This document shows, piece by piece, positions 1 through 64,000 of a stretch of DNA of 64,000 bases. Source of the stretch: an uncultured Bacteroidales bacterium. Its GTDB lineage: Bacteria > Bacteroidota > Bacteroidia > Bacteroidales > Paludibacteraceae. The stretch is from contig CALATT010000051.1 of assembly GCA_937891905.1 (NCBI GenBank), forward strand, positions 3,135-67,134. The letters are read 5' to 3'. Numbering within the stretch: position 1 is the stretch's first letter; every line of letters begins with the position of its first letter. The notes beneath the pieces are model-generated. The model was given only the letters and a program-made list of their open reading frames with translations, was not told where the DNA came from and ran no database searches. Position numbers and translations under genes: made by a program.

Positions 1-257
1 CCGAAGCTGAGGTGATGTCCTTCACACAGATGAATACACAACAGCAGTACTGGTTAGCTCGCGCACTCATCCTGCTCAGTGATATTAACTTAGGTAAAGG
101 TGAACTATTCCAAGCGCGCCAGTACCTCCTCGCGCTGCAAGCCAACTACACCCACCAGGGAGACGATATACAAACGATAATCACAAATCGCCTGCAAGCA
201 TTGGATGCCCTTGAGCAACCCGCGCCAGCAGAAGAGAACGAAATAGAGGAAGAGTAA
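1..257 (+). CDS. C-terminal fragment of a helical-repeat (TPR-like) protein; 5' end lies outside the window
   Basis: The frame is open to the window edge, with no stop in the codons upstream of 12. The helical-repeat-like sequence LARALILLSDINLGKGELFQARQYLLALQ is followed by an acidic tail. The stop lies 1 nt before the next ATG. Confidence 0.4.
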   Translation, partial: EAEVMSFTQMNTQQQYWLARALILLSDINLGKGELFQARQYLLALQANYTHQGDDIQTIITNRLQALDALEQPAPAEENEIEEE

Positions 258-258
258 T

Positions 259-2118
259 ATGAAGCAATTATTGATTAGTTCATTACTACTATGCGCGCTT
301 ACAGTGAGTGCGCAGAATAGCGCCGACACTACACTCAATCGCAATGTGACCGTTGAGCGTGATTTTCAACCTGTGATACAAGCCGCAGGCAAACTATCCA
401 CCAAACCCGAGGTGGTAGAGACCACTGTGGAAGCGGCCAAGGTGGAGTATTCCGATTATACTGCCGATGTGCAACCAGGTGCAGAGTTTAATGCATTGCT
501 ATCCCAACCTACCCGTTTCAGCGCAGGCGAAGCGTATAATGGTTATTTACGCGGTGCGATTGGTCACCCCAATACTTTGTTTGATTTTGAGTACAAACTG
601 GATGATGGCAAGAAGTCCGTTCTCAATGCCTACGCTCATCATGATGGTCAATGGGGATTGAAAGCAGATAGCAAGAGCGCTCTCGGAATGGATTTTACAC
701 ATAAGTTCAGTACATGTAATCTCTATTTCGGTTTAGAAGGAACAAACACCTATCTGCATAAATATGGCCATTTCTACGACTATAACAACATAGGTACTGG
801 TTATAAGAATGGTTACCTGAAGGACTACACCCTCACGGATAAGGATAAAGTGAATCTATGGACAGCGGAGGCGTATGTGGGTGTTAAATCCAACGCTAAG
901 CAAGAAGTGCAATACAAGGTGCAGACGGGTTATCTCGTTTTTGCTATTCCTGGTCAGGTGAATGAGCACCAACTGCGCAGCGAACTATCGTTCGACTGGA
1001 GCAGCGATGCGCACCATGTGGGTGCTGAAGTATATATACAGAATAACTTCCGCCAACTGACTGGTTTGGCATCATTAGTCAACACCTATAATAATATCCA
1101 TAATTTCCGTATTGAACCTTATTATGCGTATAAGAGCAAACGCGTACAACTGCATTTGGGTATTAACTTGGATATGAACCTCGGTCGTGGACAGTATTTA
1201 TCGGGTGTAGAGAACCTCAGTTTTGCTCCATCGCCTCATGTTTATTTGGAGGCACAGATTGCCAAACAATGGTTGACCATCTATGCGGATGCAAAAGGAA
1301 GTCATGGTATTGGTACGCTCCAGTCGCATATGAATAACCCCTTCCGCTTGATGGAGGCGGGTGTTATCTCTGGGCATGTGGCGTCTTACACTCCTATTGA
1401 TGCGGAAGTAGGATTTCATATCCGTCCGTACCGTGATTTAATGATTGAGATACACGGTGGTTATGCCCACATGCTCAATCAAACCACGCTGATTGCTGTG
1501 ACGGATAATACTACCACCTATAGCAGCAGTAAGTTAAATGAATTGATGGCTTTGCATGCAGGTGATTTAAGTTACACCTATAGCGATTATAGTCGTGGCA
1601 AGATAGGTGGTCAAATCAATTACCACTACAAGGATATTATCCGCATCAATCTACATGGAGATTATTATTTCTGGAATGCGCTCAAGCATGAAGATAATTC
1701 GTATAATTATAATCAACATTGCCAAGAACTGCACGATTTATTAGATAATAAACACCATACTGTGTATGATCGTGCTAATTGGGAGATTGGTTTGCGCATT
1801 GACGGCCGTATAGACAAACATTGGTCGCTCTACTCGGATAATTATTTCAGAGGAAGTCGTTTGGCTTTGGCCACGGATGGTGTGCACAAACTCAAACCTA
1901 CGATTGAGATGAACCTTGGTGTGCAATATGAGATGTGGGTTGGCAAGCAAGCGAAGATGGTTAATGAGGACGGAGGCACTACTGTGCGTCCAGAACCTCA
2001 GCCTAATTTAACATTATTCTTCGAACTGAATAATTTCATTCACCGCAAGAATGATATTTATTACGGCTACCAATCGCAGGGTATTAACTTCCGCCTCGGC
2101 GCCATTTATAAATTCTAG
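259..2118 (+). CDS. Putative outer-membrane beta-barrel protein
   Basis: It has the signal peptide MKQLLISSLLLCALTVSAQ. The sequence is rich in Gly, aromatic and Asn residues in an alternating beta-strand pattern. The C-terminus ends ...LGAIYKF, an aromatic terminal residue typical of OMPs. Confidence 0.5.
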   Translation: MKQLLISSLLLCALTVSAQNSADTTLNRNVTVERDFQPVIQAAGKLSTKPEVVETTVEAAKVEYSDYTADVQPGAEFNALLSQPTRFSAGEAYNGYLRGAIGHPNTLFDFEYKLDDGKKSVLNAYAHHDGQWGLKADSKSALGMDFTHKFSTCNLYFGLEGTNTYLHKYGHFYDYNNIGTGYKNGYLKDYTLTDKDKVNLWTAEAYVGVKSNAKQEVQYKVQTGYLVFAIPGQVNEHQLRSELSFDWSSDAHHVGAEVYIQNNFRQLTGLASLVNTYNNIHNFRIEPYYAYKSKRVQLHLGINLDMNLGRGQYLSGVENLSFAPSPHVYLEAQIAKQWLTIYADAKGSHGIGTLQSHMNNPFRLMEAGVISGHVASYTPIDAEVGFHIRPYRDLMIEIHGGYAHMLNQTTLIAVTDNTTTYSSSKLNELMALHAGDLSYTYSDYSRGKIGGQINYHYKDIIRINLHGDYYFWNALKHEDNSYNYNQHCQELHDLLDNKHHTVYDRANWEIGLRIDGRIDKHWSLYSDNYFRGSRLALATDGVHKLKPTIEMNLGVQYEMWVGKQAKMVNEDGGTTVRPEPQPNLTLFFELNNFIHRKNDIYYGYQSQGINFRLGAIYKF

Positions 2119-2227
2119 ATTGGTTACACTTCGAATAGCATCCTCCACCGTTCGCATCTCGTTCGCATCCTGAACATCACCGAAGGGTGCGTACAGGGTA
2201 TTTCCCTTATTTCGCATAATAAAATAT

Positions 2228-2262
2228 AAATAGGATAGCCTCGCATGGCTATCCTATTTTTT
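2228..2262 (+). terminator. Rho-independent terminator (bidirectional-looking hairpin)
   Basis: The stem taggatagcc / ggctatccta encloses the loop tcgcat and is followed by tttttt. An A-run precedes the stem. Confidence 0.6.
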
Positions 2263-2293
2263 GCTCGTTCGTATTCTACGGTATATTAATCTT

Positions 2294-3556
2294 TCACACC
2301 AACCATTTAGTGGCTGGTATTACTTTTATCAGATATCCGTCTATATCTAATTGTTCTTCTTGAGAGAATGTAATAATTGTTAAATCTCTGCAACTAAATT
2401 TGCGTGCTCCTTGTAGAAGCGAAGTGATTTCTCGTTTACGAGTTTTTTCTTCTGTTAGGTCATAGCATACTTGGTAGATTGATTCCACTACACCACTTTT
2501 AGCGACAAGAAAATCTACCTCAAAGCCGCGCTCACGATAATAAAAGACATCAGAATAGGTTTGGCTCGCTCTATGCAGAAGTTCTATAAACACAGCATTT
2601 TCCAAACGCCACCCCATATTTTGTGTATTAAAGGTATTTGAGCGGAATGACAAGAAAGCCGGATCTATAACATACAACTTCTCACCATGCATGCGTTCAC
2701 GGCTCTTATAAGAAAATTTATGCACAGAGTGCAAAAGAAACGCCTCTTGAAGATAATGACAATATGTATCTATAGTATGATCAGTTACTCCAAACAATCC
2801 ACTTAATGTAGAAGCGTTGTACTCTTGTGCAAAATTATCCATCATATAAGTTGCTAAACGCTGTAGTACTTCTGGATAGCGCACTTTGAATCGTTTTGTA
2901 ATATCTCTTTTGATAATAGCATCTAACAGCCCCATAACATAGTCATGCTTGTTATTTTCTATTAACAACTCAGGAAAACCTCCTTGTATAAGATAATCAT
3001 TCAAAGCTACTTTTAGGTTTGCTTGTGCTTTAGTTGTTAGGGATGTTAGACTTATTTGTTTATATAGAACATATTCTTTAAATGAAAAAGGATAGAGCGT
3101 GATCTTGTGATGACGACCAGTAAGATGCGTTGTTAACTCGTTTGATAATAATTTAGCATTACTACCTGTGACAAGTAAGCGTATGTTTTGTCTAAGTAAG
3201 CGATTTACGAAGAGAGGCCAACCATCTACATTTTGTATTTCATCTAAAAATAAATAATTGAAATCACCATATACGATATATAAAGCTTCCAGTAGATTAT
3301 TAAGGTCTTCACGCCTTATATTCTCTAAACGCTCATCATCAAAATTAACATAGGCAGCTTTTACTCCTGCATCATGCAATACTTTTCTACACAGAGTAGA
3401 TTTTCCACTTCTGCGAACACCTATTACTACTTGCGCTAATTTACTTTGTAAGTCTATTTGAGACTCTTGTTCCCGGGTACATATTCCCTCAAAAGTCTCT
3501 TGTAAAAATTCTTCGCGAAGTTCCGCTACGATTGGCAATAATTCTTGTACGGTCAT
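2294..3556 (-). CDS. AAA-family ATPase with C-terminal DUF4143-like region (COG1373-type)
   Basis: It carries the Walker A motif GVRRSGKST and the Walker B-like motif YLFLDEIQ. Length and layout are typical of AAA_14+DUF4143 proteins, which are common in Bacteroidota. Confidence 0.7.
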   Translation of the reverse strand: MTVQELLPIVAELREEFLQETFEGICTREQESQIDLQSKLAQVVIGVRRSGKSTLCRKVLHDAGVKAAYVNFDDERLENIRREDLNNLLEALYIVYGDFNYLFLDEIQNVDGWPLFVNRLLRQNIRLLVTGSNAKLLSNELTTHLTGRHHKITLYPFSFKEYVLYKQISLTSLTTKAQANLKVALNDYLIQGGFPELLIENNKHDYVMGLLDAIIKRDITKRFKVRYPEVLQRLATYMMDNFAQEYNASTLSGLFGVTDHTIDTYCHYLQEAFLLHSVHKFSYKSRERMHGEKLYVIDPAFLSFRSNTFNTQNMGWRLENAVFIELLHRASQTYSDVFYYRERGFEVDFLVAKSGVVESIYQVCYDLTEEKTRKREITSLLQGARKFSCRDLTIITFSQEEQLDIDGYLIKVIPATKWLV

Positions 3557-3577
3557 AATGATGAGTTATTTGGACCG

Positions 3578-3585
3578 CAAAAGTA
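3578..3585 (-). promoter_or_regulatory. Bacteroidota -7 box TActTTTG for the ATPase gene
   Basis: The plus strand reads caaaagta, which is TACTTTTG on the minus strand. It lies 22 nt upstream of the ATG at 3556. Confidence 0.35.
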
Positions 3586-3618
3586 GTAAAAAATCTCCAA
3601 ATATCCAAATATTTTTTG

Positions 3619-3704
3619 CTCAAACTGCGATATTTTGCAGATTTTGCACTCTCAAACTGCGATATTTTGCAGATTTTGCACTCTCAAACTGCGATATTTT
3701 GCAC
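3619..3704. repeat. Tandem repeat of a 32-bp unit, 2.6 copies
   Basis: The unit ctcaaactgcgatattttgcagattttgcact occurs at 3619-3650 and identically at 3651-3682. A truncated third copy spans 3683-3704. Each unit contains ATTTTGCA twice. Confidence 0.9.
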
Positions 3705-3723
3705 AACAAACCTCACTGCCACC

Positions 3724-5241
3724 CTACTGTAGTGCCACCTTTAGGCAGTTGCATGATAGGTCTCCGGTGGTTCTTGGTTTGAGATACGCGCGCTCGTATT
3801 CTGTTGCCGCGAGAATGAATGCTCCTAATACTTTACCTTCGGTGTAGTCATTTGATTGTTGGGTATCTTTCTTACCTTTCTCAGCTAAATAGTACGCAGC
3901 AGAACCATCTCGGTCTTCGCTATCTTTATCTGCATTGCTCAAACCTGCTGAGCGACAATTGTGTACAAGTCCATATGCATTACCATCTCCAATGGATTTG
4001 CGCAAGAACTGTTTTAGAAAACCATGATAGCCTTTTTTAGCAGCTTCTTCATACTTTGCCCTATCCAAATATCCAAGGCGCATACCCTTGAGTAATGTAG
4101 ATACGAAGATGGCAGTTGCAGAGGACTCTACATAATTGGTTGTTGAACATCCTTCTGGTTTTACTCCATTGCCATATTGTAATAACTGACACCAGCAACC
4201 TGTAGTTGGGTCTTGGCGTGCCAGTAATCCGTCAGCCACAGCCTCTAATTGGCGTTTCAATTCTGTATAATCCGCATCATTCTTACCTGCCTTATCCATT
4301 TGCTCTAATATATCCACCAATGCAAAGAAATACCATCCTGCTGCGCGTCCCCAGAACTCTTCGCTTACACCATAATGAGAGTTTGTGGCATATGTGCCTT
4401 CTTGGTCTGCCCAGATAGATGTTTGATCGCTTGACGGGTCCGCAGAGAAAGCATGATAGAGTAATTTCTTCTCTTCATCCCATAATCTATTCCAGCACAT
4501 ATCAAACTGCTTACGAATAATCGTCCAATCTCCATCTACGGAACCTGATATATTTTTTCCTTCAGTTAGCATCATGGCAAGCAATGCTGGTCCCATGTAT
4601 TGGCCATCTAACCAAAGTTGGTTCTCATATGTATTTTTATGAAACCACCCGCCTGTGTATGTTTCATTACCGCAAAAGGCTTGCGATGTTGCAGATGATA
4701 TAGAGTAATTGCTATTATGAGCAGCCAAACCAGCCAATGCTTTTGTTTTTGCTGTCGCACAATGATCTGCTACTGTTGCATTCTCAAACTTAGCGCCTGA
4801 TTTAGTTAAATCTGCTAATCCGAAATACATCTTACAAGCATTCAAGTCATCTAATGACTTTCCATCATGATCTTGATTATAATATGCTTCCGCATATGCC
4901 TGAATACTATAAAACCATGGTTTCGCCCAAGTACTATCTTGGTAATAATCAACACATTCTAGTACAGCTTTTGCTACTAATCCAGGAACATAATCAAAAC
5001 CTCTTGTAGACTCGGAATCTGCTTTTTCAGTACCATTTTCATCGTACTTTGCAAATCCTGCATTAGTTGTATTAGCCTTAAAATGATACAAACAACTATT
5101 GATAATTAGTCTTGAGTACTTGGCTGTATCGCAGTTGATTACTTCGTCACTGGTGTAATCTACATCCTGTGCCTTCACAGGCTGGGTGGTGCATGCGGTG
5201 ATAGCCAAGATGGCTAGTAATAAGATGAGTGGATTTTTCAT
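3724..5241 (-). CDS. Glycoside hydrolase family 88/105 lipoprotein (unsaturated glucuronyl/rhamnogalacturonyl hydrolase-like)
   Basis: It has the lipoprotein signal LLAILAITAC. Family-like motifs are WLDGQYMGPALLAMM, LLYHAFSADP..., FWGRAAGWYFFALVDILE (compare WARGNGW) and NYVESSATAIFVSTLLKGMRLGYL. Confidence 0.7.
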   Translation of the reverse strand: MKNPLILLLAILAITACTTQPVKAQDVDYTSDEVINCDTAKYSRLIINSCLYHFKANTTNAGFAKYDENGTEKADSESTRGFDYVPGLVAKAVLECVDYYQDSTWAKPWFYSIQAYAEAYYNQDHDGKSLDDLNACKMYFGLADLTKSGAKFENATVADHCATAKTKALAGLAAHNSNYSISSATSQAFCGNETYTGGWFHKNTYENQLWLDGQYMGPALLAMMLTEGKNISGSVDGDWTIIRKQFDMCWNRLWDEEKKLLYHAFSADPSSDQTSIWADQEGTYATNSHYGVSEEFWGRAAGWYFFALVDILEQMDKAGKNDADYTELKRQLEAVADGLLARQDPTTGCWCQLLQYGNGVKPEGCSTTNYVESSATAIFVSTLLKGMRLGYLDRAKYEEAAKKGYHGFLKQFLRKSIGDGNAYGLVHNCRSAGLSNADKDSEDRDGSAAYYLAEKGKKDTQQSNDYTEGKVLGAFILAATEYERAYLKPRTTGDLSCNCLKVALQ

Positions 5242-5334
5242 TGATTGATTAGTATTTAGTAATTAATTATTCTTTTCTAGATCGGCTAGTTCCCTAATTC
5301 CTGTAGGGCTCTGCCCGTCCTGTATATAGTTGGG

Positions 5335-5763
5335 CTAGATTGTAGCACGCTTCCTTCTTATGAGGCAGAAGGCTGCCGCCATGAGTAGGAGTGGCAGGAT
5401 AGCGTCACCGAGGGGTTGCTGTTCATCTTTGTCCAATGTTCCTGATCCACCACCTGGAGTACCAGGCGCCTTATGTGGGCCACTGACTACCTGCTCTGCC
5501 ATATACGCTCCGGCGCTTACCGAACCATCTGCATTGAGCATAGGTGTGGTGGGATTGGTCCAATCGTCTGTGGCGTAGGCGCTGGTGGAGGTGAATCCGA
5601 TGGTTGGAGCCGCAGCTGCGTCCATGCGCTGATTGACACAAGAGGAACTTGTGTATGGCTTATACTTCACCGCTTGTGCCTGCGTGGTACTGAGTACCAG
5701 CAGACAAGCGATGGATAAGATATATACGATATGTTTCATTGTAGTAATATTGATTGTCTTCAT
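5335..5763 (-). CDS. Small secreted protein with C-terminal TM helix plus basic tail (sorting-signal-like); function unknown
   Basis: Two ATGs are possible, at 5763 and 5739. The second gives the signal peptide MKHIVYILSIACLLVLSTTQAQA. The middle is a low-complexity Pro/Gly/Thr region. The C-terminus is PLGDAILPLLLMAAAFCLIRRKRATI. The gene begins 18 nt after the stop of the giant gene. Confidence 0.5.
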   Translation of the reverse strand: MKTINITTMKHIVYILSIACLLVLSTTQAQAVKYKPYTSSSCVNQRMDAAAAPTIGFTSTSAYATDDWTNPTTPMLNADGSVSAGAYMAEQVVSGPHKAPGTPGGGSGTLDKDEQQPLGDAILPLLLMAAAFCLIRRKRATI

Positions 5764-5781
5764 TGTATTGTCCTCCCTTTT

Positions 5782-8700
5782 TTATCGTATTACCATTTTA
5801 CCTGTTGCGTCATAGAGTATTCCATTCACAAAGATGAATATCTTATCGTCTTTGATGAATTTCACTGCTTTTGCGTTCTCATCGGTGTTGATATGATCCG
5901 TACCTGTGGCAATCTGCGGTGCTTTGCGTGTAAGGATGAAGCGGTTGTGCTCTGCCTTATCTGCGCAAGTGAAGGTGTATGAATTGCCTTTGAGTACGCG
6001 TGTGTATATTTGCGTATCTGTATCAAGTAAGTAGAGTGCGTCTTCCATACCATCGTAATCGAAGTGTATGGTATATTCGCTATCTTCTCCTGCTCGGAAA
6101 CCGATGACAGTTCCTTCGTACTCTGGTATAGCGCTGACGGCATCATATCGTGTTTCTGCCACCACATAGGACATTGGTGCTGCTGCATTGCCACCCCATT
6201 GCTCTCCATCCCATCCGCTATCATATCCGCGTGTGAAGTCAGGTCTCTCGAGGATGATTAGTCGGTCGTCATAGCGCTTACCACGGAAGAGGAATTTCGC
6301 CACTTGTGGCTCATCATCTGCCGCCACTCTTCTTGCTGGTGCATGCATTGGTCCACTTGGAGTGTTTGTTCTAGGAGCTCTTACATGGCGCTCATAATCG
6401 AGGTGCAATGTACCATCTGTTGTACCACCTACCACATAGAATCCTTGCATTGATGGAATATAACTATCACCCGTATAAGAAGCTGAATGGATTGGAACTG
6501 ACACATAGGTACCTGTAGCGTAGCGACCATTCTCTTTATTGAGTTCTCCGTCTCCCTCTGGGTCGCTACCTGTATTGAAGAAGTAGATTGTTTTTTCAGT
6601 TAATCCTTCCATGTCATCGTCTGTCAACTCATGGATTTGTATAGGAGCTGTCCATGAGTTAGCTACCACCACAAACTTGCCTGCTGGAATAGTAATATCC
6701 TGATTGGTAGTAGCCGCGAGTGTACCCTCCATCCAATAGGTGTGTCCTTGTTCTGGGTGAGTGATACAATAGCCTCTAAATGGCACCAATGGTCCTCCGT
6801 TAGGTATTACTACCCAACCTTCCGCTTCGGTTTCCGTTCCGGTATCGTATTGGTATAACCAACTATCATAGTAGTTATATATTGCATTAGCCACATCGCT
6901 GTGTGGTGTACCTATATACTGCCATGTGGAAGCCGCTTCGCTATAAGTATCAGTATCTGCTTTTGCCTTGCTGTACATTGCTACTCCGGCTTTGGTGTCT
7001 CCTCGTTCATTATTGAGGATGAGTGAGGCATTGCCACCTTCATTAGAACCGAGTGATATATCTGCTACATTTGTAGGATAAACATTTCCGTTCTCGTCGG
7101 CTCGGAGAATGGTGCTTCGTGCTGTAAGTGAACTATTAGCCGGAATAGTAAGGCTACCATCTTTCGTAATATGAATACTGAGTACCTCTGGGAAATATGC
7201 ATCCGCGATTTGCTCTTCTTCGCCTTTTAGGACTTTCGTTTTGACTGCATCCACGGTACATGGTGCTGCGATACGCACATCGTTGTTACGACCTGGTACC
7301 ACCATGTATTCTGGTCCCCAGTTAGCGGCTGTAGACCACAAACCGTCGCCTTTTGTACCAGTACCTTCGTAAGCAGATTCATCCCAGTTGGTATTTCCTT
7401 CTCCATTATCGAATGTTAGACGGCAGTCTGCCACCTCTATCAGGTCTGTTTTTAAGAGGTAATCGAGACATGTGAGTAATACTTGGCGTCCCATTGGTGT
7501 TTGCATACTCTGTGCACCGCAGTTGATAGCGAATAGAATCATTCTGGCTTCAATATTCGCTTGTCGCTCTGCGATAGCTACTAATTGTCTATCGTCCGCA
7601 GCTGGAGTCCACTCAAGGTGAGCATGTGTATCATCTCCATCTGTATGAGTAACCACTTCTGCTGCGGCATTATAGTGTATTAATCCGATGGTAACAAAGT
7701 TATCCGCATCTTTGAGTTCAAATCCCTGCAAACCTTTACTACTTTCATGTCCAGGTCCCGTCAGTATCTGGTATACAAGTTGGTTGAAGTCATCGTGGTC
7801 ATGATAGATACCTTCCACATGTGCATCATCTAGTTCATCAAACATTGGGTGAGCATAGCATACGATATTTGCGTATTGGCTTGTTGCTGCGGGGACTACA
7901 GGTGAAGTAGTGAATCCTTTTGCTGCCCATTTGGATGGTGTTTTAGCTACCATATGCGCTTTGAGTGAGAGTAGTGGTCTATAATCGCACAGAGCAGCCA
8001 TATCGTCCAGAATTGTAGCCGCAGCTTCGCTCTTTGATGCTTTTGGATAGTCAGTGAGCAAGAGGATGTCGAATGGTTCGTAGTTGAGTTTATTGAACTC
8101 TGCATATCCATTTACAGGTGTTACAATATACTTCTCCTTCAATTCAGTATAGAATCCCCATTCTGTATTTGGGTCAAAGGTAGTGTTACCTGTTTGCTGG
8201 CAGAGGTCCGCTTTGTTATATCCCGTGAGGAAGTCGCCACCAACCACTAATTCTTTGGTAGCGCGTGTACCTTCTCCATTTGCTCCCGAGCAGATGAGCG
8301 CGAGTGTAGGTTTGTCACCGATAACATGGATAGTGATAGAAGCGGTAATTGCGCTTGCATTGTTACAACTATTGATAGGTGCGCAAGTGATTACTATCTC
8401 ATCGCCTTCTGCATACTTGTCTTTTAATTCATTCAAGTTAATCATCACTGTATCCACCGCATTGTCGCTACTTGGTATAGTGAAGAATGCATTTGAAGAA
8501 GAGAGGTTGAGTGTTGTTTCACCATTTTTTGTAGCGGTGAGGTGATAGCGTTTACCATCCAATATACCATATGATTTGACAGCGAAGAGGTGTCTATCTT
8601 TCATTTGATTAGAATAGGTCTTATCTACATGGTAGTATTGGAATGGTGTCAATCTCTCCACTTCAGGTTCCACATTTTCGTTTGTCACAATAGCGGAGTT

Positions 8701-11700
8701 GGTACTCATTGTTATACACGCGTCCGTGCGCGAAACAGTATAGGTACCCGCGCGCACGACTGCATAACTTGCGCTATTTGCGCCATCTATTGCTTCTCCG
8801 TCACGGTACCATTGATAAGAGCCACCTGTGAAGTCTGTAGTGCCATCTTGCATTTTTGCCTCTAAGGTGATAGAGTTGTTACATCCGTTTAAGTTCGTAC
8901 CTGCCGCTGCTACAATTTTTGGAGCTTGATCTTTACATCCGACTGTAATGGTATAACTACCTTGGCATGCGCAGTATTCTGTTTCACTGATTTCTCCACC
9001 TGCGAAAGTAGCTGTGATGGTTACTGTACCTGTCATTCCTTCGAATGTCACATTACCATCTTCATCTACTGTAGCGATAGCAGTATTAGAAGAAGTGTAG
9101 GTGAGTGTTTGTCCCTCTAATGTAGTCTCACCTGATTTGAGTGTGAAGGTAGGTTCTACAAAATCCGCGTGTGTACTAATGTTATACTCATTATTGTAGG
9201 AACCTACTGTGAGTGTTGTCTCTGTACAAGCATTCTTGTATGTGAAGCAGGCTTCTGCGAGATAGAATTTACCTGTACCGGCACCTTTTCCATCCATATT
9301 GCGTCCTATACGGAAGGCATTAACATCTGCATCTGCTGGCAATTCGATTGTTATCGTTTTGTAGGCGGTAGGCACGGCAGAAGATGTTTCCTTATAGGTC
9401 CATGTTGTACCTCCGTTTGTAGAATAGCCATACACAGCCTTAGAGTTATTAGTGTGTGCTACAGTTACTTTGGCAGTAGCAAAGTATCTGCCTGTAGGAG
9501 CCGTGTATGTGAGGTATTCTTTACTACCATTTGATTCCCATGCTGATCTTGATTCGTATGTTTCTGAGGAACAACTTGTATTTGTAAATCTAAATTCATG
9601 GTCGCCTTCATTTCCCTTTGTAGCACATTCTTCTGAGATGAATGGTGTGACGGTGACTGTAATTGGATTAGAAGTAACTGATCCGCATGAGTTAGATGCT
9701 ACGCAGAAGAGGTAGAATATTTGGTCTGCTGCTTCTGTGATAGAAGCCGCAGCAAGCAATAAGTCTTTGGATGTACCTACTTTCGTATCTTCTGCTGCGT
9801 CAAAGGAATTATCTGAACTCTTATACCATGCATATCCTGTTGCATTAGTTGCTTGCACATCGCTTATTGCCAATGCGTTACCTTTCATTACGGACGCTGT
9901 GGTAGCAAAGGTATTGAATGTAGGTGCAGTTAATACGGTAAGTGTTACTTCTTCTGAGATACGCTTACATCCGGCTTCGGCAATAACGCGGTATTGACCT
10001 GCATGCTCTGTAGTCACAGAAGAGATAGTATAGGTATCAGAAGAAGTAGCTCCGTTGATGTCCTCCCAAGTATTACCATCCTTTTTCTGCCATAGGAATT
10101 CAGCTCCGTTAGCATAGTTGGTGGCTGTGAAGGTGACATTTTCTGTACCTTCACAGACAGTAGCATTATCCACAGTAGCGATTACTTGTGGGTCGGTGCA
10201 ATTAACATCCGAACATATCTCTATCGATAATTCTGTTAGGTAGAATGCATCCGTTGCACATACATAATATGTGCCTGCAGACAATTCAGCCGATGCTGTA
10301 TTCAATTCATTCGTAGTACTAGGCTTAATATATGCATAAGTGGTTACGAGAGAACCAGTAGGACTGTTGGATATAAACACACTACGATCTGTACTAATGA
10401 TATATCCAGCCATGAAGAGACTACCTACATACCCAGAAGGTATCTCAAACTGAATGTATCTGCTATCTGCTTTTGTTGTTCCTCCAACAAACTTCCATCC
10501 TTTCTTGTATGTTTTGTCATTATAGGTATAAGTACAAGGATTTGAACTAGTTGCCGTTCCTACATTTGCCCATGAAGCGCCAGTATTTGCCTCTGTTCCT
10601 GTGGCATCTACGGCAGGTATTGTTTGATCGTTAGAACTATCAAAGATAATCATATCATAACAACCTGCGCTTGGTGTCTTGACTACTAATTCATATACTT
10701 TCTCAGCAGTGCCGCAAGAGTTAGTGCCGTCGCCTTCTACTATTACCTTATAATAATAGGTACCTGCCTTGTCTGGGGTGAGCGCGAGCGTGGCATTTTC
10801 TTCGTCGTTGATGATTTGCGCGGTAGTGCCTTCTGCATCATTACATGTATACCATTGATAAGTTACTCCGCTGGATGCGCAAGAAGCGGTTAGTGTTACG
10901 CTATTGCCTGCAAAGATAGTGGATGCACTAGCTGTGATAGCAGGTGTAGCAGTTGCCGGGGTGACGGTGAGTGTCACTTCTTTGGTTGCTGTTGCACTGG
11001 CTTTTCCTTCAGCAGAGACTGTTGCTGTCACTACATATGTACCGCCTGCCGCCTCTGTGATATCATTCAATGTGAGGGTAGCGCTGTTTGAAAGAACGGT
11101 GTTATTACCCTTCTTGTTCCATTGGTATGCAATTGTTTCGCCGTCTTGTAAGGTTGCGGTGTTATTTGCTGTCCATGAAACATTGTTGCCTGGGCACACT
11201 TTTGGGTTCTCTAAATCAGATAGTACAGGTGTGGTGCAAGAAGGGAGAGAAGTAATATCTATTACTATTATTCCATAAAAATCGCCGCTACCGCTAATAC
11301 TTATATCTCCTGTGAAACTACCATTTTTAACAAACTCATGAGCAAAGAAAGTATTTTTATTCGAAGATGATGTATATTCGACTCCTCCAATAGTAAGTTT
11401 TCTCGAAGAACTTCCACACCAACCATAGAATCTAATGGATGTTGCAGTTTTACTTCCTAATTTAAGCGTATAGGTAGTAGCGTCCTTAAACTTCATTCCT
11501 TGTATATAACGATTAGCCGTAGAGGAAGAACCCCAATTAGACGATTTGCTTAATTCTTCGTGTGTTAAATTGTTTGAGTTATAGTATATACCTGCTGCTG
11601 ACGGTGTAGAAGATATCGACAATGCTGTTGAATTCTCCACAACTCCACCAGTAACTGTGAAGAACTGAATCATACCATTGGTTATTCCCTTTACTAAAGC

Positions 11701-14700
11701 TCCATTTTGGATTGCCACTTGACCATAATAGTATTTCTCTTCTCCTGTGCCTGGATTTGGTTCAACGCTTGCGGCGGTAACGGTGAAATCATTAGAGTTT
11801 TGTGTAATTTCGTTTCCACATGCATCAGTTGCGGAAGCAACCAGATGCGTAGTTCCCGCAGCCACATAATGCAGTTTACCGTCAACGATAGTAGCTATTG
11901 AAGGATCAGCAGATGTAACTGTAACAGCTGAGCCATCAGAGCAAGAAACGGCGTATGCGAAATCTGCGCTACCCACTTGTCCATTCGCTGGTTGCGTATT
12001 CCAAGTGATTGTTGCCGCAGGAGCAGTGCTACAATCAACAGAACATAAGTCGCCCACAATCGTTATAGGACTCTTGATGCGGAAAGATTGATAATTACCT
12101 CCTTTCTTAACTGCATTGAGTCGTAAGGTGACTGTTCCGCTCAAGGATGCATTATTAGGTATCGTATACGCGATATCTGCATTGGCTCCGTCAGCATTAT
12201 TAGGATAGACCTCACCTTCAATGGTGGTTGTAGCATCTGACAATGTACCAACAAATTGATAGTAATGGGTGTCTCCACTTCCGCCGACACCATAGCACAT
12301 CAGATTGGTGTTGATAGCAGTTGGTTTGAATACATATCCACTTGGTACATCGAAGGTGAATGTGACGCCATCGCTGACATTATCATTTGTCGCAGAAGCT
12401 CCATAACGCTCTGAATAATCTGCAAATGATGAATTTGGGTCACCGGTATTAGATTCAGCTGCACCTATTGCTGTCGCACCAGTTAAACTGGTTATCGTTC
12501 CAGAAGGAGAAACCGATTGCGAAGCTGTTTTGTTGTTATGTGTTACTAAATTATAAGTAATGGTAGTTTCTGTACATTCCTCTGGCTCTGGGTCTGGTGT
12601 GACAGGAGTGTTCTCTGTCCATTGCGCATATAGGGTGATGTTAGCAGAGAGTGTAGCACCGGCTATAGCAGCAGTAGTCAATTCTGAATCGGTATACCAT
12701 CCGCCAAATTCGTAACCCGTTTTGGTTGGGATTGGTAATGGGTTTGGTAATGCTGTTTGTTCTGTTGCATTGCTTGGGCATCCACTCGTTGCACCATTAC
12801 ATTCGTAGGTTACGGTATAAGTAGAAGGAGTAGAAGGAGCAGGGGTGTAACAGATTGTACTAATAACCATTGCGTTTGATAATTCAACCCAAATATAAGT
12901 ATTGGCTGGTATTGCCTCGCTAAAGTTAATCTTAAACTCTTGACATCCCTTTGTTGGACCTATTTTTGTATCGCCTACTAATGCTGCATTAGAATATGAA
13001 TCTTTGTCTGCTGTTGTGCTCGTTTTTACAGATTTTATTGTTCTCTCGGATGAACTATATCCAGAGAAATGGATTGAAGTAATTGGAACATTGACTTTCA
13101 CCAAAAACCTTTGATTTTCAAACGCATACACTTTCGAACCACTACAATCTGTTTTCCCCGTACCCCAACGACTTGTTGAATTTAGACGACCATCACTATC
13201 TGTCGCATACATAGCGAAGTCACCTTTCGTATAGCTACTTACACTTGAACTTCCTTCAAAAGTAACACAGACCTCATCACTTGGTTCGGGTTCTACAGCA
13301 TTTGCTGTCCATTGCGCATACAAGGTGATATCTGCAGAAGGAGCATAAGAATCACCTGCTACGCCCACTAAGGTGCCACCTGTAGCGGCTGTGTACCAAC
13401 CATTGAAAGTATAACCATCACGGGTTGGGGTTGGCAATGCAACTGAGGATGCATTCTCGCTGGTTGTAGAGCAAGAACCACCATTCGCATCATAAGTAAC
13501 CGTATAAGTTGGTATTACAACTTCCGTCTTAAAGGTATAACATATTTGTGAAACCTTAGGTGTTGTACCACTCTTGATGATTTGAATGGTAGAGGCATTC
13601 GTACCAGCAGGAATAGCAATTGTGTATGTTTTCTCTGCTTTGGTGCTTGACGCTAATGTTTGTTGCGAACCTCCATTGATTTTATAGTAATTATTCTTAC
13701 CATCACTTCCGCATGTGGCTGTGAAAGTAAAGGTCTCGAAATAGCGACCTGCAGGAGCAGTAAACAACATATTACTACCTACAGAAAGACCATTTGCATC
13801 CGCTGTGCAGTTATCACCCAACGCAACTTGCGTGCCATCCGCTAAAGTGGTGCTACTACCCAAAGTGGTACTATTCACTACGAAGCAACCCTCTCCTAAT
13901 TCTTGCCATTGTGCAGTAAAGGTGGTGTTTGTAGCAGTCACCGTGTACGCATCGCCTGCTTTATACACATTATCATCTCCATCACAGAGCCATCCAACAA
14001 AGATACTATTCGCCTTAGAAGCAGGCGCTGCCAAAACAATGGTTGTTCCCTCTGTCACTGCTTCTTGTGTTGGCGTTGCACTATCCGCACCATCGGTATC
14101 GTAAGTAATGGTATAGGTAGCCGCATTAACTACTATAGCGCCCGATAGTGCTGTGGTGTAAACAACAGGGCAACCCGTCTCTGTTACTACGCAATAGTAA
14201 TACCATGTATCGTGTGCCTCAGCGGTAGAAGGAGTATAAGTACTTTCCGTTGCACCATCAATCAGTTCGCCATGGGCTATATCCGAAGTTGTTTTATACC
14301 ATTGATAAGTGAGTGCTCCGCCATTGCTTGCCGTCACACCAGTGATAGACATACTTGCTGCGGATGCATTTTGCATGTATGTATTACCTGGAGCGGTAAA
14401 GGTAGAGCCCGTACCATTAGCACCACTACATGCAGCTATTGTGACCTCAACTTGCTTATTGAGGATGTTATAACCTGTAGCAGACTCCCAAATACCTGTA
14501 TTCGCAAAACGCACTGCGTACTTAGGATTATTTGCAATAGACGCAGATGCATCTGGCAAATAGAGATATAAATCATAGGTGCCAGCAGCCATTGTAGCAG
14601 GAAGAGTGATATACTCATTGATGGCAGTAGTAGCATTATTTGGTGCCCAAGTGCGTGGGTCTGAAGATAATGGTATAGAATATGTATTCGTACTATTCTT

Positions 14701-17700
14701 CAATACTATGTAAGCATAGCGCTCATTGTATAAAGGTGCATAACCCACATTCTTGATATTGAGTTGCACATTCATTGGGGTGCCTGCCGTTGCCTCGTTA
14801 GGTAAGGTTGCGCTTTCTAATTCAAAGCGATAGCCTAACTGTTTGGACATGCGAGCATATGAACCCTCTGCTTTCCACTGATTAGTGACATATTGACTAT
14901 AACTATGATTCAAATAGCTATAGTGCAATTGTGCCATTTCTTTTTCTGCAATTGAGCCTTTACACCAAGTATCATAAGTAGATGACTCTCCATCATCTAA
15001 GTTGGTCTCACCACCAATTGGCACATACAAACACTCTTGTGCGATATATTTCATATCCTCGGTACGGTCCTCATATGTACCCTGGTTCTTCTCACCATTC
15101 AAGAATGCGTCATTATGGTGACCCAGACGCGCTTGATCTGAACCATGATAAGCTACTGCAGAAGTGAGTGGATTATTATTGCCCAAGTATTTTTTCTTAA
15201 ACAATGGTGTACGCAATTGCACATAGCGATTAGCAGGAACTGCATCTAATAATTGGTCAATCAAGTTCTGTCTAACCGACCACTCTACTTCATCTCCTGT
15301 GCCGAGTGACGAATAATACCATTCACCCCACACACCCAAGAAGCCTGCTTGCACCACATAGATAACATCAGCGTTCGCTTGCAAATAAGGTTTAAGTTGT
15401 GCTAAGTGCGTCTCCCAAGTAGCAGGCGAAGCGTCTTCGAAATCATTATAATCCTCATCACCATCTTCATCGGTATCCTTATCGTATGCAAAACGCAAGA
15501 TACACTTCATGCCGTTGGTACGGATTTTCTGCATATCATTATTGAACATCGTGATGAAGCCATTAGGTAATTGTTTATTCTGGCGCAGTTCGTCTGTATC
15601 TAAATAATAGATACGCAAGAGAAGTGAACGGTTTGCTGCTCGTGCATCATCAAAATAGCTATCCCAAAGGTTATCATCATAGTCACCCGTTGAAGCATGA
15701 GACCACTCTGCATGCTCATAGAATCCACGCTCTGGGTTCGGGAAGTCGGTCTCGTCAATTGGATATGCCGCACCACCTGTGGCACTAACAGTCAATGTAT
15801 AAGTTACGGTAGCTGCGCAATAATCATCCTGAGCCGCCGCAGAAGCTGTGATGATAGTAGAACCAGAGCCCTTAATCGTCACTTCGCCATTTGAAGCTAT
15901 CGTAGCCACTTTGGTATTGCTACTGCTATATGCCACAGCCAAACCATGTGGATTGGTCAAGGTATTTGTGAATGACGCATCTTGATCTGTCTTCGCAATA
16001 GAAGTGGTAGAATAAGCCAATTCAGGGTTAGAGCATGACGAACCACCACAATTAGAGACTGTAATAGACTTGAGGAAACTATTGTTAGAACGATGTATCT
16101 GGAATGTTGATGTACCTTCTAGGCCATCACCTGCTGTCACTATATACGAAGCAGAGAAATCGCCTACTCCATCTTGAGTGTATGTTCCTACCACATCGCC
16201 AGTACCATCTGCCAACTTCAATCCTCGTTCACCCGTAGTACCATTGTACATATTGAGTGTAATAACAGTACCTACTTGCATCTCTGTCAGCAATGTAACG
16301 CTTACTTTAGAAGAACCGCTAGACTTAAATGCCAATCCATTGGATGAGTACTCTATGGTACCATCAATCATTGTCATCGTACCGCCTACACCTGCTCCTA
16401 AGATTACATCACCAGCAGCAGGAGCTGTTCCAGAGGTAGCCAATATAAACTCATAGCAGTTATTACTCTCTTCCCACTTTGCATAAAGAGTCTTCGCCGA
16501 AGTAACAGGAGTATTGAAATTATATTCACTGGTGCATGCTTGATCGCTGTACCAGCCCACAAAGACATATCCTGCACTCACTGGCGTTGATGGCGCAGAA
16601 GCCTTAGCACCGCTCACTACCTCTTGCGTGAAAGAGTCACCATGACCATTCAAATTAAAGGTTACCGTCAAGGCTTGCACCCATTTAGCATAAAGAGTAG
16701 TATTTGCAGTAATAGGCGTTGAGAAATCAAATGCAGAGGTACATGCTTGGTTTGTGTACCAACCATCAAACACAAATCCGGTAGTAGTAGGATTGGCTGG
16801 AGCAGCGATTGTACGATTCTCATATACATCTTGTGTGAAGTTAGTGCCCTTACCATTCAGATTGAAGGTAACTACAAATTTATTCAAAGTAGCACCGCAA
16901 GTTTGAATCGTTCCGTCTGTTTCGACAATCAAAGTAGCTCCCGCACCGCAGTCAGGGTCTGTGACATTCGCAACCGCATCCGAAGCAGACTCTATAAAAT
17001 AGCGATAACTGGGCTTATTAACCGTACCCTGATCAGAAGGCAAATTACCTACGCTATTAACAAACTTACATGCGTTTGTACCTCCATAAGACTTAAATAT
17101 CTTATCTTTTGAATTGGCTTTTCCCGCAAAAGTACAGCCCTCGAAATAGCATTTCGCATTCTCAGGGCCCACATAATAATTGGCTACATCGGAATTCCAA
17201 TAGCAATTAAAGAAATGAATCTCGCAGTTACGACAACGAACCATACGCTCTTTACAACCATTATCCCACCAGTTATGCGCATAAGTCACATTATATGTAC
17301 CATCGGCTGGTTTATCATCTTCACTCGAACCTAATAAATTGGTATAACGGTGGTCTGCCGCGCCACCTGAACCACCAGACTTAGCTGGCTTCAAATAGCG
17401 GAAACGACACCAAGTAACGGTAATATTATCCGCGTTAGACTTAATATCAAAGTTACCATCACAACCATCTTGGAAATCACAGTGGTCCACCCACGCATTC
17501 GTAGCGTCCTCAAATTGCAATAGATCCTTACCATTGCAGTCATATGCACCAGGACCTATAAATGTAACATTACGAATGATAATATTACTTCCCCGCATAT
17601 TAAGAATACCTGATTGCTCTTTGCTCTGGCCATTGGAGATAAGACATCTACCAGGCAAAGCCAATAGCGTAATATTACTTCCCCTAGAGGTGAACTGAGT

Positions 17701-17916
17701 AGAAACTGTGATATTGGCTGTAATAATCACCACTCGGTTAGATTTGCTTCCACTGAGTGCATCAATAAGTTCCTGCTCGGTATCCACCGAGATAGGCGTA
17801 GCATTACCGCCACCTGTAGCATTACTACCATAGCCAAAGAGATCATACATGCCTTGCGCAGAAAGAGAAGCAAAGCCCATCAAAGACATTAAGACTACGA
17901 GAAAAAGTTTTTTCAT
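5782..17916 (-). CDS. Giant (4,044 aa) T9SS-secreted multi-domain pectinolytic protein
   Basis: A single uninterrupted ORF begins with the signal peptide MKKLFLVVLMSLMGFASLSAQ. It contains an N-terminal PL1 pectate lyase, Listeria-Bacteroides repeats, Big_2 domains, a DUF4874/DUF4832-like region and repeated Ig-like 'YQWY' domains. The C-terminus ...KFIKDDKIFIFVNGILYDATGKMVIR resembles a T9SS CTD. Confidence 0.9.
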   Translation of the reverse strand: MKKLFLVVLMSLMGFASLSAQGMYDLFGYGSNATGGGNATPISVDTEQELIDALSGSKSNRVVIITANITVSTQFTSRGSNITLLALPGRCLISNGQSKEQSGILNMRGSNIIIRNVTFIGPGAYDCNGKDLLQFEDATNAWVDHCDFQDGCDGNFDIKSNADNITVTWCRFRYLKPAKSGGSGGAADHRYTNLLGSSEDDKPADGTYNVTYAHNWWDNGCKERMVRCRNCEIHFFNCYWNSDVANYYVGPENAKCYFEGCTFAGKANSKDKIFKSYGGTNACKFVNSVGNLPSDQGTVNKPSYRYFIESASDAVANVTDPDCGAGATLIVETDGTIQTCGATLNKFVVTFNLNGKGTNFTQDVYENRTIAAPANPTTTGFVFDGWYTNQACTSAFDFSTPITANTTLYAKWVQALTVTFNLNGHGDSFTQEVVSGAKASAPSTPVSAGYVFVGWYSDQACTSEYNFNTPVTSAKTLYAKWEESNNCYEFILATSGTAPAAGDVILGAGVGGTMTMIDGTIEYSSNGLAFKSSGSSKVSVTLLTEMQVGTVITLNMYNGTTGERGLKLADGTGDVVGTYTQDGVGDFSASYIVTAGDGLEGTSTFQIHRSNNSFLKSITVSNCGGSSCSNPELAYSTTSIAKTDQDASFTNTLTNPHGLAVAYSSSNTKVATIASNGEVTIKGSGSTIITASAAAQDDYCAATVTYTLTVSATGGAAYPIDETDFPNPERGFYEHAEWSHASTGDYDDNLWDSYFDDARAANRSLLLRIYYLDTDELRQNKQLPNGFITMFNNDMQKIRTNGMKCILRFAYDKDTDEDGDEDYNDFEDASPATWETHLAQLKPYLQANADVIYVVQAGFLGVWGEWYYSSLGTGDEVEWSVRQNLIDQLLDAVPANRYVQLRTPLFKKKYLGNNNPLTSAVAYHGSDQARLGHHNDAFLNGEKNQGTYEDRTEDMKYIAQECLYVPIGGETNLDDGESSTYDTWCKGSIAEKEMAQLHYSYLNHSYSQYVTNQWKAEGSYARMSKQLGYRFELESATLPNEATAGTPMNVQLNIKNVGYAPLYNERYAYIVLKNSTNTYSIPLSSDPRTWAPNNATTAINEYITLPATMAAGTYDLYLYLPDASASIANNPKYAVRFANTGIWESATGYNILNKQVEVTIAACSGANGTGSTFTAPGNTYMQNASAASMSITGVTASNGGALTYQWYKTTSDIAHGELIDGATESTYTPSTAEAHDTWYYYCVVTETGCPVVYTTALSGAIVVNAATYTITYDTDGADSATPTQEAVTEGTTIVLAAPASKANSIFVGWLCDGDDNVYKAGDAYTVTATNTTFTAQWQELGEGCFVVNSTTLGSSTTLADGTQVALGDNCTADANGLSVGSNMLFTAPAGRYFETFTFTATCGSDGKNNYYKINGGSQQTLASSTKAEKTYTIAIPAGTNASTIQIIKSGTTPKVSQICYTFKTEVVIPTYTVTYDANGGSCSTTSENASSVALPTPTRDGYTFNGWYTAATGGTLVGVAGDSYAPSADITLYAQWTANAVEPEPSDEVCVTFEGSSSVSSYTKGDFAMYATDSDGRLNSTSRWGTGKTDCSGSKVYAFENQRFLVKVNVPITSIHFSGYSSSERTIKSVKTSTTADKDSYSNAALVGDTKIGPTKGCQEFKINFSEAIPANTYIWVELSNAMVISTICYTPAPSTPSTYTVTYECNGATSGCPSNATEQTALPNPLPIPTKTGYEFGGWYTDSELTTAAIAGATLSANITLYAQWTENTPVTPDPEPEECTETTITYNLVTHNNKTASQSVSPSGTITSLTGATAIGAAESNTGDPNSSFADYSERYGASATNDNVSDGVTFTFDVPSGYVFKPTAINTNLMCYGVGGSGDTHYYQFVGTLSDATTTIEGEVYPNNADGANADIAYTIPNNASLSGTVTLRLNAVKKGGNYQSFRIKSPITIVGDLCSVDCSTAPAATITWNTQPANGQVGSADFAYAVSCSDGSAVTVTSADPSIATIVDGKLHYVAAGTTHLVASATDACGNEITQNSNDFTVTAASVEPNPGTGEEKYYYGQVAIQNGALVKGITNGMIQFFTVTGGVVENSTALSISSTPSAAGIYYNSNNLTHEELSKSSNWGSSSTANRYIQGMKFKDATTYTLKLGSKTATSIRFYGWCGSSSRKLTIGGVEYTSSSNKNTFFAHEFVKNGSFTGDISISGSGDFYGIIVIDITSLPSCTTPVLSDLENPKVCPGNNVSWTANNTATLQDGETIAYQWNKKGNNTVLSNSATLTLNDITEAAGGTYVVTATVSAEGKASATATKEVTLTVTPATATPAITASASTIFAGNSVTLTASCASSGVTYQWYTCNDAEGTTAQIINDEENATLALTPDKAGTYYYKVIVEGDGTNSCGTAEKVYELVVKTPSAGCYDMIIFDSSNDQTIPAVDATGTEANTGASWANVGTATSSNPCTYTYNDKTYKKGWKFVGGTTKADSRYIQFEIPSGYVGSLFMAGYIISTDRSVFISNSPTGSLVTTYAYIKPSTTNELNTASAELSAGTYYVCATDAFYLTELSIEICSDVNCTDPQVIATVDNATVCEGTENVTFTATNYANGAEFLWQKKDGNTWEDINGATSSDTYTISSVTTEHAGQYRVIAEAGCKRISEEVTLTVLTAPTFNTFATTASVMKGNALAISDVQATNATGYAWYKSSDNSFDAAEDTKVGTSKDLLLAAASITEAADQIFYLFCVASNSCGSVTSNPITVTVTPFISEECATKGNEGDHEFRFTNTSCSSETYESRSAWESNGSKEYLTYTAPTGRYFATAKVTVAHTNNSKAVYGYSTNGGTTWTYKETSSAVPTAYKTITIELPADADVNAFRIGRNMDGKGAGTGKFYLAEACFTYKNACTETTLTVGSYNNEYNISTHADFVEPTFTLKSGETTLEGQTLTYTSSNTAIATVDEDGNVTFEGMTGTVTITATFAGGEISETEYCACQGSYTITVGCKDQAPKIVAAAGTNLNGCNNSITLEAKMQDGTTDFTGGSYQWYRDGEAIDGANSASYAVVRAGTYTVSRTDACITMSTNSAIVTNENVEPEVERLTPFQYYHVDKTYSNQMKDRHLFAVKSYGILDGKRYHLTATKNGETTLNLSSSNAFFTIPSSDNAVDTVMINLNELKDKYAEGDEIVITCAPINSCNNASAITASITIHVIGDKPTLALICSGANGEGTRATKELVVGGDFLTGYNKADLCQQTGNTTFDPNTEWGFYTELKEKYIVTPVNGYAEFNKLNYEPFDILLLTDYPKASKSEAAATILDDMAALCDYRPLLSLKAHMVAKTPSKWAAKGFTTSPVVPAATSQYANIVCYAHPMFDELDDAHVEGIYHDHDDFNQLVYQILTGPGHESSKGLQGFELKDADNFVTIGLIHYNAAAEVVTHTDGDDTHAHLEWTPAADDRQLVAIAERQANIEARMILFAINCGAQSMQTPMGRQVLLTCLDYLLKTDLIEVADCRLTFDNGEGNTNWDESAYEGTGTKGDGLWSTAANWGPEYMVVPGRNNDVRIAAPCTVDAVKTKVLKGEEEQIADAYFPEVLSIHITKDGSLTIPANSSLTARSTILRADENGNVYPTNVADISLGSNEGGNASLILNNERGDTKAGVAMYSKAKADTDTYSEAASTWQYIGTPHSDVANAIYNYYDSWLYQYDTGTETEAEGWVVIPNGGPLVPFRGYCITHPEQGHTYWMEGTLAATTNQDITIPAGKFVVVANSWTAPIQIHELTDDDMEGLTEKTIYFFNTGSDPEGDGELNKENGRYATGTYVSVPIHSASYTGDSYIPSMQGFYVVGGTTDGTLHLDYERHVRAPRTNTPSGPMHAPARRVAADDEPQVAKFLFRGKRYDDRLIILERPDFTRGYDSGWDGEQWGGNAAAPMSYVVAETRYDAVSAIPEYEGTVIGFRAGEDSEYTIHFDYDGMEDALYLLDTDTQIYTRVLKGNSYTFTCADKAEHNRFILTRKAPQIATGTDHINTDENAKAVKFIKDDKIFIFVNGILYDATGKMVIR
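5785..6009 (-). other. T9SS C-terminal sorting domain of the giant protein
   Basis: The last ~75 aa end AVKFIKDDKIFIFVNGILYDATGKMVIR. This aligns with the C-terminus of the CE8 protein (KVIKDGKLFIMRDGKVYDAMGSMIR). Confidence 0.7.
14437..15765 (-). other. DUF4874/DUF4832-like putative glycoside-hydrolase TIM-barrel plus beta-sandwich (aa ~718-1160)
   Basis: Motifs seen are NPERGFYEH, LLLRIYYLD, CILRFAY, QAGFLGVWGEWYYS, LGHHNDAFL and VPIGGETN. They are followed by GYRFELESATLP...NVQLNIKNVGYAPLYN. Confidence 0.55.
16474..16881 (-). other. Two Listeria-Bacteroides (Flg_new-type) repeats (aa ~346-481)
   Basis: The two repeats read VTFNLNG(K/H)G...G(F/Y)VF(D/V)GWY(T/S)(N/D)QACTS...TLYAKW. More copies of this repeat occur further along the protein. 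Confidence 0.75.
16912..17853 (-). other. PL1 pectate lyase catalytic domain (aa ~22-335 of the giant protein)
   Basis: Motifs seen are NAWVDHCDFQDGCDGNFDIK, ADHRYTNLLG and CKERMVRCRNCEIHFFNCYW. The last corresponds to the PL1 R-x-P-x-x-R ... H-x-x-NN pattern in a parallel beta-helix context. Confidence 0.75.
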
Positions 17917-17981
17917 TGCGATTGAGTATTATATTTCCGGTTAATAACGCTTATATATATGCGCATGTTTAATTCTGGGCG

Positions 17982-17989
17982 CAAAGTTA
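17982..17989 (-). promoter_or_regulatory. -7 box TAacTTTG upstream of the giant gene
   Basis: The plus strand reads caaagtta, which is TAACTTTG on the minus strand. It lies ~65 nt upstream of the ATG at 17916. Confidence 0.45.
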
Positions 17990-18137
17990 CTACTTTTCGC
18001 GCATACACATGTGCAAAAATTGTTGTTTTTTGTGTATTTCTTATCATTTTCACACCCATTCGGATGTTTTTTGCTGCCGGGCACAAAAAAAAATACGCAA
18101 AAAATCATTTTTATTTGCATATTTCAAAAAATAGCAG

Positions 18138-18145
18138 TACCTTTG
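18138..18145 (+). promoter_or_regulatory. -7 box TAccTTTG for tRNA-Leu
   Basis: The sequence gcagTACCTTTGcag lies 25 nt upstream of the mature tRNA 5' end. Confidence 0.5.
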
Positions 18146-18170
18146 CAGCCGATTTCCGTAAAAATCGATG

Positions 18171-18259
18171 GCCGCGGTGGTGGAATCGGTAGACACGAAG
18201 GACTTAAAATCCTTTGGCCAGTGATGGCTGTGCGGGTTCAAGTCCCGCCCGCGGTACCA
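18171..18259 (+). tRNA. tRNA-Leu (anticodon TAA), type II with long variable arm, encoded CCA
   Basis: Folded manually. The acceptor stem is gccgcgg/ccgcggt with a G1-U72 pair. The D-arm is gtgg-aatcggtag-acac. The anticodon stem aagga/tcctt carries the loop ctTAAaa. The variable arm is ggcca-gtga-tggct. The T-arm is gcggg-ttcaagt-cccgc. The discriminator is A, followed by CCA. Confidence 0.93.
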
Positions 18260-18273
18260 ATCAAGGAAAAAGA

Positions 18274-18309
18274 AAGATGCTATCCAATCGGGTAGCATCT
18301 TTTATTTTT
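18274..18309 (+). terminator. Rho-independent terminator after tRNA-Leu
   Basis: A 12-bp stem aagatgctatcc / gggtagcatctt encloses the loop aatc and is followed by a T-rich tract, ttttattttt. Confidence 0.75.
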
Positions 18310-18348
18310 CATCTTCTATTATTCCTCTTTTATTATTCCTTTATCATT

Positions 18349-19233
18349 CTAAAAATATCGTCGTATTTGCAATAATTGATGGGTATATTGGCCATTTGGA
18401 TGCTCTTTGTTGGCCTGCTCTACCGAGAAGATACCCGTATTGTCTATTTTTTCCACTTTCACTCTTCCCGAGCAATGCACCACTCTCTCAGCATCCAACA
18501 AGATTCCCACATGCGTTATTTTCTCCTCTTGCTGCTTATCATTATAATGAGCGAAGAAGACCAAATCCCCTGCTTTTGCTTTTTGGAGTGTACTAATCTT
18601 GCGCCCTTGCGTAGCTTGTTCGCTGGCGTTACGAAGGATTTTCTTGCCGAATAAACTTAGTATGGTCTGTGTGAAACCAGAGCAATCCATTCCAAGCGCA
18701 TTCTTACCTCCCCACAAATAAGGGACATTAAGAAAAAAGCGAATGGTTTGTATTAGGTTTTGGTCATTCATGAGCATTGGTTGCTGAATAACCATGCTTG
18801 GGTCTATACGAAAACTAACTCCCAAGATTTGGAATTGTCCATTTTGGTATTTTGTGAGGCGTGTGCCTGCTGTGAGCGGTATTGTTTGTGAATTATTGGC
18901 ACTCACAGCATAAGCAATTGGATAGAGCACATAAGCGGCTTTCGAATAGTCTGCCACATAAGAAGCGTATTCTTCTTTTGCCATTGGAGTGATCATCTTG
19001 CTATCCACCCATCCTTCTTGCCCATCCAAATCCAATTTAACACGATTCCATCGGGGAGTTTGCTCTATTATTGTGCATGTATCTCCAAAGAGTATTTGAG
19101 TGCTTTGTTCAGCACTCTCTTTAGGTTCGACACGCACAGGTATTACACTATGTAAACTAATTGCTTTCACAATTACGATGCATATTTTATTAGAAAAAAA
19201 TGTATTACCACACCTCTTTGGGTGCTTCGCCAT
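18349..19233 (-). CDS. NlpC/P60 (C40) peptidoglycan peptidase with N-terminal SH3b-like domain
   Basis: It has the catalytic Cys motif GMDCSGFTQTIL and the His region ITHVGILLD, plus GDLVFF. The N-terminus resembles SH3b (VIPVRVEPKESAEQSTQILFGD). The ATG at 19233 overlaps the nadB 3' end by 29 nt, so an in-frame GTG at 19170 is an alternative start. Confidence 0.8.
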   Translation of the reverse strand: MAKHPKRCGNTFFSNKICIVIVKAISLHSVIPVRVEPKESAEQSTQILFGDTCTIIEQTPRWNRVKLDLDGQEGWVDSKMITPMAKEEYASYVADYSKAAYVLYPIAYAVSANNSQTIPLTAGTRLTKYQNGQFQILGVSFRIDPSMVIQQPMLMNDQNLIQTIRFFLNVPYLWGGKNALGMDCSGFTQTILSLFGKKILRNASEQATQGRKISTLQKAKAGDLVFFAHYNDKQQEEKITHVGILLDAERVVHCSGRVKVEKIDNTGIFSVEQANKEHPNGQYTHQLLQIRRYF

Positions 19234-20806
19234 CTTTTTTAGGATAGTCGATGGAATAATGAAGTCCTCTACTCTCTTTGCGCTCTAATGCTTGTCGCGT
19301 GATGAGGTATCCCACATTGATCATATTACGCAGTTCACATATATCTTTTGTTGCTTTCACACGACGGAAAAGGTCTTCTGTCTCCTCGTACAAAAGATCT
19401 AATCGTTCCCACGCACGACGGAGACGCAAATCACTTCGCACGATGCCCACATAGGTGGACATTACTTGTCCTACCTCCTTAATATCTTGGTCAATAAGTA
19501 CGCGTTCTTCATTACTGAGTGTTCCCTCATCATTCCATTCCGGTATTTGTTCGTTGAAATCGTACTCTTCTATCACACTAAGGCTATGTTTGGCCGCAGC
19601 ATCCGCATATACAACTGCTTCGATGAGCGAGTTGGATGCCAATCGATTTCCGCCATGTAAACCAGTACATGCGCATTCCCCTACTGCGTACAAGCGCTGG
19701 ATAGTGGATTGGCCATCCAGGTTCACTTTTATTCCTCCGCACATATAGTGCGCACACGGTGCGACTGGTATATATTCCTTTGTGATATCAATACCGATAG
19801 ATAAGCATTTGGCATATATATTAGGGAAATGGTGTTTTGTTTCTTCAGGGTCTTTATGCGTCACATCAAGACATACATGATCGATAGCATGTATCTTCAT
19901 CTCATTATCTATTGCGCGCGCAACGATATCGCGTGGTGCGAGTGAGAGGCGAGGGTCGTATTTCTGCATAAACTCTTCTCCATTTGGCAAGCGGAGTATG
20001 CCTCCATACCCACGCATAGCTTCCGTGATAAGATAAGCAGGATGTGTCTCTTTGGGATTATACAGACTGGTAGGATGGAATTGGACAAATTCCATATCTT
20101 TGACAAGACCTTTTGCACGATAGACCATCGCTATGCCATCTCCTGTTGCTATCTCCGGATTGGTAGTAGTAGCATAGACGGCTCCCGTACCACCTGTTGC
20201 CATTAAGGTAATACGGCTGAGATATGTATCAATTTTCTGTGTATCGGGATTGAGTATATACGCTCCGTAGCATTTTATATCGGGTGTTCTGCGCGTGACA
20301 TGCACGCCTAAGTGGTGTTGTGTAATCACTTCAACTGCAAAATGATTTTCAAGCACTTCTATATAGGGGTTGTTTCTCACCGCTTGTATTAACCCTCGTT
20401 GTATCTCCGCTCCTGTATCATCTGCATGGTGTAGGATACGAAACTCAGAGTGTCCTCCTTCGCGGTGAAGATCGAAGGATCCATCATTTTGTTTATCAAA
20501 GTTGACTCCCCAATTGACTAATTCTTCTATGCCTCTTGGTGCATTGCGCACTACTTGCTCTACTGCCATTGGATCGCTCAACCAATCTCCAGCCACCATA
20601 GTATCGTGGATGTGTTTTTCAAAATCATCCACAGCCAGATTGGTCACAGAGGCTATTCCTCCTTGTGCTTTAGTAGTATTCGCCTCATCGAGTGTTGTCT
20701 TGCAGCAGAGTGCTATTTTGTACTTTTCTGTTCGTGCCACTTTGAGTGCAAAACTCAATCCTGCCACACCACCACCGATTATTAAAAAGTCGTATTTTTT
20801 CGTCAT
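19205..20806 (-). CDS. nadB: L-aspartate oxidase
   Basis: The FAD-binding N-terminus is YDFLIIGGGVAGLSFAL. Other features are HPTSL, GGIKVNLDGQSTIQRLYAVGECACTGLHGGNRLASNSL and a C-terminal helical domain. Confidence 0.9.
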   Translation of the reverse strand: MTKKYDFLIIGGGVAGLSFALKVARTEKYKIALCCKTTLDEANTTKAQGGIASVTNLAVDDFEKHIHDTMVAGDWLSDPMAVEQVVRNAPRGIEELVNWGVNFDKQNDGSFDLHREGGHSEFRILHHADDTGAEIQRGLIQAVRNNPYIEVLENHFAVEVITQHHLGVHVTRRTPDIKCYGAYILNPDTQKIDTYLSRITLMATGGTGAVYATTTNPEIATGDGIAMVYRAKGLVKDMEFVQFHPTSLYNPKETHPAYLITEAMRGYGGILRLPNGEEFMQKYDPRLSLAPRDIVARAIDNEMKIHAIDHVCLDVTHKDPEETKHHFPNIYAKCLSIGIDITKEYIPVAPCAHYMCGGIKVNLDGQSTIQRLYAVGECACTGLHGGNRLASNSLIEAVVYADAAAKHSLSVIEEYDFNEQIPEWNDEGTLSNEERVLIDQDIKEVGQVMSTYVGIVRSDLRLRRAWERLDLLYEETEDLFRRVKATKDICELRNMINVGYLITRQALERKESRGLHYSIDYPKKDGEAPKEVW

Positions 20807-20818
20807 AATATTTAATAT

Positions 20819-21562
20819 TTATCTTGGTTTGCACAATGCAAATACGCTAAATCGTGCTCCTCTAAAGCGGCGCATTGCCTTGATGCAAGACTTTATTGTT
20901 TCTCCTGTTGTGATCAAATCATCTACCACCAATATATGTTTATGATACATTTGTTCCGGATGATTTACCTCAAAAGCGTCTGCCACATTGGTTTTTCGTC
21001 CTTCCTTATCTTGCAGTGCTTGTTTGGGTGTATTTTTAACGCGTTTCACATGGGTAGTATCCACTGGTATACCTGTTATCTCTCCTATTGCTCGTGCTAT
21101 GTATTCAGACTGATTATATCCTCTACTTCGCATGCGTTTTTTATGCAATGGCACAGGTATTATTTGGTCGATTTCATCGAAGAAATCCGTACAAATAAAT
21201 TCTCTTGCAGCCTCCTGTGCCAATTGATATCCAATCATGGGTTGGTCCGCATATTTCATTTGGTGCATTACGATTCTTATAGGGTGATTTTTCTCGTAAT
21301 ACAAGAATGCTGCTCCTCGTTCAAAACGCGGTGTTTTTCTAAATATTTCTTCCACGCTATTTGCGCGCAAGACGGCATGTTCTGTGCGTGGTAATTTGCT
21401 CATACAATCTGCACAAAACAATTTCTCATTACGCTCATCCAAGAATTCTTCAGAAGATCCTATATAACTGCCGCACATTGGACAAACGCGTGGATAGAAA
21501 ATAGATGCGCAAGCGGCATAAAGTCGTCTTGCGCATCGTACTATTTTATTATAGTGTGACAC
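20819..21562 (-). CDS. ComF-family phosphoribosyltransferase-domain protein
   Basis: The N-terminus has a Cys4 zinc-finger-like motif (CPMC...CADC). The PRPP-binding loop is ILVVDDLITTGETI. Confidence 0.75.
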   Translation of the reverse strand: MSHYNKIVRCARRLYAACASIFYPRVCPMCGSYIGSSEEFLDERNEKLFCADCMSKLPRTEHAVLRANSVEEIFRKTPRFERGAAFLYYEKNHPIRIVMHQMKYADQPMIGYQLAQEAAREFICTDFFDEIDQIIPVPLHKKRMRSRGYNQSEYIARAIGEITGIPVDTTHVKRVKNTPKQALQDKEGRKTNVADAFEVNHPEQMYHKHILVVDDLITTGETIKSCIKAMRRFRGARFSVFALCKPR

Positions 21563-23030
21563 CTGTTTTGAATATGGCTATTTCACGATAACCATTCTTT
21601 TCATTATTTGTCTTGGTGCCGTTTGCAACCGCGATTACATAATCCGCAAATCGCTTTGCCACTTCCTCCATTGGTTCTCCTTCTGCTATTACTCCTGCAT
21701 TAAAATCTATCCATTGTGGTTTATTTTTATAGAGTGCAGAATTAGTAGAGATTTTCATAGTGGGAACAAATGTGCCGAATGGTGTACCTCTACCTGTTGT
21801 AAAGAGCACCACATGGCATCCAGCCGCAGCGAGTGCAGTAGAAGCAACGAGGTCGTTACCTGGAGCAGAAAGCAGATTAAGTCCTTTTACTTGCAGTCTT
21901 TCTCCATATGGGAGCACACCGCGTACTAAGGACTTACCACATTTCTGTGTACATCCAAGGGCTTTATCCTCGAGTGTAGAAATTCCACCCGCCTTATTAC
22001 CTGGACTTGGATTTTCTCCTACTGGTTCACCATGACGCAAGAAATAATCCTTGAAGTCATTGATAAGGCTTACTGTTTGATCAAACAACTCACGCGTAGC
22101 GCAGCGGTCCATTAGTATGGTTTCGGCTCCAAACATCTCTGGCACTTCAGTTAGGATAGTCGTTCCGCCTTGTGCTACAAGATAATCGCTAAGTACGCCC
22201 AATAATGGATTGGCTGTAATGCCACTAAAGCCATCAGAACCGCCACATTTGAGTCCTATACGCAGTTCGCTAAGCGGACATGGCACGCGTTTATCGTGCT
22301 GCATTTTGGTGTATAGTTCGCGGAGAATAGGCATACAATATTCCACTTCATCTCCTTGTATATGCTGACTAACGACGAACTTAACACGATCGCGATCATA
22401 ATCGCCACAGAATTGCTCAAACACATCGGGTTGGTTATTCTCACATCCTAATCCCACCACTAAGATTGCACCAGCATTAGGGTGATGAACCATATCGCGG
22501 AGAATTTTCTTGGTATTCTCGTGGTCATCACCTAACTGTGAACAACCATAGTTATGAGGGAAAGCGAATATCTTATCCGAGCCTGTCTCTTGGCGCAAGC
22601 GTTCTGCACATTTCTGCACGATGCCATTAACACAACCAACGGTAGGGATAATCCATACCTCATTACGGATACCCACTTGTCCATCTTTGCGACGATAACC
22701 CATGAATGTGCGGTTCTCATCAGGAATATTGAGTATTACTTCTTGTGGATGGTACTCATAAGAAAGCAATCCCTCCAAGTTGGTTTTAATATTATGCTCA
22801 TTCATCCAACTTCCTGCTTTCTTTGCCTCTTTGGCATGACCGATAGGGAATCCGTATTTGATCACATTTTCTCCTTCTTGCAGGTCTGTGATGGCTATTT
22901 TATGTCCAGCAGGCACATCTTCGAGCAATGTTATCTGCTTGCCGTCCACTTCTATTATTTCTCCTGCTTTTTGTGGCTGTATTGCTACAACCACATTATC
23001 TGCAGGATTGATTTTTAATATTGTTGTCAT
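21549..23030 (-). CDS. uxaA: Altronate dehydratase
   Basis: It resembles E. coli UxaA over its full length. Examples are GHKIAITDL, VIKYGFPIGHA, WIIPTVGCVNG, YGCSQLGDDHENT, CGGSDGFSGITANP, LTEVPEMFGAE, NPSPGNKAGGISTLEDKALGCTQK and a C-terminal ...IFKTGVTL. Confidence 0.92.
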   Translation of the reverse strand: MTTILKINPADNVVVAIQPQKAGEIIEVDGKQITLLEDVPAGHKIAITDLQEGENVIKYGFPIGHAKEAKKAGSWMNEHNIKTNLEGLLSYEYHPQEVILNIPDENRTFMGYRRKDGQVGIRNEVWIIPTVGCVNGIVQKCAERLRQETGSDKIFAFPHNYGCSQLGDDHENTKKILRDMVHHPNAGAILVVGLGCENNQPDVFEQFCGDYDRDRVKFVVSQHIQGDEVEYCMPILRELYTKMQHDKRVPCPLSELRIGLKCGGSDGFSGITANPLLGVLSDYLVAQGGTTILTEVPEMFGAETILMDRCATRELFDQTVSLINDFKDYFLRHGEPVGENPSPGNKAGGISTLEDKALGCTQKCGKSLVRGVLPYGERLQVKGLNLLSAPGNDLVASTALAAAGCHVVLFTTGRGTPFGTFVPTMKISTNSALYKNKPQWIDFNAGVIAEGEPMEEVAKRFADYVIAVANGTKTNNEKNGYREIAIFKTGVTL

Positions 23031-23054
23031 ATAATGTTGCCGATAGGGTCATTA

Positions 23055-24539
23055 TTACAAAATGCTCTTTACTGTCTCAAGCATACCTTTTGCTTGGATG
23101 TCATTGAGGAATCCCTCTACCATTGCTGTAAGTCCTGGTATTTCATTGAGGTTCTGCTTGCTCTCTTTCCAAATAATATCTGTTGCTCCGAGCACTCCTT
23201 CTGCCACCTTGTGTGTATCATTGGTAGCCCATAATTGCGCGAGCAAGTCCATAATTTCTTGTGCATCATTTGGTTGGATTGGTGCTCCATCCTCGCGTAC
23301 TCCACCTTTGTAGTATGTGATAATAGCAGCCAAACCGAGTACTAATCCCTTAGGCAACTCTCCTTTGCGCTCGAGGTAGACTTTAAGTCCTGGCAGGTCG
23401 CGTGTTTCGAATTTAGGGAATGAGTTAAGCATGATGCTTGTTACAGCATGATCTACATAAGGATTATTGAAACGCTCTAACACGCTCTCGCCGTATGCTT
23501 TGAGTTCATCTTTTGGAAGATTGAGTGTCTCGAGCAGTTCCTCAAACATCACCTTATTAATATATTTACCGAGCACTTCGTGGTTGCAAGCATCGCGAAC
23601 AATATTTACGCCACTAAGGTATGTAACAGGGCTGAGCACAGTGTGAGGGCCATTAAGCAATGTTACTTTGCGCTCGTGGTATGGTTTCTCACTCTCTGCG
23701 ATGAGCACATTGAGTCCGGCTTGGTTAGCTGGGAACTCAGCCTCTAACTCTTCGATAGACATATTCTCTGGTTTCTCAATTACCCAGAGGTGGAATATTT
23801 CTGCTTGTACTACGAGATTATCATTGTATCCTACTTTCTCTTGGATAGCTGCGATGTCCTTTCGTGGGAATCCAGGAACGATGCGATCCACGAGAGTAGC
23901 ACATACATAGTTATATTTCTCAAACCACTCTTTGAATCCCTCGTAGTCAGCGCCGAGATCTTCTTTCCACAATTCAATATATTGACGGATGCAAGCCTTT
24001 AAGTGATGTCCATTGAGGAAGATCAACTCGCAAGGCATTAAGATAAGACCTTTCTTTGGATCTCCATTAAAAGTTTTATAACGACGATAGAGCAACTGTA
24101 CCAATTTACCCGGATAGGAGGCTGCTGGTGCGTCTGTGAATTTGCAAGCAGGATCAAAGGTGATGCCTGCCTCTGTGGTATTAGATATAACAAAACGAAT
24201 TTCTGGCTGCTCTGCCAACGCCATAAAAGCTGCGTTTTGGCTGTAAGGATTGAGTGCGCGAGAGATTACATCAATGCGCTCTAAGGTATTCACTGCTTCA
24301 CCTTTGAGACGACCTTGTAGATTCACATGATACAAGCAATCCTGACCATTGAGCCATTCTACCATACCTCTCTCAATAGGTTGTACAACCACAACAGACC
24401 CATTAAAATTGGTCTTTGCGTCCATGTTCCATACGATCCAATCTACGAAAGCGCGAAGGAAGTTTCCTTCACCAAACTGAATAATTTTCTCTGGCATTAC
24501 GCTCTTTGGCGCTGTCAGTTTGTTGAGTGCTTTTTTCAT
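23055..24539 (-). CDS. uxaB: Tagaturonate reductase (altronate oxidoreductase)
   Basis: The N-terminal PEKIIQFGEGNFLRAFVDW and FVISNTTEAGITF match UxaB of the mannitol dehydrogenase family. The ORF-track start at 24578 is a GTG. The ATG at 24539 (MKKALNKL) fits the -7 box at 24593-24600 better. Confidence 0.85.
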   Translation of the reverse strand: MKKALNKLTAPKSVMPEKIIQFGEGNFLRAFVDWIVWNMDAKTNFNGSVVVVQPIERGMVEWLNGQDCLYHVNLQGRLKGEAVNTLERIDVISRALNPYSQNAAFMALAEQPEIRFVISNTTEAGITFDPACKFTDAPAASYPGKLVQLLYRRYKTFNGDPKKGLILMPCELIFLNGHHLKACIRQYIELWKEDLGADYEGFKEWFEKYNYVCATLVDRIVPGFPRKDIAAIQEKVGYNDNLVVQAEIFHLWVIEKPENMSIEELEAEFPANQAGLNVLIAESEKPYHERKVTLLNGPHTVLSPVTYLSGVNIVRDACNHEVLGKYINKVMFEELLETLNLPKDELKAYGESVLERFNNPYVDHAVTSIMLNSFPKFETRDLPGLKVYLERKGELPKGLVLGLAAIITYYKGGVREDGAPIQPNDAQEIMDLLAQLWATNDTHKVAEGVLGATDIIWKESKQNLNEIPGLTAMVEGFLNDIQAKGMLETVKSIL

Positions 24540-24592
24540 AACCTTAAATATATTTAGTGTAAATAATTGCTTTCTCACACATTTTCAGTCTG

Positions 24593-24600
24593 CAAAGATA
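24593..24600 (-). promoter_or_regulatory. -7 box TAtcTTTG for uxaB-uxaA
   Basis: The plus strand reads caaagata, which is TATCTTTG on the minus strand. Confidence 0.45.
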
Positions 24601-24683
24601 GTATTTTTTTTTCAATCTTGCAATATGTATTTATCATTTTTTGCATAAAAACGCGAATATTTGCACATTTCAAGTTTTTTTTG

Positions 24684-24691
24684 TACCTTTG
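24684..24691 (+). promoter_or_regulatory. -7 box TAccTTTG for ychF
   Basis: The sequence ttgTACCTTTGcac lies ~75 nt upstream of the ATG at 24765. Confidence 0.5.
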
Positions 24692-24764
24692 CACACTCTT
24701 TCCGCTAATTTTTACTCAAAGTAGATAAGCGGGATATATTATTTTTAAATCAAATACGATCAAA

Positions 24765-25871
24765 ATGTCTTTACAATGTGGTATCGTAGGATTGCCTAAT
24801 GTAGGCAAATCTACACTCTTTAATTGCTTGAGCAACGCCAAGGCGCAGTCCGCCAATTTTCCATTTTGCACTATAGAACCCAATGTGGGTGTTATTACCG
24901 TTCCTGATGAGCGTCTCATCAAGTTGGGTGAGTTATGCAATCCCGAGCGTGGCGTTATCCCTACTACGGTAGAGATTGTAGATATTGCGGGTTTGGTTAA
25001 GGGTGCAAGTAAGGGTGATGGTTTAGGGAATAAGTTCTTAGCCAATATACGCGAGACAGATGCTATTATTCATGTGCTTCGTTGTTTTGACGACCCGAAT
25101 GTGATTCATGTGGACGGTTCGGTTGACCCTTTGCGTGACAAGGAGATCATTGACACAGAGTTACAATTAAAGGATTTAGAAACTGTAGAGAGTCGTATTC
25201 AAAAGTGCGAGAAAGCAGCCAAGGCTGGTGGCGACAAGCAAGCCAAGTTAGCATTAGAAGTTCTTCTGCGTTATAGAGAAGCGCTCTCACAGGGGTTGAA
25301 TGCCCGCACGGTTGAATTAGTTAACAAAGACGAGGAGGCGTGTGCGAAGGACTTTTTCTTACTCACCAATAAGCCTGTGATGTATGTGTGCAATGTGGAC
25401 GAGACTGCTGCTGTAAGTGGTAATGCGTATGTAGAACAAGTACGCGAAGCGGTGAAGAATGAGAATGCGCAAGTGATTGTAGTGGCTGCGAAAATTGAGA
25501 GTGAGATTGCCGAGTTAGAGACCTACGAAGAGCGTCAAATGTTCCTCGAAGAGATTGGTTTGCAAGAGTCTGGCGTCAATCGTCTCATCAAAGCTGCGTA
25601 TGCGCTATTAGAACTCCGCACATTCCTTACTGCAGGTAGCGATGAGGTGCGTGCCTGGACTTTCAAAGCAGGTTACAAGGCACCACAATGTGCTGGTGTC
25701 ATCCACTCTGATTTTGAGAAAGGATTCATTCGTGCAGAGGTTATTAAATACGAAGATTTCATAGCCTTGGGCGGTGAGTCACAATGCCGTGCAGCTGGCA
25801 AATTATCCACAGAAGGGAAAGAATACCTTGTACAAGACGGAGATATTATGCATTTCCTCTTTAATGTGTAG
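24765..25871 (+). CDS. ychF: Redox-regulated ribosome-binding ATPase YchF
   Basis: Features are the G1 motif GIVGLPNVGKSTLFN, FPFCTIEPNVG, VDIAGLVKGAS and the C-terminal TGS-like GKEYLVQDGDIMHFLFNV. Confidence 0.95.
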   Translation: MSLQCGIVGLPNVGKSTLFNCLSNAKAQSANFPFCTIEPNVGVITVPDERLIKLGELCNPERGVIPTTVEIVDIAGLVKGASKGDGLGNKFLANIRETDAIIHVLRCFDDPNVIHVDGSVDPLRDKEIIDTELQLKDLETVESRIQKCEKAAKAGGDKQAKLALEVLLRYREALSQGLNARTVELVNKDEEACAKDFFLLTNKPVMYVCNVDETAAVSGNAYVEQVREAVKNENAQVIVVAAKIESEIAELETYEERQMFLEEIGLQESGVNRLIKAAYALLELRTFLTAGSDEVRAWTFKAGYKAPQCAGVIHSDFEKGFIRAEVIKYEDFIALGGESQCRAAGKLSTEGKEYLVQDGDIMHFLFNV

Positions 25872-25879
25872 AGTTGAAA

Positions 25880-25900
25880 GTCAAGAGTCAAGAGTCAAGA
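25880..25900. repeat. Heptanucleotide tandem repeat (gtcaaga)x3
   Basis: Three perfect contiguous copies lie in the 43-nt ychF-antiporter spacer. Confidence 0.85.
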
Positions 25901-25914
25901 ATAAGGATTAGGTT

Positions 25915-26889
25915 ATGACAGAGCACATTTTATCTCTCACTCCTTGGATGGGTGTGGTACTAATTATCATTGGTTGTATAGCGCTTATTAAGGGTGCTGA
26001 CTGGTTGGTAGAGGGAGCTTCGTCAATTGCCAAGCGCTTCGGTATCAGCGATTTGGTTATTGGATTGACAGTTGTAGCATTAGGTACTTCGATGCCCGAG
26101 TTTGTGGTGAATATGGTTTCCGTAGCTAATGGCGCCACCGAACTTGCCATTACCAATGTGTTAGGTTCAAACATCATCAATATATTCATCATTCTGGGCT
26201 TGTCTGCTATTGTGTATCCTATTGCGTCGAAAAAGCGTTCTCGCCAGTTTGACATTCCTTTTTCCATCTTAGCCGCCATTCTAGTACTTGTTGCCGTCCT
26301 TATTAATGGCGATGGTATACATCGTAGGGATGGTATAATAATGCTCTGCTTCTTCCTCTATTTCCTATATAATGCTTTCAAGAGTACCAAAAATCCTAAT
26401 ATAGTTCAAGAAGAGACAATAGTGGCACAACCACAACCCGTATGGAAAGCGCTCTTGGCTATTATAGGCGGCTTATTAGGTTTGATTATCGGCGGAGAAC
26501 TCATTGTGAAAAGTGCTGTGGATATTGCCACTCGTTTGGGTGTATCGGAGGCTATTATTGGCTTGACAGTTGTGGCATTAGGTACTTCATTACCAGAGTT
26601 GGCCACTTCTGTTATTGCAGCAATGAAGAAGAACGCGGATATCGCGTTGGGTAATGTGATTGGAAGTAATATATTTAATATCTTCTTTATTTTAGGAACG
26701 AGTGCTACCATCAAACCATTACCTGCTTATCAGGGTTTGGTTCTTGACGCTTGCATGGCGGCATTAGGTAGCGTGTTAGTGTTGATTTTCATCTTCACAA
26801 ACAAGGAACGAAAAATATCCCGTTGGGGTGGTGCTATATTAGTCATGTGCTATGCAACCTATCTGACTTATCGTATTCTAACTCTTTAA
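25915..26889 (+). CDS. Ca2+/Na+ antiporter, CaCA (YrbG) family
   Basis: There are two alpha-repeats, GLTVVALGTSMPE and GLTVVALGTSLPE, each followed by a GSNI(I/F)NI motif. The protein is polytopic. Confidence 0.85.
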   Translation: MTEHILSLTPWMGVVLIIIGCIALIKGADWLVEGASSIAKRFGISDLVIGLTVVALGTSMPEFVVNMVSVANGATELAITNVLGSNIINIFIILGLSAIVYPIASKKRSRQFDIPFSILAAILVLVAVLINGDGIHRRDGIIMLCFFLYFLYNAFKSTKNPNIVQEETIVAQPQPVWKALLAIIGGLLGLIIGGELIVKSAVDIATRLGVSEAIIGLTVVALGTSLPELATSVIAAMKKNADIALGNVIGSNIFNIFFILGTSATIKPLPAYQGLVLDACMAALGSVLVLIFIFTNKERKISRWGGAILVMCYATYLTYRILTL

Positions 26890-26903
26890 GCATTGTGTTA
26901 TCT

Positions 26904-26937
26904 AAACCGCGGTTTTATTAAAATCGCGGTTTTTTTT
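26904..26937 (+). terminator. Rho-independent terminator
   Basis: The hairpin aaaccgcggtttt-att-aaaatcgcggttt is followed by a run of T. Confidence 0.7.
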
Positions 26938-26982
26938 GTATAAATATCAGCAAAACTGATAAGAGGGCATATAAAAAAGCAG

Positions 26983-26990
26983 TACCTTTG
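26983..26990 (+). promoter_or_regulatory. -7 box TAccTTTG
   Basis: The sequence gcagTACCTTTGcac lies ~30 nt upstream of the ATG at 27022. Confidence 0.5.
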
Positions 26991-27021
26991 CACCGTAAAA
27001 CAACCAAAAACTTTCAAAACA

Positions 27022-27558
27022 ATGAAAACTATCTATGAATGTTCACGCAGTAAGGCTATGAATTACCTTACCATCGCAGGATTTGTTATTATTATCGCAT
27101 GTATCGCTTACACCTTGTACATGACGATTAATCAATACATGCCTGTTTGGGAAGGTGTGCTTGTAATCCTCATTCTTGTAGGTGCGCTCTTTGCGCCTTT
27201 CCTCTCTTATCCCCAGTATATTATCGTAACAGATGATGGTATTGGTATTCACACGCTCGCGCACACGCGCTTAATTCCTTATTCTAATATAGAAACGATT
27301 GAGCGTTTAGACAAAACATTTATGTCTATGAGTACTATCCGTCTCTTTGGTATCAGCGGTATGTTAGGTAATATCGGTTGGTTTAAAAATAGCCAGATTG
27401 GTATTTTCCGCGCATATATAACTGATACAGAGAAAGCTTTTCTCATTCGTCTCAAAGAGGGCAAGCCCATTGTTATCAGCGTGAGCGAACCTGACGAATT
27501 CATGCCTTTTTATCTCAAAGGCGGTAATCATGTGTATTCTGCAAAAAGTAGGGAGTAG
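27022..27558 (+). CDS. Membrane protein with two N-terminal TM helices and a bacterial PH-like domain
   Basis: Two hydrophobic helices (LTIAGFVIIIACIAY and VLVILILVGALFAPF) precede a ~110-aa soluble domain. The architecture resembles bPH-domain proteins. This is a weak call. Confidence 0.4.
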   Translation: MKTIYECSRSKAMNYLTIAGFVIIIACIAYTLYMTINQYMPVWEGVLVILILVGALFAPFLSYPQYIIVTDDGIGIHTLAHTRLIPYSNIETIERLDKTFMSMSTIRLFGISGMLGNIGWFKNSQIGIFRAYITDTEKAFLIRLKEGKPIVISVSEPDEFMPFYLKGGNHVYSAKSRE

Positions 27559-27559
27559 T

Positions 27560-27916
27560 ATGGACCTTTTATATCGTTTTTCAACGGCGCTCTTACAAGC
27601 GCGTCAGCGCAAGGATGCCACGCAAGAACAAGTAGCGTGGGCAATTGGCGTATCACACGCCACATATAACGCATGGGAATGTGGACACCGTTTATGTCCG
27701 TACAAACATATTATTGCGCTCATTGATTATTTTGACGACGAGTTATTCACTCGTTGCATGCTGCGTATCCTACTCACCCTTCAGCACAATATGGCTAACC
27801 ACAAGAAGAAGTCCAAAGCCGAATTGACTTCGTATTACTTAAAAATCATTGGATTATTAGCCGACGAATGTGCTGCATGGTTGAGAGAACAAGAAGATCT
27901 CTCAGATATGCGTTAG
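27560..27916 (+). CDS. XRE-family helix-turn-helix transcriptional regulator
   Basis: The HTH segment is LLQARQRKDATQEQVAWAIGVSHATYNAWECG. The preferred ATG at 27560 lies 1 nt after the upstream stop. The ORF-track start at 27530 would overlap the upstream gene. Confidence 0.6.
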   Translation: MDLLYRFSTALLQARQRKDATQEQVAWAIGVSHATYNAWECGHRLCPYKHIIALIDYFDDELFTRCMLRILLTLQHNMANHKKKSKAELTSYYLKIIGLLADECAAWLREQEDLSDMR

Positions 27917-28473
27917 GTATAAATAAAGTAGCCCGCTATTCCTGCAACGACGATGAGTACGATTGGATGACTCAAGAAAGAAGTGAGTTGGTTGTTTTTG
28001 GACATTAGTGAGCAGAGAGCAACGAATGCAAAGATTATCCAACTGATTGAATCGATGAATGTAGTGGGCCGCATGAGTAATAGCGCCGCAGCAGCGATGA
28101 GGCCTATTACTGTGAAACGCAGCATGCGTAGTGTCTGCGTCCAATAAGGATTATTCTGAAAACGCGTATTGAGCCATAGATAAAGCCGGCAAATAGAGAG
28201 CATGATGATTAAACTAGGCAGGACGACCGCAAAAGTGGCGAGTATGCTGCCCCATATTGTACCTGTAGCTGTATATCCTACATAAGTGGCACAATTTATT
28301 CCAATTGGTCCTGGTGTTACTTGACTGACGGCCACTATATCCACAAATTCCTGATTAGTCATCCACGCATGTGTTTCCACCTCAATCTGTATTAGACTGA
28401 GAATAGCCAATCCTCCCCCGAACCCAAAGAGTCCGATTTTGAAGAAACTCAAGAATAACTGTAGATAGAGCAT
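27913..28473 (-). CDS. Chromate transporter (CHR) family, short-chain subunit
   Basis: It has the motif FKIGLFGFGGGLAILSLIQ and is polytopic. It is paired with the adjacent CHR half-size gene. Confidence 0.8.
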   Translation of the reverse strand: MLYLQLFLSFFKIGLFGFGGGLAILSLIQIEVETHAWMTNQEFVDIVAVSQVTPGPIGINCATYVGYTATGTIWGSILATFAVVLPSLIIMLSICRLYLWLNTRFQNNPYWTQTLRMLRFTVIGLIAAAALLLMRPTTFIDSISWIIFAFVALCSLMSKNNQLTSFLSHPIVLIVVAGIAGYFIYT

Positions 28474-28488
28474 TGGGGAATTTGAATT

Positions 28489-29085
28489 TTAGATTTTAGA
28501 ATTTAGATTGCAGATTTTAGATTTAATCCGCAGCACGATTAGGGTTAGGATAATAGTAGCGAGTATCACCCAAACAGGATTTACGCCCACAAGCCATATT
28601 AATAGCGCTGCCACAAGTGATACTAGTAGGAGCCAAGCATTATTTATTGTTTGTGGCTCGCTATTTTTCGCTGCTTTCTTGCTTACGATTTCCCTCTTTG
28701 CCATTCCCACCAAAGGTGCTACTATGAGTGCTACTACGGCAGGTCGTATACCTTTGAAGACAGCCTCGACTGCAGGATAATTCTTCCACTCGCTAAAAAT
28801 CATTGCGATAGTTAGAATGATGACGAATGACGGCAGTACGGCTCCCAGTACAGCTCCTAATACTCCCTTCCAGCCGCCACATCGCCAACCGATAAAGATG
28901 GCTGAGTTGACTGCTATAAGCCCCGGCGCTGCTTGTGCGAGTGCAATCATATTAACAAACTCTTCTTCACTTATCCAATGCTTTCGCTCCACTATTTCGC
29001 GTTGGATGAGTGGCAACATAGCATATCCTCCACCGAGTGTGAATGTGCCTATTTTGAGATATGTTAGGAATAGTTGTAGGAACAC
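28489..29085 (-). CDS. Chromate transporter (CHR) family, short-chain subunit
   Basis: It has the motif LKIGTFTLGGGYAMLPLIQREIV...WISEEEF and is polytopic. Confidence 0.8.
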   Translation of the reverse strand: MFLQLFLTYLKIGTFTLGGGYAMLPLIQREIVERKHWISEEEFVNMIALAQAAPGLIAVNSAIFIGWRCGGWKGVLGAVLGAVLPSFVIILTIAMIFSEWKNYPAVEAVFKGIRPAVVALIVAPLVGMAKREIVSKKAAKNSEPQTINNAWLLLVSLVAALLIWLVGVNPVWVILATIILTLIVLRIKSKICNLNSKI

Positions 29086-29700
29086 TTATTTGTCGTTCAA
29101 CTGTTGTTTTACGAACTTAGCAAGCATATTGATGGCCGCGTTGTTGTGTCCTCCTTGCGGCACAATGAGATCTGCGTATCTTTTGCACGGTTCTATAAAC
29201 TGCTCATGCATAGGTTTGAGTACTCGTTGGTAGCGTTCGATGACTGCTTCAGCAGTTCTACCGCGTTCGAGAACATCTCTTTTCATAACACGCGTGAGTC
29301 TATCATCTGCGTCTGCATCGACGAATATTTTGAGGTCCATCTGCTGCCGCATGGTTGGTTCGCTCAGAGCCATAATACCCTCGACGATAATCACCTCTTT
29401 GGGTTCTATATGTATCGTTTCTTCCTGACGCGTACAAGTGAGATAGGAATAGATTGGTTGTTCAACGGCTTGTCCTTGTTTGAGCATTTCAATATGCTTT
29501 GCAAGCAAAGGCCAATCAAAAGCATTGGGATGGTCAAAATTGATGTTTTGGCGTTCCTCTACAGGTACGCTACTACTGTCTTTGTAATAGGAGTCTTGTG
29601 GAATGACTACGACTTCGCCTTTAGGCAATCGTTCGATAAGTTTTTTGACTACCGTTGTTTTTCCCGAGCCGGTACCGCCCGCAATGCCGATAATAAACAT
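29086..29700 (-). CDS. udk: Uridine kinase
   Basis: It has the P-loop IIGIAGGTGSGKTT, plus QDSYY and FDHPNAFD. The length of 204 aa fits. Confidence 0.9.
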   Translation of the reverse strand: MFIIGIAGGTGSGKTTVVKKLIERLPKGEVVVIPQDSYYKDSSSVPVEERQNINFDHPNAFDWPLLAKHIEMLKQGQAVEQPIYSYLTCTRQEETIHIEPKEVIIVEGIMALSEPTMRQQMDLKIFVDADADDRLTRVMKRDVLERGRTAEAVIERYQRVLKPMHEQFIEPCKRYADLIVPQGGHNNAAINMLAKFVKQQLNDK

Positions 29701-29727
29701 GGTAAAAAAGTTATTTTATTTCGGGTG

Positions 29728-29735
29728 CAAAGGTA
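29728..29735 (-). promoter_or_regulatory. -7 box TAccTTTG for udk
   Basis: The plus strand reads caaaggta, which is TACCTTTG on the minus strand. It lies ~28 nt upstream of the ATG at 29700. Confidence 0.5.
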
Positions 29736-29812
29736 ATAAAAATATTGCACATATGCAAGCGAAGAGTATTCATAGGCGAGATTTTATGCCATAAATTTGC
29801 ATATTTAGGATT

Positions 29813-29864
29813 TTTTTCGAAAAAAGGGTGCTCTAGTTGTATTCAGCAACTATTGAGCACCCTT
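29813..29864 (-). terminator. Rho-independent terminator downstream of hpf
   Basis: The minus-strand hairpin aagggtgctc...gagcaccctt has an inner stem tagttg/caacta and is followed by ttttt. Confidence 0.7.
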
Positions 29865-29904
29865 CTGGATTCCTAAAAAAACCGCGGTAATGAAGTAATT
29901 TCAT

Positions 29905-30180
29905 CTATCCATTCTTGCGTTTTTCCAATTGTGTTTCTAACGCACTTATGCATGCGTCTATTCCTTCCTCAAAAGAATCAGATATTTTCTCTGCAAATAG
30001 TCCTCCAATACGGATTTTTGTTTCTTTGTTGAGATTTGTTTGTGGTTTTACAACAGACATTCGAATCTCTACTTTGTCATCCTCTTTAAGTTGTCTTGCA
30101 AAACGATTCATTTTCTTCTCGATAAAGTCTTCAAGTTTCTTAGCCATCTCGAAGTTTACAGCATTGATTGAAATTGTCAT
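29905..30180 (-). CDS. hpf: Ribosome hibernation factor (HPF/RaiA family, short form)
   Basis: It is 91 aa long. The sequence MTISINAVNFEMAKKLEDFIEKKMNRF... shows the pattern typical of sigma-54 modulation/ribosomal subunit interface proteins. Confidence 0.75.
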   Translation of the reverse strand: MTISINAVNFEMAKKLEDFIEKKMNRFARQLKEDDKVEIRMSVVKPQTNLNKETKIRIGGLFAEKISDSFEEGIDACISALETQLEKRKNG

Positions 30181-30245
30181 AATGGATTACATTTAAAGGT
30201 TAATACTGTGTTTTATTCATGATAAACATGTGTTGTTTTTCATTG

Positions 30246-30253
30246 CAAAGATA
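30246..30253 (-). promoter_or_regulatory. -7 box TAtcTTTG for hpf
   Basis: The plus strand reads caaagata, which is TATCTTTG on the minus strand. Confidence 0.45.
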
Positions 30254-30378
30254 GCAAATTTATTCAGGCCACACAAATAAATATACAAAAATTATGCTAA
30301 AAGGGGTTTAAAATATGCAAAAAACAAAAAAAATAAAGAAAAATTATACTGCCTCTTGCGAGAGTCAAAAAAAATTTA

Positions 30379-30386
30379 TACCTTTG
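30379..30386 (+). promoter_or_regulatory. -7 box TAccTTTG for the pectinesterase gene
   Basis: The sequence ttaTACCTTTGcgc lies 46 nt upstream of the ATG at 30432. This argues against the longer ORF start at 30315. Confidence 0.5.
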
Positions 30387-30431
30387 CGCCATAATGTGTT
30401 TATCTTTTACTCACCCAAAATTTTAGTATTT

Positions 30432-33242
30432 ATGAAAAAACTTTTCTCTTTTGTAGCAGTTGCCTTAATGAGCATTGCTATGTTTGCAGGTCCTAATGAC
30501 TTGTTATGGGATTATTCAGCGGGGGCTCCTTCAAGCAATCCCGACAATGGATTGACTTATTCGAGCACTATTACCGATGGTCCTGGTAAGAACAATGGTT
30601 TGTATGGTATTAAGTTGAACAGTTCGGGTTACGCAGCTTTTACTAAGGCCGCAGTAGCTGGTACTTTGAAACTTGGTTTTGGCCCTCGTTCTGGCACTAA
30701 GGCAGCGAGTTTAGCCATTTACACTTGGTCAGGCGACACCCCTGCGAAAGAGACATTGATTGCTACAACAGCTGAGTTAACCGAGTATGGTTATGTACAG
30801 GTAGAGTTGACTGCAGAGCAAAATAATATTTACATTGCTCGTAGTGCATCTGTAGAAACAGCCCTTCAGGTTATTCAGTTTACAGAGTTTGTTCCTCGTA
30901 CTTTCGTAGATTTTAAGCTTGAATTCCGCACAGATCCTATGACTGTTATCTTGCCTGAGGATGGCACTTTACCAGCGGGTGTATTGGTAGAAGGTACGAA
31001 GTACAATGGTGGTCAGCATGGTATTTACGGTGGCGCTATTACCGTTCCTGTAGATGGCCCAGTGAAGTTTACCATCGGTGCGTGCCAATACAGTGGTAGC
31101 GATATTACTGTAACAAAAGATGGTGCTGCGTTCACAACGATTAGCAACAATGCTTCTTGTGGCGAACAAGCTGGTAAATTCGCACAGAATGTGACTTACA
31201 CTTACACAGGTGAGGCGGCTACATTGGTGTTCACTATGGCAGGTAACACTTATGTGCCTTATTTCTTTGCAGAGGCATGTGATATTACTCCTTGTGAGGT
31301 TATTTTCAAAGATCAGAATGGTACAGAGTTGGGTCGCGTAGAGACCTACGAAGGCGCTACTTTGGCAGAGATTCCTTATACCGAAGCAAATCTTCCTGCA
31401 GTAGCAGAGGGTTATAAGTTCCGCGGATGGTATTACACAAGTGGCAAGAAAGCTACTATTGGAGATGTGATTAATGGCAACACCACTATTCAAGCATTGG
31501 TTACTCCTATTGAGGTAGTTGAAACAGGCGCTATTTTCACTTACCCATTGAATGATGCAATGTTCTATCCTGAGAATCATGAGTCGATTGAGATTGCAGG
31601 TGGTTCATTCCACGATGGCACCCATGGTTGGTATTTCGGTGCTAATGGTACTATCAAGGTACAAGTAGCAGGTAATGCAGTCATCGTTGTTACGATGTGT
31701 ACCTATTCAGAGACAGGCGCTTTGGTATTGACCGACGCCGCAGGTGTTGAATTGGGTCGCGACTCCGTATTCAAGAACGAGACTTCGGATGGAGCAACAG
31801 CCTCTTTCCGTTACACTGGTGAAGCCACTACTCTTACTTTGACCGTTACAGAAAAAGCATACATCCACAAAGTAGTGGTTTATAATGTATTAAACTTTGT
31901 AGAGAAAGACGAGACAACAGGTTATTACATGGTGCCAGCAGGTGACGCAGCTGCATTTATCTTGGCAATTACTGAAGCAAACTCCAAGGGCAATGCGAAG
32001 ATCTTCTTGCCAAATGGCTTGTATGACCTTGGCGAAACTGTTTTAACCGCTATTACTGGTAATAATATCTCTATTATTGGCGAGTCAATGGAAGGTACGA
32101 TTATTAAGAATGCGCCTGATGTAAAGATAGAGGGTATTAGTAGCACAGCTACATTGCATATCATCAAGAATGTAGCGGGTACTTATCTGCAAGACCTTAC
32201 TCTCCAAAACGCATTGGATTACTACAAGAATGATAATGGCCGTGCTGTATGCTTGTGGGATCAAGGTACACAGACTGTTTGCAAGAATGTGCGTATGTTG
32301 AGTTATCAAGACACTTATTATAGCAACATGCAAGGTGCTGTGAAGTATTTTGAGGATTGCGAGATTCACGGAACAGTAGACTTTATCTGTGGTGATGGTA
32401 GTGTTTACTTCAAAAACAACCTCCTTTATTGCGAGAAACGCAAAGCAGCTGGTGGCGGCGAAGATTGTATCACAGCCAACAATGGTATTGAAACCGACAA
32501 AGGATATGTATTCGAAGGCTGTACTATCAAGAGTGAGTGCCCAACTGTTAGTTTAGGTCGCGCTTGGAACGAAACTCCTAAGTGTGCTTATCTAAATACT
32601 ACTGTAGATTTCTCTGCAGGTAATTTCTCATTCGAGAAAGAGGGTGCTATTACTCGTTGGACACATAAGTTGATGAATGCTAATTCTAACGCATGGCCTA
32701 TCTTCGGCGAGTATAACACTCGTGATGTAGCAGGCAATGTGCTCTCTCCAGCAAGCAATGTGGTTACTTTTGTTGACCCAAGTAATGCAAGTTTGACCAA
32801 AGAGGCGGAGACTATTCTTACAGCAGAGCAGGCAGCCGCATACACAATGGCTAATACTCTTGGAGAGTGGGCAGCGACTGCAGTTGCTAATGCTTCTCAA
32901 GTAAATGGTCCTGCGAATGTTGTTCTCACAGGTAGCAACCTCACATGGGATGCTATTGAGGGTGTTGGTGCATACTTAGTAGAGAAGAAGACAGCTGAAG
33001 GTATGGAGTTTGTTGCTATTACCACAGCTACTACTCTTGTTGTAGAGGATATAAATGCAGAGTATGTAGTACGCGCAGCTAATGCGAAGGGCGGTTTTGG
33101 TCTCCCTGCTATTAAGTCTACCGTAGGTGTTGAGAATATTCAAGGTGAGCAAGCACAATACACAAAGGTTATCAAGGACGGTAAGTTATTCATCATGCGT
33201 GATGGTAAGGTGTATGACGCGATGGGAAGTATGATTCGTTAA
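30432..33242 (+). CDS. T9SS-secreted pectin methylesterase (CE8) with N-terminal beta modules, a Listeria-Bacteroides repeat and an Fn3-like domain
   Basis: The signal peptide is MKKLFSFVAVALMSIAMFA. CE8 motifs lie at aa ~497-775 (nt ~31920-32756): LSYQDTYY, GTVDFICGDG and VSLGRAWNE. A Flg_new repeat reads GYKFRGWYY...TIQALV. The C-terminal CTD is KVIKDGKLFIMRDGKVYDAMGSMIR. Confidence 0.85.
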   Translation: MKKLFSFVAVALMSIAMFAGPNDLLWDYSAGAPSSNPDNGLTYSSTITDGPGKNNGLYGIKLNSSGYAAFTKAAVAGTLKLGFGPRSGTKAASLAIYTWSGDTPAKETLIATTAELTEYGYVQVELTAEQNNIYIARSASVETALQVIQFTEFVPRTFVDFKLEFRTDPMTVILPEDGTLPAGVLVEGTKYNGGQHGIYGGAITVPVDGPVKFTIGACQYSGSDITVTKDGAAFTTISNNASCGEQAGKFAQNVTYTYTGEAATLVFTMAGNTYVPYFFAEACDITPCEVIFKDQNGTELGRVETYEGATLAEIPYTEANLPAVAEGYKFRGWYYTSGKKATIGDVINGNTTIQALVTPIEVVETGAIFTYPLNDAMFYPENHESIEIAGGSFHDGTHGWYFGANGTIKVQVAGNAVIVVTMCTYSETGALVLTDAAGVELGRDSVFKNETSDGATASFRYTGEATTLTLTVTEKAYIHKVVVYNVLNFVEKDETTGYYMVPAGDAAAFILAITEANSKGNAKIFLPNGLYDLGETVLTAITGNNISIIGESMEGTIIKNAPDVKIEGISSTATLHIIKNVAGTYLQDLTLQNALDYYKNDNGRAVCLWDQGTQTVCKNVRMLSYQDTYYSNMQGAVKYFEDCEIHGTVDFICGDGSVYFKNNLLYCEKRKAAGGGEDCITANNGIETDKGYVFEGCTIKSECPTVSLGRAWNETPKCAYLNTTVDFSAGNFSFEKEGAITRWTHKLMNANSNAWPIFGEYNTRDVAGNVLSPASNVVTFVDPSNASLTKEAETILTAEQAAAYTMANTLGEWAATAVANASQVNGPANVVLTGSNLTWDAIEGVGAYLVEKKTAEGMEFVAITTATTLVVEDINAEYVVRAANAKGGFGLPAIKSTVGVENIQGEQAQYTKVIKDGKLFIMRDGKVYDAMGSMIR

Positions 33243-33261
33243 TACGAATTTTACACATATT

Positions 33262-33299
33262 AAACAACAGGTGTCCATTCGGCACCTGTTGTTTTTTTT
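33262..33299 (+). terminator. Rho-independent terminator
   Basis: A 12-bp stem aaacaacaggtg / cacctgttgttt is followed by a T-run. Confidence 0.8.
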
Positions 33300-33361
33300 A
33301 ATAAAAAACACAAATGTAGAAAAATTGTTGTCAAAAATTTGCATATGTGCAGTTTTTATTG

Positions 33362-33369
33362 TACCTTTG
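33362..33369 (+). promoter_or_regulatory. -7 box TAccTTTG
   Basis: The sequence ttgTACCTTTGtgg lies ~50 nt upstream of the ATG at 33418. Confidence 0.5.
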
Positions 33370-33417
33370 TGGCGTAATTTTGTCCTCAATTTTACAGTGT
33401 AAATTTTTATAAAAAAA

Positions 33418-34524
33418 ATGAATAGTTTTGGTGTTATTGCTAATGGACTAAAATGTCCAATTATTAAGAACGGTGACTCAATTACCAATATTGCATTAGC
33501 AGTGGTAGAAGAGTATGTGAGTAATGGTATGCTATCTATTGACGATCGTGATGTGCTATGCATTACTGAATCTATCGTAGCGCGAGCTCAAGGCAACTAT
33601 GTAACGGTAGATGATATGAGCCAATTCCTTGGTGCGAATGGCATAAAGAGCAATCTTGTATTATATTCTCCCATCATGTCACGCAACCGTTTTTCTGTTA
33701 TCTTACGCGGTTTGGCGCGTTACGCAGACAGTATAGAAGTAGTACTTAATGGTGCGTGTGATGAGCAGGGTAATCCTAACTATGGTATTAATCCATTCTC
33801 GGGTGTAGACATACAACAGTACTACCAACAAGTAGCTCAAGAGGAGCAATGCGCCTTGCGCTTCACAGCCGTAGAGAACACTACAGTAGAAGAGGTAGTT
33901 CAGCGTTATGACAGCAACGAATGTACTTTTATCGATGCGCGTTGCCACCCCACCACCGACAAGGCGATATACACCTTGGCTTGGGTATTGAGCAGCCCTG
34001 TACAACGCACAAATGGTTCATGGTCTGGAAGCAATGAGAGTTATGGTGTATTGGGTTCCAACAAGTCTGATGACGAGACGCTCAAGTTATTTCCAAAAGA
34101 TTGCTTTGCTTTGTGTCAATCTATCCAAGCGCTTATAGAGGAGAAATATGGTAAGAAAATTGAGGTGCTTGTCTATGGCGATGGTTGTTTCAAAGACCCA
34201 GTGGGTGGAATATGGGAGTTTGCAGACCCAATTACCTGTCCAGGTTACACAGAAGGCTTGGTCGGCACGCCAAACGAACTGAAGTTAAAAGCACTAGTTG
34301 ACACCAAATATAATGAGTTAAGTGGCGAAGCACTTAATGTGGCCATCTCTAATGAGATCAAGAATAAGAAGGCTAATTTAGTTGGTTCAATGGAGAGTCA
34401 GGGTACTACCCCACGCCGTTATATAGATCTCTTAGCCTCTTTGGCAGATCTCACATCGGGTAGTGGTGACAAGGGCACACCAATGGTATATATTAAGAAC
34501 TACTTCAACAACTATAGTAATTAA
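33418..34524 (+). CDS. CofE-like (F420-0:gamma-glutamyl ligase family) protein with a central insertion
   Basis: The pattern parallels archaeal CofE. PIIKNGDSI...DRDVLCITESIVARAQGN corresponds to GDDL...GDVLVV.S.V.SKAEGR. YGVLGSNKSD corresponds to GIDASN. KIEVLVYGDGCF and LADLTSGSGDKGTPMVYIKN also match. Confidence 0.55.
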   Translation: MNSFGVIANGLKCPIIKNGDSITNIALAVVEEYVSNGMLSIDDRDVLCITESIVARAQGNYVTVDDMSQFLGANGIKSNLVLYSPIMSRNRFSVILRGLARYADSIEVVLNGACDEQGNPNYGINPFSGVDIQQYYQQVAQEEQCALRFTAVENTTVEEVVQRYDSNECTFIDARCHPTTDKAIYTLAWVLSSPVQRTNGSWSGSNESYGVLGSNKSDDETLKLFPKDCFALCQSIQALIEEKYGKKIEVLVYGDGCFKDPVGGIWEFADPITCPGYTEGLVGTPNELKLKALVDTKYNELSGEALNVAISNEIKNKKANLVGSMESQGTTPRRYIDLLASLADLTSGSGDKGTPMVYIKNYFNNYSN

Positions 34525-34545
34525 TCCATTTAACTTTATTTGACC

Positions 34546-35427
34546 ATGAAAGGAATCATATTGGCTGGAGGCAGCGCTACTCGTTTGTATCCATTGAGTA
34601 AGGCTATTAGCAAGCAGATTATGCCTGTCTATGACAAACCCATGATTTATTACCCATTATCAACCTTAATGCTTGCGGGTATTCGCGAGGTGCTTATTAT
34701 CAGTACCCCTCGTGATTTACCGATGTTTGAGGAGTTGTTAGGCGATGGTAGTCGTATAGGTATGAAATTCGAATACAAAGTACAGTTGATTCCTAATGGT
34801 TTGGCTCAGGCTTTTGTATTAGGAAAAGATTTCCTAAATGGAGAACCTGGTTGTTTGATTTTAGGCGACAATATGTTCTATGGCCAGCATTTCCGTCGTA
34901 TGTTAGTGGATGCAGTAAAAGAGACTGAGCAAGGCGGAGCTTGTGTGTTTGGTTATGAAGTAGCAGATCCTCGTGCTTATGGCGTGGTAGAGTTTGATGC
35001 AGATGGCAAGGTAGTTAGTTTAGAGGAAAAACCCCAGCATCCTAAGAGCAACTACGCAGTGCCTGGTTTGTATTTCTACGATTCCACGGTATGTGACAAA
35101 GCGGCAGTGTTAGAACCCAGTACTCGTGGTGAATATGAGATTACCGATCTCAATAAGATGTATTTGCAAGAGGGCAGTCTAAAGGTAAAGCTCTTTAGTC
35201 GCGGATTTGCATGGTTGGATACAGGTAACTGTGATAGTCTGCTAGAGGCGGGAAATTTTATTGCTACTATTCAAAATAGACAAGGATTTTATGTGAGTTG
35301 TATAGAGGAGATTGCTTGGCGTAACGGATGGATCAGTACCGAGCAATTAGAGGCTTTGGGTCAGGAGATGAAGACGGCTTATGGTCGTTACTTGCAGCAA
35401 CTTGCTCATTCACAATTTTCCAGATAA
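34546..35427 (+). CDS. rfbA: Glucose-1-phosphate thymidylyltransferase
   Basis: Motifs are MKGIILAGGSATRLYPL and YDKPMIYYPLSTLMLAGIREVLIIS, plus YGVVEFD and the C-terminal region. The ORF-track start at 34540 is a TTG, so the ATG at 34546 is preferred. Confidence 0.92.
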   Translation: MKGIILAGGSATRLYPLSKAISKQIMPVYDKPMIYYPLSTLMLAGIREVLIISTPRDLPMFEELLGDGSRIGMKFEYKVQLIPNGLAQAFVLGKDFLNGEPGCLILGDNMFYGQHFRRMLVDAVKETEQGGACVFGYEVADPRAYGVVEFDADGKVVSLEEKPQHPKSNYAVPGLYFYDSTVCDKAAVLEPSTRGEYEITDLNKMYLQEGSLKVKLFSRGFAWLDTGNCDSLLEAGNFIATIQNRQGFYVSCIEEIAWRNGWISTEQLEALGQEMKTAYGRYLQQLAHSQFSR

Positions 35428-35449
35428 ATTACACATTATTCTTGCCCAC

Positions 35450-38400
35450 ATGAAAAAGAACATTCTATTGACACTTGTATTGCTTATTGCGGCCATGTGC
35501 GTAATAAGTACTCCCACGCGCGCTAACGATAGATTTGTGGTGAAGCATTACTCCATCAAGGACGGCATGAGTCAAAACACGGTTATGGCTATTTTGCAAG
35601 ATAAACAAGGCTATATGTGGTTTGGCACTTGGGATGGATTGAATCGCTTTGATGGATATAATTTCCAAGTATACAAAGCAATGGACAACGGCAAGCAGGT
35701 GTGCGTGAATAATCGTGTGGATATTATTTACGAAGATGAGTTAGAGCAAATTTGGTGGAGCACCTATGATGGTCATTTCTTCAAGATAGACAAAGCGCGC
35801 AAGTACACTTACGAGCAGCCATATGATAGTCTGCCACAAGGAATGATGCAGAAGATAGCCGAGAAGGAGAAGGATACAAAAGTAGATTCACACGGCGTTA
35901 TTTGGCAGGCAGATGACGAGAATGGTATTATGCGCTACCGCTTTGGTCAATGGAAACGATTTACGCCTACTTTAGATAGCCGCTATGCGGGTATGCTCAG
36001 AAAGCATTTCTTTTTATTAGAAGATAATTTAGGTCGCACATGGGTCAATCCCACGGGTGGTGGATGGAGTTATTACGATAACGAAACCGACGAGTTGATT
36101 TCTCCTATTCATACTATCACTAACATGATTCACACCGCGTATATGGACCGAGACGGACAAATGTGGATTGCCACATACGATGGTGGTGTGGACTGTGTAA
36201 ACATGGAGCCAGCTCCGTATCAAATTCACGACAAGCGTCAGTCGCACAATGGTAATGGCGAGGTGCGTGCTTTTTTAAAGAAGAAAGATGGAGATGTTGT
36301 GCCACTTGTAAAATCCGAGACTAATGTGTACTGTGCTTATGATAGCAAACATGGTGTGCTCTACGGAACCAAGGGTAATGGACTAAAGAATATCTCTACT
36401 GGAATGACAATTGCTACCAATCACCCTGATATATACGATATTGAAGAAGGAGGAGATGGAACGCTATATGTGGCTACTTATGGTGGTGGTGTAAATATTA
36501 TTCGTTGGAATGAATTCAAAAAAGAGTGGAACAAAGCGGAGATAGTGGGTAATGGAATGAAAGTGCGTGATATTGAGATTGTAGACCAAACACTATGGTG
36601 CGGTACCACAACGGGCATTCTGAAGGTAAACTTACAAACCTTAGAAAGCGAGGTGATTCCAAGTTACGATATTCGAGCCATCTATTATAGCCGTGACATG
36701 TTATGGTTAGGCTCGTTTGGTGGCGGACTATTCAAGATTAATCCAAAGAGTGCCAGTCCTACTCTGGAGCATGTGGAAACATTCCACGATATTATTCTAA
36801 GTATGGCGGGTGATGGAAAGAACCTTTGGTTCTCTTCTGAGAGCGACATTGCACAACTCAACTTAGAGACCAATGATTTATATTACTACGACGCTCTAAT
36901 AGGCGAAGAAAACTCTTATTTCACAGAGGCAGAGGCGGTCCGCCTGCCTAATGGTACTATCTTATTCGGTTACTCGAATGGTTACTGTGCTTTTGATCCT
37001 TCTAAGATTCGCCGTTCCACTTATGTTCCTCAGATGTTCATCATTCAATGCGAGGTACAAGACCAAGAGATGAAGGGTGACACAATTGTAGTGCCCGATC
37101 AGAGCAATATTACCATTGAGTACGCAGCAATGGATTATGTTGGGGCTGACAAGATTGTATATACCTACAAGATGGATGGTATTGACACCTCATGGAAGAA
37201 TCCAACGAGTCAACGCCGTGTGGTGTATAATAATCTTCGTCATGGCACTTATATTTTCCATGTACGCTCTACCAATAGAGAGGGTGCAGATGTAGAGAAT
37301 GAAATACAAATGGTGGTTATCGTCGAGAAACCGCTTTGGTTACAATGGTGGGCAATCATACTCTATGTAGTAGCCTTCTTCGGTGTACTAACATTAGCTG
37401 TGTATATATTCTTAACATACCAATCACTGCGCCAAAAGGTACAAGTAGAGCAGCAAGTGACGGATATCAAGTTGCGTTTCTTCACGAATATCAGTCATGA
37501 GTTACGCACGCCACTCACACTTATTGTGGGGCCTATTGAGAATATTCTCCAAACCGAACGCATTAGTCAAAGCGTACGCACTCAATTAGAGATTGTACAA
37601 AGCAATAGTAGGCGCATGCTTCGCATGGTCAACCAACTATTAGAATTCCGCAAGGTACAGAACCAAAAGATGAAGCTCAAAGTGCAGCAAACTCTACTAA
37701 GTGAATTAGTAGAAGACACTTGCGCTAACTTCAAGAAAGAGGCCTACGACAAGCATATTAATTTCACTATTGATAATCGAACGAAGGATTCCACCGTATG
37801 GGTAGACAGAACACGAATGGACACCGTGCTATGGAATATGCTGAGTAATGCGTTTAAGTTCACCGCTGCGGGCAAGAGTATTCGCGTGATTATCGACGAA
37901 AAGCCTGGTTTCCTCATCCTATCGGTAAAAGACGAGGGTATTGGTATTCCTCCCGAGAAGAGGAGTGTACTCTTTGAACGCTTTAGTAGCAATAACGAAC
38001 TCAATAGTCTCAATGCGACAGGCACGGGCATTGGCATGAACCTTACCAAAGAATTGGTTGATTTGCATAATGGCCACATAGAAGTAGAGAGCGAAGTAGG
38101 AAAAGGCACTACCATCACCGTTCTTTTACACACAGGCAAAGAGCATTTTGGTCCAGAAGTAGATTTTATCGCAGACGACCGATCTATCGGTCAAACGGGT
38201 GTAACGGCTTTCGAACAAAAACTAGAAACTTTAGAGCAAGAGATTGTAGAAAATACCCGCACAATTCTCGTAGTGGACGACAACCAAGATATGCGCCAGT
38301 TCCTAACAGGTATCTTATCCAAGGATTACAATGTAGAAATGGCTGAAGACGGAGAGAAGGCAAAGCATATCATCCGCACCAAACAAATTGATTTAATTAT

Positions 38401-39028
38401 CACCGATCTCATGATGCCCAAGGTGGACGGATTAGAATTAACGCAGTATATTAAGAATAACTCTGATTTAAATTATATACCCGTTATTTTGCTCACTGCT
38501 AAAACTGCTATTGAGAGCCGCTTACAAGCGCTGCAAAAAGGTGCTGATGACTATGTGACCAAACCATTTGAGCCAGAGTATCTGCGCGCGAGAGTACATA
38601 ATATCATCGCGCAGCGAAAGCAGTTGGAAAGTAGTTATAGACAGCGACTCTTACGATTAGAGACACAGAAGAATGACAAAGACATTCCAGGAGACACCTT
38701 CCTTGCGAAACTGCTAGATGTAATGGATAAAGAGATGGATAACAACACGCTCACCGTAGATGGATTGGTGGACGAGATGGGAATGGGTAGAACAGTCTTC
38801 TTTAACAAGTTGAAGACCATGACAGGTATGAGTCCAGTAGAGTTCATGCGCGAGATACGCATCAAGAAAGCAGCACAATTATTGGAGGAGAACCAATATA
38901 ATGTAACAGAAGTGACATACATGGTGGGCATGAACGACTCACGCTATTTCTCTAAATGCTTTAAGAATACCTATGGTGTAACACCAAGTGAGTACCGTAA
39001 CGCAATCAAAAAGAAAAAACAAAAATAA
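35450..39028 (+). CDS. Hybrid two-component system sensor kinase/response regulator with AraC-type HTH (HTCS)
   Basis: The signal/TM segment is MKKNILLTLVLLIAAMC. Periplasmic Reg_prop-like repeats are present (YMWFGTWDGLNRFDG) and a TM helix follows. Other domains are HisKA (FTNISHELRTPL), HATPase (GTGIGMNLTKELVDLHNG), REC (ILVVDDNQDMR...DLMMPKVDG) and AraC HTH (RYFSKCFKNTYGVTPSEYR). Confidence 0.9.
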   Translation: MKKNILLTLVLLIAAMCVISTPTRANDRFVVKHYSIKDGMSQNTVMAILQDKQGYMWFGTWDGLNRFDGYNFQVYKAMDNGKQVCVNNRVDIIYEDELEQIWWSTYDGHFFKIDKARKYTYEQPYDSLPQGMMQKIAEKEKDTKVDSHGVIWQADDENGIMRYRFGQWKRFTPTLDSRYAGMLRKHFFLLEDNLGRTWVNPTGGGWSYYDNETDELISPIHTITNMIHTAYMDRDGQMWIATYDGGVDCVNMEPAPYQIHDKRQSHNGNGEVRAFLKKKDGDVVPLVKSETNVYCAYDSKHGVLYGTKGNGLKNISTGMTIATNHPDIYDIEEGGDGTLYVATYGGGVNIIRWNEFKKEWNKAEIVGNGMKVRDIEIVDQTLWCGTTTGILKVNLQTLESEVIPSYDIRAIYYSRDMLWLGSFGGGLFKINPKSASPTLEHVETFHDIILSMAGDGKNLWFSSESDIAQLNLETNDLYYYDALIGEENSYFTEAEAVRLPNGTILFGYSNGYCAFDPSKIRRSTYVPQMFIIQCEVQDQEMKGDTIVVPDQSNITIEYAAMDYVGADKIVYTYKMDGIDTSWKNPTSQRRVVYNNLRHGTYIFHVRSTNREGADVENEIQMVVIVEKPLWLQWWAIILYVVAFFGVLTLAVYIFLTYQSLRQKVQVEQQVTDIKLRFFTNISHELRTPLTLIVGPIENILQTERISQSVRTQLEIVQSNSRRMLRMVNQLLEFRKVQNQKMKLKVQQTLLSELVEDTCANFKKEAYDKHINFTIDNRTKDSTVWVDRTRMDTVLWNMLSNAFKFTAAGKSIRVIIDEKPGFLILSVKDEGIGIPPEKRSVLFERFSSNNELNSLNATGTGIGMNLTKELVDLHNGHIEVESEVGKGTTITVLLHTGKEHFGPEVDFIADDRSIGQTGVTAFEQKLETLEQEIVENTRTILVVDDNQDMRQFLTGILSKDYNVEMAEDGEKAKHIIRTKQIDLIITDLMMPKVDGLELTQYIKNNSDLNYIPVILLTAKTAIESRLQALQKGADDYVTKPFEPEYLRARVHNIIAQRKQLESSYRQRLLRLETQKNDKDIPGDTFLAKLLDVMDKEMDNNTLTVDGLVDEMGMGRTVFFNKLKTMTGMSPVEFMREIRIKKAAQLLEENQYNVTEVTYMVGMNDSRYFSKCFKNTYGVTPSEYRNAIKKKKQK

Positions 39029-39555
39029 TGAGTATTATACGAAAACTATGCTTGTTATTCTCCATCCTCTTGATGGTCGCATGCGGTAAACAGCGCCCCC
39101 AGACTCCAAGTCGATGGTTGGGCAAGGAGATGCAGGTTGATAGCACCCAACTCGCGTTGCTTGAGTTGAATCAAAAAATGGTGGAGGCTGCCGATACCAA
39201 ACTGACGCAAATAGCACAAGCACAAGAAGAACCATATGCCCTCTATGAAGGAAATACATGGATTTATTTCTTGCAAAGAGGAGACATGAACACACCAGCA
39301 CCCAAAGATGGGGACACATTGGTGGTACATATGGCCGTTCATTCAATAGAGAATAACCAATTACTTGTGGATATCTTGCACGAATACCGCGTTGGAAAAA
39401 GCGAACTGCCGCCAGCTATAGACAATAACATTTCCGAGTTTAGGAAAGGTAGTCAAGCGCGCATGCTGGTGCCATGGTACGGAGCATTCGGCATGCAGGG
39501 AACCAAAGAAGTACCACCCTACGAAAATGTAATCATACATATAGAAATAAAATAA
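39028..39555 (+). CDS. Lipoprotein, possibly a degenerate FKBP-like fold
   Basis: The lipobox is LLMVAC. Segments DGDTLVVHMAVHS...FRKGSQARMLVPWYGAFG loosely recall FKBP strands. The start overlaps the HTCS stop (TAATG). Confidence 0.4.
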   Translation: MSIIRKLCLLFSILLMVACGKQRPQTPSRWLGKEMQVDSTQLALLELNQKMVEAADTKLTQIAQAQEEPYALYEGNTWIYFLQRGDMNTPAPKDGDTLVVHMAVHSIENNQLLVDILHEYRVGKSELPPAIDNNISEFRKGSQARMLVPWYGAFGMQGTKEVPPYENVIIHIEIK

Positions 39556-40128
39556 ATGAAAACAAAACTATTATTGCTCGTCTTGGGAATAGGACTTATC
39601 GCTACTAGTTGCGACCAAAACACCTATTCTGGGCAACGAGAGCAGGAAAATAAACTGATCGAAAATTTCTTTAGAAGAAATGGATTTAATATCATTACTG
39701 AGGAACCCAAAGACGATATTTGGGGAGAGAAAGATTACCTCAAGGTGCCTGGTTACGATGATTTCTATTTCCATTTGACCAGTCGTGGCGATTCCATCCG
39801 TATTGATTCCATCAACGGTATAGCAGACACTATAGACTTGATGGTGGTACCTAACGATGTAATTGTATTGCGCTATAAGCGGTTTGAACTGACAGAGAAC
39901 GCTGATACGCTGAGTTACTGGACCACCTTGGACCAAGCCTATCCATTTGAGTTCCATTATGGTAACCTTGCTGAATGCGAAGCAACGGGATGGCATCTTG
40001 CTATCAAACTAATGAAATACCCTAATTCAGAGTGTACTATCATCCAACCAAGTAAAATGGGTTTCGCTGCCGAAGGTGTCAGTGTCACCCCATATGGCTA
40101 TATAATGAAATTTAAAGTAAAACAGTGA
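39556..40128 (+). CDS. Lipoprotein of unknown function
   Basis: The lipobox is GLIATSC. There is no catalytic motif I recognise. It starts immediately after the previous stop. Confidence 0.4.
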   Translation: MKTKLLLLVLGIGLIATSCDQNTYSGQREQENKLIENFFRRNGFNIITEEPKDDIWGEKDYLKVPGYDDFYFHLTSRGDSIRIDSINGIADTIDLMVVPNDVIVLRYKRFELTENADTLSYWTTLDQAYPFEFHYGNLAECEATGWHLAIKLMKYPNSECTIIQPSKMGFAAEGVSVTPYGYIMKFKVKQ

Positions 40129-40129
40129 T

Positions 40130-41503
40130 ATGAGTTTAGTAAAGAGTATTTCAGGTATTCGCGGAACGATTGGCGGATATGTAGGGGAAGGACTCAACCC
40201 TGTAGATATAACGCGTTTCACCGCTGCTTATGCCACCCAGCGACCAGCGGCGATACCCAATAATAAGACAATTGTTGTGGGGCGTGACGCTCGACTGAGT
40301 GGACCCATGGTAGAGCATATCGTATGCGGCACATTAATGGGAATGGGATATAATGTAGTCAATATAGGACTCGCCACCACTCCTACCACCGAGTTGGCTG
40401 TTATAGGCGAAAAAGCAGCTGGAGGAATTATCCTCACCGCCAGTCATAACCCAAAGCAATGGAATGCACTCAAGTTGCTCAACGAGAAGGGCGAGTTCCT
40501 CAACGACCAAGAAGGAAAAGAAGTGCTCGCTATCGCAGAGAATGAGTCTTTTGTCTTTGCCGAAGTGGACCAATTGGGACAGATGACACATAAGGATTAT
40601 CTGCCTTACCATGTAAATGAAGTGCTCCAATTACCACTCGTGGATGTGGAAGCCATCAAAAAGCGCAATTTCATAGTGGCCATCGACTGCGTTAATTCTG
40701 TGGGCGGACTTGCTATACCAGCGATGCTCAAAGCACTCGGTGTGACAAACATCATCGAACTCTATTGCGAACCCAATGGTCAGTTCCCACACAACCCCGA
40801 ACCACTGCCTCAACACCTCACCGAAATAAGCGAGTTGCTCAAGCAAGGCAAAGCGGATCTTGGTTTTGTAGTAGACCCTGATGTGGACCGACTCGCTATT
40901 ATCTGCGAAGACGGATCGATGTTCGGCGAAGAATACACACTCGTCAGCATAGCGGACTACATCCTGGCCCACACACCTGGTAATACAGTGAGTAACATGT
41001 CTTCATCGCGCGCACTGAGTGATATAACACGCAAGCATGGTGGTGAATACACGGCAAGCGCTGTGGGTGAAGTAAATGTAGTGGCTCAAATGAAGAAAGT
41101 GAATGCTATCATCGGCGGTGAAGGAAATGGCGGAGTAATCTATCCAGCTTGCCATAGCGGTCGCGACGCTCTCGTGGGAGTAGCACTCTTCCTTAGCCAT
41201 ATGGCAAAAATGGACATGACCGTGAGTGCATATAGACAAACACTGCCTGAGTATTACATTAGCAAGAACCGTATTGACCTCACACCCGACACAGATATAG
41301 ACGCTATTCTCGCGCGCGTAAAAGATATATATAAGGAGGAACGCGTCAATGACATCGATGGTGTAAAGATTGATTTTGCAGAAGGATGGGTACATCTACG
41401 CAAGAGCAATACCGAACCTATCATTCGCGTCTATTCAGAGGCAGCTACGATGGACAAAGCTAATGCTTTGGCACAACAAGTGATGGCTATAATAAACGAA
41501 TAA
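40130..41503 (+). CDS. glmM: Phosphoglucosamine mutase (alpha-D-phosphohexomutase family)
   Basis: The active-site Ser loop is ILTASHNPKQWNALK and the metal loop is GFVVDPDVDR. GGEGNGG is also present. The length is 457 aa. Confidence 0.85.
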   Translation: MSLVKSISGIRGTIGGYVGEGLNPVDITRFTAAYATQRPAAIPNNKTIVVGRDARLSGPMVEHIVCGTLMGMGYNVVNIGLATTPTTELAVIGEKAAGGIILTASHNPKQWNALKLLNEKGEFLNDQEGKEVLAIAENESFVFAEVDQLGQMTHKDYLPYHVNEVLQLPLVDVEAIKKRNFIVAIDCVNSVGGLAIPAMLKALGVTNIIELYCEPNGQFPHNPEPLPQHLTEISELLKQGKADLGFVVDPDVDRLAIICEDGSMFGEEYTLVSIADYILAHTPGNTVSNMSSSRALSDITRKHGGEYTASAVGEVNVVAQMKKVNAIIGGEGNGGVIYPACHSGRDALVGVALFLSHMAKMDMTVSAYRQTLPEYYISKNRIDLTPDTDIDAILARVKDIYKEERVNDIDGVKIDFAEGWVHLRKSNTEPIIRVYSEAATMDKANALAQQVMAIINE

Positions 41504-41515
41504 TCTCATTAAGAT

Positions 41516-42259
41516 ATGAATATTGTAGTAGTAAATGATGATGGTTGGGGCGTAGCAGGTATACGCTTATTAGCCCGTGAGATGACTAAACTTGGGCATG
41601 TAACTGTCATTGCTCCCGATGGACCACGCAGCGGATTTGCTGCTAAGATATCCGTAGCAGATCCTATCTATGTGAAGCGTATAGAAGAGCACGACTTGAA
41701 CGGAGCAGAAGTATATACCACCAATGGAACACCCGCTGATTGTGTCAAAATAGCACGAGAAGTGATTATGCGTGATAAGAAGATTGATTTACTTGTATCA
41801 GGCATCAACCACGGTATTAATGCAAGTGTGAATGTCATCTATTCGGGTACGATGGGGGCATGTCTTGTGGCAGCGGAGAAAGGTATCCCTGCAATTGGAT
41901 GGTCGATTAATAGCCATAAATTGGATGTAGATTTGCATTGGTTGCAACCCATGATAGTGGAGGTGACCAAGCACCTCTTAGAAGAAGGATTTGCACCACA
42001 GATGTGCTATAATGTGAATGCACCCGTGGGCGAGATAGAAGGCATTCGTTGGACACGACAATGCGCAGGGCATTGGCAAAATGAATTAGTACCTATCGAG
42101 GGAGAACTGCCACAAGGAGTGGAGAGCGGATGGAAATTAGCGGGTGAGTTCATTAATGATGAACCCGATGAGCAAGATACAGATATATGGGCGGTGGAGC
42201 ATCAACTGCTCGCCATTACTCCAACCATGATTGACTTAACGGAGTATGGAGCGCTTTGA
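41516..42259 (+). CDS. surE: 5'/3'-nucleotidase SurE
   Basis: It has the N-terminal VVNDDGWGVAGIRLL, SGINHGINAS and YSGTMGA. Confidence 0.9.
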   Translation: MNIVVVNDDGWGVAGIRLLAREMTKLGHVTVIAPDGPRSGFAAKISVADPIYVKRIEEHDLNGAEVYTTNGTPADCVKIAREVIMRDKKIDLLVSGINHGINASVNVIYSGTMGACLVAAEKGIPAIGWSINSHKLDVDLHWLQPMIVEVTKHLLEEGFAPQMCYNVNAPVGEIEGIRWTRQCAGHWQNELVPIEGELPQGVESGWKLAGEFINDEPDEQDTDIWAVEHQLLAITPTMIDLTEYGAL

Positions 42260-42524
42260 CAAATATAGTATTGGAATACTGGTAGGACTACTGCTACCTG
42301 CTATCTTTGGGTTAACCTATATAGAAGTGATGAATCTATGGTACCCATTACAGACGCTGCAATTTCAGGCAGGCGGTGTATTAAGCAAACTGCTGCTTGT
42401 TTGCGTTTTTCCTGATTTAGCGCTTATTTTTGTATTTTACACCTTAGATACTTGGAGGTTGAGCAAAGGACTACTTATAGGTGCGTTACCCTATGTAATC
42501 GCCTCTATTTATGTATCGATGTGA
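42246..42524 (+). CDS. Small hydrophobic membrane protein (3 predicted TM helices)
   Basis: It is 92 aa long and overlaps the surE stop by 14 nt. The composition is hydrophobic. No motif was recognised. Confidence 0.35.
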   Translation: MERFDKYSIGILVGLLLPAIFGLTYIEVMNLWYPLQTLQFQAGGVLSKLLLVCVFPDLALIFVFYTLDTWRLSKGLLIGALPYVIASIYVSM

Positions 42525-43620
42525 TGATACGCGCGGCGGTATCAGCTGCTGATTGCTCTCCTAATAAAGAATTAATATGCTCGTAGAACGCGAGCATATT
42601 CTTTTTATATGCCTCGTCCGTTAGAATGCGTTCTAATTCTCTTATTATCTTCTCTTCCTTAAAATCATTCGCTACCAATTCGCGAATAACCTCGGTCTGA
42701 GCGAGTATATTAACCAATGTGAAGTAAGGTATAGAAAAAACAAGCGGTTGTGCCCAGCGCAGTAATCCTATTAACGGAGCACATGCCAAATGATAAACCG
42801 CCACTTGTGGGCATCCAAGCAAAGCTGTTTCTAAGGTAGCCGTACCTGAGTTTACTATCGCTGCTCGAGCATGGCGCACTGCATTGTATGTATCGCGTGT
42901 GAGCGTCTCTCTATCTGATAAATAAGGACTATAAAAATCATCGTCCAACCCAGGTGCTGCGCAGACTGTTATATGATAATCCGAGAACTTCCGCGCGGCG
43001 GATAGCATTGTAGGCAAACAATGATTCACCTCGCTTGCGCGCGAACCTGGCAGTATTGCTATCGTTGGTCGGGTGTCTCCGTCAGTTATCTCCGCATGTT
43101 GTGCTTTGTATGCGGCTATCTGTTCGGCTGTGGGATTACCCACATATGTACATGTATAGCCGTACTGCGCATAAAAAGAGGTCTCGAAGGGGAAGATACC
43201 TAATACCTCGTCGCATAAGCGCGCAATGCGATGGATACGGCGACGCTTCCACGCCCATACTTTGGGAGGAATATAATAGACGATTTTAGTGTTCGGCAAA
43301 TGCTTGCGGCAGAAAGCTGCTATGCGAAGATTAAAGGATGGGTAATCCACCAAGATGAGCACATCTGGGCGCTCAGTTAGCAATGCTTGACGAGCTATTT
43401 GGAAATTACGGCGGACCTTGCCCATATTGCGCAAGACCGCCGCAAACCCCATAAAAGCCATTTGGCTATAGTCCTGATAGAGACGACATCCAGCCTTCTG
43501 CATTTTCTCGCCACCCAAGCCAGCAAACCGACTATCGCCGTCCAATCGCTGGAGGTGGGTAATCAGTTGTGCTGCATGAGTATCACCAGACGCTTCGCCT
43601 GCTATCAGAAAATAGTTCAT
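42505..43620 (-). CDS. lpxB: Lipid-A-disaccharide synthase
   Basis: It has the N-terminal YFLIAGEASGDTHAA, DYPSFNLR and YYIPPKVWAWKRRR. The length is 371 aa. Confidence 0.9.
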   Translation of the reverse strand: MNYFLIAGEASGDTHAAQLITHLQRLDGDSRFAGLGGEKMQKAGCRLYQDYSQMAFMGFAAVLRNMGKVRRNFQIARQALLTERPDVLILVDYPSFNLRIAAFCRKHLPNTKIVYYIPPKVWAWKRRRIHRIARLCDEVLGIFPFETSFYAQYGYTCTYVGNPTAEQIAAYKAQHAEITDGDTRPTIAILPGSRASEVNHCLPTMLSAARKFSDYHITVCAAPGLDDDFYSPYLSDRETLTRDTYNAVRHARAAIVNSGTATLETALLGCPQVAVYHLACAPLIGLLRWAQPLVFSIPYFTLVNILAQTEVIRELVANDFKEEKIIRELERILTDEAYKKNMLAFYEHINSLLGEQSAADTAARIITSIHK

Positions 43621-43628
43621 GTTGTTTA

Positions 43629-46433
43629 TTAGTTCTCTGGAAACATTACCACCTCGAACATATTATTAGCATCCACTAATTGCTTGAGTGTGCTTTGCAC
43701 GCTTTGCGCTGTGATATTTTCCACAGCTGCTTTATAATCGCGGATATTATTTTGTCCGTATAGGTAGTACATGTATAATGCGGTACGCCAGTAGGAGTTT
43801 TTCTCGAGGTCCTCTTGGTAATCCTTGAGCATTGACTCTTTCTCCTTTTGCAAATCGCTTGACAATGGTCCATTCGCTATGATGGTCTGTACTTCTTCAT
43901 GAATAATTTCCATGAGTCGTGCTTGTTTCTTTGGATCAGTGTCGAATTGCATGAGCAGTGTTGCTCTTGGTTTTGGCAGTATAGTCATTTGACCTGCCAC
44001 ACCTACGCCGTACGAACCGCCTTCGCGCTCGCGGATAGACTCCAAATAGCGTGTACTGAGTATACGACCTATCATCTCCATATTGAGGTCATTAGCGAGT
44101 GTGTATGGCATGTCGTAGGAGGTGTATTGGATACGATTAGAAGCGGTAGTAGTCTCCATCTCACGGCTAAAATAGTTCTTCTGTTGCCCCTCTACACTGC
44201 GCATACCATGGTCTATCACTTCCTCGTGACAGTTCTTCTTCGTTTTCAATCCGCCCAACCATTGACAAATGAGCGCTTGCACTTGTGGGTCATTGGGATT
44301 GATATTTCCCACAAATGTGAATGTGAAGTCAGCAGGGTTTGCAAAGCGTGACTGATAAATGGCTAATGCTTTATCTAGATTTACTTGCTTCAGCGTCTCT
44401 GTATTGAAGATGATTGTACGCTCAGAATGGTTGGTATTCATCATCTGAATGGAGTCTGAGAAGATGTTTTTAGGATTCTTATCTCTATTGAGTAATTGGT
44501 TTTGCAATAATCCCATGAGTGTCTCATATGCTTTCTCGTCACGGCGTGGTGCGGTGAAATAGAGGTAAGTGAGTTGGAGCATTGTTTCTAAATCTTTTAC
44601 GCTAGACGAACCGCTCAAACTTTCTGTATTCGCGTTGATAGCAGGAGAGACAGAAACAGTCTTACCCGTAAGGGCTTTCTCTAATTGTGTCATAGAGAAA
44701 TCTCCTAATCCAGAGAACTCAACGATGGCCGTTGCTAACTGTGCAGAAGGAAGGTCTGAAGTAGTTACTTGGGTCATTCCGCCTTTGGAGAAAGCTTGCA
44801 TGAGTATCTCATCAGCCTTAAACTCTGTGGGGTGGAAGATAACCTTAATACCATTATTAAGCACCCACTCTGTGGTAGCAATCTCGTCATTGCGTGTTAC
44901 TGTTTTGATTTTGCCTTTGCGTGGTGCTTTCTTCACCAATTGGCTATCGAATACTTCCTCTTTAGGTGCTTCGATAGTGAGTTGCGCTTGCGCGCTGAGC
45001 GCAGCGAGTATTTGTTGCTCAGAAGGCAGTTTAACACTCTCTTTCTCTGGTGCTGAGATAGCTACGGTAGGATTAGCATGGATCAGTTGTGCTGCCAACT
45101 GATTGATAGTCTCCACCTTGATGAGCGGCAAGGTAGCTTGCACAAACTCATACTCCCATTGTGCGCCCGGCATAGACTCGCCATTCTCGAAATGACGGAT
45201 ACACTCTTGTGCCAAGCGTATATTCTTGCGTGTATTTCGCTCGTTAAAGTATTTCTCCATCGCATTGAGTTGCTCGCTCTTGACGCGCTCCAACTCAGCA
45301 TTGGTAAATCCATATTGGCGCATTTTCTCTACTTGATACACCAAGTCATTAAATGCATCAATCTCTTTACCTTCCTTAGGCAGATAAACGGCATTGAAAG
45401 CATCCATCAGTTTAGCTGCTTCTCCGTAGTAACAACCTGCGTCAGTGAAGGACGCATTAGGGTCGAGCGCCAACTCGGTCATACGATTATTAAACATATC
45501 GCATATGAGTTCGATAAGCAGGGACTGAGTGTAGGAGATGGCTGTATTCTGCATAGCGGCAGGTAGTTGGTCGTGCTTGTACTCGAGCGTGATACGGCTA
45601 CCTTGCGCTTCTTTGTCTGTCACAATAGCCACGAGAGGTGTTGTGTTATGATTAACAGTATAGAGAGGTCTCTCGCCGTAGTTAGCACGCTTAGGTACAT
45701 TCGCCCACAGTGCTTTTATCTTCGCCTCAATAGCATCCACATCAATATCACCCACCACGATGATGGCTTGGTTGTCTGGACCATACCATTTGGTGTAGTA
45801 GTCGCGTAATGCTTGGTATTCAAAATTGAGAATGACAGCAGTATCACCTATCACATCGCGCTTGGCATACTGCGTACCTGGATACATCTTCGCATTCAAT
45901 TCGCGCCACATACGGCGTTGTGCCGTGCGACCCGTACGCCATTCCTCAAGGATGACACCACGCTCTGCGTCTATCTCGTCTTCCAAAAGGAGCAAACCAC
46001 AACTCCAGTCATGCATCACGAGCAAAGCAGAGTCGATGATTCCCTCGCGATAGGTAGGCACATCCGAAAGACGATAGACTGTCTCGTCAATAGATGTATA
46101 GGCATTGATATTTCCGCCGAAGTTAACGCCAATAGATTCGAAATAGTTGATGATACCTTTGCCTGGGAAATGCTCTGTACCATTGAAAGCCATGTGCTCG
46201 AGGAAGTGCGCCAAACCATTTTGGTTGTCCTCTTCAAGGATAGCTCCTACGGCTTGTGCAATATGAAACTCGCAACGCTGCTTAGGTTGCTCATTATGAC
46301 GGATATAATAGGTTAATCCGTTCTCTAACTTACCATAACGAACCTCTGGGTCGATAGGTAGTTTTTCCACTTCCTGTGCCACGACTAATCCTACAGAAAC
46401 AAGTAGTATTAGTGATAAAAAGAACTTTTTCAT
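43629..46433 (-). CDS. M16-family zinc metallopeptidase (PqqL-like, tandem M16 modules), secreted
   Basis: It has a signal peptide and the inverted zinc motif HFLEHMAFNGT (HxxEH). At 934 aa it has two pitrilysin-like halves. Confidence 0.85.
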   Translation of the reverse strand: MKKFFLSLILLVSVGLVVAQEVEKLPIDPEVRYGKLENGLTYYIRHNEQPKQRCEFHIAQAVGAILEEDNQNGLAHFLEHMAFNGTEHFPGKGIINYFESIGVNFGGNINAYTSIDETVYRLSDVPTYREGIIDSALLVMHDWSCGLLLLEDEIDAERGVILEEWRTGRTAQRRMWRELNAKMYPGTQYAKRDVIGDTAVILNFEYQALRDYYTKWYGPDNQAIIVVGDIDVDAIEAKIKALWANVPKRANYGERPLYTVNHNTTPLVAIVTDKEAQGSRITLEYKHDQLPAAMQNTAISYTQSLLIELICDMFNNRMTELALDPNASFTDAGCYYGEAAKLMDAFNAVYLPKEGKEIDAFNDLVYQVEKMRQYGFTNAELERVKSEQLNAMEKYFNERNTRKNIRLAQECIRHFENGESMPGAQWEYEFVQATLPLIKVETINQLAAQLIHANPTVAISAPEKESVKLPSEQQILAALSAQAQLTIEAPKEEVFDSQLVKKAPRKGKIKTVTRNDEIATTEWVLNNGIKVIFHPTEFKADEILMQAFSKGGMTQVTTSDLPSAQLATAIVEFSGLGDFSMTQLEKALTGKTVSVSPAINANTESLSGSSSVKDLETMLQLTYLYFTAPRRDEKAYETLMGLLQNQLLNRDKNPKNIFSDSIQMMNTNHSERTIIFNTETLKQVNLDKALAIYQSRFANPADFTFTFVGNINPNDPQVQALICQWLGGLKTKKNCHEEVIDHGMRSVEGQQKNYFSREMETTTASNRIQYTSYDMPYTLANDLNMEMIGRILSTRYLESIREREGGSYGVGVAGQMTILPKPRATLLMQFDTDPKKQARLMEIIHEEVQTIIANGPLSSDLQKEKESMLKDYQEDLEKNSYWRTALYMYYLYGQNNIRDYKAAVENITAQSVQSTLKQLVDANNMFEVVMFPEN

Positions 46434-46453
46434 AAGTATTGAGTATTGAGTAT

Positions 46454-48559
46454 TTAGATATCCACTTTCGGCTCTTGATTTTCCACTTCTTCTCGCCTGC
46501 GGAGGCTCTCCGCCTCTTGACTTTCCACTTCTTCTCGCCTGCGGAGGCTCTCCGCCTCTTTTTTTCTTGGTGCTCGTTTGCGTTTTGGTTTCTCCTCTTT
46601 CTTCTGCATTTCTGCATTCGCTTCGAGCAATTCATCTCCACGACTTTTCCATGGGCGTGGACCGAGGATGGCCTCTACATCTTCGCTGGTAATCACTTCT
46701 TTTTCGATGAGTAGTTCAGCTATCTGATGATGTCCTTCCGCATAAGTAGTGAGTATATCCTTAGCGCGAACCATCTGTTCGGCGATAATACGCTTTGTCT
46801 CTTCATCGATCAGTTCGGCTGTGCTATCGGAATAAGGTTTGGTAAACCCATACTCATGCCGTCCTGTAGAGTCGTAATAACTAATATCCCTCAGTTTATC
46901 GCTCATACCGTAGTATGCCACCATTGCGTATGCCTGCTTAGTAGCGCGCTCAAGGTCGTTGAGCGCACCTGTAGAGGTCTGCTCTAAGAATAACTGCTCT
47001 GCAGCGCGACCACCCAAGAGCGAACACAACTCGTCTAATATATGTGCCTCATTGGTCAATTGCCGCTCTTCTGGCAAGTACCATGCTGCTCCTAATGCCA
47101 TACCGCGTGGCACAATAGTCACTTTTACTAATGGATTAGCCCAGCGAAGCATCCAACTGATAGTGGCATGGCCTGCCTCGTGATACGCAATAGAGCGCTT
47201 CTCCTCATCGGTCATAATCTTATTCTTGCGCTCCAAACCACCTACTATACGGTCCACTGCATCCATAAAATCTTGCTTACCTACTTGCTTGCGTTCTCCG
47301 CGCGCTGCAATAAGCGCTGCCTCATTACATACATTAGCTATGTCGGCACCAGAAAAACCAGGAGTCTGCTTACTAAGGAAATCTACATCTACCGTCTCAT
47401 CCAATTTGAGAGGACGAAGGTGAACTTGGAAGATCTCTTTTCGCTCTTGCAAATCAGGCAATTCCACATGTATCTGTCTATCGAAGCGCCCTGCGCGCAA
47501 AAGAGCAGAATCAAGCACATCGGCGCGGTTGGTAGCCGCAAGGATGATAACGCCCGAATTAGTACCGAATCCATCCATCTCGGTCAGTAACTGATTGAGT
47601 GTTGACTCTCGCTCGTCATTACCATTGGTCATCATATTCTTACCTCTCGCACGACCTATAGCATCTATCTCATCAATGAAGATAATAGCTGGTGCTTTCT
47701 CTTTGGCTTGGCGGAAAAGGTCGCGCACGCGACTTGCACCAACACCCACGAACATCTCCACGAAGTCCGAACCAGACATTGAGAAGAATGGTACGCCTGC
47801 TTCGCCTGCTACCGCCTTGGCAAGAAGGGTTTTACCTGTACCCGGAGGGCCTACCAACAAAGCGCCCTTGGGTATCTTAGCTCCTATCTCAGTATATTTC
47901 TTGGGACTCTTAAGGAAGGCTACAATCTCCTCCACTTCTTGCTTCGCACCATATAGACCCGCCACATCTTGGAAGGTCACTTTGTCTTTCTTATCTTTAT
48001 CAAACAACTGCGCTTTGGCTTTGCCTACGCCGAAGATACCACCGGGTCCACCGCCTGCACCACTCATGCCGCGACTCATAAAAACAAAGAAAAGGATAAG
48101 CAATACGAAAGGAAGGAAATTCACAAGCACAAGATACCATGTGTCTTTACTTTGCTTATATGTTACATCAATTGCCGCTTGGTTCTTCGCCTTCCGTGCT
48201 TCGTTAACGCCGTCTATGTATTTAGAGAATTCGTCCATAGAAGGCACTTGACTATTAAGCATACCTTTGACGCGCTCGCCATCTCCTTGGCTACCAAAAA
48301 CAAGGGTATATTGCTGTGGTTGTACCTTAGCTTGAGCTTGTAAATCTCCAGAAACCTCTATTTTCTCTACCGCTCCCGCCTCAATATATGAGACCAATTT
48401 GGTATAACTAATTCCCTTGGTAGGTGCTTGACCGAAGAAGAAATACGCCATAACAGCGAAGGCAATAGTATACAATATTATACTCAACCATCTCCGTGGT
48501 TTAGGTGGCTGTGGATTATTCGATTGCTGCTGATTATTCGTTTGTTTGTCTTTTTCCAT
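46454..48559 (-). CDS. ftsH: ATP-dependent zinc metalloprotease FtsH with a repeat-extended C-terminal tail
   Basis: The Walker A motif is GPPGTGKT and the Walker B motif is IIFIDEIDA. The SRH region and the zinc motif HEAGHA are present. The charged tail contains the duplicated [12 protein letters not shown](S/N)Q. Confidence 0.95.
46475..46558. repeat. Near-perfect 42-bp tandem duplication inside the ftsH 3' end
   Basis: The units 46475-46516 and 46517-46558 differ at one position (ttgatt versus ttgact). Each contains the palindrome gcggaggctctccgc. Confidence 0.9.
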
Positions 48560-48581
48560 ATAGTAAAATCTGCGGTCTAAA

Positions 48582-48956
48582 TTATAAAATATCCTCGAGC
48601 TCTTTTATCTTGCCATCTGCCCATAAGTGCTCTATGTCATAAAAAGCGCGAGGTTCTCGTTGCATGATATGCACAAATATCGTGCCGTAATCCATTGCCA
48701 CCCATTCTGCATTCTCTTTTCCAGCCACAGATAATGGGTGCACATGTGTGCTCGTACGAACGAAGTCATCCACTTCGTCTGCAATAGCGGCCACTTGCGT
48801 ATTACTTTGTCCCTCGCAGATGATCATCATCTCCACAGGTGCTTCTTTGATTTTCTTTAGGTCGATAGTTACGATGCGTTGTCCTTTACGATTACGGATA
48901 CCTTCGATGATAGTATCCATTAGTTTTTTTGTACTTATTTCTTTCATTTTAGTCAA
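48582..48956 (-). CDS. rsfS: Ribosomal silencing factor RsfS (iojap-like)
   Basis: It is 124 aa long. Characteristic segments are WVAMDYGTIFVHIMQREPRAFYDIEHLW, typical of RsfS. Confidence 0.88.
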   Translation of the reverse strand: MTKMKEISTKKLMDTIIEGIRNRKGQRIVTIDLKKIKEAPVEMMIICEGQSNTQVAAIADEVDDFVRTSTHVHPLSVAGKENAEWVAMDYGTIFVHIMQREPRAFYDIEHLWADGKIKELEDIL

Positions 48957-48982
48957 TATTTATGCTAATTTAATTTTGGGTG

Positions 48983-48990
48983 CAAATTTA
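48983..48990 (-). promoter_or_regulatory. -7 box TAaaTTTG for rsfS-ftsH
   Basis: The plus strand reads caaattta, which is TAAATTTG on the minus strand. It lies ~27 nt upstream of the ATG at 48956. Confidence 0.45.
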
Positions 48991-49480
48991 CAACAAATCT
49001 TGCACATACGCAAGTTTTTGGGTGTTTTTTTGCCAAATAGAATGCAATTCTATGTTTTGTGGACGGAGGTAGGCCGCGTATTATAAAGTAACTTGAGACA
49101 TAAATTGGTATGGTTTTTGTGGTTAATATTTGTGAAAAATCTATCTTTTCAATAGTATAGAAATTCCTTTTCTCCTATATTATTTTCCTCTTTATTTCGA
49201 GACTATAATTGGTGAATAACGCGGCTATATCCCGTGAATATCCCGTGAATCACCCGCGACGATAGAATAAACAATTGCAAAGATGGTACAAATATTGCAG
49301 ATATATAAATTATAGTCCACGATTTTTATGTTTGCATGCTAATTGATCTATTCTACACTACATTTTTTTGCACTTCCATCTTGAACTTAGGATGTACATT
49401 GTAAAACAGTCTAAAATGACCTATAAACCTTAAATTTACATTTTTTATTACTTTTTCTTGCATATTTGCAATATTTGTAG

Positions 49481-49488
49481 TAATTTTG
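49481..49488 (+). promoter_or_regulatory. -7 box TAatTTTG for the metK leader
   Basis: The sequence gtagTAATTTTGcagcc lies ~120 nt upstream of the metK ATG. Confidence 0.5.
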
Positions 49489-49489
49489 C

Positions 49490-49596
49490 AGCCGATTTTG
49501 TATTCGAGGATGGATTTGACTGCTTGCAACCTCGTTAAAAGAATGCTAAAACTTGTGCCGCAAGAACAAACAGTCACTTGTGGCTATTTTTTTTTA
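49490..49596 (+). promoter_or_regulatory. Candidate SAM-responsive riboswitch leader (SAM-II/V-like motifs) with a terminator expression platform
   Basis: The leader runs GCCGAUUUUG...CGAGG-AUGGAUUUGACUGCUUGCAA-CCUCG-UUAAAAGAAUGCUAAAAC and is followed by a terminator. The GAUUU, GCUUGC and (A)AAG..GCUAAAA elements recall the SAM-II consensus as I remember it. It sits directly upstream of metK. Confidence 0.4.
49557..49595 (+). terminator. Intrinsic terminator within the metK 5' leader
   Basis: The stem gccgcaag / cttgtggc is 8 bp with one G-U pair and a 12-nt loop. A T9 tract follows and ends 14 nt before the metK ATG. Confidence 0.6.
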
Positions 49597-49609
49597 ACAC
49601 TATTTTATT

Positions 49610-50863
49610 ATGCACTATTTATTTACATCTGAATCAGTGTCTGAAGGTCACCCAGACAAAGTGAGCGACCAAATATCCGATGCTATCTTAGACAATATGC
49701 TTGCGCAAGACCCACAAGCGCATGTGGCTTGCGAAACACTCTGCACCACAGGACAAGTGATCGTGGCAGGAGAAGTGAGTTGCAAAGGATGGGTAGATAT
49801 TCAGAAAGTGGTTCGCAAAACAATTGCTGAAATTGGTTACACACGCGCCGAATACAAGTTCGAGGCAGAAAGTTGCGGTATCCTCACCGCACTGCACGCT
49901 CAATCACAAGATATCAACATGGGTGTTTGCCGTGAGACTGAAGAGCAACAAGGAGCTGGAGACCAAGGAATGATGTTCGGTTATGCCACTGACGAAACGG
50001 ACAACTACATGCCACTCACACTCGACCTCGCGCACACGCTCGTTTTTACCCTTGCGCGCATACGCAAAGAGGGTGAAGTGATGACATATCTGCGCCCTGA
50101 CAGCAAATCACAAGTAACCATCGAGTACGACGAGGACAACCAACCCGTCCGCATCGATACAATCGTCGTTTCTACCCAGCACGATGAAGGAGTGACCGCA
50201 GAGCAAATAAAGAAAGATATTATCGAGTACTTACTGCCACGCGTAGCCAAACGCGACTCGCGTTATGGTCACCTACTCCATGCTTTCTTGGGTGATAATG
50301 ATGCCAAACTACTGGTGAACCCTACTGGCAACTTCGTCATCGGTGGTCCGCACGGAGATACCGGTTTGACAGGACGCAAGATCATCGTGGACACTTATGG
50401 TGGTCGTGGCGCACATGGTGGTGGCGCTTTTTCTGGAAAAGACCCTTCAAAAGTAGACCGCTCAGCTGCCTACGCAGCACGATGGATAGCCAAACACCTC
50501 GTAGCGGCGGGAGTAGCACGCGAGGCACTCGTACAAGTAAGTTATGCTATTGGAGTGGCAGAACCCGTCTCACTCTATGTAAACACCAATGGAACGGCAA
50601 CTGTGAATATGAGCGACGCAGAGATAGCACAACAAGTAGGACAACTATTCAACCTCACTCCAGCAGCTATTATCAAGGACCTCAAACTTACACAACCCAT
50701 CTACGAAGAAACAGCGAAATATGGACATATGGGACGCACCAACGAAGTGGTTACCAAAACCTTTATTGACGCAGATGGAAACGAATATCAACAACAAGTA
50801 GAATTATTCACATGGGAGAAATTAGATCGAATAGAAGCAGTAAAAACTGCGTTTGGATTGTAA
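49610..50863 (+). CDS. metK: S-adenosylmethionine synthetase
   Basis: Motifs are [57 protein letters not shown] and [19 protein letters not shown]. Confidence 0.95.
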
Positions 50864-51387
50864 TCGGCATCGTACTATCGGCGCTTATCATTGACCAAAC
50901 ACTAAAGTTGTATGTAGCCACGCACTTCGCGTTAGGCGAAAGCAAAGAAATCACTTCGTGGTTTTGGTTTTGCTATGTAGAAAATAACGGCATGGCATTC
51001 GGCATCGAGTGGTTTTCTAAATTAGCACTCACCCTCTTCCGCATCGTGGCTGTGGGTTTATTGGGATGGTACACTCACCTACTCATTCATAAGCATCACG
51101 CACGCAAAGGGTATATTGCTACCATCGCACTCATCATCGCGGGCGCATTAGGAAACATCATCGACTGCGTCTTCTACGGAAAACTTTTCGGCTACGCCAA
51201 CTGGATGTACGGAAGAGGAGTAGATATGTTCTACTTCCCCCTAATTCATAATAGCGCAGGAGAAGTAATTTTCTTCCGACCCGTCTTTAACTTCGCAGAT
51301 ACATGCATCACATGCGCTGTATTCATCATCATCCTTTTTTATGCCAAGGATATGAATAGCAGTTTAGATTCCAAAAAAGAAGCGTGA
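50812..51387 (+). CDS. lspA: Lipoprotein signal peptidase (signal peptidase II)
   Basis: Motifs are [31 protein letters not shown] and VFNFADTCI. There are four TM segments. The ATG overlaps the metK 3' end by 52 nt, and no alternative canonical start lies downstream. Confidence 0.85.
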
Positions 51388-51911
51388 TAAGAAATAAATA
51401 CATAATACTGCTTCTTGGATTGGTACTACTAATCGGTTGCCGACCTAAAGGGATTATCAGTTCAAGAGAAATGCGTGACATACTCATCGACCTCCATAAA
51501 ACAGATGGACTGCTACAAGTATGCGGATATCAACACGGGTATGATGAAACGAGAAACATCTACTACGCGATGGTATTGGAAAAACATGGCATTACGCAAG
51601 CACAGTTTGATTCATCCTTGGTTTGGTACACCGCCAACCCACAACTATTCGATAAGATTTACCCAAAAGTATTGGCGGCTATTGAAGAAGAGAAGGACCA
51701 ATATTACGCACTACACAAAGCAGAGTTTGGGCCACAAGAATTTAACACCAATGCTGAACAACAATCATCACAACCCGAACTGCCCGCACTCACAGCCGAA
51801 GAAGCAGCATATCAAGTAGATAGCATCCTATGGGTCATAGGCCATGGCTATCCGTCTATCTGGAATCCTTATCCGGTTAAAGATCCCGAACCGCCATTCA
51901 TCCGATTATAA
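51384..51911 (+). CDS. DUF4296-like lipoprotein
   Basis: The lipobox is LLIGC. The N-terminal SSREMRDILIDLHKTDG pattern, and a position immediately after lspA, are usual for this Bacteroidota family. The GTG start overlaps the lspA stop by 4 nt. Confidence 0.55.
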   Translation: MIRNKYIILLLGLVLLIGCRPKGIISSREMRDILIDLHKTDGLLQVCGYQHGYDETRNIYYAMVLEKHGITQAQFDSSLVWYTANPQLFDKIYPKVLAAIEEEKDQYYALHKAEFGPQEFNTNAEQQSSQPELPALTAEEAAYQVDSILWVIGHGYPSIWNPYPVKDPEPPFIRL

Positions 51912-51918
51912 TACACAA

Positions 51919-51948
51919 CGAAGCCCTTTCACGGGCTTCGTTATTTTA
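51919..51948. terminator. Bidirectional hairpin terminator between convergent genes
   Basis: The stem cgaagccc / gggcttcg encloses the loop tttcac and has a T-rich 3' flank. It overlaps the holA stop codon. Confidence 0.6.
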
Positions 51949-53010
51949 ATGCATTATTTTATAAATCAGTTCTTTCCACAAGTCCGCATCTTTGGCAGAA
52001 GGATTATTTATACCCTTCAATCGCGCATCCACCTCGCGCAGATAACCTATAATATAGAATACCTTACCCGCAGGATAATTACGCGCTGCCTCCGTGTAGT
52101 CCTTCACAAAGAATGGATTGATGCCCAACTCACGCGATACAGCTTCCTTGCTCTTATCGGGCATATAATGGTACATCAGCAGATTTGAAAAAAATGTGAA
52201 GAGCGGACTCAATTCGCGTATCATAGGATGGTCCTTACTGCTCGCGAAATAGTTTGTTATCTGCACCGCTTTGGCTATATTCTTCTTAACAAGCGCATTC
52301 TGCAATTCAATGATATTAAAATCCTTAGAAATACCTATATTACGCTCCACTAATTCAGCATTGATAACACGCACTCCTTCAGGACAACCATCTATCAGTT
52401 TGCGCAATGCACCTACAATAGCAGAGAGGTCTGTACCTATATGATCCGCCAGCAAAGGAGCCACGCGTGGGTCTATGGTCAATGCACTCGCTGCTTGTCC
52501 TTCTTGCTTGCGGCGACTCTCCGCCTTAGCATTAAAATCATTGATATACGCACTTATCCACCGTTCCACTTCGTAATCACGCAGTTTATCGCTCTGTAAC
52601 CACACCACTTGCGGATGGTCCGTCAGTTTTTTCCACACTCCTTGACGCTTATCGGGTTTGCCATTATAGCAAATAAGCAAAAGTGTTTGGTCCATCAAGT
52701 TATCCAAATAAGCAACCAATGCTTCCCATTTCTTCACCACTTGTGCCTCGCGCACAATAATCACCTTACGGCCACCCATCATGGAATAACCACGCGCGGC
52801 ACCTATCACCGTCGATATATCTGCGCCTGGTAAGTCACGACCATAGAGCACTTGCTGGTCAAACTCACGAGCCATCTCATCCAATACATTGGTAGAGATG
52901 AATTGGTAGAGTTGGTCAATATAATAAGCCTCCTCGCCACACGCAATATAAATAGGTGCATACTGCCCCGCTTGAAGCGTACGCATTATCTCATCAAACT
53001 TCTTAATCAT
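51946..53010 (-). CDS. holA: DNA polymerase III delta subunit
   Basis: It is 354 aa long. The N-terminal YAPIYIACGEEAYYIDQ pattern and the overall helical C-terminal domains are typical of HolA. Confidence 0.75.
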   Translation of the reverse strand: MIKKFDEIMRTLQAGQYAPIYIACGEEAYYIDQLYQFISTNVLDEMAREFDQQVLYGRDLPGADISTVIGAARGYSMMGGRKVIIVREAQVVKKWEALVAYLDNLMDQTLLLICYNGKPDKRQGVWKKLTDHPQVVWLQSDKLRDYEVERWISAYINDFNAKAESRRKQEGQAASALTIDPRVAPLLADHIGTDLSAIVGALRKLIDGCPEGVRVINAELVERNIGISKDFNIIELQNALVKKNIAKAVQITNYFASSKDHPMIRELSPLFTFFSNLLMYHYMPDKSKEAVSRELGINPFFVKDYTEAARNYPAGKVFYIIGYLREVDARLKGINNPSAKDADLWKELIYKIMH

Positions 53011-54613
53011 TGCTTGGAATGTAAATCATATATTTATACTCACTTCGGTCTATCTCTCTATACCCCTCAGCACGCAGCATATCCTCCAACGCACTCTGCG
53101 TATCCTTATAGGTGGGTTTGGTCTTAAAATGCGGAGCAAAAGTGCAGAATATAATAGGCCGCTCTCGGCGCACATAATCCTGGTACTTCGCCGTATATAC
53201 CTTATCAAAGATATTCGACCAAAATTCATTGTACACCGCCGCTTGGCAACCCGTCACCTCGCGCACCATATGCATGCGTTGTCCAACGGCTACTATGGTT
53301 GCATTACTATCAGCATACTGCTCATAATCAGCCTTCACTTGCTCCAACCACTCTGCTTCTTGGGCTGTGACCTTAATATGCTCGTATGGCGGCACAGAAG
53401 CCCAAGTATCCACCTGACTCAAATCACACTTACCCACACTATTCGTACTAAAACGATTCATAACAGCAAAAGCAAAAACAAACAAAAGAGGTAACAAATA
53501 CGCATATATCTCTTTTTTATGCTCTACCGCTGCGATAGGTAATAAGCACAACACAGCAGGGAATAATTTCATCCAAGCCGTATCCGTACCTAACGGAGCC
53601 ACTACCATGAGCAGCGCACCCCAACCTAATTCTTTCTTCTTAGACATAACAGCCAACACCAAGCATAGCGCAGAAATCATGTATGTCAAATCCATATTAT
53701 ACCACTGGGTTCTCTTAAGTGCAAAAGCAATATAGTGTGCCAACAAAAATCCAACTATCAATCCCACACCATACATTGCCGCATTACACCATGGTGCTTG
53801 TGACCACCGTTTATTCAACTCACGCCCCATAAACACTACTCCTACCCATATTGCTGCCATTCCAAAGAGCAATGCACCCTTCGTCCATAACTGCTCTATC
53901 ATCTTGCTTATCTGATGGCTACCCATCGCCGCATCCATATAGGCAGGTTTCATCACCACCCACGCAACACCATATAGCGCACCCGCACCGATAAGCACAG
54001 CACATAGATACCAGACAATATGACCAAGACGCTTCTTCCACGATTGATCATTAGCCACACACAACGCGCCAAGTATAATAGGCAACACCAAAATATTCGG
54101 GAAACGAACAACTATAGCCATACCCGTCACCACGCCCAATGCTATCAACCATACTCGCTTTTTTGTCCGTTGAAATCGAATTAAGATGCACCATAAAGCA
54201 GACAAACAAAGTACCGTCAGCGTACCTGGACTGAACTCTTGATAGGCTCCATAATTGATTAGCATCAAGGCAATGAAAAGCCATGACAGATTCGCCTTTC
54301 TCTGTTCGCGGTTGAGCAGTATGCAATAAGGCAGTATAATCGCTGCTATGACGCACAACCAAGCTACAAGGCGTAAAGGCATCAAGTGTTCACCCAATAA
54401 CTCCACCAATACATGCCCAATAACTATCGTGCCACTTGCCATCCATCCACCCTCTGCATGCGCATACTTATGCATCCAATAGAGCGGGTCCATTTCATTA
54501 CCCAAACCCTCAAATACATAACGCAGCGAGCATACGAGCGCGAATAAAATCAAAAGCCACCACCCGCAACGGACGAAATATGTTTTATTTTTATCCATTA
54601 TTATAATGCGCAT
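53003..54613 (-). CDS. Polytopic membrane protein with C-terminal soluble domain; putative GT-C-fold glycosyltransferase (ArnT/Gtr-type)
   Basis: About 11-12 hydrophobic helices are followed by a ~130-aa soluble C-terminus. An acidic motif, GNEMDP, lies in the first loop after TM1. Its operon context is the GtrB-like GT2 and small flippase-like proteins. An alternative ATG lies at 54598. Confidence 0.45.
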   Translation of the reverse strand: MRIIIMDKNKTYFVRCGWWLLILFALVCSLRYVFEGLGNEMDPLYWMHKYAHAEGGWMASGTIVIGHVLVELLGEHLMPLRLVAWLCVIAAIILPYCILLNREQRKANLSWLFIALMLINYGAYQEFSPGTLTVLCLSALWCILIRFQRTKKRVWLIALGVVTGMAIVVRFPNILVLPIILGALCVANDQSWKKRLGHIVWYLCAVLIGAGALYGVAWVVMKPAYMDAAMGSHQISKMIEQLWTKGALLFGMAAIWVGVVFMGRELNKRWSQAPWCNAAMYGVGLIVGFLLAHYIAFALKRTQWYNMDLTYMISALCLVLAVMSKKKELGWGALLMVVAPLGTDTAWMKLFPAVLCLLPIAAVEHKKEIYAYLLPLLFVFAFAVMNRFSTNSVGKCDLSQVDTWASVPPYEHIKVTAQEAEWLEQVKADYEQYADSNATIVAVGQRMHMVREVTGCQAAVYNEFWSNIFDKVYTAKYQDYVRRERPIIFCTFAPHFKTKPTYKDTQSALEDMLRAEGYREIDRSEYKYMIYIPSND

Positions 54614-55727
54614 TGATATAATCGCAAATCATATCCACCTCTTCTATCGTGAGGTCATAATACAAAGGCAATCGCACCAAGCAGTCTGCATAACGGTCAC
54701 ATTGCAGCAATGCCCGACCATCATGCTTATCTTGATAATAATCCGAACTATGCAAACTCAAGTAATGGAACACTGCCAAGATACCATTCGCTTTCATCGT
54801 CGCTATCAATGCCGTACGACTTGCCAAATCAGGCAACACCAAATAGAACATATGCGCATTAAGCGAAGCGTATTCAGGAATATGTGGCAAAGTAAAAAAG
54901 CCTTTGCTTGCTAAGGGTTCCAAGCGCTCTTTATAGCGATTCCACAACAACTTACGCTTTTCTTGTATCTCATCAACACTCTCTAACTGTGCCCAAAGGA
55001 ATGCTGCATTCACCTCACTCGGCAAAAACGAACTGCCCATATCCACCCATCCATACTTATTCACTTCACCACGGAAAAACTCTGCTCGGTTGGTACCCTT
55101 CTCCCAAATAATCTCCGCACGATGGATAAACTTCTCGTCATTAATAACCAGCAAACCACCTTCGCCGCCAGCCGTTATATTCTTCGTCTCATGGAAGGAG
55201 AACGCAGCAAGGTGACCAATACCACCGAGCGGTTGCCCCTTATAATACGAGTCAATAGCCTGCGCCGCATCCTCTACCACTATAAGGTTATGCTTTTTCG
55301 CTACCTCCATAATAGCATCCATATCGCATGCCACACCAGCATAATGCACAGGTACAATCACACGCGTACGAGGAGTAATAAGCGACTCCAAACTATCCGC
55401 ATCTAAGTTCGGGTTACAACCCATCGAGTCTGCAAAAACAATCTTCGCGCCCTCGCGCAAGAAAGCCAATGCCGTAGAAACAAAGGTATAACTTGGTACA
55501 ATAACCTCGTCGCCTGGCTGCAATCCACAAAGCATGGCGCACATCTCTAAAGCGTCCGTACCGCTCGTGGTGAGTAGCGTCTTCTTAAATCCATAACGGG
55601 ATTCAAACCACTGCTGGCAACGCTTAGTGAACTTACCATTACCTGACAACTTACCCTCATGAACCGCCTCGTACATGTAGTGCGTCTCTTTGCCTGTCAA
55701 ATGAGGTTTATTAAATGGAATCTGCAT
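54591..55727 (-). CDS. dTDP-4-amino-4,6-dideoxyhexose (Fuc4N/Qui4N-type) transaminase, DegT/WecE family
   Basis: It closely parallels E. coli WecE. Matching segments are IPFNKPHLTGKE, GKFTKRCQQWFE, PSYTFVSTA, the PLP-Lys motif FSFHETKNITAGGEGG, EKGTNRAEFFRGEVNKYGW and NAHMFYL. Confidence 0.85.
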   Translation of the reverse strand: MQIPFNKPHLTGKETHYMYEAVHEGKLSGNGKFTKRCQQWFESRYGFKKTLLTTSGTDALEMCAMLCGLQPGDEVIVPSYTFVSTALAFLREGAKIVFADSMGCNPNLDADSLESLITPRTRVIVPVHYAGVACDMDAIMEVAKKHNLIVVEDAAQAIDSYYKGQPLGGIGHLAAFSFHETKNITAGGEGGLLVINDEKFIHRAEIIWEKGTNRAEFFRGEVNKYGWVDMGSSFLPSEVNAAFLWAQLESVDEIQEKRKLLWNRYKERLEPLASKGFFTLPHIPEYASLNAHMFYLVLPDLASRTALIATMKANGILAVFHYLSLHSSDYYQDKHDGRALLQCDRYADCLVRLPLYYDLTIEEVDMICDYINAHYNNG

Positions 55728-55742
55728 AGTGATTGATTGTAT

Positions 55743-56108
55743 TTATAAGAGCGATACATCCCACCATCCTCCCGGATGGCAAAAGAACAGCACCGCGCCT
55801 ATCATAATGATAATTATTGCTATTATTTTTCGTTTCGTTATCTTCTCGCCAAAACACATCCATGCCGCGATAGGTATCAGCAAGTAATTAATACACTCGA
55901 TAATACTTACCTCTTGAGCCAACACCCCCATATAAATAGCCAATAGATTGATTACCAAACTGACCACCATCAGTCCATAACCACCTATCACCCATATATT
56001 CACATACTCACGCCACCAAGAAGCATGGCGCTTCTTAGCACTCTTCTTGAGCATCATTTGACTCACCACGCCCAAAACGGCACTTACTATAACCAGTATA
56101 TATCCCAT
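55743..56108 (-). CDS. Small 4-TM membrane protein, SMR/EamA-half (ArnE/ArnF- or GtrA-role flippase subunit candidate)
   Basis: It is 121 aa long with four hydrophobic helices. It is paired with a second small 4-TM gene, as arnE/arnF are. Confidence 0.55.
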   Translation of the reverse strand: MGYILVIVSAVLGVVSQMMLKKSAKKRHASWWREYVNIWVIGGYGLMVVSLVINLLAIYMGVLAQEVSIIECINYLLIPIAAWMCFGEKITKRKIIAIIIIMIGAVLFFCHPGGWWDVSLL

Positions 56109-56109
56109 C

Positions 56110-56451
56110 TTATTCGTTCGATTTAGCGTACAATGCGATACCTCCCATAATAATCCCGGTAGCCAGTAGTTTCATCGGCGTAATGGGTTCGTCATAGCAG
56201 ATAGCCAACAAGACCATAATGAAAAACAAACTCAAGCCCTTGAACATATACGCCACACCCAACTCTATACGCTTGAGTATCTGCTGCCACGCAATAGCAT
56301 AAACACCCAATGTGGCCACCAAGAGCACAAAACCCACACACCACTCCATGGTGAGTGGTTGCTGCAAACCCGTGTACTTCATAATCACCGATATACCTGC
56401 ATAGAAGAGGTACACGAGCACTAAGGATATATATTGCACTGTCTTATTCAT
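56110..56451 (-). CDS. Small 4-TM membrane protein, SMR/EamA-half (second flippase subunit candidate)
   Basis: The start MNKTVQYISLVLVYLF at 56451 forms an ATGA overlap with the upstream stop. The longer ORF-track start at 56565 would overlap the acetyltransferase by 118 nt. Confidence 0.55.
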   Translation of the reverse strand: MNKTVQYISLVLVYLFYAGISVIMKYTGLQQPLTMEWCVGFVLLVATLGVYAIAWQQILKRIELGVAYMFKGLSLFFIMVLLAICYDEPITPMKLLATGIIMGGIALYAKSNE

Positions 56452-56990
56452 CGCATTTCTTTGATCACTCTCGCAGGATTGCCTGCCACCACTGCATAAT
56501 CGGGCACATCGTGTGTCACAATCGCACCCGCAGCCACTACCGCCTCTTTGCCGATACGAGTACAACTGGGTAAGATAGTCACATTACTGCCTATATAGGC
56601 CTTTTGCTCTATCACCAAGGTGGTCTGTTCGGTAGGATTAACTCCCGTGCGGCGCAACTCGCTTATATCATGCTTATGCGTAATAATATGCGTGCCTTGC
56701 AAAATCCACACTTCGTCCTCAATAGTCAGATGCCCTGTATAATCAAGCAGCACATCGTGACTGATAAAGACATTCTTACCTATCGAGATACTACCCGTCA
56801 CTTGCCTATGCTCCCTATCGATATGCACATTATGCCCCACATGTAATCCCTTACCTGCCTTGAAAAGGCGGCGGTACTTACTATCACGCCACTGCAATCC
56901 AATAGGCAAGTCAAACCAATTACTCATTACCAAGCGCTGACCCACCATGCGGTGTAATTGCTCTAAATTATAACGAACTTGTGCATTCAT
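56448..56990 (-). CDS. Left-handed beta-helix (hexapeptide-repeat) acyl/acetyltransferase
   Basis: The hexapeptide repeats and C-terminus read AYIGSNVTILPSCTRIGKEAVVAAGAIVTHDVPDYAVVAGNPARVIKE. Confidence 0.8.
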   Translation of the reverse strand: MNAQVRYNLEQLHRMVGQRLVMSNWFDLPIGLQWRDSKYRRLFKAGKGLHVGHNVHIDREHRQVTGSISIGKNVFISHDVLLDYTGHLTIEDEVWILQGTHIITHKHDISELRRTGVNPTEQTTLVIEQKAYIGSNVTILPSCTRIGKEAVVAAGAIVTHDVPDYAVVAGNPARVIKEMR

Positions 56991-56992
56991 AT

Positions 56993-57922
56993 TTATACGA
57001 TTTCATCGATCATAAACTTAGGACGCTGTTTGGTTTCCAAGAAAATACGACCTATATACTCACCCAATACACCCAAGAAAGCAAAATTAAGACCGAATAA
57101 GAAGAGCATGAGAACCATCATACTCGTCCATCCTGCCACCACATTACCCACCAACTTATATATAATCAGCGCCAATGCAGCCATCATACTTCCCACACAT
57201 AGTAATGCACCCAGATAGGTTACAATACGGATAGGGAACATAGAGAAAGAGAAAATACGAGCGAAAGTGAGGGCTAACATCTTACTCAGATTATATCCAC
57301 TCTTACCTGCAAAACGCGCATCACGCTTGAGCGGTACTGCTACATAACGGCTACCGATATAATAGAGCAAACTAACCGTCGTAGCTGTTTTCTCTGGGAA
57401 ATTACGCAGTTCCTCCACTACACTCTTTTTCATCACACGGAAGATACCCAAACGCGGCATGGTATGTATCTCCGTAATGGAATTACTTACTCTCTGGAAA
57501 AGACGAGAAACAGCCAACTTAAATCGGCTATCCTTACGCTCCTCCCATTGGGCTATCGCCATTGTGGCCTTTTCATCTGCCAACAACGCGTCTATCAACA
57601 CAGGTATATCCTCAGGCCTATCTTGCAAATCTGAATCCATCAGTACAATCAGTTCTTTGCTCGTTAACGACAAACCCGCAGCGATAGCACTCTGCTGACC
57701 GAAATTGCGACTCAAACGCACCGCCTTGATAGATGCGTTCGCTTGACGAACAGCCAACATCTGCAACCATGAGTCATCACGACTACCATCGTCCACCAAG
57801 ATAATCTCGTAATCAGCCGTGATAGACTCTAATACAGGACTGAGACGCTTAATCAACTCGTGAATAACTTCACTGTCATTATAAATCGGCACTACCACCG
57901 AGATAGATTGTTTGTATATCAT
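56993..57922 (-). CDS. GT2 polyprenyl-phosphate glycosyltransferase (GtrB/ArnC/DPM1-like)
   Basis: Motifs are ISVVVPIYND, ILVDDGSRDDS, LSRNFGQQSA and MDSDLQDRPEDI. There are two C-terminal TM helices followed by GEYIGRIFLETKQRPKF. Confidence 0.85.
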   Translation of the reverse strand: MIYKQSISVVVPIYNDSEVIHELIKRLSPVLESITADYEIILVDDGSRDDSWLQMLAVRQANASIKAVRLSRNFGQQSAIAAGLSLTSKELIVLMDSDLQDRPEDIPVLIDALLADEKATMAIAQWEERKDSRFKLAVSRLFQRVSNSITEIHTMPRLGIFRVMKKSVVEELRNFPEKTATTVSLLYYIGSRYVAVPLKRDARFAGKSGYNLSKMLALTFARIFSFSMFPIRIVTYLGALLCVGSMMAALALIIYKLVGNVVAGWTSMMVLMLFLFGLNFAFLGVLGEYIGRIFLETKQRPKFMIDEIV

Positions 57923-57932
57923 ATTTTTTCTA

Positions 57933-60230
57933 TTAGTCGAATGTTACAAATGGGAACGATTGAATATCCTCTTCATACACCCGCAGCAAGTCACTCATCG
58001 TCTCGCCACGCATCACCAAGTGACCAATACGATCATAGGCTGTACGGAAAGCATGCACTTCCTCGCCTATCTGCGGATAAATATCGCACGCCACCACCTC
58101 CTTACATGACGGTATTTGGCGTCCTTTCACCACACCTGTCTGCGTAGAGAAAGGAGTAAACACCAACGCAGGATAAAGAGCTTGTACAGGTATCTCTGGC
58201 AGCGATAATCCACACGCGCCGCAGAGTATGTATTCGTAGTAATTGATTCCAAAACACTCGCTCACCAATTCAGGCAAACATGTAGCACCCGCGCGCGCAC
58301 CAATCTCCAGCACATACACCTTATCATCACTCAGGATAAAATCCGCATTGATAGCACAGTTATCTATTTGCAAAGCGGCTATACATTTGCGCAACTGTTC
58401 CTCCACATCTGCCTGCAACGATTGTTCCGATGAATAGGGCGCAAAATGCCCCACAGGAATACCACTTGCACCGCGATAAATAAGATCCCCGTGTAGCATC
58501 ACAAACTGCAACTCACCATTGCGCACATATGCCTGCGCACCAAATTCCTCTCCATCCACAAACTGCTCCAGAACCATACTACTCGCATGCGTGTACGACT
58601 GTACCTCCGCATAAGCTGCTCGAAGGGTCGTCTCATCTCGACACACCACTACCCCTTTGCTACCACTACCATCCACAATCTTCAGCACCACAGGATAACC
58701 CAATTCGGTTGCTGCCATTAGCATAGATTCCTCAGAAAAAACTTCCCTATAGGCAGCCGTGCGCACGCCCTCACGCGCAAAGGCGTTTTTCATCAGCAAT
58801 TTATTGCTCGACACTACAGAAGACTCGTAACTGGGGCCCAACAAACCCAACGCGTCCACCACCTTACCTATCGTAGGCAAGATAAAATCCGACCCACAAC
58901 CTACTATCGCGTCTATCTCTTCTTCCTTCGCTATGCCAATCACCGCCTCAGCGTCCATAATATCCACATCATACCATTGCGAGGCCAACGCATAACCAGG
59001 GTAATCACCAGGATAACCCAACACCACCACTCTACAACCCATCTCTCGTGCCGTTTGTATGAGCGGATATTGATAGCGACCACCACCCAACACCATAACC
59101 GTCTTACCACGAAGTGTCTCAAATCGTCCGTTGGAATCGCAATAAATGAAATATCCACTCCTATCGCCGCTACAAGTCAAAGCGCGTATCTCCGTATCCG
59201 TCTGCTCAGCACAAACAATACTCGCATATTGCGACGCATGCGTGATATATGACTGCACCTCTGGTGTCTCGGCACTCAAGAAATGAACACCACTATACGC
59301 ATTTTTCGTCTTCACAGGCACCACCTCCATACCAAGTGCCACTTCAATCACTCCTTGCACAAAATCATACCCCGTACTCAGACGAACCAAATCGCTACCA
59401 ATAAAATCACCACCCATTCGTCCGCCTATCTCCATCACCACCACACGACCCTCAGCGGTAATCTTATACTCCGCATGACTCGCACCATTAGTAAGCGCCA
59501 AAGCATCCAAGGCACGCATAGTGATCGCATAAATATCGTCTTGCTTCGCTGCTGGTAAGTTAGAAGGTTGGTGGTGAGCCAACTCCACAAAATGCGGAGC
59601 TCCGGTTGTCTCTTTATCAGTAATCTGCAGCGCGTAGTGCGTGCCCCTACACGATAACATCTCCACACTGATCTCGCGTCCCTCAATAAACTCCTCCACC
59701 ATTGCTTCGCCCTTAAAAGACACACGCACTGCCTCCTTAATAGCAGCTTCCAATTGTGCCTTATCCTCCACCTTACTCACCGCCAAACTGCCACTCCTAT
59801 CCGACGGCTTCACAATAAGCGGAAAAGACATATACTCCAGTGCTTTCTCGTCGTATTCATGCACACATACATAGCGAGGACAATCCACTCCCGCGCCACT
59901 GAGCGCTTGACGCATCAGATACTTATTATTAGCACCCAAAGCCGCAGCATAACTATTCCCCGCCAATCCCATCTGCTCTGCCACATACGCCACTGTAGGC
60001 GCCGCCACATCGCTCGCTATCGTACATATACCATCTATCTTCTCCTCGCGGCAGATAGCCAAAATAGTCTCTTTCTCCACAATAGAGATAGGATAGAATA
60101 CATCGCATAAATCGCGACACACTGCTCCTTCTTCCCACGCAAAGCAAAGCGTACGCAACCCCATATTGTGGGCGCGTTCTATCAAGGGTTTCTGCAAATA
60201 ACCGGCTCCTATAATGGCTAATGTCTTCAT
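57933..60230 (-). CDS. Fused tandem ATP-grasp ligase (two complete ATP-grasp modules, 765 aa)
   Basis: Module 1 contains AIIGAGYLQKPLIERAHNMG, PLIVKPSDRSGS, MVEEFIEGREISVE and VVVMEIGGRMGGD. Module 2 contains VMVLGGGRYQYPLIQTAREMG, PVVLKIVDGSGSKG, VLEQFVDGEEFGAQ and VYVLEIGARAGA. Confidence 0.75.
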   Translation of the reverse strand: MKTLAIIGAGYLQKPLIERAHNMGLRTLCFAWEEGAVCRDLCDVFYPISIVEKETILAICREEKIDGICTIASDVAAPTVAYVAEQMGLAGNSYAAALGANNKYLMRQALSGAGVDCPRYVCVHEYDEKALEYMSFPLIVKPSDRSGSLAVSKVEDKAQLEAAIKEAVRVSFKGEAMVEEFIEGREISVEMLSCRGTHYALQITDKETTGAPHFVELAHHQPSNLPAAKQDDIYAITMRALDALALTNGASHAEYKITAEGRVVVMEIGGRMGGDFIGSDLVRLSTGYDFVQGVIEVALGMEVVPVKTKNAYSGVHFLSAETPEVQSYITHASQYASIVCAEQTDTEIRALTCSGDRSGYFIYCDSNGRFETLRGKTVMVLGGGRYQYPLIQTAREMGCRVVVLGYPGDYPGYALASQWYDVDIMDAEAVIGIAKEEEIDAIVGCGSDFILPTIGKVVDALGLLGPSYESSVVSSNKLLMKNAFAREGVRTAAYREVFSEESMLMAATELGYPVVLKIVDGSGSKGVVVCRDETTLRAAYAEVQSYTHASSMVLEQFVDGEEFGAQAYVRNGELQFVMLHGDLIYRGASGIPVGHFAPYSSEQSLQADVEEQLRKCIAALQIDNCAINADFILSDDKVYVLEIGARAGATCLPELVSECFGINYYEYILCGACGLSLPEIPVQALYPALVFTPFSTQTGVVKGRQIPSCKEVVACDIYPQIGEEVHAFRTAYDRIGHLVMRGETMSDLLRVYEEDIQSFPFVTFD

Positions 60231-61819
60231 TCTACTTGAATCTGAATTAAAGCATAGTTACTATTATGACATATGGGACGAATCTTGGTTTTTACACCAT
60301 AATGCTTCTCTATCTGCTCACATATACGCGGTATGGCCGTACGAGGCTGGTGATACTCAACCGATGTAAATACATACATATCATCACGCAATAACACACG
60401 ATAGCTATCACCTACATGCCTATGCAGTGGACACCAAGTTAACCATCCTAAGGTATATTTTTTATATGGCAGTGCCCATATATTCCATGGATTAGCACCT
60501 TCCATTCGCATAGCAGAACCAAGCGTCATCACATATGCATCACTCGGCACATAACTCAGCACTGGTAACTGCTGTTCACGCCATACATACCTATTATGTT
60601 TAGCTATGATCACTTCGTTATGTATCTGCCATACATACCATCCACTCAAAACAACCATCACCACGCCTATTCCCCACCTACGCTTTAGTCCTGTTGTCTT
60701 AGGCAGTAACATAAAATCCGTCACCAAAAGGGGCAGTAACATACAGATAAACACCCTATATTTCAAGAATCCATCCATACTCACATGCACTATCAATGCC
60801 GCCACAAAGAGCGAATAAGCAATCAAGAAAATATATTTGGTCTTATTACCTGTCGTTAGAATCATCAGCACCAACAATGCCAATAAAATACTTATCTCCA
60901 CCGCGTATTTCTCCATACGATGCAGATTAGACAACTGCTCATCCAATGGCACCGCACCCACTATAGCACTGAGTTGCCGAATAGCCTTCAGATCTATTTG
61001 CTCTGGATCAGGTATAAAACGCAAGAGCAGTTGATAATCTATCCAATCCACTTCCTTTGGCAACTGATTAGGTTGCAGTTTATACGCATTCGGATTGTCA
61101 TTCAACTGCGCCCGCAATTGATTATACTCACGATAATAACGCCATTCACTATCACGCTCATATGCATAACGATTAACCGCACGACAACCTACAATCAGCA
61201 CTAACATCACCACGATAGGTATATATCTGCGCCAATTCAAACGCAATACATACACAATGATTGGCGCCATCAATAATCCCACTAATCCAGCAGCCATAAA
61301 TCGAATCAAAGCGGCTATCACTACCAGCAACACACCCAACCAGCGACTACTCGTTCGCTCGCGCATTAGCAACACACAACCCGCCAAGCACACAAAACCT
61401 GCGGTCGTCGTAAACTGCAAAGAAATCACTATACGGCTCCATAATACATATAGAACCAACAACCACAAACCCTTTTCCCAACGAGCACGATTAGGAGTAG
61501 TAAGAATACAATAGGATAAAAAACTCATGGAGAGTATATGCAGCACCATGAATGAAAGTGTGTACCATTCAATGCCACTCGTCCAACCATACAAAAGCGT
61601 CAGCACATACCCATAAAGCACATTGATATATACCAAGTGATAATCAGGCACTCCCGAATACGAACCATTCGCTATCATCGCCATCATGATATCATCGTTC
61701 TCCTCATAACGGATTGGCAACACCGCTGACAAAATTGCCACAAAAGCGATATTCGCCATCAGCACCAAGGCAAACAGCGCATAACGATTAGCTACTATTT
61801 TTTGTATCACTTGGTTCAT
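60227..61819 (-). CDS. Polytopic membrane protein with C-terminal soluble domain; second putative GT-C-like protein
   Basis: It is 530 aa long. An acidic motif, RYEENDDIMM, lies right after TM1. Many helices are followed by a ~130-aa soluble C-terminus. Size and layout match the 53003-54613 product. Its stop forms an ATGA overlap with the ATP-grasp gene. Confidence 0.4.
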   Translation of the reverse strand: MNQVIQKIVANRYALFALVLMANIAFVAILSAVLPIRYEENDDIMMAMIANGSYSGVPDYHLVYINVLYGYVLTLLYGWTSGIEWYTLSFMVLHILSMSFLSYCILTTPNRARWEKGLWLLVLYVLWSRIVISLQFTTTAGFVCLAGCVLLMRERTSSRWLGVLLVVIAALIRFMAAGLVGLLMAPIIVYVLRLNWRRYIPIVVMLVLIVGCRAVNRYAYERDSEWRYYREYNQLRAQLNDNPNAYKLQPNQLPKEVDWIDYQLLLRFIPDPEQIDLKAIRQLSAIVGAVPLDEQLSNLHRMEKYAVEISILLALLVLMILTTGNKTKYIFLIAYSLFVAALIVHVSMDGFLKYRVFICMLLPLLVTDFMLLPKTTGLKRRWGIGVVMVVLSGWYVWQIHNEVIIAKHNRYVWREQQLPVLSYVPSDAYVMTLGSAMRMEGANPWNIWALPYKKYTLGWLTWCPLHRHVGDSYRVLLRDDMYVFTSVEYHQPRTAIPRICEQIEKHYGVKTKIRPICHNSNYALIQIQVE

Positions 61820-61823
61820 TCTA

Positions 61824-62297
61824 TTACCAAATTGCTTGAATCAATATAACCATCATCCAGCCGCAGCAGATCAGTTTGAGCACCGTGCCACATAAAATAC
61901 CTATAAAACTACCCCAACCGGCACGCAAGGCTTCTTTCTGTCCCTTGCCACCTATCAACTCTCCCACTATTGCACCCACCAGCGGACCGACGATAATACC
62001 TATCGCGCCAAAGAACATACCCACAAATACACCTATCGTACTTCCCCATACGCCGTATTTCGTTCCGCCATAACGCTTCGTACCCCAAGCAGGAATCACA
62101 TAATCCAACACAGATACGAGTATTGTCACCACACCCCATATAACTAAGGTTTGCCACGAGAAGTCAATACGCTCCGTAGCTTGGGCAATCCACAAACCCG
62201 CATAAGCCACAGGAATACCTGGCAATCCTGGTAATATACTACCCAATATGCCGATTATCATACATATCCCTGCAATAACAAGTAATACTATTTCCAT
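61824..62297 (-). CDS. DUF456-family membrane protein
   Basis: The Gly-rich TM helices are GSILPGLPGIPVAYAGLW..., WGTKRYGGTKYGVWGS and GPLVGAIVGELIGG, typical of DUF456/YqgC-like proteins. Confidence 0.65.
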   Translation of the reverse strand: MEIVLLVIAGICMIIGILGSILPGLPGIPVAYAGLWIAQATERIDFSWQTLVIWGVVTILVSVLDYVIPAWGTKRYGGTKYGVWGSTIGVFVGMFFGAIGIIVGPLVGAIVGELIGGKGQKEALRAGWGSFIGILCGTVLKLICCGWMMVILIQAIW

Positions 62298-62303
62298 TTT
62301 TTA

Positions 62304-63299
62304 TTATATTTTTTTTCTCATCAACATAGCACCTAATCGGTACACCAACGGACAATGCGCGTACATATACCGCCCATACTCAACCATCTCGCCACCAAAC
62401 TCCGCCTTGAAATCACGCACACCATATTGCTCATCAGGACGACCCGCGCCCATCAAATCCAATTGTGCTATACCCATACGCTCAGCCAATTGTATCTCTG
62501 CGTACTTAGTGAGCGAAGCGGGAGAGATCACACGCCGCTGGTCATCACGACCACACGCATACCATTCATACATCACCCGACCTTCCCACAAGATACACAC
62601 CGAACCACCAATAATTCGCCCTTCATGCTCTATTAAGATGAAACGACACACATCTGAGACATACAAACGCTCCCATGTATCCCACGAAGGAAGTGGCTTA
62701 TGTATCCGACGCACATATAAGTCGCGCAGCACATCATAATACTCTCTTACTTGCACCAAGGTGGGTTGCTCCACCACCCGTACTCCTTTCTGCACCGACG
62801 AATCAATACGCCTACGCTTACTCTTACCTATCCGCGAAATAGCCGCCTGTGCATTGCTCGTATCAATCCGTATATTCAAATGCGGCATATACCGCCACCC
62901 ATCTTGCTCTACCACTCCGCGCCATGCACTATGGTCACACAGATTACGAATCTCCACATAAATAGTGTCACTCGTCTGCTCCTTAATAGCCGCCATCAAT
63001 CGGCGATAAGCCTCAGCACTAATATCATCACTCACCATCACTCCACCCATAATCACCGCACGGCGACTCAACCACTGCCCTATCTTAATTCGCGCTTGTG
63101 GACGCATGATGACAGCCACACCACATAGCATCTCTTCCTCAGCCACACCCACTACCTCCATACGATAATCAGGCAAAGAAGAGAGCAATCGATACGCCTC
63201 CTCTGTTTGCCACCAAGTAGCAGTAGAGGACTCACGCACCAACTGCGCCCATTGCCTCTTATCTATCTGCTCATATGTGCGTAGCACGCTTATTCCCAT
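62304..63299 (-). CDS. FemAB-like / GNAT-fold aminoacyl (peptidyl) transferase family protein
   Basis: The C-terminal pattern is VMYEWYACGRDD...LTKYAEIQLAERMGIAQLDLMGAG...YGVRDFKAEFGGEMVEYGRY, as in COG2348/FemAB-type enzymes. The ATG at 63299 (MGISVL) is preferred over 63428. Confidence 0.6.
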   Translation of the reverse strand: MGISVLRTYEQIDKRQWAQLVRESSTATWWQTEEAYRLLSSLPDYRMEVVGVAEEEMLCGVAVIMRPQARIKIGQWLSRRAVIMGGVMVSDDISAEAYRRLMAAIKEQTSDTIYVEIRNLCDHSAWRGVVEQDGWRYMPHLNIRIDTSNAQAAISRIGKSKRRRIDSSVQKGVRVVEQPTLVQVREYYDVLRDLYVRRIHKPLPSWDTWERLYVSDVCRFILIEHEGRIIGGSVCILWEGRVMYEWYACGRDDQRRVISPASLTKYAEIQLAERMGIAQLDLMGAGRPDEQYGVRDFKAEFGGEMVEYGRYMYAHCPLVYRLGAMLMRKKI

Positions 63300-64000
63300 C
63301 GCCTGTCTTTTGCTAATAACCGTCCCAAACCATGCAACCAAGTGGTTGCCACCATATGGCGCGCATAGGACGGACTGTACGAACGGATACGCTTCGCATT
63401 GCGCAGACGAAGGCGCATCGTATGCCACTTACGCAACCAGCGATTAGACACAACCTTCCCACCTTGACTTTTCTCCTCACCTAATCGACCCTCGAGCATA
63501 TCTACCAACAAAACCTCAGCACGCCGAGCACAACGATGGGTATAGAATGGCGCTTCCGCTTGCGGCAAACCCAAGTATTTCACCAAGATATACATATACA
63601 CTTGCCATACATCCATCAGCGCCAAACCACGCAAGTCGCGCTCTAACTGCTCACGGTCTATATCCGATGCACGGCGGTGAAGCAGCAACACTAAATCACA
63701 TAACTGACGAATAGACGCTCCTTGCGACAACACATGCTCCCACGAATGAAGCATCACCATCAATGCGTTAAAAGTCACTTCAGGCACACGAACCGTCAAT
63801 CCATCCACTTCTATCTCCTCCGCCTCACGCATTCCTATTGCCTCCATACAAGCATAACGGCGCACATCTGTCGGGTGTTGCAAACCCATCGAAACACGGT
63901 GTACCTCAATAGACACCCCATCAGCAATCAAGTTGTAATGCTTGTAATGATCCAACTCCTCATCAAAGCGAAGAGCGTTAGGAAAAGTAGCGCGCATCGC
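63290..64000 (-). CDS. NTP_transf_5-like (uncharacterised nucleotidyltransferase family) protein, N-terminus outside the window
   Basis: The frame stays open to the window edge. The helical C-terminal part (SIRQLCDLVLLLHR...DREQLERDL...) resembles the PF14907-type family. This is a weak motif-level call. Confidence 0.4.
   Translation of the reverse strand, partial: AMRATFPNALRFDEELDHYKHYNLIADGVSIEVHRVSMGLQHPTDVRRYACMEAIGMREAEEIEVDGLTVRVPEVTFNALMVMLHSWEHVLSQGASIRQLCDLVLLLHRRASDIDREQLERDLRGLALMDVWQVYMYILVKYLGLPQAEAPFYTHRCARRAEVLLVDMLEGRLGEEKSQGGKVVSNRWLRKWHTMRLRLRNAKRIRSYSPSYARHMVATTWLHGLGRLLAKDRRWE

Follow-up and report, generated by a model that had tools for sequence, protein, structure and literature searches.

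A minus-strand gene within a 64,000-nt stretch of DNA (hereafter the window) from an uncultured gut- or rumen-type Paludibacteraceae bacterium encodes a protein of 4,044 residues. With somewhat more confidence than doubt, we read it as a giant modular cell-surface protein that is exported through a type IX secretion system (T9SS) and cleaves pectin, in which a head carrying a PL1 pectate lyase and a DUF4874/DUF4832 unit is linked by a spacer to a chassis related to Mfa5 of P. gingivalis.

The gene occupies positions 5782..17916 of the minus strand as a single ORF of 12,135 nt (4,044 aa plus the stop codon) containing no internal stop and no N, as expected from the preliminary description, which had also given the domain order essentially as it was recovered by Pfam scans and internal BLAST. 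As the self-match masks repeats in a whole-protein self-BLAST, internal repeats were located with tiled BLAST queries; their protein sequences share no more than 50% identity, and neither long DNA repeats nor tandem repeats, nor any exact repeat of at least 25 nt, were found within the gene. A TAnnTTTG motif (TAACTTTG), which we take to be of the Bacteroidetes type, precedes the ATG by about 70 nt. Judged by its sequence, the protein consists of three sections: residues 22-1164 form an enzyme head, the stretch up to about residue 2216 a spacer, and about 2216-4044 a conserved chassis. The N-terminus (MKKLFLVVLMSLMGFASLSAQ) resembles a signal peptide (residues 1-21; 17854..17916; all coordinates within the giant gene refer to the minus strand) and has no lipobox cysteine, in line with the signal peptide proposed earlier.

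The head opens with the predicted pectate lyase (residues 22-340; 16897..17853). The isolated segment matched Pfam Pectate_lyase_4 (PF00544) with an E-value of 1e-14 (55 bits; cut-off 24) and the PDB pectate lyases 3ZSC (6e-14), 7XKS (9e-12) and 5GT5, which upholds the initial PL1 assignment. Inspection of the Ca-binding aspartates and the catalytic arginine had been proposed as a check, and both were found on alignment: the acidic triad D131, D153 and D157 is intact within the aligned motifs KD-LL, CDG and FDI, and R224-M-V-R227-C-R229 aligns with RMPRIR of 3ZSC (RxPxxR). The triad presumably corresponds to D184, D223 and D227 of B. subtilis Pel. The conserved PL1 lysine, five residues ahead of the LxGSS glycine and, as we assume, equivalent to BsPel K247, is replaced by Y190, which is preceded by R189. 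HR(Y/F) is kept at this position in every close homolog examined, and R189 may compensate for the lost lysine. Conservation of the PL1 motifs extends over more than 1,300 homologs.

The DUF4874/DUF4832 unit (residues 724-1164; 14425..15747) matched DUF4874 (PF16173) at residues 727-904 (E-value 1e-36, 126 bits) and DUF4832 (PF16116) at residues 930-1139 (8e-61, 206 bits). The AF2 model, with a pLDDT above 90, shows a (beta/alpha)8 barrel followed by a C-terminal beta-sandwich, and in the PDB it comes closest to the folds of GH5, GH39 and GH157; the unit models as a clan GH-A-like TIM barrel, a TIM barrel having been proposed before. Among the invariant residues (E865, H933-H934-N935-D936 and E970), E865 follows beta-4 and E970 ends beta-7, and from sequence conservation and model we infer that these two glutamates occupy the catalytic positions of the barrel. 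Two putative catalytic units would thus be present on one chain, as described before. Searches by sequence and by profile found no relatives of the unit in the PDB. The closest relatives are often fused to GH88/GH105; the ties of this clade to GH88/GH105 and PL1 suggest a pectin-related substrate, and the fusions provide a testable candidate substrate class for DUF4874/DUF4832.

The remainder of the chain up to residue 3088 is built from repeated beta domains. Five Flg_new (Listeria-Bacteroides) repeats were located (residues 344-415, 413-484, 1266-1339, 1470-1536 and 1695-1768), along with six Ig-like domains (at residues 1204, 2264, 2353, 2607, 2695 and 3034) that share a (Y/F)(Q/L/A)W motif, three Big_2-like domains, only one of which reached the Pfam cut-off, and seven modules of 130-180 aa without a Pfam match, here called A to G. 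The earlier counts of two plus at least three Flg_new repeats, at least six 'YQWY' domains, Big_2 domains and about seven beta modules are consistent with this layout. Between the two enzymes, repeats 1 and 2 (residues 344-484; 16465..16887; Pfam and internal BLAST) are followed by module A (485-628; 16033..16464), for which AF2 gave a low-confidence, all-beta model, and by a Big_2-like Ig domain (630-712; 15781..16029), which internal BLAST tied at residues 654-710 to the Pfam-passing Big_2 domain (2.6e-8). The spacer begins with Ig-like 'YQWY' domain 1, recognized by its motif (1165-1265; 14122..14424), and continues with repeat 3 (13900..14121; Pfam and internal BLAST), module B (1340-1467; 13516..13899), repeat 4, which forms a 226-nt cassette (13287..13512) recurring elsewhere at 94-97% identity, module C (1545-1694; 12835..13284), repeat 5 (12613..12834; Pfam and internal BLAST), module D (1782-1958; 12043..12573), a Big_2-like Ig domain recognized from its sequence and conserved in the related contig L002 (1960-2045; 11782..12039) and module E (2052-2232; 11221..11763). 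The conserved chassis sets in with Ig-like domains 2 and 3 (2233-2405; 10702..11220), followed by module F (2408-2568; 10213..10695), Ig-like domains 4 and 5, again identified by motif (2570-2760; 9637..10209), module G (2762-2908; 9193..9633), the Big_2 domain found by the Pfam scan (2910-2995; 8932..9189) and Ig-like 'YQWY' domain 6, likewise assigned by motif (3000-3088; 8653..8919). Local phmmer and jackhmmer searches among the modules linked only B, G and a module of the small PL1 enzymes. A profile search of the modules against the PDB gave no match, and neither this search nor the Pfam scans detected a relation to any known CBM; in AF2 models built without alignment depth, the modules remained below a pLDDT of 50. 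That these divergent, cysteine-bracketed beta modules bind carbohydrates is a guess on our part.

Residues 3089-3996 match no Pfam family. The '~770-aa region of unknown function' of the preliminary description is nevertheless not an orphan, as it comprises an Ig-like beta-sandwich identified by AF2 and Foldseek (3089-3200; 8317..8652), a conserved alpha/beta domain (3205-3495; 7432..8304) and a beta-rich region (about 3500-3996; 5929..7419) homologous to the C-terminal half of Mfa5. The alpha/beta domain gave only weak fold matches (ThuA-like, lipin HAD), and N, Y, D, C-x-x-H, QGF and ERQ are among the residues invariant across its family. Homology to Mfa5 was detected by a family profile (7e-39) and by direct BLASTP (47 bits, pairwise E-value 4e-10); residues 3576-3899 align with residues 699-1027 of the Mfa5 chain, and both proteins have the motifs W..NW, WQY.G.P, F.GY.IT, NS.T..I, FNTG and IPSM..F. 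A profile from close relatives only did not reach Mfa5 at 1e-3, and a single-sequence phmmer search with residues 3560-4044 found nothing in the PDB. Foldseek of the C-terminal model against the PDB returned only Ig, lipin-HAD and ThuA-like noise, and missed Mfa5 because the homologous part is absent from the crystal model.

The chassis, about 45% of the chain, is common to 1,441 protein clusters. Among its best 143 representatives, 50 have at least 3,000 aa and six at least 4,000 aa. The giant is therefore not unique but a member of a large family for which its size is ordinary, and the 'extreme of size' noted previously applies to the comparison with characterised CAZymes only. The same PL1 head occurs in 7 of these 143 representatives and DUF4874/DUF4832 in none; in most family members Pfam detects no enzyme, only Ig, Flg_new, Big and fn3 domains. 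One PL1-headed protein on the same chassis, P0323 (4,303 aa), is 70% identical in the head and 64% in the base, and its tail differs by a single residue.

This tail, the last 40 residues of the giant (GTDHINTDENAKAVKFIKDDKIFIFVNGILYDATGKMVIR; 5785..5904), has only two CTD-like elements, a cleavage motif and motif B. Neither TIGR04183/PF18962 nor NF033708 matched the whole protein, or the isolated tail even at E-values up to 10, and the T9SS CTD proposed in the preliminary description is thus not a canonical one. The tail aligns in register only with the part of the homologs' type A CTDs that contains the cleavage site and motif B (Y-D/N-x-x-G-R/K), where LYDATGK is aligned to iYDaaGR; the match is weak (HMM E-value 0.02, hhalign P 6e-4). 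Motifs D (GxY) and E (the terminal basic strand) are absent, as the chain stops seven residues past motif B, and AF2 gives the tail three short strands. TIGR04183/PF18962 is matched by the homologs P0062, P0070, P0072 and L004, and the type A CTD of the sister protein in L004 scores 27.7 bits, enough for the TIGR04183 cut-off; a further PL1-headed protein, P0426 (3,712 aa), has a type A CTD as judged from its terminal sequence. These canonical CTDs imply that the Paludibacteraceae lineage possesses a T9SS. The short tail also occurs on the CE8 pectinesterase of the window and on most small PL1 homologs. We infer from the homologs, rather than from the giant's own sequence, that it is exported by the T9SS and that its tail is a cut-down type A CTD. 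The alternation of canonical and 40-aa tails within one family constitutes a natural experiment on the minimal T9SS signal.

The surrounding genes bear out the link to pectin made at the outset. An ORF of 142 aa (5335..5763, minus strand) begins 18 nt downstream of the giant's stop. Its product combines a signal peptide with a low-complexity stretch and, at the C-terminus, a TM helix and then RRKR. The ORF is syntenic behind giant genes in contigs L001 and L002 and has an analogue in L004. Next to it lies a gene for a GH88/GH105-like unsaturated uronyl hydrolase (3724..5241, minus strand), whose cluster members are named rhamnogalacturonyl hydrolase YesR. Further pectin-related neighbours are UxaA, UxaB, an HTCS regulator and the CE8 pectinesterase (975 aa; 30315..33242, plus strand). 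No member of the SusC/SusD families occurred among the scanned ORFs of the window. Pfam scans of the giant identified no cohesin or dockerin; with one enzyme of known specificity and a non-catalytic chassis of about 45%, the term 'cellulosome-like pectin machine' goes too far.

Continuity of the gene across position ~13287 is provided by this contig only, and it appears unlikely, but with a far from negligible probability, that assembly artificially fused two real giant genes in frame at a Flg_new cassette common to both. The parents would be an L004-like gene with PL1 and DUF4874/DUF4832 and an L002-like, enzyme-less chassis gene followed by the 142-aa ORF and GH88. The metagenome-assembled L004 shows 94.3% identity to the window between 26876 and 13287 and is unrelated beyond the latter position, so that its sister protein (3,282 aa, with a true TIGR04183 CTD) is 93% identical to the giant over its first 1,548 aa and its gene diverges exactly at the edge of the 226-nt cassette. 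The cassette (13287-13512) has sharp edges, exceeds common assembler k-mers and recurs between different flanks, in two copies in L004 and one in L011; if two genes were joined within such a conserved repeat, the frame would be preserved. On the other side, the part of the window with the giant's C-terminus, the 142-aa ORF, GH88 and AAA_14 matches L002 at 84-97%, and the giant gene of L002 has a different N-terminus without PL1. No independent contig spanning the junction was found among JGI/ENA metagenome contigs, and the giant forms a singleton cluster from one contig. That such contigs become chimeric at a Flg_new boundary is illustrated by L003: its protein P0198 was considered as a short 580-aa allele and rejected, and the contig was judged chimeric because its last 386 nt are unrelated and SLH-like and lie at a contig end with 2.4x coverage. 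The L002 ortholog was also considered as a frameshifted pseudogene, which was rejected since the 'frameshifts' are scaffold N-gaps. Against an artefact, PL1-headed proteins on the same chassis exist independently (P0323 and six more), exact repeats of the length given above are missing from the gene, and residues 1544-1731 have no match in either L004 or L002, which a simple join of two parents would leave unexplained. The concern about misassembly raised in the preliminary description was thus justified in spirit but not in kind, as the risk is an in-frame join rather than a repeat collapse. Even if the window were chimeric, the 3,282-aa ORF of L004 would preserve the main conclusion.

Two further readings concern function and export, and both appear improbable to us. 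The giant might mainly be a fibrillar adhesin related to Mfa5, with PL1-like and TIM-barrel heads whose chief role is to bind glycans of the plant cell wall and which catalyse little or nothing. The enzyme-free domain content of most family members, the role of Mfa5 as a fimbrial tip adhesin (PMC7835359) and the replaced PL1 lysine would fit such a protein. However, the aspartate triad and the RxxRxR motif are intact, HR(Y/F) is common to the small stand-alone PL1 homologs examined, which look like ordinary secreted lyases, the invariant glutamate pair predicted in the TIM barrel argues for catalysis, and a GH105-like enzyme that needs lyase products is encoded downstream. As to export, the unmatched CTD models, the missing motifs D and E and the lack of any T9SS component gene within the 64-kb window would be compatible with a tail that sorts or anchors the protein in a different way, or that is no more than a structural beta-hairpin; the giant would then be periplasmic or take another surface route. 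This is countered by the true type A CTDs that close homologs carry at the position where the tail aligns, and by the upstream T|G(I/V)xx(I/V) motif that the tail has in common with them. In addition, the giant is not a lipoprotein, and to our knowledge no other Bacteroidota route exports non-lipoproteins of several thousand residues.

For the favored pectin-cleaving, T9SS-exported surface protein, the following course may be proposed. After Sec export, the protein would be translocated across the outer membrane by the type IX system as directed by the 40-aa tail, probably be cleaved near AT|GT, and be retained at the surface through its conserved base. The head, held far from the cell, would cleave homogalacturonan by Ca-dependent beta-elimination, and the DUF4874/DUF4832 unit may attack another pectin-associated glycan. 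The co-tailed CE8 enzyme would demethylate pectin, and the downstream GH105-like enzyme and UxaA/UxaB would consume the unsaturated products. Recombination between near-identical Flg_new cassettes may have joined the head to the chassis. More tentatively, and leaning against it ourselves, we consider that Paludibacteraceae and relatives use the chassis as a general display platform whose heads are swapped at these cassettes, and that the motif-B-only tail is a new minimal signal for outer-membrane export and attachment, serving the majority of this lineage's secreted CAZymes and extending past the short CTDs, which are known from P. intermedia only. Should the gene be real and its product exported, an abundant uncultured gut and rumen lineage displays pectin enzymes on a very long surface fibre, which would be an alternative to Sus-type PULs or cellulosomes in fibre degradation. 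The C-terminal module of the chassis, present in more than 1,400 clusters and lacking a Pfam family, corresponds to the unsolved half of a fimbrial protein of a periodontal pathogen.

Compared with known systems, the PL1 head has the same beta-helix family signature as T. maritima PelA (3ZSC) and Bacillus Pel (1BN8), including three Ca-binding aspartates and an RxxRxR catalytic arginine motif, but is only about 25-30% identical to them and has the lysine-to-tyrosine exchange with adjacent arginine (HRY); it forms part of a giant chain, while the proteins most closely related to it have 385-550 aa. The one characterised relative of the second unit, the DUF4832 glycoside hydrolase SIR_1591 of Streptococcus intermedius, likewise has a DUF4832 beta domain behind its TIM barrel, but its demonstrated glycosidase-type activity is directed at the Pel exopolysaccharide and not at pectin (PMC12345266), whereas the unit described here is a putative enzyme of a GH88/GH105- and PL1-linked clade. 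Mfa5, the T9SS substrate at the fimbrial tip of P. gingivalis (PDB 6TO1; PMC7835359), is a large surface protein as is presumed for the giant, with the homologous region, not resolved in the Mfa5 crystal, just ahead of the C-terminal signal. Its vWA/MIDAS domain, CnaA-like isopeptide domain and mfa operon context are absent from the giant, in which Pfam matched no vWA, the alpha/beta domain is unlike vWA folds and the neighbouring genes are not fimbrial.

The short three-stranded CTDs that are functional in P. intermedia (PMC11969387) resemble the giant's tail in length (some 40 aa remain after the putative cleavage site), in the predicted single three-stranded sheet and the PT/GI-like cleavage motif, and in coexisting with long CTDs in one protein family. 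However, they hold motifs B, D and E, of which D and E are described as strictly required for secretion (PMC11969387), whereas the giant's tail holds only motif B and its export and cleavage are predicted. The T9SS CAZymes of the rumen bacterium 'Ca. Paraporphyromonas polyenzymogenes' (PMC5831590) and ChiA of F. johnsoniae are similarly secreted, non-PUL proteins with more than one catalytic module per chain, 'hyp.' modules in between, a C-terminal export signal (putative in the giant) and no SusC/SusD pair nearby, for the giant within the window. They reach at most about 1,900 aa, carry a TIGR04183 CTD and act on cellulose or chitin, whereas the giant has 4,044 aa, a 40-aa CTD remnant and a conserved non-catalytic chassis, and its presumed target is pectin.

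A single uninterrupted ORF of 4,044 codons plus stop, without ambiguous bases, occupies 5782..17916 on the minus strand, as claimed in the preliminary description. The N-terminus of its product, hereafter the giant, reads as a Sec signal peptide lacking a lipobox Cys (MKKLFLVVLMSLMGFASLSAQ), and about 70 nt upstream of the ORF lies a motif (TAACTTTG) that fits TAnnTTTG, the Bacteroidetes promoter element consensus. Pfam analysis of the whole protein plus 16 sub-segments identified Pectate_lyase_4 (residues 95-249), DUF4874 (727-904), DUF4832 (930-1139), weak Ig matches (1165-1265), Ig_2, Ig_3, PKD-like and Ig_7 matches (2233-2405 and 2570-2760), a Big_2 domain barely over the cut-off (2936-2970) and five Flg_new repeats, which bore out the domain order proposed earlier. 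A further Big_2 copy at 654-710 was linked to that at 2936-2970 by internal BLAST (2.6e-8), and six Ig-like domains carry a (Y/F)(Q/L/A)W motif. Seven stretches of 130-180 aa (modules A-G), most with a Cys at start and end, had no Pfam match. The 'YQWY' Ig-like domains (~2233-2405, 2570-2760 and 3000-3088) resemble Ig-like domains of phage proteins in the PDB; the family profiles (alignments A1 and A5) matched the phage entries 9NCF_S ('Immunoglobulin-like domain protein') and 9C2D_S ('tail protein') at E 1e-21 to 1e-27.

A HMMER scan with giant residues 3200-4044 over 1.84 billion representatives returned 1,441 proteins at E<=1e-3, 619 of them at E<=1e-30. The best matches, with 3,217-4,303 aa, are giants too; one weaker match reaches 5,984 aa. 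Among the best 143 of the 1,441 matches, 50 have at least 3,000 aa and six at least 4,000 aa; the size of the giant, previously placed at the extreme for secreted CAZymes, is thus typical of its family. Similarity to the closest relatives is collinear from residues ~2040-2240 to the C-terminal end, and by this sequence comparison the last ~1,800 residues are a conserved chassis and the N-terminal 1,500-2,500 residues are variable. Pfam (E<=1e-5) detected only Flg_new, Ig, Big and fn3 families in 13 chassis giants. Within the same best 143 representatives, seven carry a giant-like N-terminal PL1 pectate lyase domain and none DUF4874/4832, and it is the double enzyme head, not the size, that is unusual. 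Among these seven, P0323 (4,303 aa) is 70% identical to the giant in the head and 64% in the base, with one residue different in the tail, and P0426 (3,712 aa), judged from its sequence, ends in a long type A T9SS C-terminal domain (CTD).

A search with residues 3085-4044 yielded 31 homologs, and AlphaFold modelling on their alignment (mean pLDDT 80.6) predicted an Ig-like sandwich (3089-3200) and an alpha/beta domain (3205-3495), after which come several short strands in succession, beta-rich domains and, last, an element of three strands. Foldseek against the PDB returned nothing convincing for this model, the best match of the alpha/beta domain being the ThuA-like 1T0B (E 9e-3). The family profile matched Porphyromonas gingivalis Mfa5 (6TO1_A, chain residues 649-1027) at E 7e-39. 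Foldseek missed Mfa5 because the homologous half has no coordinates: the crystallized construct spans 21-1044, of which only residues 99-664 are ordered (PMC7835359). Giant residues 3576-3899, compared directly with the Mfa5 segment by BLASTP, scored 47 bits at 25% identity over 355 columns, and a profile of close relatives only did not reach Mfa5 at 1e-3; the homology is therefore best described as genuine, if remote. In Mfa5, a confirmed T9SS substrate, the shared region directly precedes the CTD (PMC7835359). The region had been described as of unknown function, which holds insofar as none of the 31 members has a Pfam family over it, but not as regards its relationship to Mfa5.

In the enzyme head, the isolated PL1 domain matched the solved enzymes 3ZSC (6e-14) and 7XKS (9e-12). 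A PL1 segment without its catalytic Arg and Ca-binding Asp residues would have spoken against the earlier reading; alignment to solved PL1 enzymes showed that the acidic Ca ligands D131, D153 and D157 are all present, as are the WVDH motif and an Arg motif, R224-x-x-R227-x-R229, that aligns with RMPRIR. The canonical Lys, five residues ahead of the LxGSS glycine, is replaced by Tyr190, preceded by Arg189. Since this HR(Y/F) variant is common to all close homologs inspected and the clade is large (1,360 matches at E<=1e-10, nearly all secreted, of 385-550 aa and ~60% identity), we read it as a clade feature, not decay. In small PL1 homologs (P0199-P0317), one of two ~135-145-aa modules sits between lyase and tail: type X (...SAGTGTRISQVCFEL), a relative of modules B and G of the giant, or else type Y (WNISDDDF...INIYGI), which stands in the ortholog on contig L002 (5685-6113) where the giant has module E. 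Neither type has a Pfam or PDB relative.

The closest homologs of giant residues 485-1470 cover DUF4874/4832 alone, at 45-59% identity. Fusions of ~950 aa with Glyco_hydro_88 are strikingly frequent among them, as confirmed in P0088 (985 aa); many Paludibacteraceae-type proteins within P0084-P0118 join Glyco_hydro_88 (GH88/GH105) directly to DUF4874-DUF4832, and some of the remaining homologs carry Flg_new or CBM35. Neither sequence nor profile searches found a solved relative. The AlphaFold model (40 sequences; pLDDT >90 over 724-1164) comprises a beta/alpha barrel of eight strands and, after it, a beta-sandwich, and its nearest Foldseek matches, at ~10% identity, were clan GH-A enzymes, i.e., the GH5 mannanase 6TN6 (E 3.5e-7), RBcel1 and Cel5A (target TM ~0.5), the GH39 enzyme PslG and GH157. 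The family-invariant Glu E970 lies at the end of beta-7, the clan GH-A nucleophile position; a second invariant Glu, E865, lies just past beta-4, and an invariant HHND at the end of beta-6. The unit is thus probably a retaining glycosidase, and the GH88/GH105 fusions together with the locus suggest a pectin-associated substrate. For the TIM-barrel family as a whole, the fusions act as a Rosetta stone, pointing to a role related to pectin or unsaturated uronides. The sole characterised relative found in the literature, Streptococcus intermedius SIR_1591 (TIM barrel plus DUF4832), disperses Pel-dependent aggregates (PMC12345266), and the cellulosome proteome of a Ruminococcus includes a DUF4874-DUF4832-dockerin protein (PMC7480376).

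The gene context is clearly one of pectin and galacturonate catabolism. Downstream of the giant, on its strand, follow a 142-aa ORF (5335..5763, minus strand, 18 nt past the giant stop), a GH88/GH105-like hydrolase from a cluster in which members bear the name rhamnogalacturonyl hydrolase YesR, and an AAA_14 ATPase. Upstream lie NlpC/P60, L-aspartate-oxidase-like and ComF-like genes, altronate dehydratase (UxaA) and a UxaB-like reductase of the mannitol dehydrogenase family. A CE8 pectinesterase of 975 aa (30315..33242, plus strand), which contains a weak Flg_new repeat, precedes an HTCS-type hybrid two-component regulator (35381..39028, plus strand). No window ORF scanned against Pfam matched SusC or SusD families. 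Behind the giant genes there is always a small ORF, on the independent contigs L001 (9014-9466), L002 (11823-12242) and L004 (18802-19458) as in the window. Its product has a signal peptide and a Gly/Pro/Thr stretch of low complexity, then P-x-G-D/K, a hydrophobic helix and a C-terminal RRKR or RKK, with a weak, sub-threshold JDVT-CTERM match (18 bits), and could be a dedicated membrane-anchored partner or bear its own C-terminal sorting signal. Elsewhere in the window, a 619-aa ORF (259..2118, plus strand) with a signal peptide and the C-terminus ...FRLGAIYKF matched no Pfam or NCBIfam family and looks like an outer-membrane beta-barrel; a family-less 600-aa ORF holds the equal convergent position on L001 (13232-15034, minus strand). 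Between 52000 and 64000, GC skew is strongly negative (-0.24 to -0.33) and all large ORFs lie on the minus strand.

The giant had been credited with a T9SS CTD, yet no CTD model matched its isolated C-terminus (...APQIATGTDHINTDENAKAVKFIKDDKIFIFVNGILYDATGKMVIR), even at E<=10. TIGR04183 was matched at the position of this tail in the distant homologs P0062, P0070 and P0072, and MAFFT, a long-CTD HMM and hhalign agreed in aligning the tail to the first half of long CTDs, with the T|G(I/V)xx(I/V) motif and motif B, YDAxG(K/R), in register; the statistics are weak for so short a stretch. The tail ends where long CTDs run ~40 residues further, through motifs D and E. As the CE8 pectinesterase ends in the same tail type (...KVIKDGKLFIMRDGKVYDAMGSMIR), the tail looks like a shared export tag of this genome's pectin enzymes. 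It also ends at least 75 of 120 PL1 homologs, at least 33 of 120 DUF4874/4832 homologs and at least 110 of the best 143 of 1,441 chassis matches, against ~16 of these 143 with long CTDs. The nearest precedent are the short CTDs of Prevotella intermedia, stated to be the sole species known to have short as well as long CTDs; they comprise 40-51 aa, form a three-stranded sheet and are cleaved and glycosylated as long CTDs are (PMC11969387). However, these keep motifs B, D and E, and the giant tail, which ends after motif B, may be a further-reduced signal or something else. Export of the giant by the T9SS is likely.

Exact-sequence look-ups placed the neighbour genes in Paludibacteraceae MAGs; the giant itself forms a singleton cluster known from one 70,128-bp contig. 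Repeat collapse is unlikely, since at the protein level no internal repeats exceed 50% identity, no tandem repeats were found within the gene and its sole direct DNA repeat is a 34-nt motif. Contig L003 (ERZ1767635, 2.4x coverage) carries the upstream genes and giant residues 1-485 at ~99% identity and departs exactly past Flg_new repeat 2 into unrelated SLH-like sequence (FDDLDVTLWYHLDVDYVLENGLM; L003 4918-5303); its end is for that reason probably a cross-organism chimera at the Flg_new motif. L001 and L002 encode chassis orthologs (46-79% identity) with differing N-terminal parts lacking a detectable enzyme domain, followed by the small ORF and GH88; apparent frameshifts in L002 were accounted for by scaffold gaps. 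L004 (JAXJUN010000029.1, Paludibacteraceae DOME_MAG_5269) shares 94.3% identity with the window between 26876 and 13287. Its 3,282-aa ORF (PL1, DUF4874/4832, six Flg_new repeats, fn3) is 93% identical to the giant over its first 1,548 aa and 30% in the C-terminal base, and has a TIGR04183 CTD (27.7 bits, cut-off 23).

L004 and the window part exactly where a 226-nt unit (13287-13512, Flg_new repeat 4) has its edge; this unit recurs with 94-97% identity, sharp edges and differing flanks and gene contexts in L004 (13361-13586 and 14378-14603) and L011 (704-929). The recurrence suggests recent duplication, gene conversion or an exchange of cassettes among giant genes. A near-identical unit is also a hazard for short-read assembly, and none of the contigs searched spans the 13287 edge. 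A genuine, cassette-mediated shuffling of heads and chassis has the support of the independent PL1-plus-chassis proteins and the many mosaic relatives. The alternative, that the giant is an in-frame chimeric join at this edge, is in our estimation the less likely one. Even if the join were artificial, L004 would still show a protein of >3,000 aa combining PL1, DUF4874/4832, an Mfa5-like region and a CTD.

In the best-supported picture, the giant would be exported through the type IX system and display its enzyme head on a long, conserved, surface-retained chassis, and the co-tailed CE8, the GH105-like enzyme and the Uxa pathway would act together with it. The ORF and its enzymes are ordinary in kind; worth a specialist's attention, and testable, are the chassis family with its relationship to Mfa5, the alternation of the motif-B-only tail with true CTDs and the cassette-level mosaicism of the giant genes. 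The giant is not a cellulosome, as cohesin and dockerin are absent, nor is it a Sus-type PUL enzyme or, lacking a vWA domain and an mfa operon, an Mfa5 ortholog. The closest known systems are Flavobacterium johnsoniae ChiA and the T9SS-secreted multimodular CAZymes of rumen Bacteroidetes, which are encoded by ORFs of up to ~1,900 aa and carry canonical CTDs (PMC5831590).

Follow-up and report, generated by a model that had tools for sequence, protein, structure and literature searches.

An operon of uncultured Bacteroidales combining a predicted Arn/Gtr-type sugar pathway with an ATP-grasp ligase

When genes resembling a lipid-carrier sugar pathway are packed together with amide-forming ligases, do they constitute one system, and what would it make? 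The window analysed here, a 64-kb stretch of DNA from an uncultured gut or rumen Bacteroidales (a Paludibacteraceae metagenome-assembled genome, MAG), raises this question with 11 tightly packed genes running in the same direction on the minus strand (53003-64000). The open reading frame listing reproduces the layout described in an earlier sequence-only reading, with neighbouring genes overlapping by up to 23 nt or standing up to 15 nt apart and ATGA overlaps at 60227-60230 and 56448-56451; with the L001 start from an independent gene call (Met at 54598, giving 531 aa), the overlap between the wecE-type and last GT-C genes is 8 nt, not 23. The co-directional holA (DNA polymerase III delta; 51946-53010, minus strand) comes next, overlapping the GT-C stop by 8 nt, and the sole clear terminator-like hairpin, a bidirectional one, lies after it (51917-51942). 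Since two relatives (L020 and L021) keep the module intact with holA elsewhere on the opposite strand, holA is a syntenic neighbour outside the system. Thus, the eleven genes of the operon originally proposed are all present, although the first is cut by the window edge and holA does not belong to it. Judged from homology and gene context, on which every step proposed below rests, we think it reasonably likely that these genes specify a three-component Arn/Gtr-type system for extracytoplasmic glycosylation, with an N-acylated 4-amino-4,6-dideoxyhexose as its donor sugar.

Gene neighbourhoods were compared across 80 genomic loci carrying the ATP-grasp. The core consists of the ATP-grasp and a WecE-type aminotransferase (71/80, median WecE identity 75%), a GT2 glycosyltransferase (59) and two small ArnE/F-like proteins (about 55; 55 and 54 when counted singly), plus one or two large membrane proteins. 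ATP-grasp, WecE, GT2 and both flippase halves occur together in 51 loci, 38 of which also carry the 530-aa membrane protein (MP530) and/or the PMT_2-type one, and 21 of these 51 are found away from the holA synteny and differ in gene order. The order seen in the window is common to about 35 species-level Paludibacteraceae/Bacteroidales MAGs at protein identities of 44-89%, a recurrence which argues that the arrangement is more than chance; as much of this synteny falls inside one family, phylogenetic inertia may account for some of it. The co-occurrence of the core extends to other orders, other flanks and the Firmicutes, where two loci (L026 and L027) read WecE-ATPg-ATPg-LbH-GT2-Ea-Eb-RmlA-RmlB, ATPg being the ATP-grasp and Ea and Eb the two small proteins.

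The domain calls of the sequence-only reading were all recovered with Pfam and NCBIfam, except for MP530, which matches no family in either. RmlA and RmlB would first produce dTDP-4-keto-6-deoxyglucose. An rmlA-like glucose-1-phosphate thymidylyltransferase gene on the plus strand (34540-35427; PF00483, 249 bits), 19 kb from the operon and 60% identical to the RmlA-like gene inside the L026 module, plausibly supplies dTDP-glucose; rmlB (rfbB) was not found within the 64-kb window and, in the scheme, lies elsewhere in the genome. The WecE-type PLP aminotransferase (54591-55727), which passes NF008687 (555 bits, cut-off 375) and TIGR02379 (518.9 bits, cut-off 434.85) but reaches only 205 of the 631 bits needed for the ArnB model, would then transaminate this intermediate to dTDP-4-amino-4,6-dideoxygalactose (dTDP-Fuc4N). 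After N-acylation, the sugar would be moved onto undecaprenyl phosphate (Und-P) by the membrane-anchored GT2 (56993-57922; PF00535, 88.6 bits), a predicted Und-P-sugar synthase of the ArnC/GtrB/PgfS-like type with C-terminal transmembrane (TM) segments at 223-286; it aligns end to end with PgfS (180.7 bits) and ArnC (178.9 bits), both under the equivalog cut-offs. To our knowledge, all ArnC-type GT2 enzymes characterised to date use UDP-sugars, and a dTDP-sugar would be an unusual donor for one. Two small 4-TM proteins, one EamA/SMR-type of 113 aa (56110-56451; EamA 28.2 bits, ArnE 25.8 bits with a cut-off of 92) and one EamA-type of 121 aa (55743-56108; weak EamA and ArnE matches), are putative ArnE-like and ArnF-like halves of a heterodimeric flippase and would flip the lipid-linked sugar as ArnE/ArnF do, their matches lying far under the ArnE/ArnF cut-offs.

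The N-acylation step is assigned to the double ATP-grasp ligase (765 aa; 57933-60230), a fusion of two halves both matched by L-amino-acid ligases. The N-terminal half (1-368) is the conserved, WecE-associated type and matches the L-amino-acid ligase 3vot (1e-26), while the C-terminal half (369-765) is PurD/L-amino-acid-ligase-like with a LAL_C2 domain (4dim_A, 3e-55; GARS_A, 57.6 bits). PurD is itself an ATP-grasp enzyme, joining glycine to a sugar amine. The predicted reaction is N-acylation of the sugar 4-amine by one or more amino acids: the N-terminal half would convert a carboxylate, most likely that of an amino acid, into an acyl phosphate and join the acyl group to the amine, replacing WecD/ArnA N-acylation and drawing transamination forward, and in the lineage of the window the fused second half would add another residue. 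The substrate is not readable from sequence and could be a carboxylate other than an amino acid. Precedents exist for such chemistry, as an ATP-grasp domain of Campylobacter jejuni Cj1438 makes amide bonds on a capsule sugar (PMC11800379) and amino acids are found amide-linked to amino sugars in O antigens, including N-acetyl-aminoacyl forms (PMC7685785) that need both an acetyltransferase and a ligase activity. That the ATP-grasp belongs with the sugar pathway, as first suggested, is borne out both by its company with WecE and by gene fusions: the conserved type is found fused to WecE in both orders, and also to an SDR dehydratase/epimerase, GT2, Bac_transf, GtrA or an Ea-like 4-TM domain. 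In 10 other loci the ATP-grasp/WecE pair stands beside a WecF-like GT56 and ABC-transporter genes, which points to action at the nucleotide-sugar level and to a Fuc4N-type sugar; the fusions with membrane proteins would also permit action on a lipid-linked sugar.

The strongest competing explanation, which we hold to be unlikely but not negligibly so, is a plain Fuc4NAc or Qui4NAc donor, acetylated at the 4-amine by the left-handed beta-helix (LbH)/PglD-type enzyme, with the ATP-grasp (and FemAB) acting on an acceptor amide bond, a small peptide or metabolite, or a lipid-linked intermediate. The slot after GT2 is indeed filled in most loci by a PglD/NeuD/VioB-like or WbbJ-like LbH protein, a family that N-acetylates 4-amino sugars according to its name (TIGR03570), and the fusions to membrane proteins handling lipid-linked sugars (Ea-like, GtrA, Bac_transf) fit this explanation as well. 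The combination of double ATP-grasp and WbbJ-like LbH is not general: in most relatives the ATP-grasp domain is single and the acyltransferase is of the PglD type. Nearly all relatives with one ATP-grasp domain also possess a PglD/VioB-like N-acetyltransferase, which could acylate the 4-amine itself, leaving the ATP-grasp without an obvious substrate. Against this stand the ATP-grasp/WecE fusions in both orders, the tighter association of the ATP-grasp with WecE than with acyltransferases (LbH 25/80, PglD-type 28/80), and a two-gene island of an ATP-grasp-WecE fusion plus GT2, alone among housekeeping genes and devoid of an acetyltransferase, where nothing but the ATP-grasp is a candidate for the N-acylation. 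The N-acetyl-aminoacyl sugars of O antigens also leave room for both enzymes; under the aminoacylation scheme, the LbH acyltransferase of the window (WbbJ/WcaF/MAT-like; 56448-56990; WbbJ 68.6 bits, NeuD/PglB/VioB 61.7 bits, all under cut-offs) would afterwards cap the aminoacyl amine or O-acetylate the sugar.

The final transfer is ascribed to two large membrane proteins. MP530 (60227-61819) gave an AF2 model of high confidence (pLDDT 94.3, pTM 0.93), whose top Foldseek matches are ArnT 5ezm (E 5.4e-6) and ArnT 5f15 (9.4e-6), followed by ALG9, EmbA/B, ALG3, EmbC and ALG6, all polyprenyl-phosphate-sugar-dependent GT-Cs. Because it matches no Pfam family and its best structural match is ArnT, the model identifies MP530 as a new, undescribed GT-C family, in line with the GT-C likeness proposed earlier; the family numbers 4151 representative clusters and has an invariant acidic motif after TM1 (E39-E40-N41-D42-D43). 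The second protein (536 aa; 53003-54613) is a PMT_2/ArnT-like GT-C (PF13231, 41.5 bits, cut-off 26.1) with at least nine TM segments, present in 38 of the 80 loci and always last in the module. Both are predicted periplasmic transferases of the Und-P-linked sugar and would serve two acceptor sites, probably on LPS or another surface glycan. The last six genes thus follow the arnBC-arnEF-arnT/gtrABC logic with which they had been credited, WecE and PMT_2 passing cut-offs, GT2 aligning over its full length and the small proteins being half-size and EamA/ArnE-like.

A functional analogue of Arn, placing the (aminoacyl) amino sugar on a lipid A phosphate for cationic-peptide resistance, seems improbable to us. 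ArnT as top structural match of MP530, ArnC, ArnE and ArnF among the best NCBIfam matches, lpxB within the window and two divergent EptA-like phosphoethanolamine transferases just upstream in a sister genome (L005) all fit such a role. However, no Arn equivalog cut-off is reached, the set lacks ArnA and ArnD, transamination falls to WecE and not to ArnB, and an N-acylated, capped sugar would carry no cationic character. In addition, the terminal membrane protein varies widely in other loci (DUF6044 or no Pfam match), as is typical of Gtr-type decoration of O antigens and glycans and not of a lipid A acceptor that stays the same, and in about 29 loci the gene immediately upstream encodes a WbaP-like phosphoglycosyl transferase, pointing to a polysaccharide context.

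That the region is a conventional O-antigen or capsule locus, dependent on Wzx/Wzy or an ABC transporter and with Wzy, WaaL or Wzx as its large membrane proteins, is very unlikely: three of 40 distant MP530-family members show weak matches to EpsG (Wzy-like; best E 8.6e-4) and the ATP-grasp/WecE pair also occurs in classical polysaccharide loci elsewhere, but the top Foldseek matches are to ArnT and further GT-Cs (E 5e-6), with RodA and WzxE at E>2, the 536-aa protein passes PMT_2, and Pfam and NCBIfam call in the operon a polyprenyl-phosphate-type GT2 as its only glycosyltransferase and no Leloir GT1/GT4, Wzx, Wzz, Wza, ABC transporter or initiating transferase.

Equally slim are the chances that ligases and Arn-like pathway are two unrelated modules, adjoining by chance or shared ancestry only, as might be read from the mosaic GC content (about 0.50 over the ATP-grasp and NTP_transf_5/FemAB regions versus about 0.44 elsewhere) and from FemAB and DUF456 not being co-conserved with the remaining genes; for the ATP-grasp this is largely refuted by the gene fusions and by its recurrence across phyla in varied gene orders and surroundings, a refutation that does not cover FemAB, DUF456 and NTP_transf_5. 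These three would be accessory proteins. The FemAB/Acetyltransf_6-type protein (331 aa; 62304-63299; PF13480 32.4 bits and PF02388 26.8 bits, both over cut-offs), a putative aminoacyl-tRNA-dependent aminoacyl transferase, matches the aminoacyl-tRNA-dependent peptide synthase PDB 9wqy (2.3e-9) and FemX (0.03). It occurs in 12 of the 80 loci, being adjacent in only four (L004, L005, L028 and L029), its homologues otherwise residing in a separate GT1-FemAB-DUF354 polysaccharide sub-cluster, and the DUF456 membrane protein (61824-62297; 133 bits, four TM segments) occurs in four. Given this rarity, both are lineage-specific additions outside the conserved core, and the first five genes do not form the single added block once envisaged. 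The array starts with NTP_transf_5 (PF14907; 63290-64000; 46.4 bits over profile positions 125-248 only), whose reading frame runs on beyond base 64000. Full-length orthologues have about 350-390 aa, and upstream of the one in L005 (5759-6937; 392 aa, 112.8 bits) come an intergenic gap and divergently oriented genes, which makes this the first gene; in 26 loci it forms a pair with the 530-aa GT-C.

Of the sequence-only reading as a whole, the Arn/Gtr logic, the ATP-grasp link and the GT-C assignment hold, whereas the five-gene block does not. Its suggestion that the combined composition is undescribed agrees with the literature searched, in which no description of such a system was found: the overall scheme is known, but neither its sugar chemistry nor one of its transferase families has been described. 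The proposed system also provides an enzyme candidate for the T9SS linking sugar termed “N-alanyl-deoxyhexose”, the biosynthesis of which has been reported as unknown.

The minus strand between 51946 and 64000 carries twelve co-directional ORFs, neighbours overlapping by up to 23 nt or being separated by up to 15 nt in the ORF listing, and the packed array described by the sequence-only reading, including its ATGA overlaps at 60227-60230 and 56448-56451, is borne out. Of these ORFs, the operon at 53003-64000 is a real, conserved and uncharacterised system, most likely a variant of three-component/Arn-type glycosylation, in which the sugar-tailoring step is probably new and so, according to structure prediction, is a GT-C family. 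When products are assigned to families by Pfam and NCBIfam and taken in order of transcription, the array opens with an NTP_transf_5 protein (63290-64000), a FemAB/Acetyltransf_6 protein (62304-63299), a DUF456 protein (61824-62297) and a 530-aa membrane protein without a family match in either collection (60227-61819). These are followed by a 765-aa protein with two ATP-grasp domains and a LAL_C2 domain (57933-60230), a GT2 whose alignment to the ArnC and PgfS models spans their whole length (56993-57922), a hexapeptide (LbH) acyltransferase (56448-56990) and two EamA-type proteins of 113 and 121 aa with weak ArnE/ArnF matches (56110-56451 and 55743-56108). An aminotransferase above the WecE equivalog cut-off (54591-55727), a 536-aa protein assigned to PMT_2 by Pfam (53003-54613) and holA (51946-53010) complete the set.

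The NTP_transf_5 gene is cut by the end of the window. In a sister genome (locus L005), its orthologue is about 390 aa long (PF14907, 112.8 bits) and is separated by an intergenic gap from two EptA-like genes of divergent orientation upstream of it, so that NTP_transf_5 starts the array. These two paralogous phosphoethanolamine-transferase-like genes (Sulfatase; L005:969-5059, minus strand), in one of which an EptA_B_N domain is detected, constitute a second envelope-modification function adjoining the operon. At the opposite end, the sole strong terminator-like hairpin (51917-51942) follows holA. A scan for σ70 promoters, a model not valid for Bacteroidota, gave no enrichment. The ATP-grasp gene (57500-60000) and the NTP_transf_5/FemAB region (62500-64000) have a GC content of about 0.50, the remaining operon one of 0.43-0.46, a pattern compatible with a mosaic, laterally assembled origin of these parts.

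Identical or near-identical copies of the operon occur in metagenome assemblies only. A wider view came from a scan in which each GTDB species was represented by one genome and a double ATP-grasp alignment served as the query; it returned 538 relatives, of which the best 80 loci were compared by tblastn with the twelve window proteins and by gene-order maps built from clustering all ORFs. The closest of these 80 belong to Paludibacteraceae MAGs (96% and 93% identity). Within the same best 80 of 538, WecE is found in 71 loci, the GT2 in 59 and the two small membrane proteins in 55 and 54, kept next to the GT2 in about 55, followed by the 530-aa protein (39), the PMT_2 protein (38), holA (32), NTP_transf_5 (26), FemAB (12) and DUF456 (4). 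The order (WbaP-like)-NTP_transf_5-530-aa protein-ATP-grasp-GT2-acyltransferase-first and second small protein-WecE-GT-C-holA recurs in about 35 Paludibacteraceae/Bacteroidales MAGs. The ATP-grasp, GT2, WecE and putative flippase genes all co-occur in 51 of the 80 loci, and 21 of these 51 lie outside the holA synteny, with differing gene orders and flanks, in Bacteroidaceae, other Bacteroidales (one bin, L036, being labelled Azospirillum) and two Firmicutes, where the module reads WecE-ATP-grasp-ATP-grasp-LbH-GT2-small protein-small protein-RmlA-RmlB. Because these 21 loci keep the set in other orders and flanks, the ATP-grasp and the Arn-like genes are linked by function and not just by inheritance. 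As for the surroundings, a WbaP-like Bac_transf phosphoglycosyl transferase gene (about 504 aa; L007:6858-8372 and some 29 other loci) stands directly upstream of NTP_transf_5 and the 530-aa protein in most Paludibacteraceae relatives and is absent from the window's species group. Farther upstream lie genes of the GT1, FemAB, DUF354 and UDP-GlcNAc 2-epimerase types, together with a further pair resembling, by sequence, a Gfo/Idh/MocA oxidoreductase and an aminotransferase; as a set, these would recall a Wbp/Vim-like group.

The same comparison separates core from accessory genes. In most relatives, a single ATP-grasp corresponds to the N-terminal half of the 765-aa protein and is accompanied by an LbH acyltransferase of the PglD type; the second ATP-grasp type is a separate gene in several lineages (L026, L036, L050) and is fused in the window lineage, which also carries a WbbJ-like LbH. 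FemAB adjoins the module only in the window's species group and in L028 and L029, its homologues elsewhere being located 3.6-6 kb upstream or, in other genomes, within a GT1-FemAB-DUF354-UDP-sugar-dehydrogenase-epimerase polysaccharide cluster. Given their occurrence and placement in relatives, FemAB and DUF456 are best described as lineage-specific recruits, and FemAB is rejected as a core component by its co-occurrence (12 of the best 80 loci). The sequence-only reading had joined an Arn/Gtr-like pathway to ATP-grasp and FemAB-type ligases in one system; its Arn-like half and the ATP-grasp stand, and the inclusion of FemAB, DUF456 and NTP_transf_5 was an overreach. The FemAB protein itself scores 32.4 bits with PF13480 (cut-off 22) and 26.8 bits with PF02388 (cut-off 24, C-terminal part only), and matches the aminoacyl-tRNA-dependent peptide synthase in PDB 9wqy (2.3e-9); the VimA-type pep-cterm_femAB model of NCBIfam (TIGR03019) gave no match at E<=0.01. 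holA, found elsewhere in L020 and L021, is a neighbour only and not part of the system.

The 765-aa ATP-grasp protein exceeds the Pfam cut-offs for ATP-grasp_4 (123.8 bits), ATP-grasp_3 (92.9), GARS_A (57.6) and LAL_C2 (45.0), reaches no NCBIfam equivalog cut-off, and retains intact ATP-grasp motifs in both halves. The N-terminal half matches Ddl models and the L-amino-acid ligase structure 3vot (1e-26), and the C-terminal half matches the PurD-like 4dim (3e-55), GARS_A and LAL_C2, so that both halves resemble, in sequence, amide-forming ATP-grasp enzymes. From gene context, the substrates are inferred to be an amino-acid carboxylate and an amine nucleophile. PurD joins glycine to the amine of a sugar. 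In C. jejuni, the C-terminal ATP-grasp domain of Cj1438 makes amide bonds on a capsule sugar, with the sugar providing the carboxylate (PMC11800379), whereas in the window system the sugar most likely provides the amine. Fold, intact motifs, LAL_C2 and model and structure matches are common to the window protein and the known ligases (PurD, D-Ala-D-Ala ligase, BacD, BL00235, Cj1438); unlike these, it is embedded among, and elsewhere fused to, nucleotide-sugar and Und-P enzymes. A literature search for an ATP-grasp tied to viosamine, Qui4N, Fuc4N, WecE or ArnT found no such description.

According to precomputed Pfam annotation, with domain order checked by BLAST, homologues of the N-terminal ATP-grasp type are fused to WecE in both orders, and others to an SDR dehydratase/epimerase, GT2, hexapeptide and GNAT acyltransferases, Bac_transf, GtrA or a 4-TM domain resembling the first small protein. 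The latter arrangement, seen at the C-terminus of the ATP-grasp homologues P0076 and P0080, ties the ligase to a putative flippase and leaves open an action on a lipid-linked sugar. One ATP-grasp-WecE fusion (a cluster of 103 sequences) forms with a GT2 a two-gene island between rho and housekeeping genes, and there the ATP-grasp is the sole candidate for N-acylation. In ten other loci, the ATP-grasp and WecE pair adjoins WecF-like GT56 and ABC-transporter genes; the cassette would therefore serve both Leloir and Und-P routes. To judge from these associations, the ATP-grasp appears to belong to a sugar-nucleotide pathway, the cassette most likely acting on the nucleotide sugar. The main rival explanation is that the LbH protein, whose PglD-type counterpart accompanies the single ATP-grasp of most relatives, simply N-acetylates the sugar and that the ATP-grasp acts elsewhere; the ATP-grasp fusions and the minimal island of fused ATP-grasp-WecE plus GT2 weigh against it and make it the less probable of the two. 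Two further associations of the ligase deserve mention. Genes for a mesaconyl-CoA hydratase/MaoC and an HpcH/CitE-type lyase directly follow the ATP-grasp in L028 (L028:11187-12555), L017, L029, L033 and L054, an arrangement suggestive of an unusual (di)carboxylic acyl group being produced there for attachment to the sugar. In addition, ABC-transporter-type polysaccharide loci (L022, L045, L059, L061, L067, L080) encode an asparagine-synthase-like amidotransferase (591 aa; L022:2986-4761) alongside a WecF-like GT56, its gene directly adjoining the ATP-grasp in L022, L045 and L059; by analogy with WbpS of P. gingivalis, this protein may amidate a carboxyl group of the attached amino acid.

As regards the membrane transferases, the 536-aa protein scores above the PMT_2 gathering threshold (41.5 bits, cut-off 26.1). 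The 530-aa protein has no match in Pfam, NCBIfam or PDB sequence searches, and sequence and profile searches of both proteins against the PDB found nothing. The family of the 530-aa protein nevertheless comprises 4151 representative clusters at 50% identity, with invariant D42, D43, E84-W85-Y86, Q135, T137, R173, Y220 and R355. A first AF2 model built on a shallow alignment (pLDDT 71, GT-C matches non-significant) was replaced by one from a deep alignment (pLDDT 94.3, pTM 0.93), for which Foldseek ranks ArnT first (5ezm, E 5.4e-6, prob 1.0; 5f15, 9.4e-6), followed by ALG9, EmbA/B, ALG3, EmbC and ALG6, all of them other GT-Cs. On this model, the protein is predicted to be a GT-C and not a Wzy, WaaL or Wzx. 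The two membrane-protein families align poorly with each other in hhalign (E 0.04-0.08, prob ~1%). In other lineages, the slot after WecE is filled by very different large membrane proteins (PMT_2 in L036, DUF6044 in L064), several of which lack a Pfam match, and HMMs of the two GT-C families gave no match to the remaining terminal membrane proteins of related loci; this wide variation of the terminal transferase recalls, by analogy, that of GtrC. The DUF6044 protein (L064:8035-9666, 462 bits), occupying the terminal-transferase slot of a module with ATP-grasp, GT2, flippase and WecE, may represent another family of polyprenyl-phosphate-sugar-dependent transferases.

When the operon is compared with known systems, the Arn (Pmr) pathway, in which ArnB-ArnC-ArnA-ArnD-ArnT-ArnE-ArnF deliver L-Ara4N to lipid A, offers, for the predicted scheme, the likeness of a 4-keto sugar nucleotide that is transaminated and N-acylated, placed on Und-P by a GT2, flipped by a small 4-TM pair and transferred by a GT-C; ArnC, ArnE, ArnF and ArnT are among the best matches of the window proteins. 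The aminotransferase, however, is WecE, a dTDP-6-deoxyhexose enzyme, and not ArnB: it exceeds the WecE models NF008687 (555 bits, cut-off 375) and TIGR02379 (518.9 bits, cut-off 434.85) and reaches only 205 of the 631 bits required by the ArnB model NF008658. ATP-grasp ligases are predicted from the genes to replace the formyltransferase, in an N-acylation that would probably be permanent, and none of the twelve products has the formyltransferase, SDR decarboxylase or polysaccharide deacetylase domain of ArnA and ArnD. The GT2 aligns with the ArnC model over its full length at 178.9 bits (cut-off 529), and the small proteins score 25.8 and 16.8 bits with ArnE (cut-off 92) and 18.3 bits with ArnF (cut-off 99), so these are members of homologous superfamilies and not equivalogs. 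In its predicted workings the operon thus resembles Arn, but all Arn equivalog cut-offs are missed, ArnA and ArnD are lacking and the sugar is that of WecE. The presence of two GT-Cs is another difference from Arn; the Pgf operon also holds two.

In the three-component systems (GtrA/GtrB/GtrC of Shigella and Salmonella, CsbB/GtcA/YfhO, PgfS/PgfM1/PgfM2 of S. mutans and the pentofuranose systems), the likeness lies in the trio of GT2 Und-P-sugar synthase, small flippase (putative in the window) and GT-C (PMC11127046; PMC7389260). The GT2 of the window, which has PgfS as its top NCBIfam match, scores 88.6 bits with PF00535, aligns over its full length with the models of PgfS and ArnC and has hydrophobic segments within 223-286; it is of the polyprenyl-phosphate glycosyltransferase type, with a predicted GT-A fold and C-terminal membrane anchor. 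The differences are a donor predicted to be a purpose-built N-acyl amino-dideoxy sugar instead of Glc, GlcNAc or pentofuranose, the sugar-tailoring enzymes WecE, ATP-grasp and LbH inside the module, and a predicted flippase that is an EamA/ArnEF-type pair (3-4 TM segments each; EamA/ArnE-like matches at or below threshold) and not GtrA (PF04138). The dTDP-Fuc4NAc branch of ECA (WecE-WecD-WecF) shares the WecE equivalog and, in the ten related loci, a WecF-like GT56; WecD GNAT and WecF GT56 were not found in the window operon by Pfam and NCBIfam, such a GT56 being confined to those other loci. Where ECA has the WecD acetyltransferase, an ATP-grasp adjoins WecE, and the predicted transfer proceeds via Und-P and a GT-C, in contrast to that of WecF onto lipid II of ECA. 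Finally, a Wzx/Wzy-dependent locus is rejected, since Pfam and NCBIfam found no Wzx, Wzy/EpsG, WaaL, initiating transferase or Leloir glycosyltransferase in the operon, Foldseek matches of the 530-aa model to RodA and WzxE have E>2, and weak Pfam matches to EpsG occur in only 3 of 40 distant relatives of that protein.

In the mechanism we infer, RmlA and RmlB would make dTDP-4-keto-6-deoxyglucose and WecE would convert it to dTDP-Fuc4N, whose 4-amine the first ATP-grasp domain would aminoacylate and the second extend, with LbH capping or O-acetylating the product. The GT2 would then load the sugar on Und-P, the two small proteins would flip it, and the two GT-Cs would transfer it to two periplasmic acceptor sites. 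An rmlA-like gene is present in the window (34540-35427, plus strand), and rmlB was not found there. Immediately upstream of this thymidylyltransferase gene lies a gene whose product carries a large insertion and scores 150 bits with PF01996 (F420-0:gamma-glutamyl ligase family; the pair spans 33418-35427, plus strand), a pairing that is odd for a Bacteroidales genome, and a hybrid two-component regulator follows at 35381-39028. Ordinary envelope housekeeping genes, lpxB (lipid-A-disaccharide synthase; 42505-43620, minus strand) and a phosphohexomutase gene (40130-41503, plus strand), stand 9-13 kb from the operon. With regard to the acceptor, the WbaP-like gene upstream in about 29 relatives and the diverse terminal transferases favour LPS or a surface polysaccharide over lipid A.

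Aminoacylated amino sugars are known from Bacteroidota LPS in two settings. P. gingivalis and T. forsythia have the Wbp/Vim pathway, in which an amino sugar receives Ser or Gly through VimA (PMC7468200); as VimA is a FemAB-related transferase, like the window FemAB, this type of aminoacylation has a precedent in the phylum. The scaffold predicted for the window is nevertheless a 6-deoxyhexose and not a di-N-acetyl uronic acid, and the predicted ligase is ATP-dependent, unlike VimA/VimE. In P. intermedia, according to Ye et al. 2025 (PMC11969387), the PorU sortase joins type IX secretion system (T9SS) cargo by an amide link to an LPS sugar, N-alanyl-deoxyhexose; the same authors report that this species lacks VimA and VimE and that the route placing alanine on the deoxyhexose is unknown. 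ATP-grasp and WecE together are predicted to yield an N-aminoacyl amino-dideoxyhexose, a compound of this type. It is thus conceivable, if rather unlikely, that this pair is the missing route to such sugars (e.g., N-alanyl-deoxyhexose) and that the operon puts an amino-acid- or dipeptide-bearing sugar on LPS in the periplasm via Und-P and the two GT-Cs. Two Prevotellaceae bins bear on this idea: one labelled Leyella stercorea (L037) has the ATP-grasp, GT2 and PglD-type LbH with a partial WecE match at the contig end, and one labelled Segatella copri (L059) has ATP-grasp and WecE. The low probability reflects both the lack of a T9SS signal in the window, where no T9SS component or C-terminal domain was seen and secreted-type proteins of 4044 and 975 aa have no match to that domain, and the conserved N-acetyltransferase, which would block the free amine that the sortase needs. 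The 4044-aa ORF (5782-17916, minus strand) combines a pectate lyase domain with DUF4874/DUF4832, five copies of the Listeria-Bacteroides repeat and a number of Ig-like domains, and its product is on that basis a putative pectin degrader of giant size, exposed at the surface or secreted; its last 149 aa gave no NCBIfam match to a T9SS C-terminal domain. If the linking-sugar reading were true, the cell surface would carry a peptide-like handle, as a sortase acceptor or otherwise.

Amino sugars bearing amide-linked amino acids are found widely in O antigens and capsules, the Prevotella T9SS linking sugar being a further example, and the enzyme making the amide on 6-deoxy amino sugars has been reported as unknown (PMC11969387). 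Because it is tightly linked, and sometimes fused, to WecE, the ATP-grasp is a concrete candidate for an amide-forming enzyme, open to testing in vitro. In turn, a large predicted GT-C family that Pfam does not cover (>4000 clusters at 50% identity) is defined by the 530-aa protein. Should the proposed mechanism hold, the Arn/Gtr paradigm would reach a sugar derived from dTDP and decorated with peptide in Bacteroidales of the gut and rumen, whose surface glycan chemistry shapes their interactions with phages, the immune system and antimicrobial peptides.

What the first reader, a model, noticed from the sequence alone, without database searches (positions are those of the whole stretch)
54591..57922. 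Arn/Gtr-type core built around a dTDP-4-amino-4,6-dideoxyhexose rather than L-Ara4N or glucose
The transaminase is WecE-like (FSFHETKNITAGGEGG, EKGTNRAEFFRGEVNKYGW), which predicts a dTDP-4-keto-6-deoxyglucose substrate. rfbA is present in the window at 34546-35427. The adjacent GT2 has the GtrB/ArnC hallmarks, including the C-terminal double TM helix and the GEYIGRI...K.RP motif. It is flanked by an LbH acyltransferase and an ArnE/ArnF-like pair of 4-TM proteins. A polyprenyl-phosphate-linked (N-acyl) Fuc4N/Qui4N donor would be an unusual lipid intermediate.
Basis: partly seen in the sequence, partly recalled or inferred. Interest (0 to 1): 0.6.

Follow-up and report, generated by a model that had tools for sequence, protein, structure and literature searches.

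The report
Lipid-carrier amino-sugar surface decoration operon
An uncultured rumen bacterium carries a conserved operon that most likely makes an N-acylated 4-amino-6-deoxy sugar, loads it onto the membrane lipid carrier, flips it outward and attaches it to the cell envelope: a known strategy, used here with a sugar not yet shown for it.

Summary
Window 54591-57922 (minus strand) encodes five tightly packed genes. They are a WecE-family transaminase (above NCBI's equivalog cut-off, 57% identical to a solved dTDP-4-amino-4,6-dideoxygalactose transaminase), two 4-TM half-size EamA proteins, a hexapeptide acyltransferase, and a full-length GtrB/ArnC-type polyprenyl-phosphate glycosyltransferase.

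These genes sit in a longer operon with a double ATP-grasp ligase and two unrelated GT-C-fold membrane proteins. The block is conserved in about 40 species of rumen Paludibacteraceae.

In relatives the parts are swapped for non-homologous equivalents. The acyltransferase becomes a VioB/PglD-type or WecD-like N-acetyltransferase. The flippase becomes an LPG_synthase_TM protein. WecE, the GT2 and a GT-C stay together throughout.

The donor sugar, the acyl group and the acceptor remain untested.

The scheme is known. An inferred precedent is the Xanthomonas wxcK-O branch that adds Fuc3NAc. Earlier notes of this scan report similar modules in at least 47 other genomes. I found no paper describing such a lipid intermediate. 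I class it as a new variant of a known kind, of moderate interest.

The parts
54591..55727 (-). WecE-family PLP transaminase (378 aa). Predicted reaction: dTDP-4-keto-6-deoxy-D-glucose to dTDP-4-amino-4,6-dideoxy-D-galactose (Fuc4N).
   Evidence: NF008687 scores 555 bits (cut-off 375). ArnB scores 205 (cut-off 631). PDB 4PIW scores 432 bits at 56.6% identity. The HETK lysine motif is present.
55743..56108 (-). Half-size EamA/DMT protein (121 aa, about 4 TM). Candidate subunit of a lipid-linked-sugar flippase.
   Evidence: Pfam EamA E 3.5e-4. ArnE 16.8 bits, below the cut-off of 92. Hydropathy supports about 4 TM.
56110..56451 (-). Second half-size EamA/DMT protein (113 aa from the ATG at 56451). 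Candidate partner subunit of the flippase.
   Evidence: Pfam EamA 28.5 bits. ArnE 24.8 bits and ArnF 16.5 bits, both below cut-off. Its start overlaps the LbH stop by 4 nt.
56448..56990 (-). Left-handed beta-helix (hexapeptide) acyltransferase, 180 aa, of the maltose/WbbJ/WcaF type.
   Evidence: Pfam Hexapep. NCBIfam best hits are WbbJ, MAT and WcaF, all below cut-off. PDB best hits are maltose O-acetyltransferases, followed by the WxcM-like, WlbB and QdtC N-acetyltransferases.
56993..57922 (-). GtrB/ArnC-type polyprenyl-phosphate glycosyltransferase (GT2, 309 aa, two C-terminal TM helices).
   Evidence: Full-length match to GtrB 5EKP (E 9e-58) and ArnC (E 2e-49). The DSDLQD motif is invariant in 40 orthologues. 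TM helices at about 236-254 and 268-286.
57933..60230 (-). Tandem double ATP-grasp ligase (765 aa, L-amino-acid-ligase type). Module 1 is conserved in nearly all related loci. Module 2 is found only in this variant.
   Evidence: Two ATP-grasp stretches plus LAL_C2. PDB 3VOT matches module 1 and 4DIM matches module 2. Variant distribution.
60227..61819 (-). GT-C-like polytopic membrane protein 2 (530 aa). Invariant EENDD loop after TM1. No Pfam family.
   Evidence: AlphaFold model pLDDT 77. Foldseek top hits are ArnT 5EZM (E 1.8e-4), ALG12, EmbB and ALG9. Invariant residues. The family has 2483 cluster representatives at E<=1e-10 and no Pfam hit.
53003..54613 (-). GT-C-fold glycosyltransferase 1 (536 aa, PMT_2/ArnT-like). 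The most variable gene of the block.
   Evidence: Pfam PMT_2 41.5 bits. Model pLDDT 86. Foldseek hits STT3, ArnT, PglB, PMT, Emb and AftA. About 45% identity among orthologues.
61824..64000 (-). Upstream operon genes: DUF456 (61824-62297), FemAB/GNAT-like (62304-63428, or from the ATG at 63299), and NTP_transf_5-like (63290 to beyond the window end).
   Evidence: Pfam hits. Gaps or overlaps of 10 nt or less.
51946..53010 (-). holA (DNA polymerase III delta). It overlaps the GT-C 1 stop by 8 nt and is the last gene of the transcription unit. A hairpin at 51917-51942 follows it.
   Evidence: ORF map. Adjacency is conserved in related loci. The hairpin has a 10-bp stem.
34549..35406 (+). rmlA/rfbA glucose-1-phosphate thymidylyltransferase. 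It supplies dTDP-glucose and is not part of the operon.
   Evidence: TIGR01207 scores 453.7 bits (cut-off 360.65). rmlB, rmlC and rmlD lie on contig C96.

Best explanation
The operon encodes an extracytoplasmic glycan-decoration pathway of the three-component (Gtr/Arn) kind. It is built on a dTDP-derived 4-amino-4,6-dideoxyhexose.

Inferred steps:

1. RmlA and RmlB, encoded elsewhere, make dTDP-4-keto-6-deoxyglucose.
2. WecE aminates it to dTDP-Fuc4N.
3. The 4-amino group is capped in the cytoplasm. In the sister variant a VioB/PglD-type N-acetyltransferase does this. In this strain the capping is probably done by the ATP-grasp ligase(s), which would add an amino acid or other carboxylate, together with the small LbH acyltransferase.
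4. The GtrB/ArnC-type GT2 transfers the N-acyl sugar to undecaprenyl phosphate.
5. The pair of half-size EamA proteins flips the lipid-linked monosaccharide.
6. The two GT-C-fold enzymes transfer it to one or two envelope acceptors, such as LPS, another surface glycan or a glycoprotein.

Shown here: gene identities, folds, operon structure and conservation. Inferred: the donor of the GT2, the acyl group, the flippase role and the acceptor.
For: - WecE identity is secure.
- The precursor genes are present.
- The GT2 is a full-length homologue of GtrB and ArnC, with D94/D96/Q98/D99, K132 and R197 equivalents.
- The GT2 is the only cytoplasmic glycosyltransferase in the operon.
- At the position of GtrB D157 it carries Ile. 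ArnC, whose donor is a 4-formamido sugar, carries Met there.
- Both large membrane proteins model as GT-C folds.
- All genes are packed with gaps or overlaps of 23 nt or less.
- The block GT-C 2, ATP-grasp, GT2, LbH, EamA, EamA, WecE, GT-C 1 is conserved in about 40 species.
- Both genomes whose locus lacks WecE encode a WecE homologue elsewhere. In one it is 73-74% identical and lies next to another GtrB-like GT2 and an EamA pair. In the other it is 45% identical.
- Non-homologous replacement preserves the logic. L054 has LPG_synthase_TM, GT2, VioB-like LbH, WecE and a PMT_2 GT-C. L126 has GT2, a WecD-like GNAT, WecE and a PMT_2 GT-C.
- The 29 variant-B loci carry a TIGR03570 N-acetyltransferase.
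- The nearest GT2 homologues in Lachnospiraceae also lie beside a DegT aminotransferase and an ArnT-like GT-C.
- An orthologous ATP-grasp (50% identity) sits directly beside WecE in a locus with a WecF-like GT56. This links the ligase to the nucleotide-sugar stage.
- ArnC accepts only the N-acylated donor (paper 10.1101/2025.01.29.634835). This fits the constant presence of an N-capping enzyme.
Against: - No biochemical or expression data exist.
- The nucleotide and sugar specificity of a GtrB-type enzyme cannot be read from sequence.
- The GT2 falls below the cut-offs of every named NCBIfam equivalog.
- The LbH of this strain most resembles O-acetyltransferases.
- In variant B an N-acetyltransferase and an ATP-grasp ligase coexist, so the two cannot both simply cap N4.
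- The EamA proteins match ArnE/ArnF only weakly.
- In one congener (G023) the GT2 is replaced by a 34%-identical paralogue while WecE stays. The pairing is therefore not strictly one-to-one.
- The genome also makes dTDP-rhamnose, so WecE is not the sole user of the precursor.
Confidence: 0.6

Rival explanations
1. The GT2 loads an ordinary sugar (Glc, GlcNAc or Gal from a UDP donor) onto Und-P, as a classical Gtr system does. The WecE-derived sugar is made for a different, Leloir-type pathway encoded elsewhere. The two functions share an operon only because both serve the same surface glycan.
For: GtrB-type enzymes with proven donors mostly use UDP-sugars (paper; my own knowledge). The GT2 scores slightly higher against GtrB than against ArnC. 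In G023 the GT2 is exchanged for a distant paralogue while WecE remains. WecE also occurs with a GT56 Leloir transferase in L129.
Against: No other cytoplasmic glycosyltransferase is present in the operon. No GT56 was found in the genome, although it is only 77% complete. WecE-GT2 adjacency recurs in independent lineages with different GT2 clades and different flippases. A nucleotide-amino-sugar N-acetyltransferase sits between GT2 and WecE in L054, L125 and variant B.
Confidence: 0.17
2. This is a true Arn analogue that adds positive charge. The sugar is N-acylated only transiently, deacylated on the lipid carrier by an unlinked enzyme, and transferred as cationic Fuc4N to lipid A or core phosphates, giving resistance to cationic peptides.
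For: The gene logic copies ArnB, ArnA (formyltransferase), ArnC, ArnE/F and ArnT. GT-C 1 matches ArnT by fold. ArnC needs an acylated donor that is later deformylated.
Against: No ArnD-like or other deacetylase domain occurs in the operon or in the related loci examined. The locus is patchy within the genus and exists in swapped variants. That pattern fits antigenic decoration better than a conserved charge-masking function. There are two GT-C enzymes and additional ligases.
Confidence: 0.1
3. The transaminase acts on a different 4-keto nucleotide sugar, for example a UDP- or GDP-linked 4-keto-6-deoxyhexose. The lipid-linked sugar would then be another 4-amino sugar, not Fuc4N or Qui4N.
For: DegT-family specificity can shift. 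Variant C in G023 has an extra NAD-dependent epimerase/dehydratase beside WecE.
Against: The protein exceeds two WecE-specific cut-offs and is 57% identical to a solved dTDP-4-amino-4,6-dideoxygalactose transaminase. No dedicated dehydratase lies in this operon, whereas RmlA and RmlB are present in the genome.
Confidence: 0.08

Closest known systems
Arn (Pmr) pathway for lipid A L-Ara4N: ArnB, ArnA, ArnC, ArnD, ArnE/F, ArnT
   Same: Both combine a DegT-family 4-aminotransferase, an N-acylation step before loading, an ArnC-type transfer to Und-P, a pair of small 4-TM proteins and a GT-C transferase. All are in one operon.
   Different: The transaminase is WecE-type (dTDP-hexose), not ArnB (205 bits against a cut-off of 631). 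There is no ArnA decarboxylase/formyltransferase and no ArnD deformylase. The acyl group is probably retained. There are two GT-C proteins plus ATP-grasp ligases. The small membrane proteins and the GT-Cs are not orthologues of ArnE/F/T.
Gtr-type three-component glycosylation (GtrA/GtrB/GtrC of Shigella and Salmonella phages; CsbB/GtcA/YfhO in Gram-positives)
   Same: Both use a GtrB-type Und-P glycosyltransferase (36% identity to the solved GtrB), a small flippase and a GT-C transferase acting outside the cytoplasm.
   Different: The donor is a purpose-built amino-deoxy sugar with its own biosynthetic genes, rather than UDP-Glc or UDP-GlcNAc. The flippase candidates are EamA halves, not GtrA family (PF04138). 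The GT-C families are different.
Xanthomonas campestris wxc region 3 (wxcK, L, M, N, O): Fuc3NAc side branches of the O antigen
   Same: A dTDP-derived acetamido-dideoxyhexose is made by a DegT aminotransferase and an acetyltransferase. These are encoded together with a GT2 (WxcL), a small membrane protein (WxcN) and a large membrane protein (WxcO). Mutants in wxcK or wxcN lose the branch (PMC4878081, PMC12573098, PMC13133917).
   Different: It is a 3-amino sugar (with an isomerase step) rather than a 4-amino sugar. It occurs in a proteobacterium. There are no ATP-grasp ligases. The lipid intermediate is likewise not demonstrated. That WxcL is of GtrB type is my recollection of Vorholter et al. 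2001, not checked here.
Enterobacterial common antigen branch WecE/WecD/WecF
   Same: The same transaminase family and the same predicted product, dTDP-Fuc4N, followed by N-acylation.
   Different: In ECA, dTDP-Fuc4NAc is used by the cytoplasmic GT56 WecF on Und-PP-linked lipid II. Here no GT56 or WecD is present, and a GtrB-type enzyme takes that place.
Pentofuranose three-component systems (Citrobacter youngae ORF12-15; mycobacterial decaprenyl-P-Araf)
   Same: A dedicated lipid-linked monosaccharide donor is made by operon-encoded enzymes, flipped, and used by one or several GT-C enzymes. New GT-C families are still being founded (PMC11127046).
   Different: That donor derives from PRPP, not from a nucleotide sugar. 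The synthase and flippase families differ.

Membership tests
WecE (dTDP-4-amino-4,6-dideoxygalactose transaminase, NF008687 / TIGR02379) | Score above the curated equivalog/subfamily cut-off over the full length | tested here: met
   555 bits against 375, and 519 against 435, covering residues 2-374.
WecE (dTDP-4-amino-4,6-dideoxygalactose transaminase, NF008687 / TIGR02379) | PLP-binding lysine in the SFHxTK motif and close similarity to the solved enzyme | tested here: met
   FSFHETKN is present. 56.6% identity over 357 columns to PDB 4PIW.
WecE (dTDP-4-amino-4,6-dideoxygalactose transaminase, NF008687 / TIGR02379) | Substrate dTDP-4-keto-6-deoxy-D-glucose and a galacto-configured product | not testable with these tools
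   RmlA and RmlB are present, so the substrate is available. Stereochemistry needs an enzyme assay and NMR.
Polyprenyl-phosphate glycosyltransferases of the GtrB/ArnC/DPMS type (GT2) | N-terminal GT-A domain with DxD, juxtamembrane helices and two C-terminal TM helices, alignable end to end with solved members | tested here: met
   Residues 7-307 align to GtrB 28-328 and residues 6-309 to ArnC 9-314. DSDLQD is invariant. TM helices confirmed.
Polyprenyl-phosphate glycosyltransferases of the GtrB/ArnC/DPMS type (GT2) | Transfer of a monosaccharide from a nucleotide sugar to Und-P | not testable with these tools
   Needs an in vitro assay or lipid LC-MS.
ArnC orthologue (NF007986) | Score above the equivalog cut-off | tested here: not met
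   178.9 bits against 529. It is a homologue, not an orthologue.
Arn pathway | ArnB-type UDP-Ara4N transaminase | tested here: not met
   NF008658 scores 205 bits against 631.
Arn pathway | ArnA (UDP-GlcA decarboxylase/formyltransferase) and ArnD (deformylase) in the system | tested here: not met
   No such domains occur among the ten operon proteins I scanned against Pfam and NCBIfam. I did not look for unlinked copies elsewhere in the genome.
Arn pathway | ArnE/ArnF heterodimeric flippase | tested here: inconclusive
   There are two adjacent proteins of about 4 TM, 113 and 121 aa long. ArnE and ArnF scores of 17-25 bits lie far below the cut-offs of 92 and 99.
Arn pathway | ArnT-type GT-C transferase | tested here: inconclusive
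   GT-C fold with ArnT 5EZM among the top hits (E 4e-6 and 1.8e-4), but TM-scores are only 0.38-0.45 and there is no ArnT HMM match.
Gtr three-component system | GtrA-family (PF04138) flippase | tested here: not met
   The small proteins hit EamA only.
Gtr three-component system | GT-C-fold serotype-specific transferase encoded next to the Und-P glycosyltransferase | tested here: met
   Two GT-C-fold models flank the core.
ECA Fuc4NAc branch | WecD GNAT and WecF GT56 partner enzymes | tested here: not met
   None is present in the operon. PF07429 was not found in the genome, which is 77% complete.

The most novel reading that the evidence does not exclude
The sugar loaded on the lipid carrier is not simply N-acetylated. 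It would carry a short peptide on N4, built in the cytoplasm by the two ATP-grasp modules and possibly extended by the FemAB-like enzyme. Bacteroidota would then export a polyprenyl-phosphate-linked peptidyl-amino-sugar and graft it onto the envelope through two previously uncatalogued GT-C families. The N-acyl group, the flippase type and the capping enzymes would be swapped as a cassette between species.
Probability: 0.22. Interest if true: 0.75.

Novelty: new variant of a known kind. Interest (0 to 1): 0.5.

Why it matters
If confirmed, the set of lipid-linked monosaccharide donors (Glc, GlcNAc, Gal, Ara4N, GalN, GalA, pentofuranoses) would gain dTDP-derived N-acyl 4-amino-4,6-dideoxyhexoses. 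It would also show that GtrB/ArnC-type enzymes can take dTDP donors.

The module is not a curiosity of one genome. It is fixed next to holA in about 40 rumen Paludibacteraceae species. It recurs with swapped parts in other Bacteroidota and, according to earlier notes of this scan, in several other phyla. Its variable GT-C, acyl-capping and flippase parts look like a serotype-diversifying cassette. That bears on phage and host recognition of abundant rumen bacteria.

It also points to two membrane-protein families that deserve a glycosyltransferase family assignment. One has about 2,500 cluster representatives and no Pfam model.

Tried and rejected
- Sequence-profile searches of both large membrane proteins against PDB gave only noise. 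Fold comparison was needed.
- A profile-profile comparison of the two GT-C-like families found no homology. They are not paralogues.
- The search for homologous proteins with the GT2 returned only near-identical rumen sequences and no distant relatives.
- Four literature searches found no paper on an Und-P-linked Fuc4N, Qui4N or viosamine donor.
- The sigma-70 promoter scan was at background level (27 found against 26 expected). The terminator scan was only mildly above background. Only the hairpin after holA is convincing.
- I considered reading nucleotide specificity (dTDP against UDP) from GT2 motifs such as YND instead of YNE. I rejected this as unreliable. The papers consulted give no rule for it.
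- I considered the rfbA in the window as a pathway-specific gene. I rejected that because a full rmlABCD set exists.
- I considered the two loci lacking WecE (L049, L051) as evidence against coupling. I rejected that because both genomes carry WecE homologues elsewhere.

Full report
**What is there**

The window comes from an uncultured rumen Paludibacteraceae bacterium. One search found a 100% match to MAG DOME_MAG_5269. The assembly is 1.75 Mb and 77% complete.

From about 64000 down to 51946, all genes lie on the minus strand. Gaps or overlaps between them are 23 nt or less. In transcription order the genes are:

- an NTP_transf_5-like protein
- a FemAB/GNAT-like protein
- DUF456
- a 530-aa polytopic protein (GT-C 2)
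- a 765-aa double ATP-grasp ligase
- a GT2
- a hexapeptide (LbH) acyltransferase
- two half-size EamA proteins
- a DegT-family transaminase
- a 536-aa PMT_2 protein (GT-C 1)
- holA

A 10-bp hairpin at 51917-51942 closes the unit. The finding's coordinates, 54591-57922, cover the five genes from the transaminase to the GT2.

**Check of the observation**

- **Transaminase.** It is WecE-type. NF008687 scores 555 bits (cut-off 375) and TIGR02379 scores 519 (cut-off 435). ArnB reaches only 205 bits against a cut-off of 631. It is 56.6% identical to PDB 4PIW, a solved dTDP-4-amino-4,6-dideoxygalactose transaminase.
- **GT2.** It aligns over its whole length with Synechocystis GtrB (E 9e-58, 36% identity) and Salmonella ArnC (E 2e-49). 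The alignment includes the juxtamembrane region, the two C-terminal TM helices and the GEYIGRI...K.RP motif.
  - The GtrB residues D94, D96, Q98 and D99 (here DSDLQD), K132 and R197 have equivalents.
  - GtrB D157 is Ile here and Met in ArnC. The GtrB paper itself states that D157 is not conserved in the family.
- **Small proteins.** Both have about four TM segments. They hit EamA, and they hit ArnE/ArnF only far below cut-off.
- **Precursor genes.** rmlA lies at 34549-35406 and rmlB on another contig. rmlC and rmlD are also present. The precursor is therefore available, but rfbA is not pathway-specific.

**The flanking membrane proteins**

Neither protein matched PDB by sequence profile. The AlphaFold models were usable, with pLDDT 86 for GT-C 1 and 77 for GT-C 2.

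- GT-C 1 hits STT3, ArnT, PglB, PMT, Emb and AftA.
- GT-C 2 hits ArnT, ALG12, EmbB and ALG9.

Each has an invariant acidic motif in the loop after TM1: D42 in GT-C 1 and E39/D42/D43 in GT-C 2. The two are not detectably homologous to each other.

The GT-C 2 family has 2,483 cluster representatives at E<=1e-10. Ten sampled members have no significant Pfam hit.

**Conservation**

GT2 orthologues of 80% identity or more occur in about 40 species-level genomes. All are rumen or gut Paludibacteraceae or Bacteroidales MAGs. Within a sample of the genus they are patchy: 5 of 24 genomes carry the orthologue.

In these loci the order is kept: GT-C 2, ATP-grasp, GT2, LbH, EamA, EamA, WecE, GT-C 1, holA. 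WecE is adjacent in 37 of the 39 loci long enough to tell.

The two exceptions do not break the link. Both genomes encode a WecE homologue elsewhere. In one it is 73-74% identical and sits next to a different GtrB-like GT2 and an EamA pair. In the other it is 45% identical.

Two variants co-vary perfectly:

- **Variant A, 11 loci, including this window.** These have the double ATP-grasp, the 180-aa maltose/WbbJ-type LbH and one type of EamA pair.
- **Variant B, 29 loci.** These have a single ATP-grasp or none in the sequence recovered, another type of EamA pair, and a 219-aa LbH. In the two examples scanned, that LbH passes the cut-off of the NeuD/PglD/VioB nucleotide-amino-sugar N-acetyltransferase family.

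A third variant, in G023, has a 34%-identical GT2, an extra ATP-grasp and an epimerase/dehydratase.

Identity to the window protein is about 80% for the GT2 and WecE, about 65% for GT-C 2, and about 45% for GT-C 1.

**Independent occurrences**

- A distant Bacteroidia genome (L054) has LPG_synthase_TM, GT2 (65% identity), VioB-like LbH, WecE and a PMT_2 GT-C.
- In a sample of 401 Bacteroidota genomes, 61 have WecE above cut-off. Of the 28 best-scoring loci outside this genus, five have a GtrB-like GT2 within 1.5 kb. My rough chance estimate is well under 1%.
- Their wider contexts include the following:
  - GT2, a WecD-like GNAT, WecE and a PMT_2 GT-C
  - WbqC, GT2, a methyltransferase, an EamA half and WecE
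- The nearest GT2 homologues outside the phylum (34-37%, Lachnospiraceae) also sit beside a DegT aminotransferase, a second GT2 and an ArnT-like GT-C.
- One Bacteroidota locus has an ATP-grasp 50% identical to module 1, directly upstream of WecE and a WecF-like GT56. This ties the ligase to the nucleotide-sugar stage rather than to the lipid stage.

**Most likely mechanism**

The steps below are inferred unless marked otherwise.

1. RmlA and RmlB make dTDP-4-keto-6-deoxyglucose.
2. WecE makes dTDP-Fuc4N. This step is well supported.
3. N4 is capped. The VioB-type enzyme does this in variant B. In this strain the ATP-grasp module(s) and the small LbH probably do it.
4. The GT2 loads the N-acyl sugar onto Und-P.
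5. The EamA pair flips it.
6. The two GT-C enzymes attach it to envelope acceptors.

The need for capping parallels ArnC, which accepts only the formylated donor. No deacylase is present in the operon, so the acyl group is probably retained.

I cannot settle the role of ATP-grasp module 1 in variant B, where an N-acetyltransferase is also present. One reading is an N-acetyl-aminoacyl substituent, a kind known from O antigens (from my own knowledge). I put this at about 35%.

The patchy, cassette-like variation of the acyl, flippase and GT-C parts suggests antigenic decoration rather than a housekeeping function.

**Comparison with known systems**

The logic is that of the Arn pathway and of Gtr-type three-component systems (reviewed in PMC11127046). 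Membership of Arn fails on ArnB, ArnA and ArnD. Membership of Gtr fails on GtrA.

The closest precedent for a dTDP-derived aminodideoxyhexose in such a setting is Xanthomonas wxcK-L-M-N-O. There, wxcK and wxcN mutants lose the Fuc3NAc branches (PMC4878081; gene list in PMC12573098; WxcL counted among the GT2 enzymes in PMC13133917). The lipid intermediate has not been shown there either.

I found no paper describing an Und-P-linked Fuc4N or Qui4N donor.

Earlier notes of this scan list similar WecE + GtrB/ArnC + GT-C modules in at least 47 other genomes, some with ATP-grasp ligases. I treated those as leads. My own checks on Bacteroidota and Lachnospiraceae loci agree with them.

**Verdict**

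I class it as a new variant of a known kind. It is uncharacterised but widespread. Confidence in the core mechanism is about 0.6, and interest is about 0.5.

Noticed in passing
window 60227-61819: The 530-aa GT-C-like protein belongs to a large family with no Pfam or NCBIfam model. A profile search found 4,284 cluster representatives at E<=1e-3 and 2,483 at E<=1e-10. Ten sampled members had no significant Pfam hit.
   Followed up: partly
window 55743-60230 and loci L020-L060: Across 40 related loci three features co-vary perfectly: the second ATP-grasp module, the LbH type (maltose/WbbJ-like against VioB/PglD-like) and the type of EamA pair (11 loci against 29). It looks as if the acyl-capping enzymes and the flippase are exchanged as one cassette.
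   Followed up: partly
window 51946-53010: holA, an essential replication gene, overlaps the stop of the GT-C gene by 8 nt and ends the glycan operon. This adjacency is kept in nearly all related loci, even though the glycan genes vary.
   Followed up: no
L054:2551-9037: In the distant Bacteroidia relative, the GT2-LbH-WecE-GT-C core is preceded by an ATP-grasp ligase, a LUD-domain protein, a MaoC dehydratase, an HpcH/citrate-lyase-like aldolase and a PGA_cap (CapA-like) protein. This hints at an unusual acyl or poly-amino-acid substituent.
   Followed up: no
L129:7552-10963: An ATP-grasp ligase 50% identical to module 1 of the window protein lies directly upstream of WecE and a WecF-like GT56. 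This is a Leloir-type counterpart of the same sugar chemistry.
   Followed up: partly
L124:7390-10850 and L127:6823-10646: Other Bacteroidota have WbqC-like, GtrB-like GT2, (methyltransferase), an EamA half and WecE. WbqC is a family of unknown mechanism. From my recollection, not checked here, it occurs in O-antigen clusters that make N-acylated Qui4N.
   Followed up: no
L085:6336-17197 (G023, same genus): This is a third locus variant. The GT2 is replaced by a 34%-identical GtrB paralogue. It has a second, apparently frame-shifted ATP-grasp gene and an NAD-dependent epimerase/dehydratase beside WecE.
   Followed up: partly
window 51917-51942: A strong 10-bp hairpin (6 G-C pairs) lies between the convergent genes ending at 51911 (+) and 51946 (-). 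It is probably a bidirectional terminator.
   Followed up: no
window 56993-57922: At least 120 distinct proteins 98-100% identical to this GT2 exist in public metagenome assemblies, some on contigs longer than 200 kb. The species appears to be very abundant in sequenced samples.
   Followed up: no
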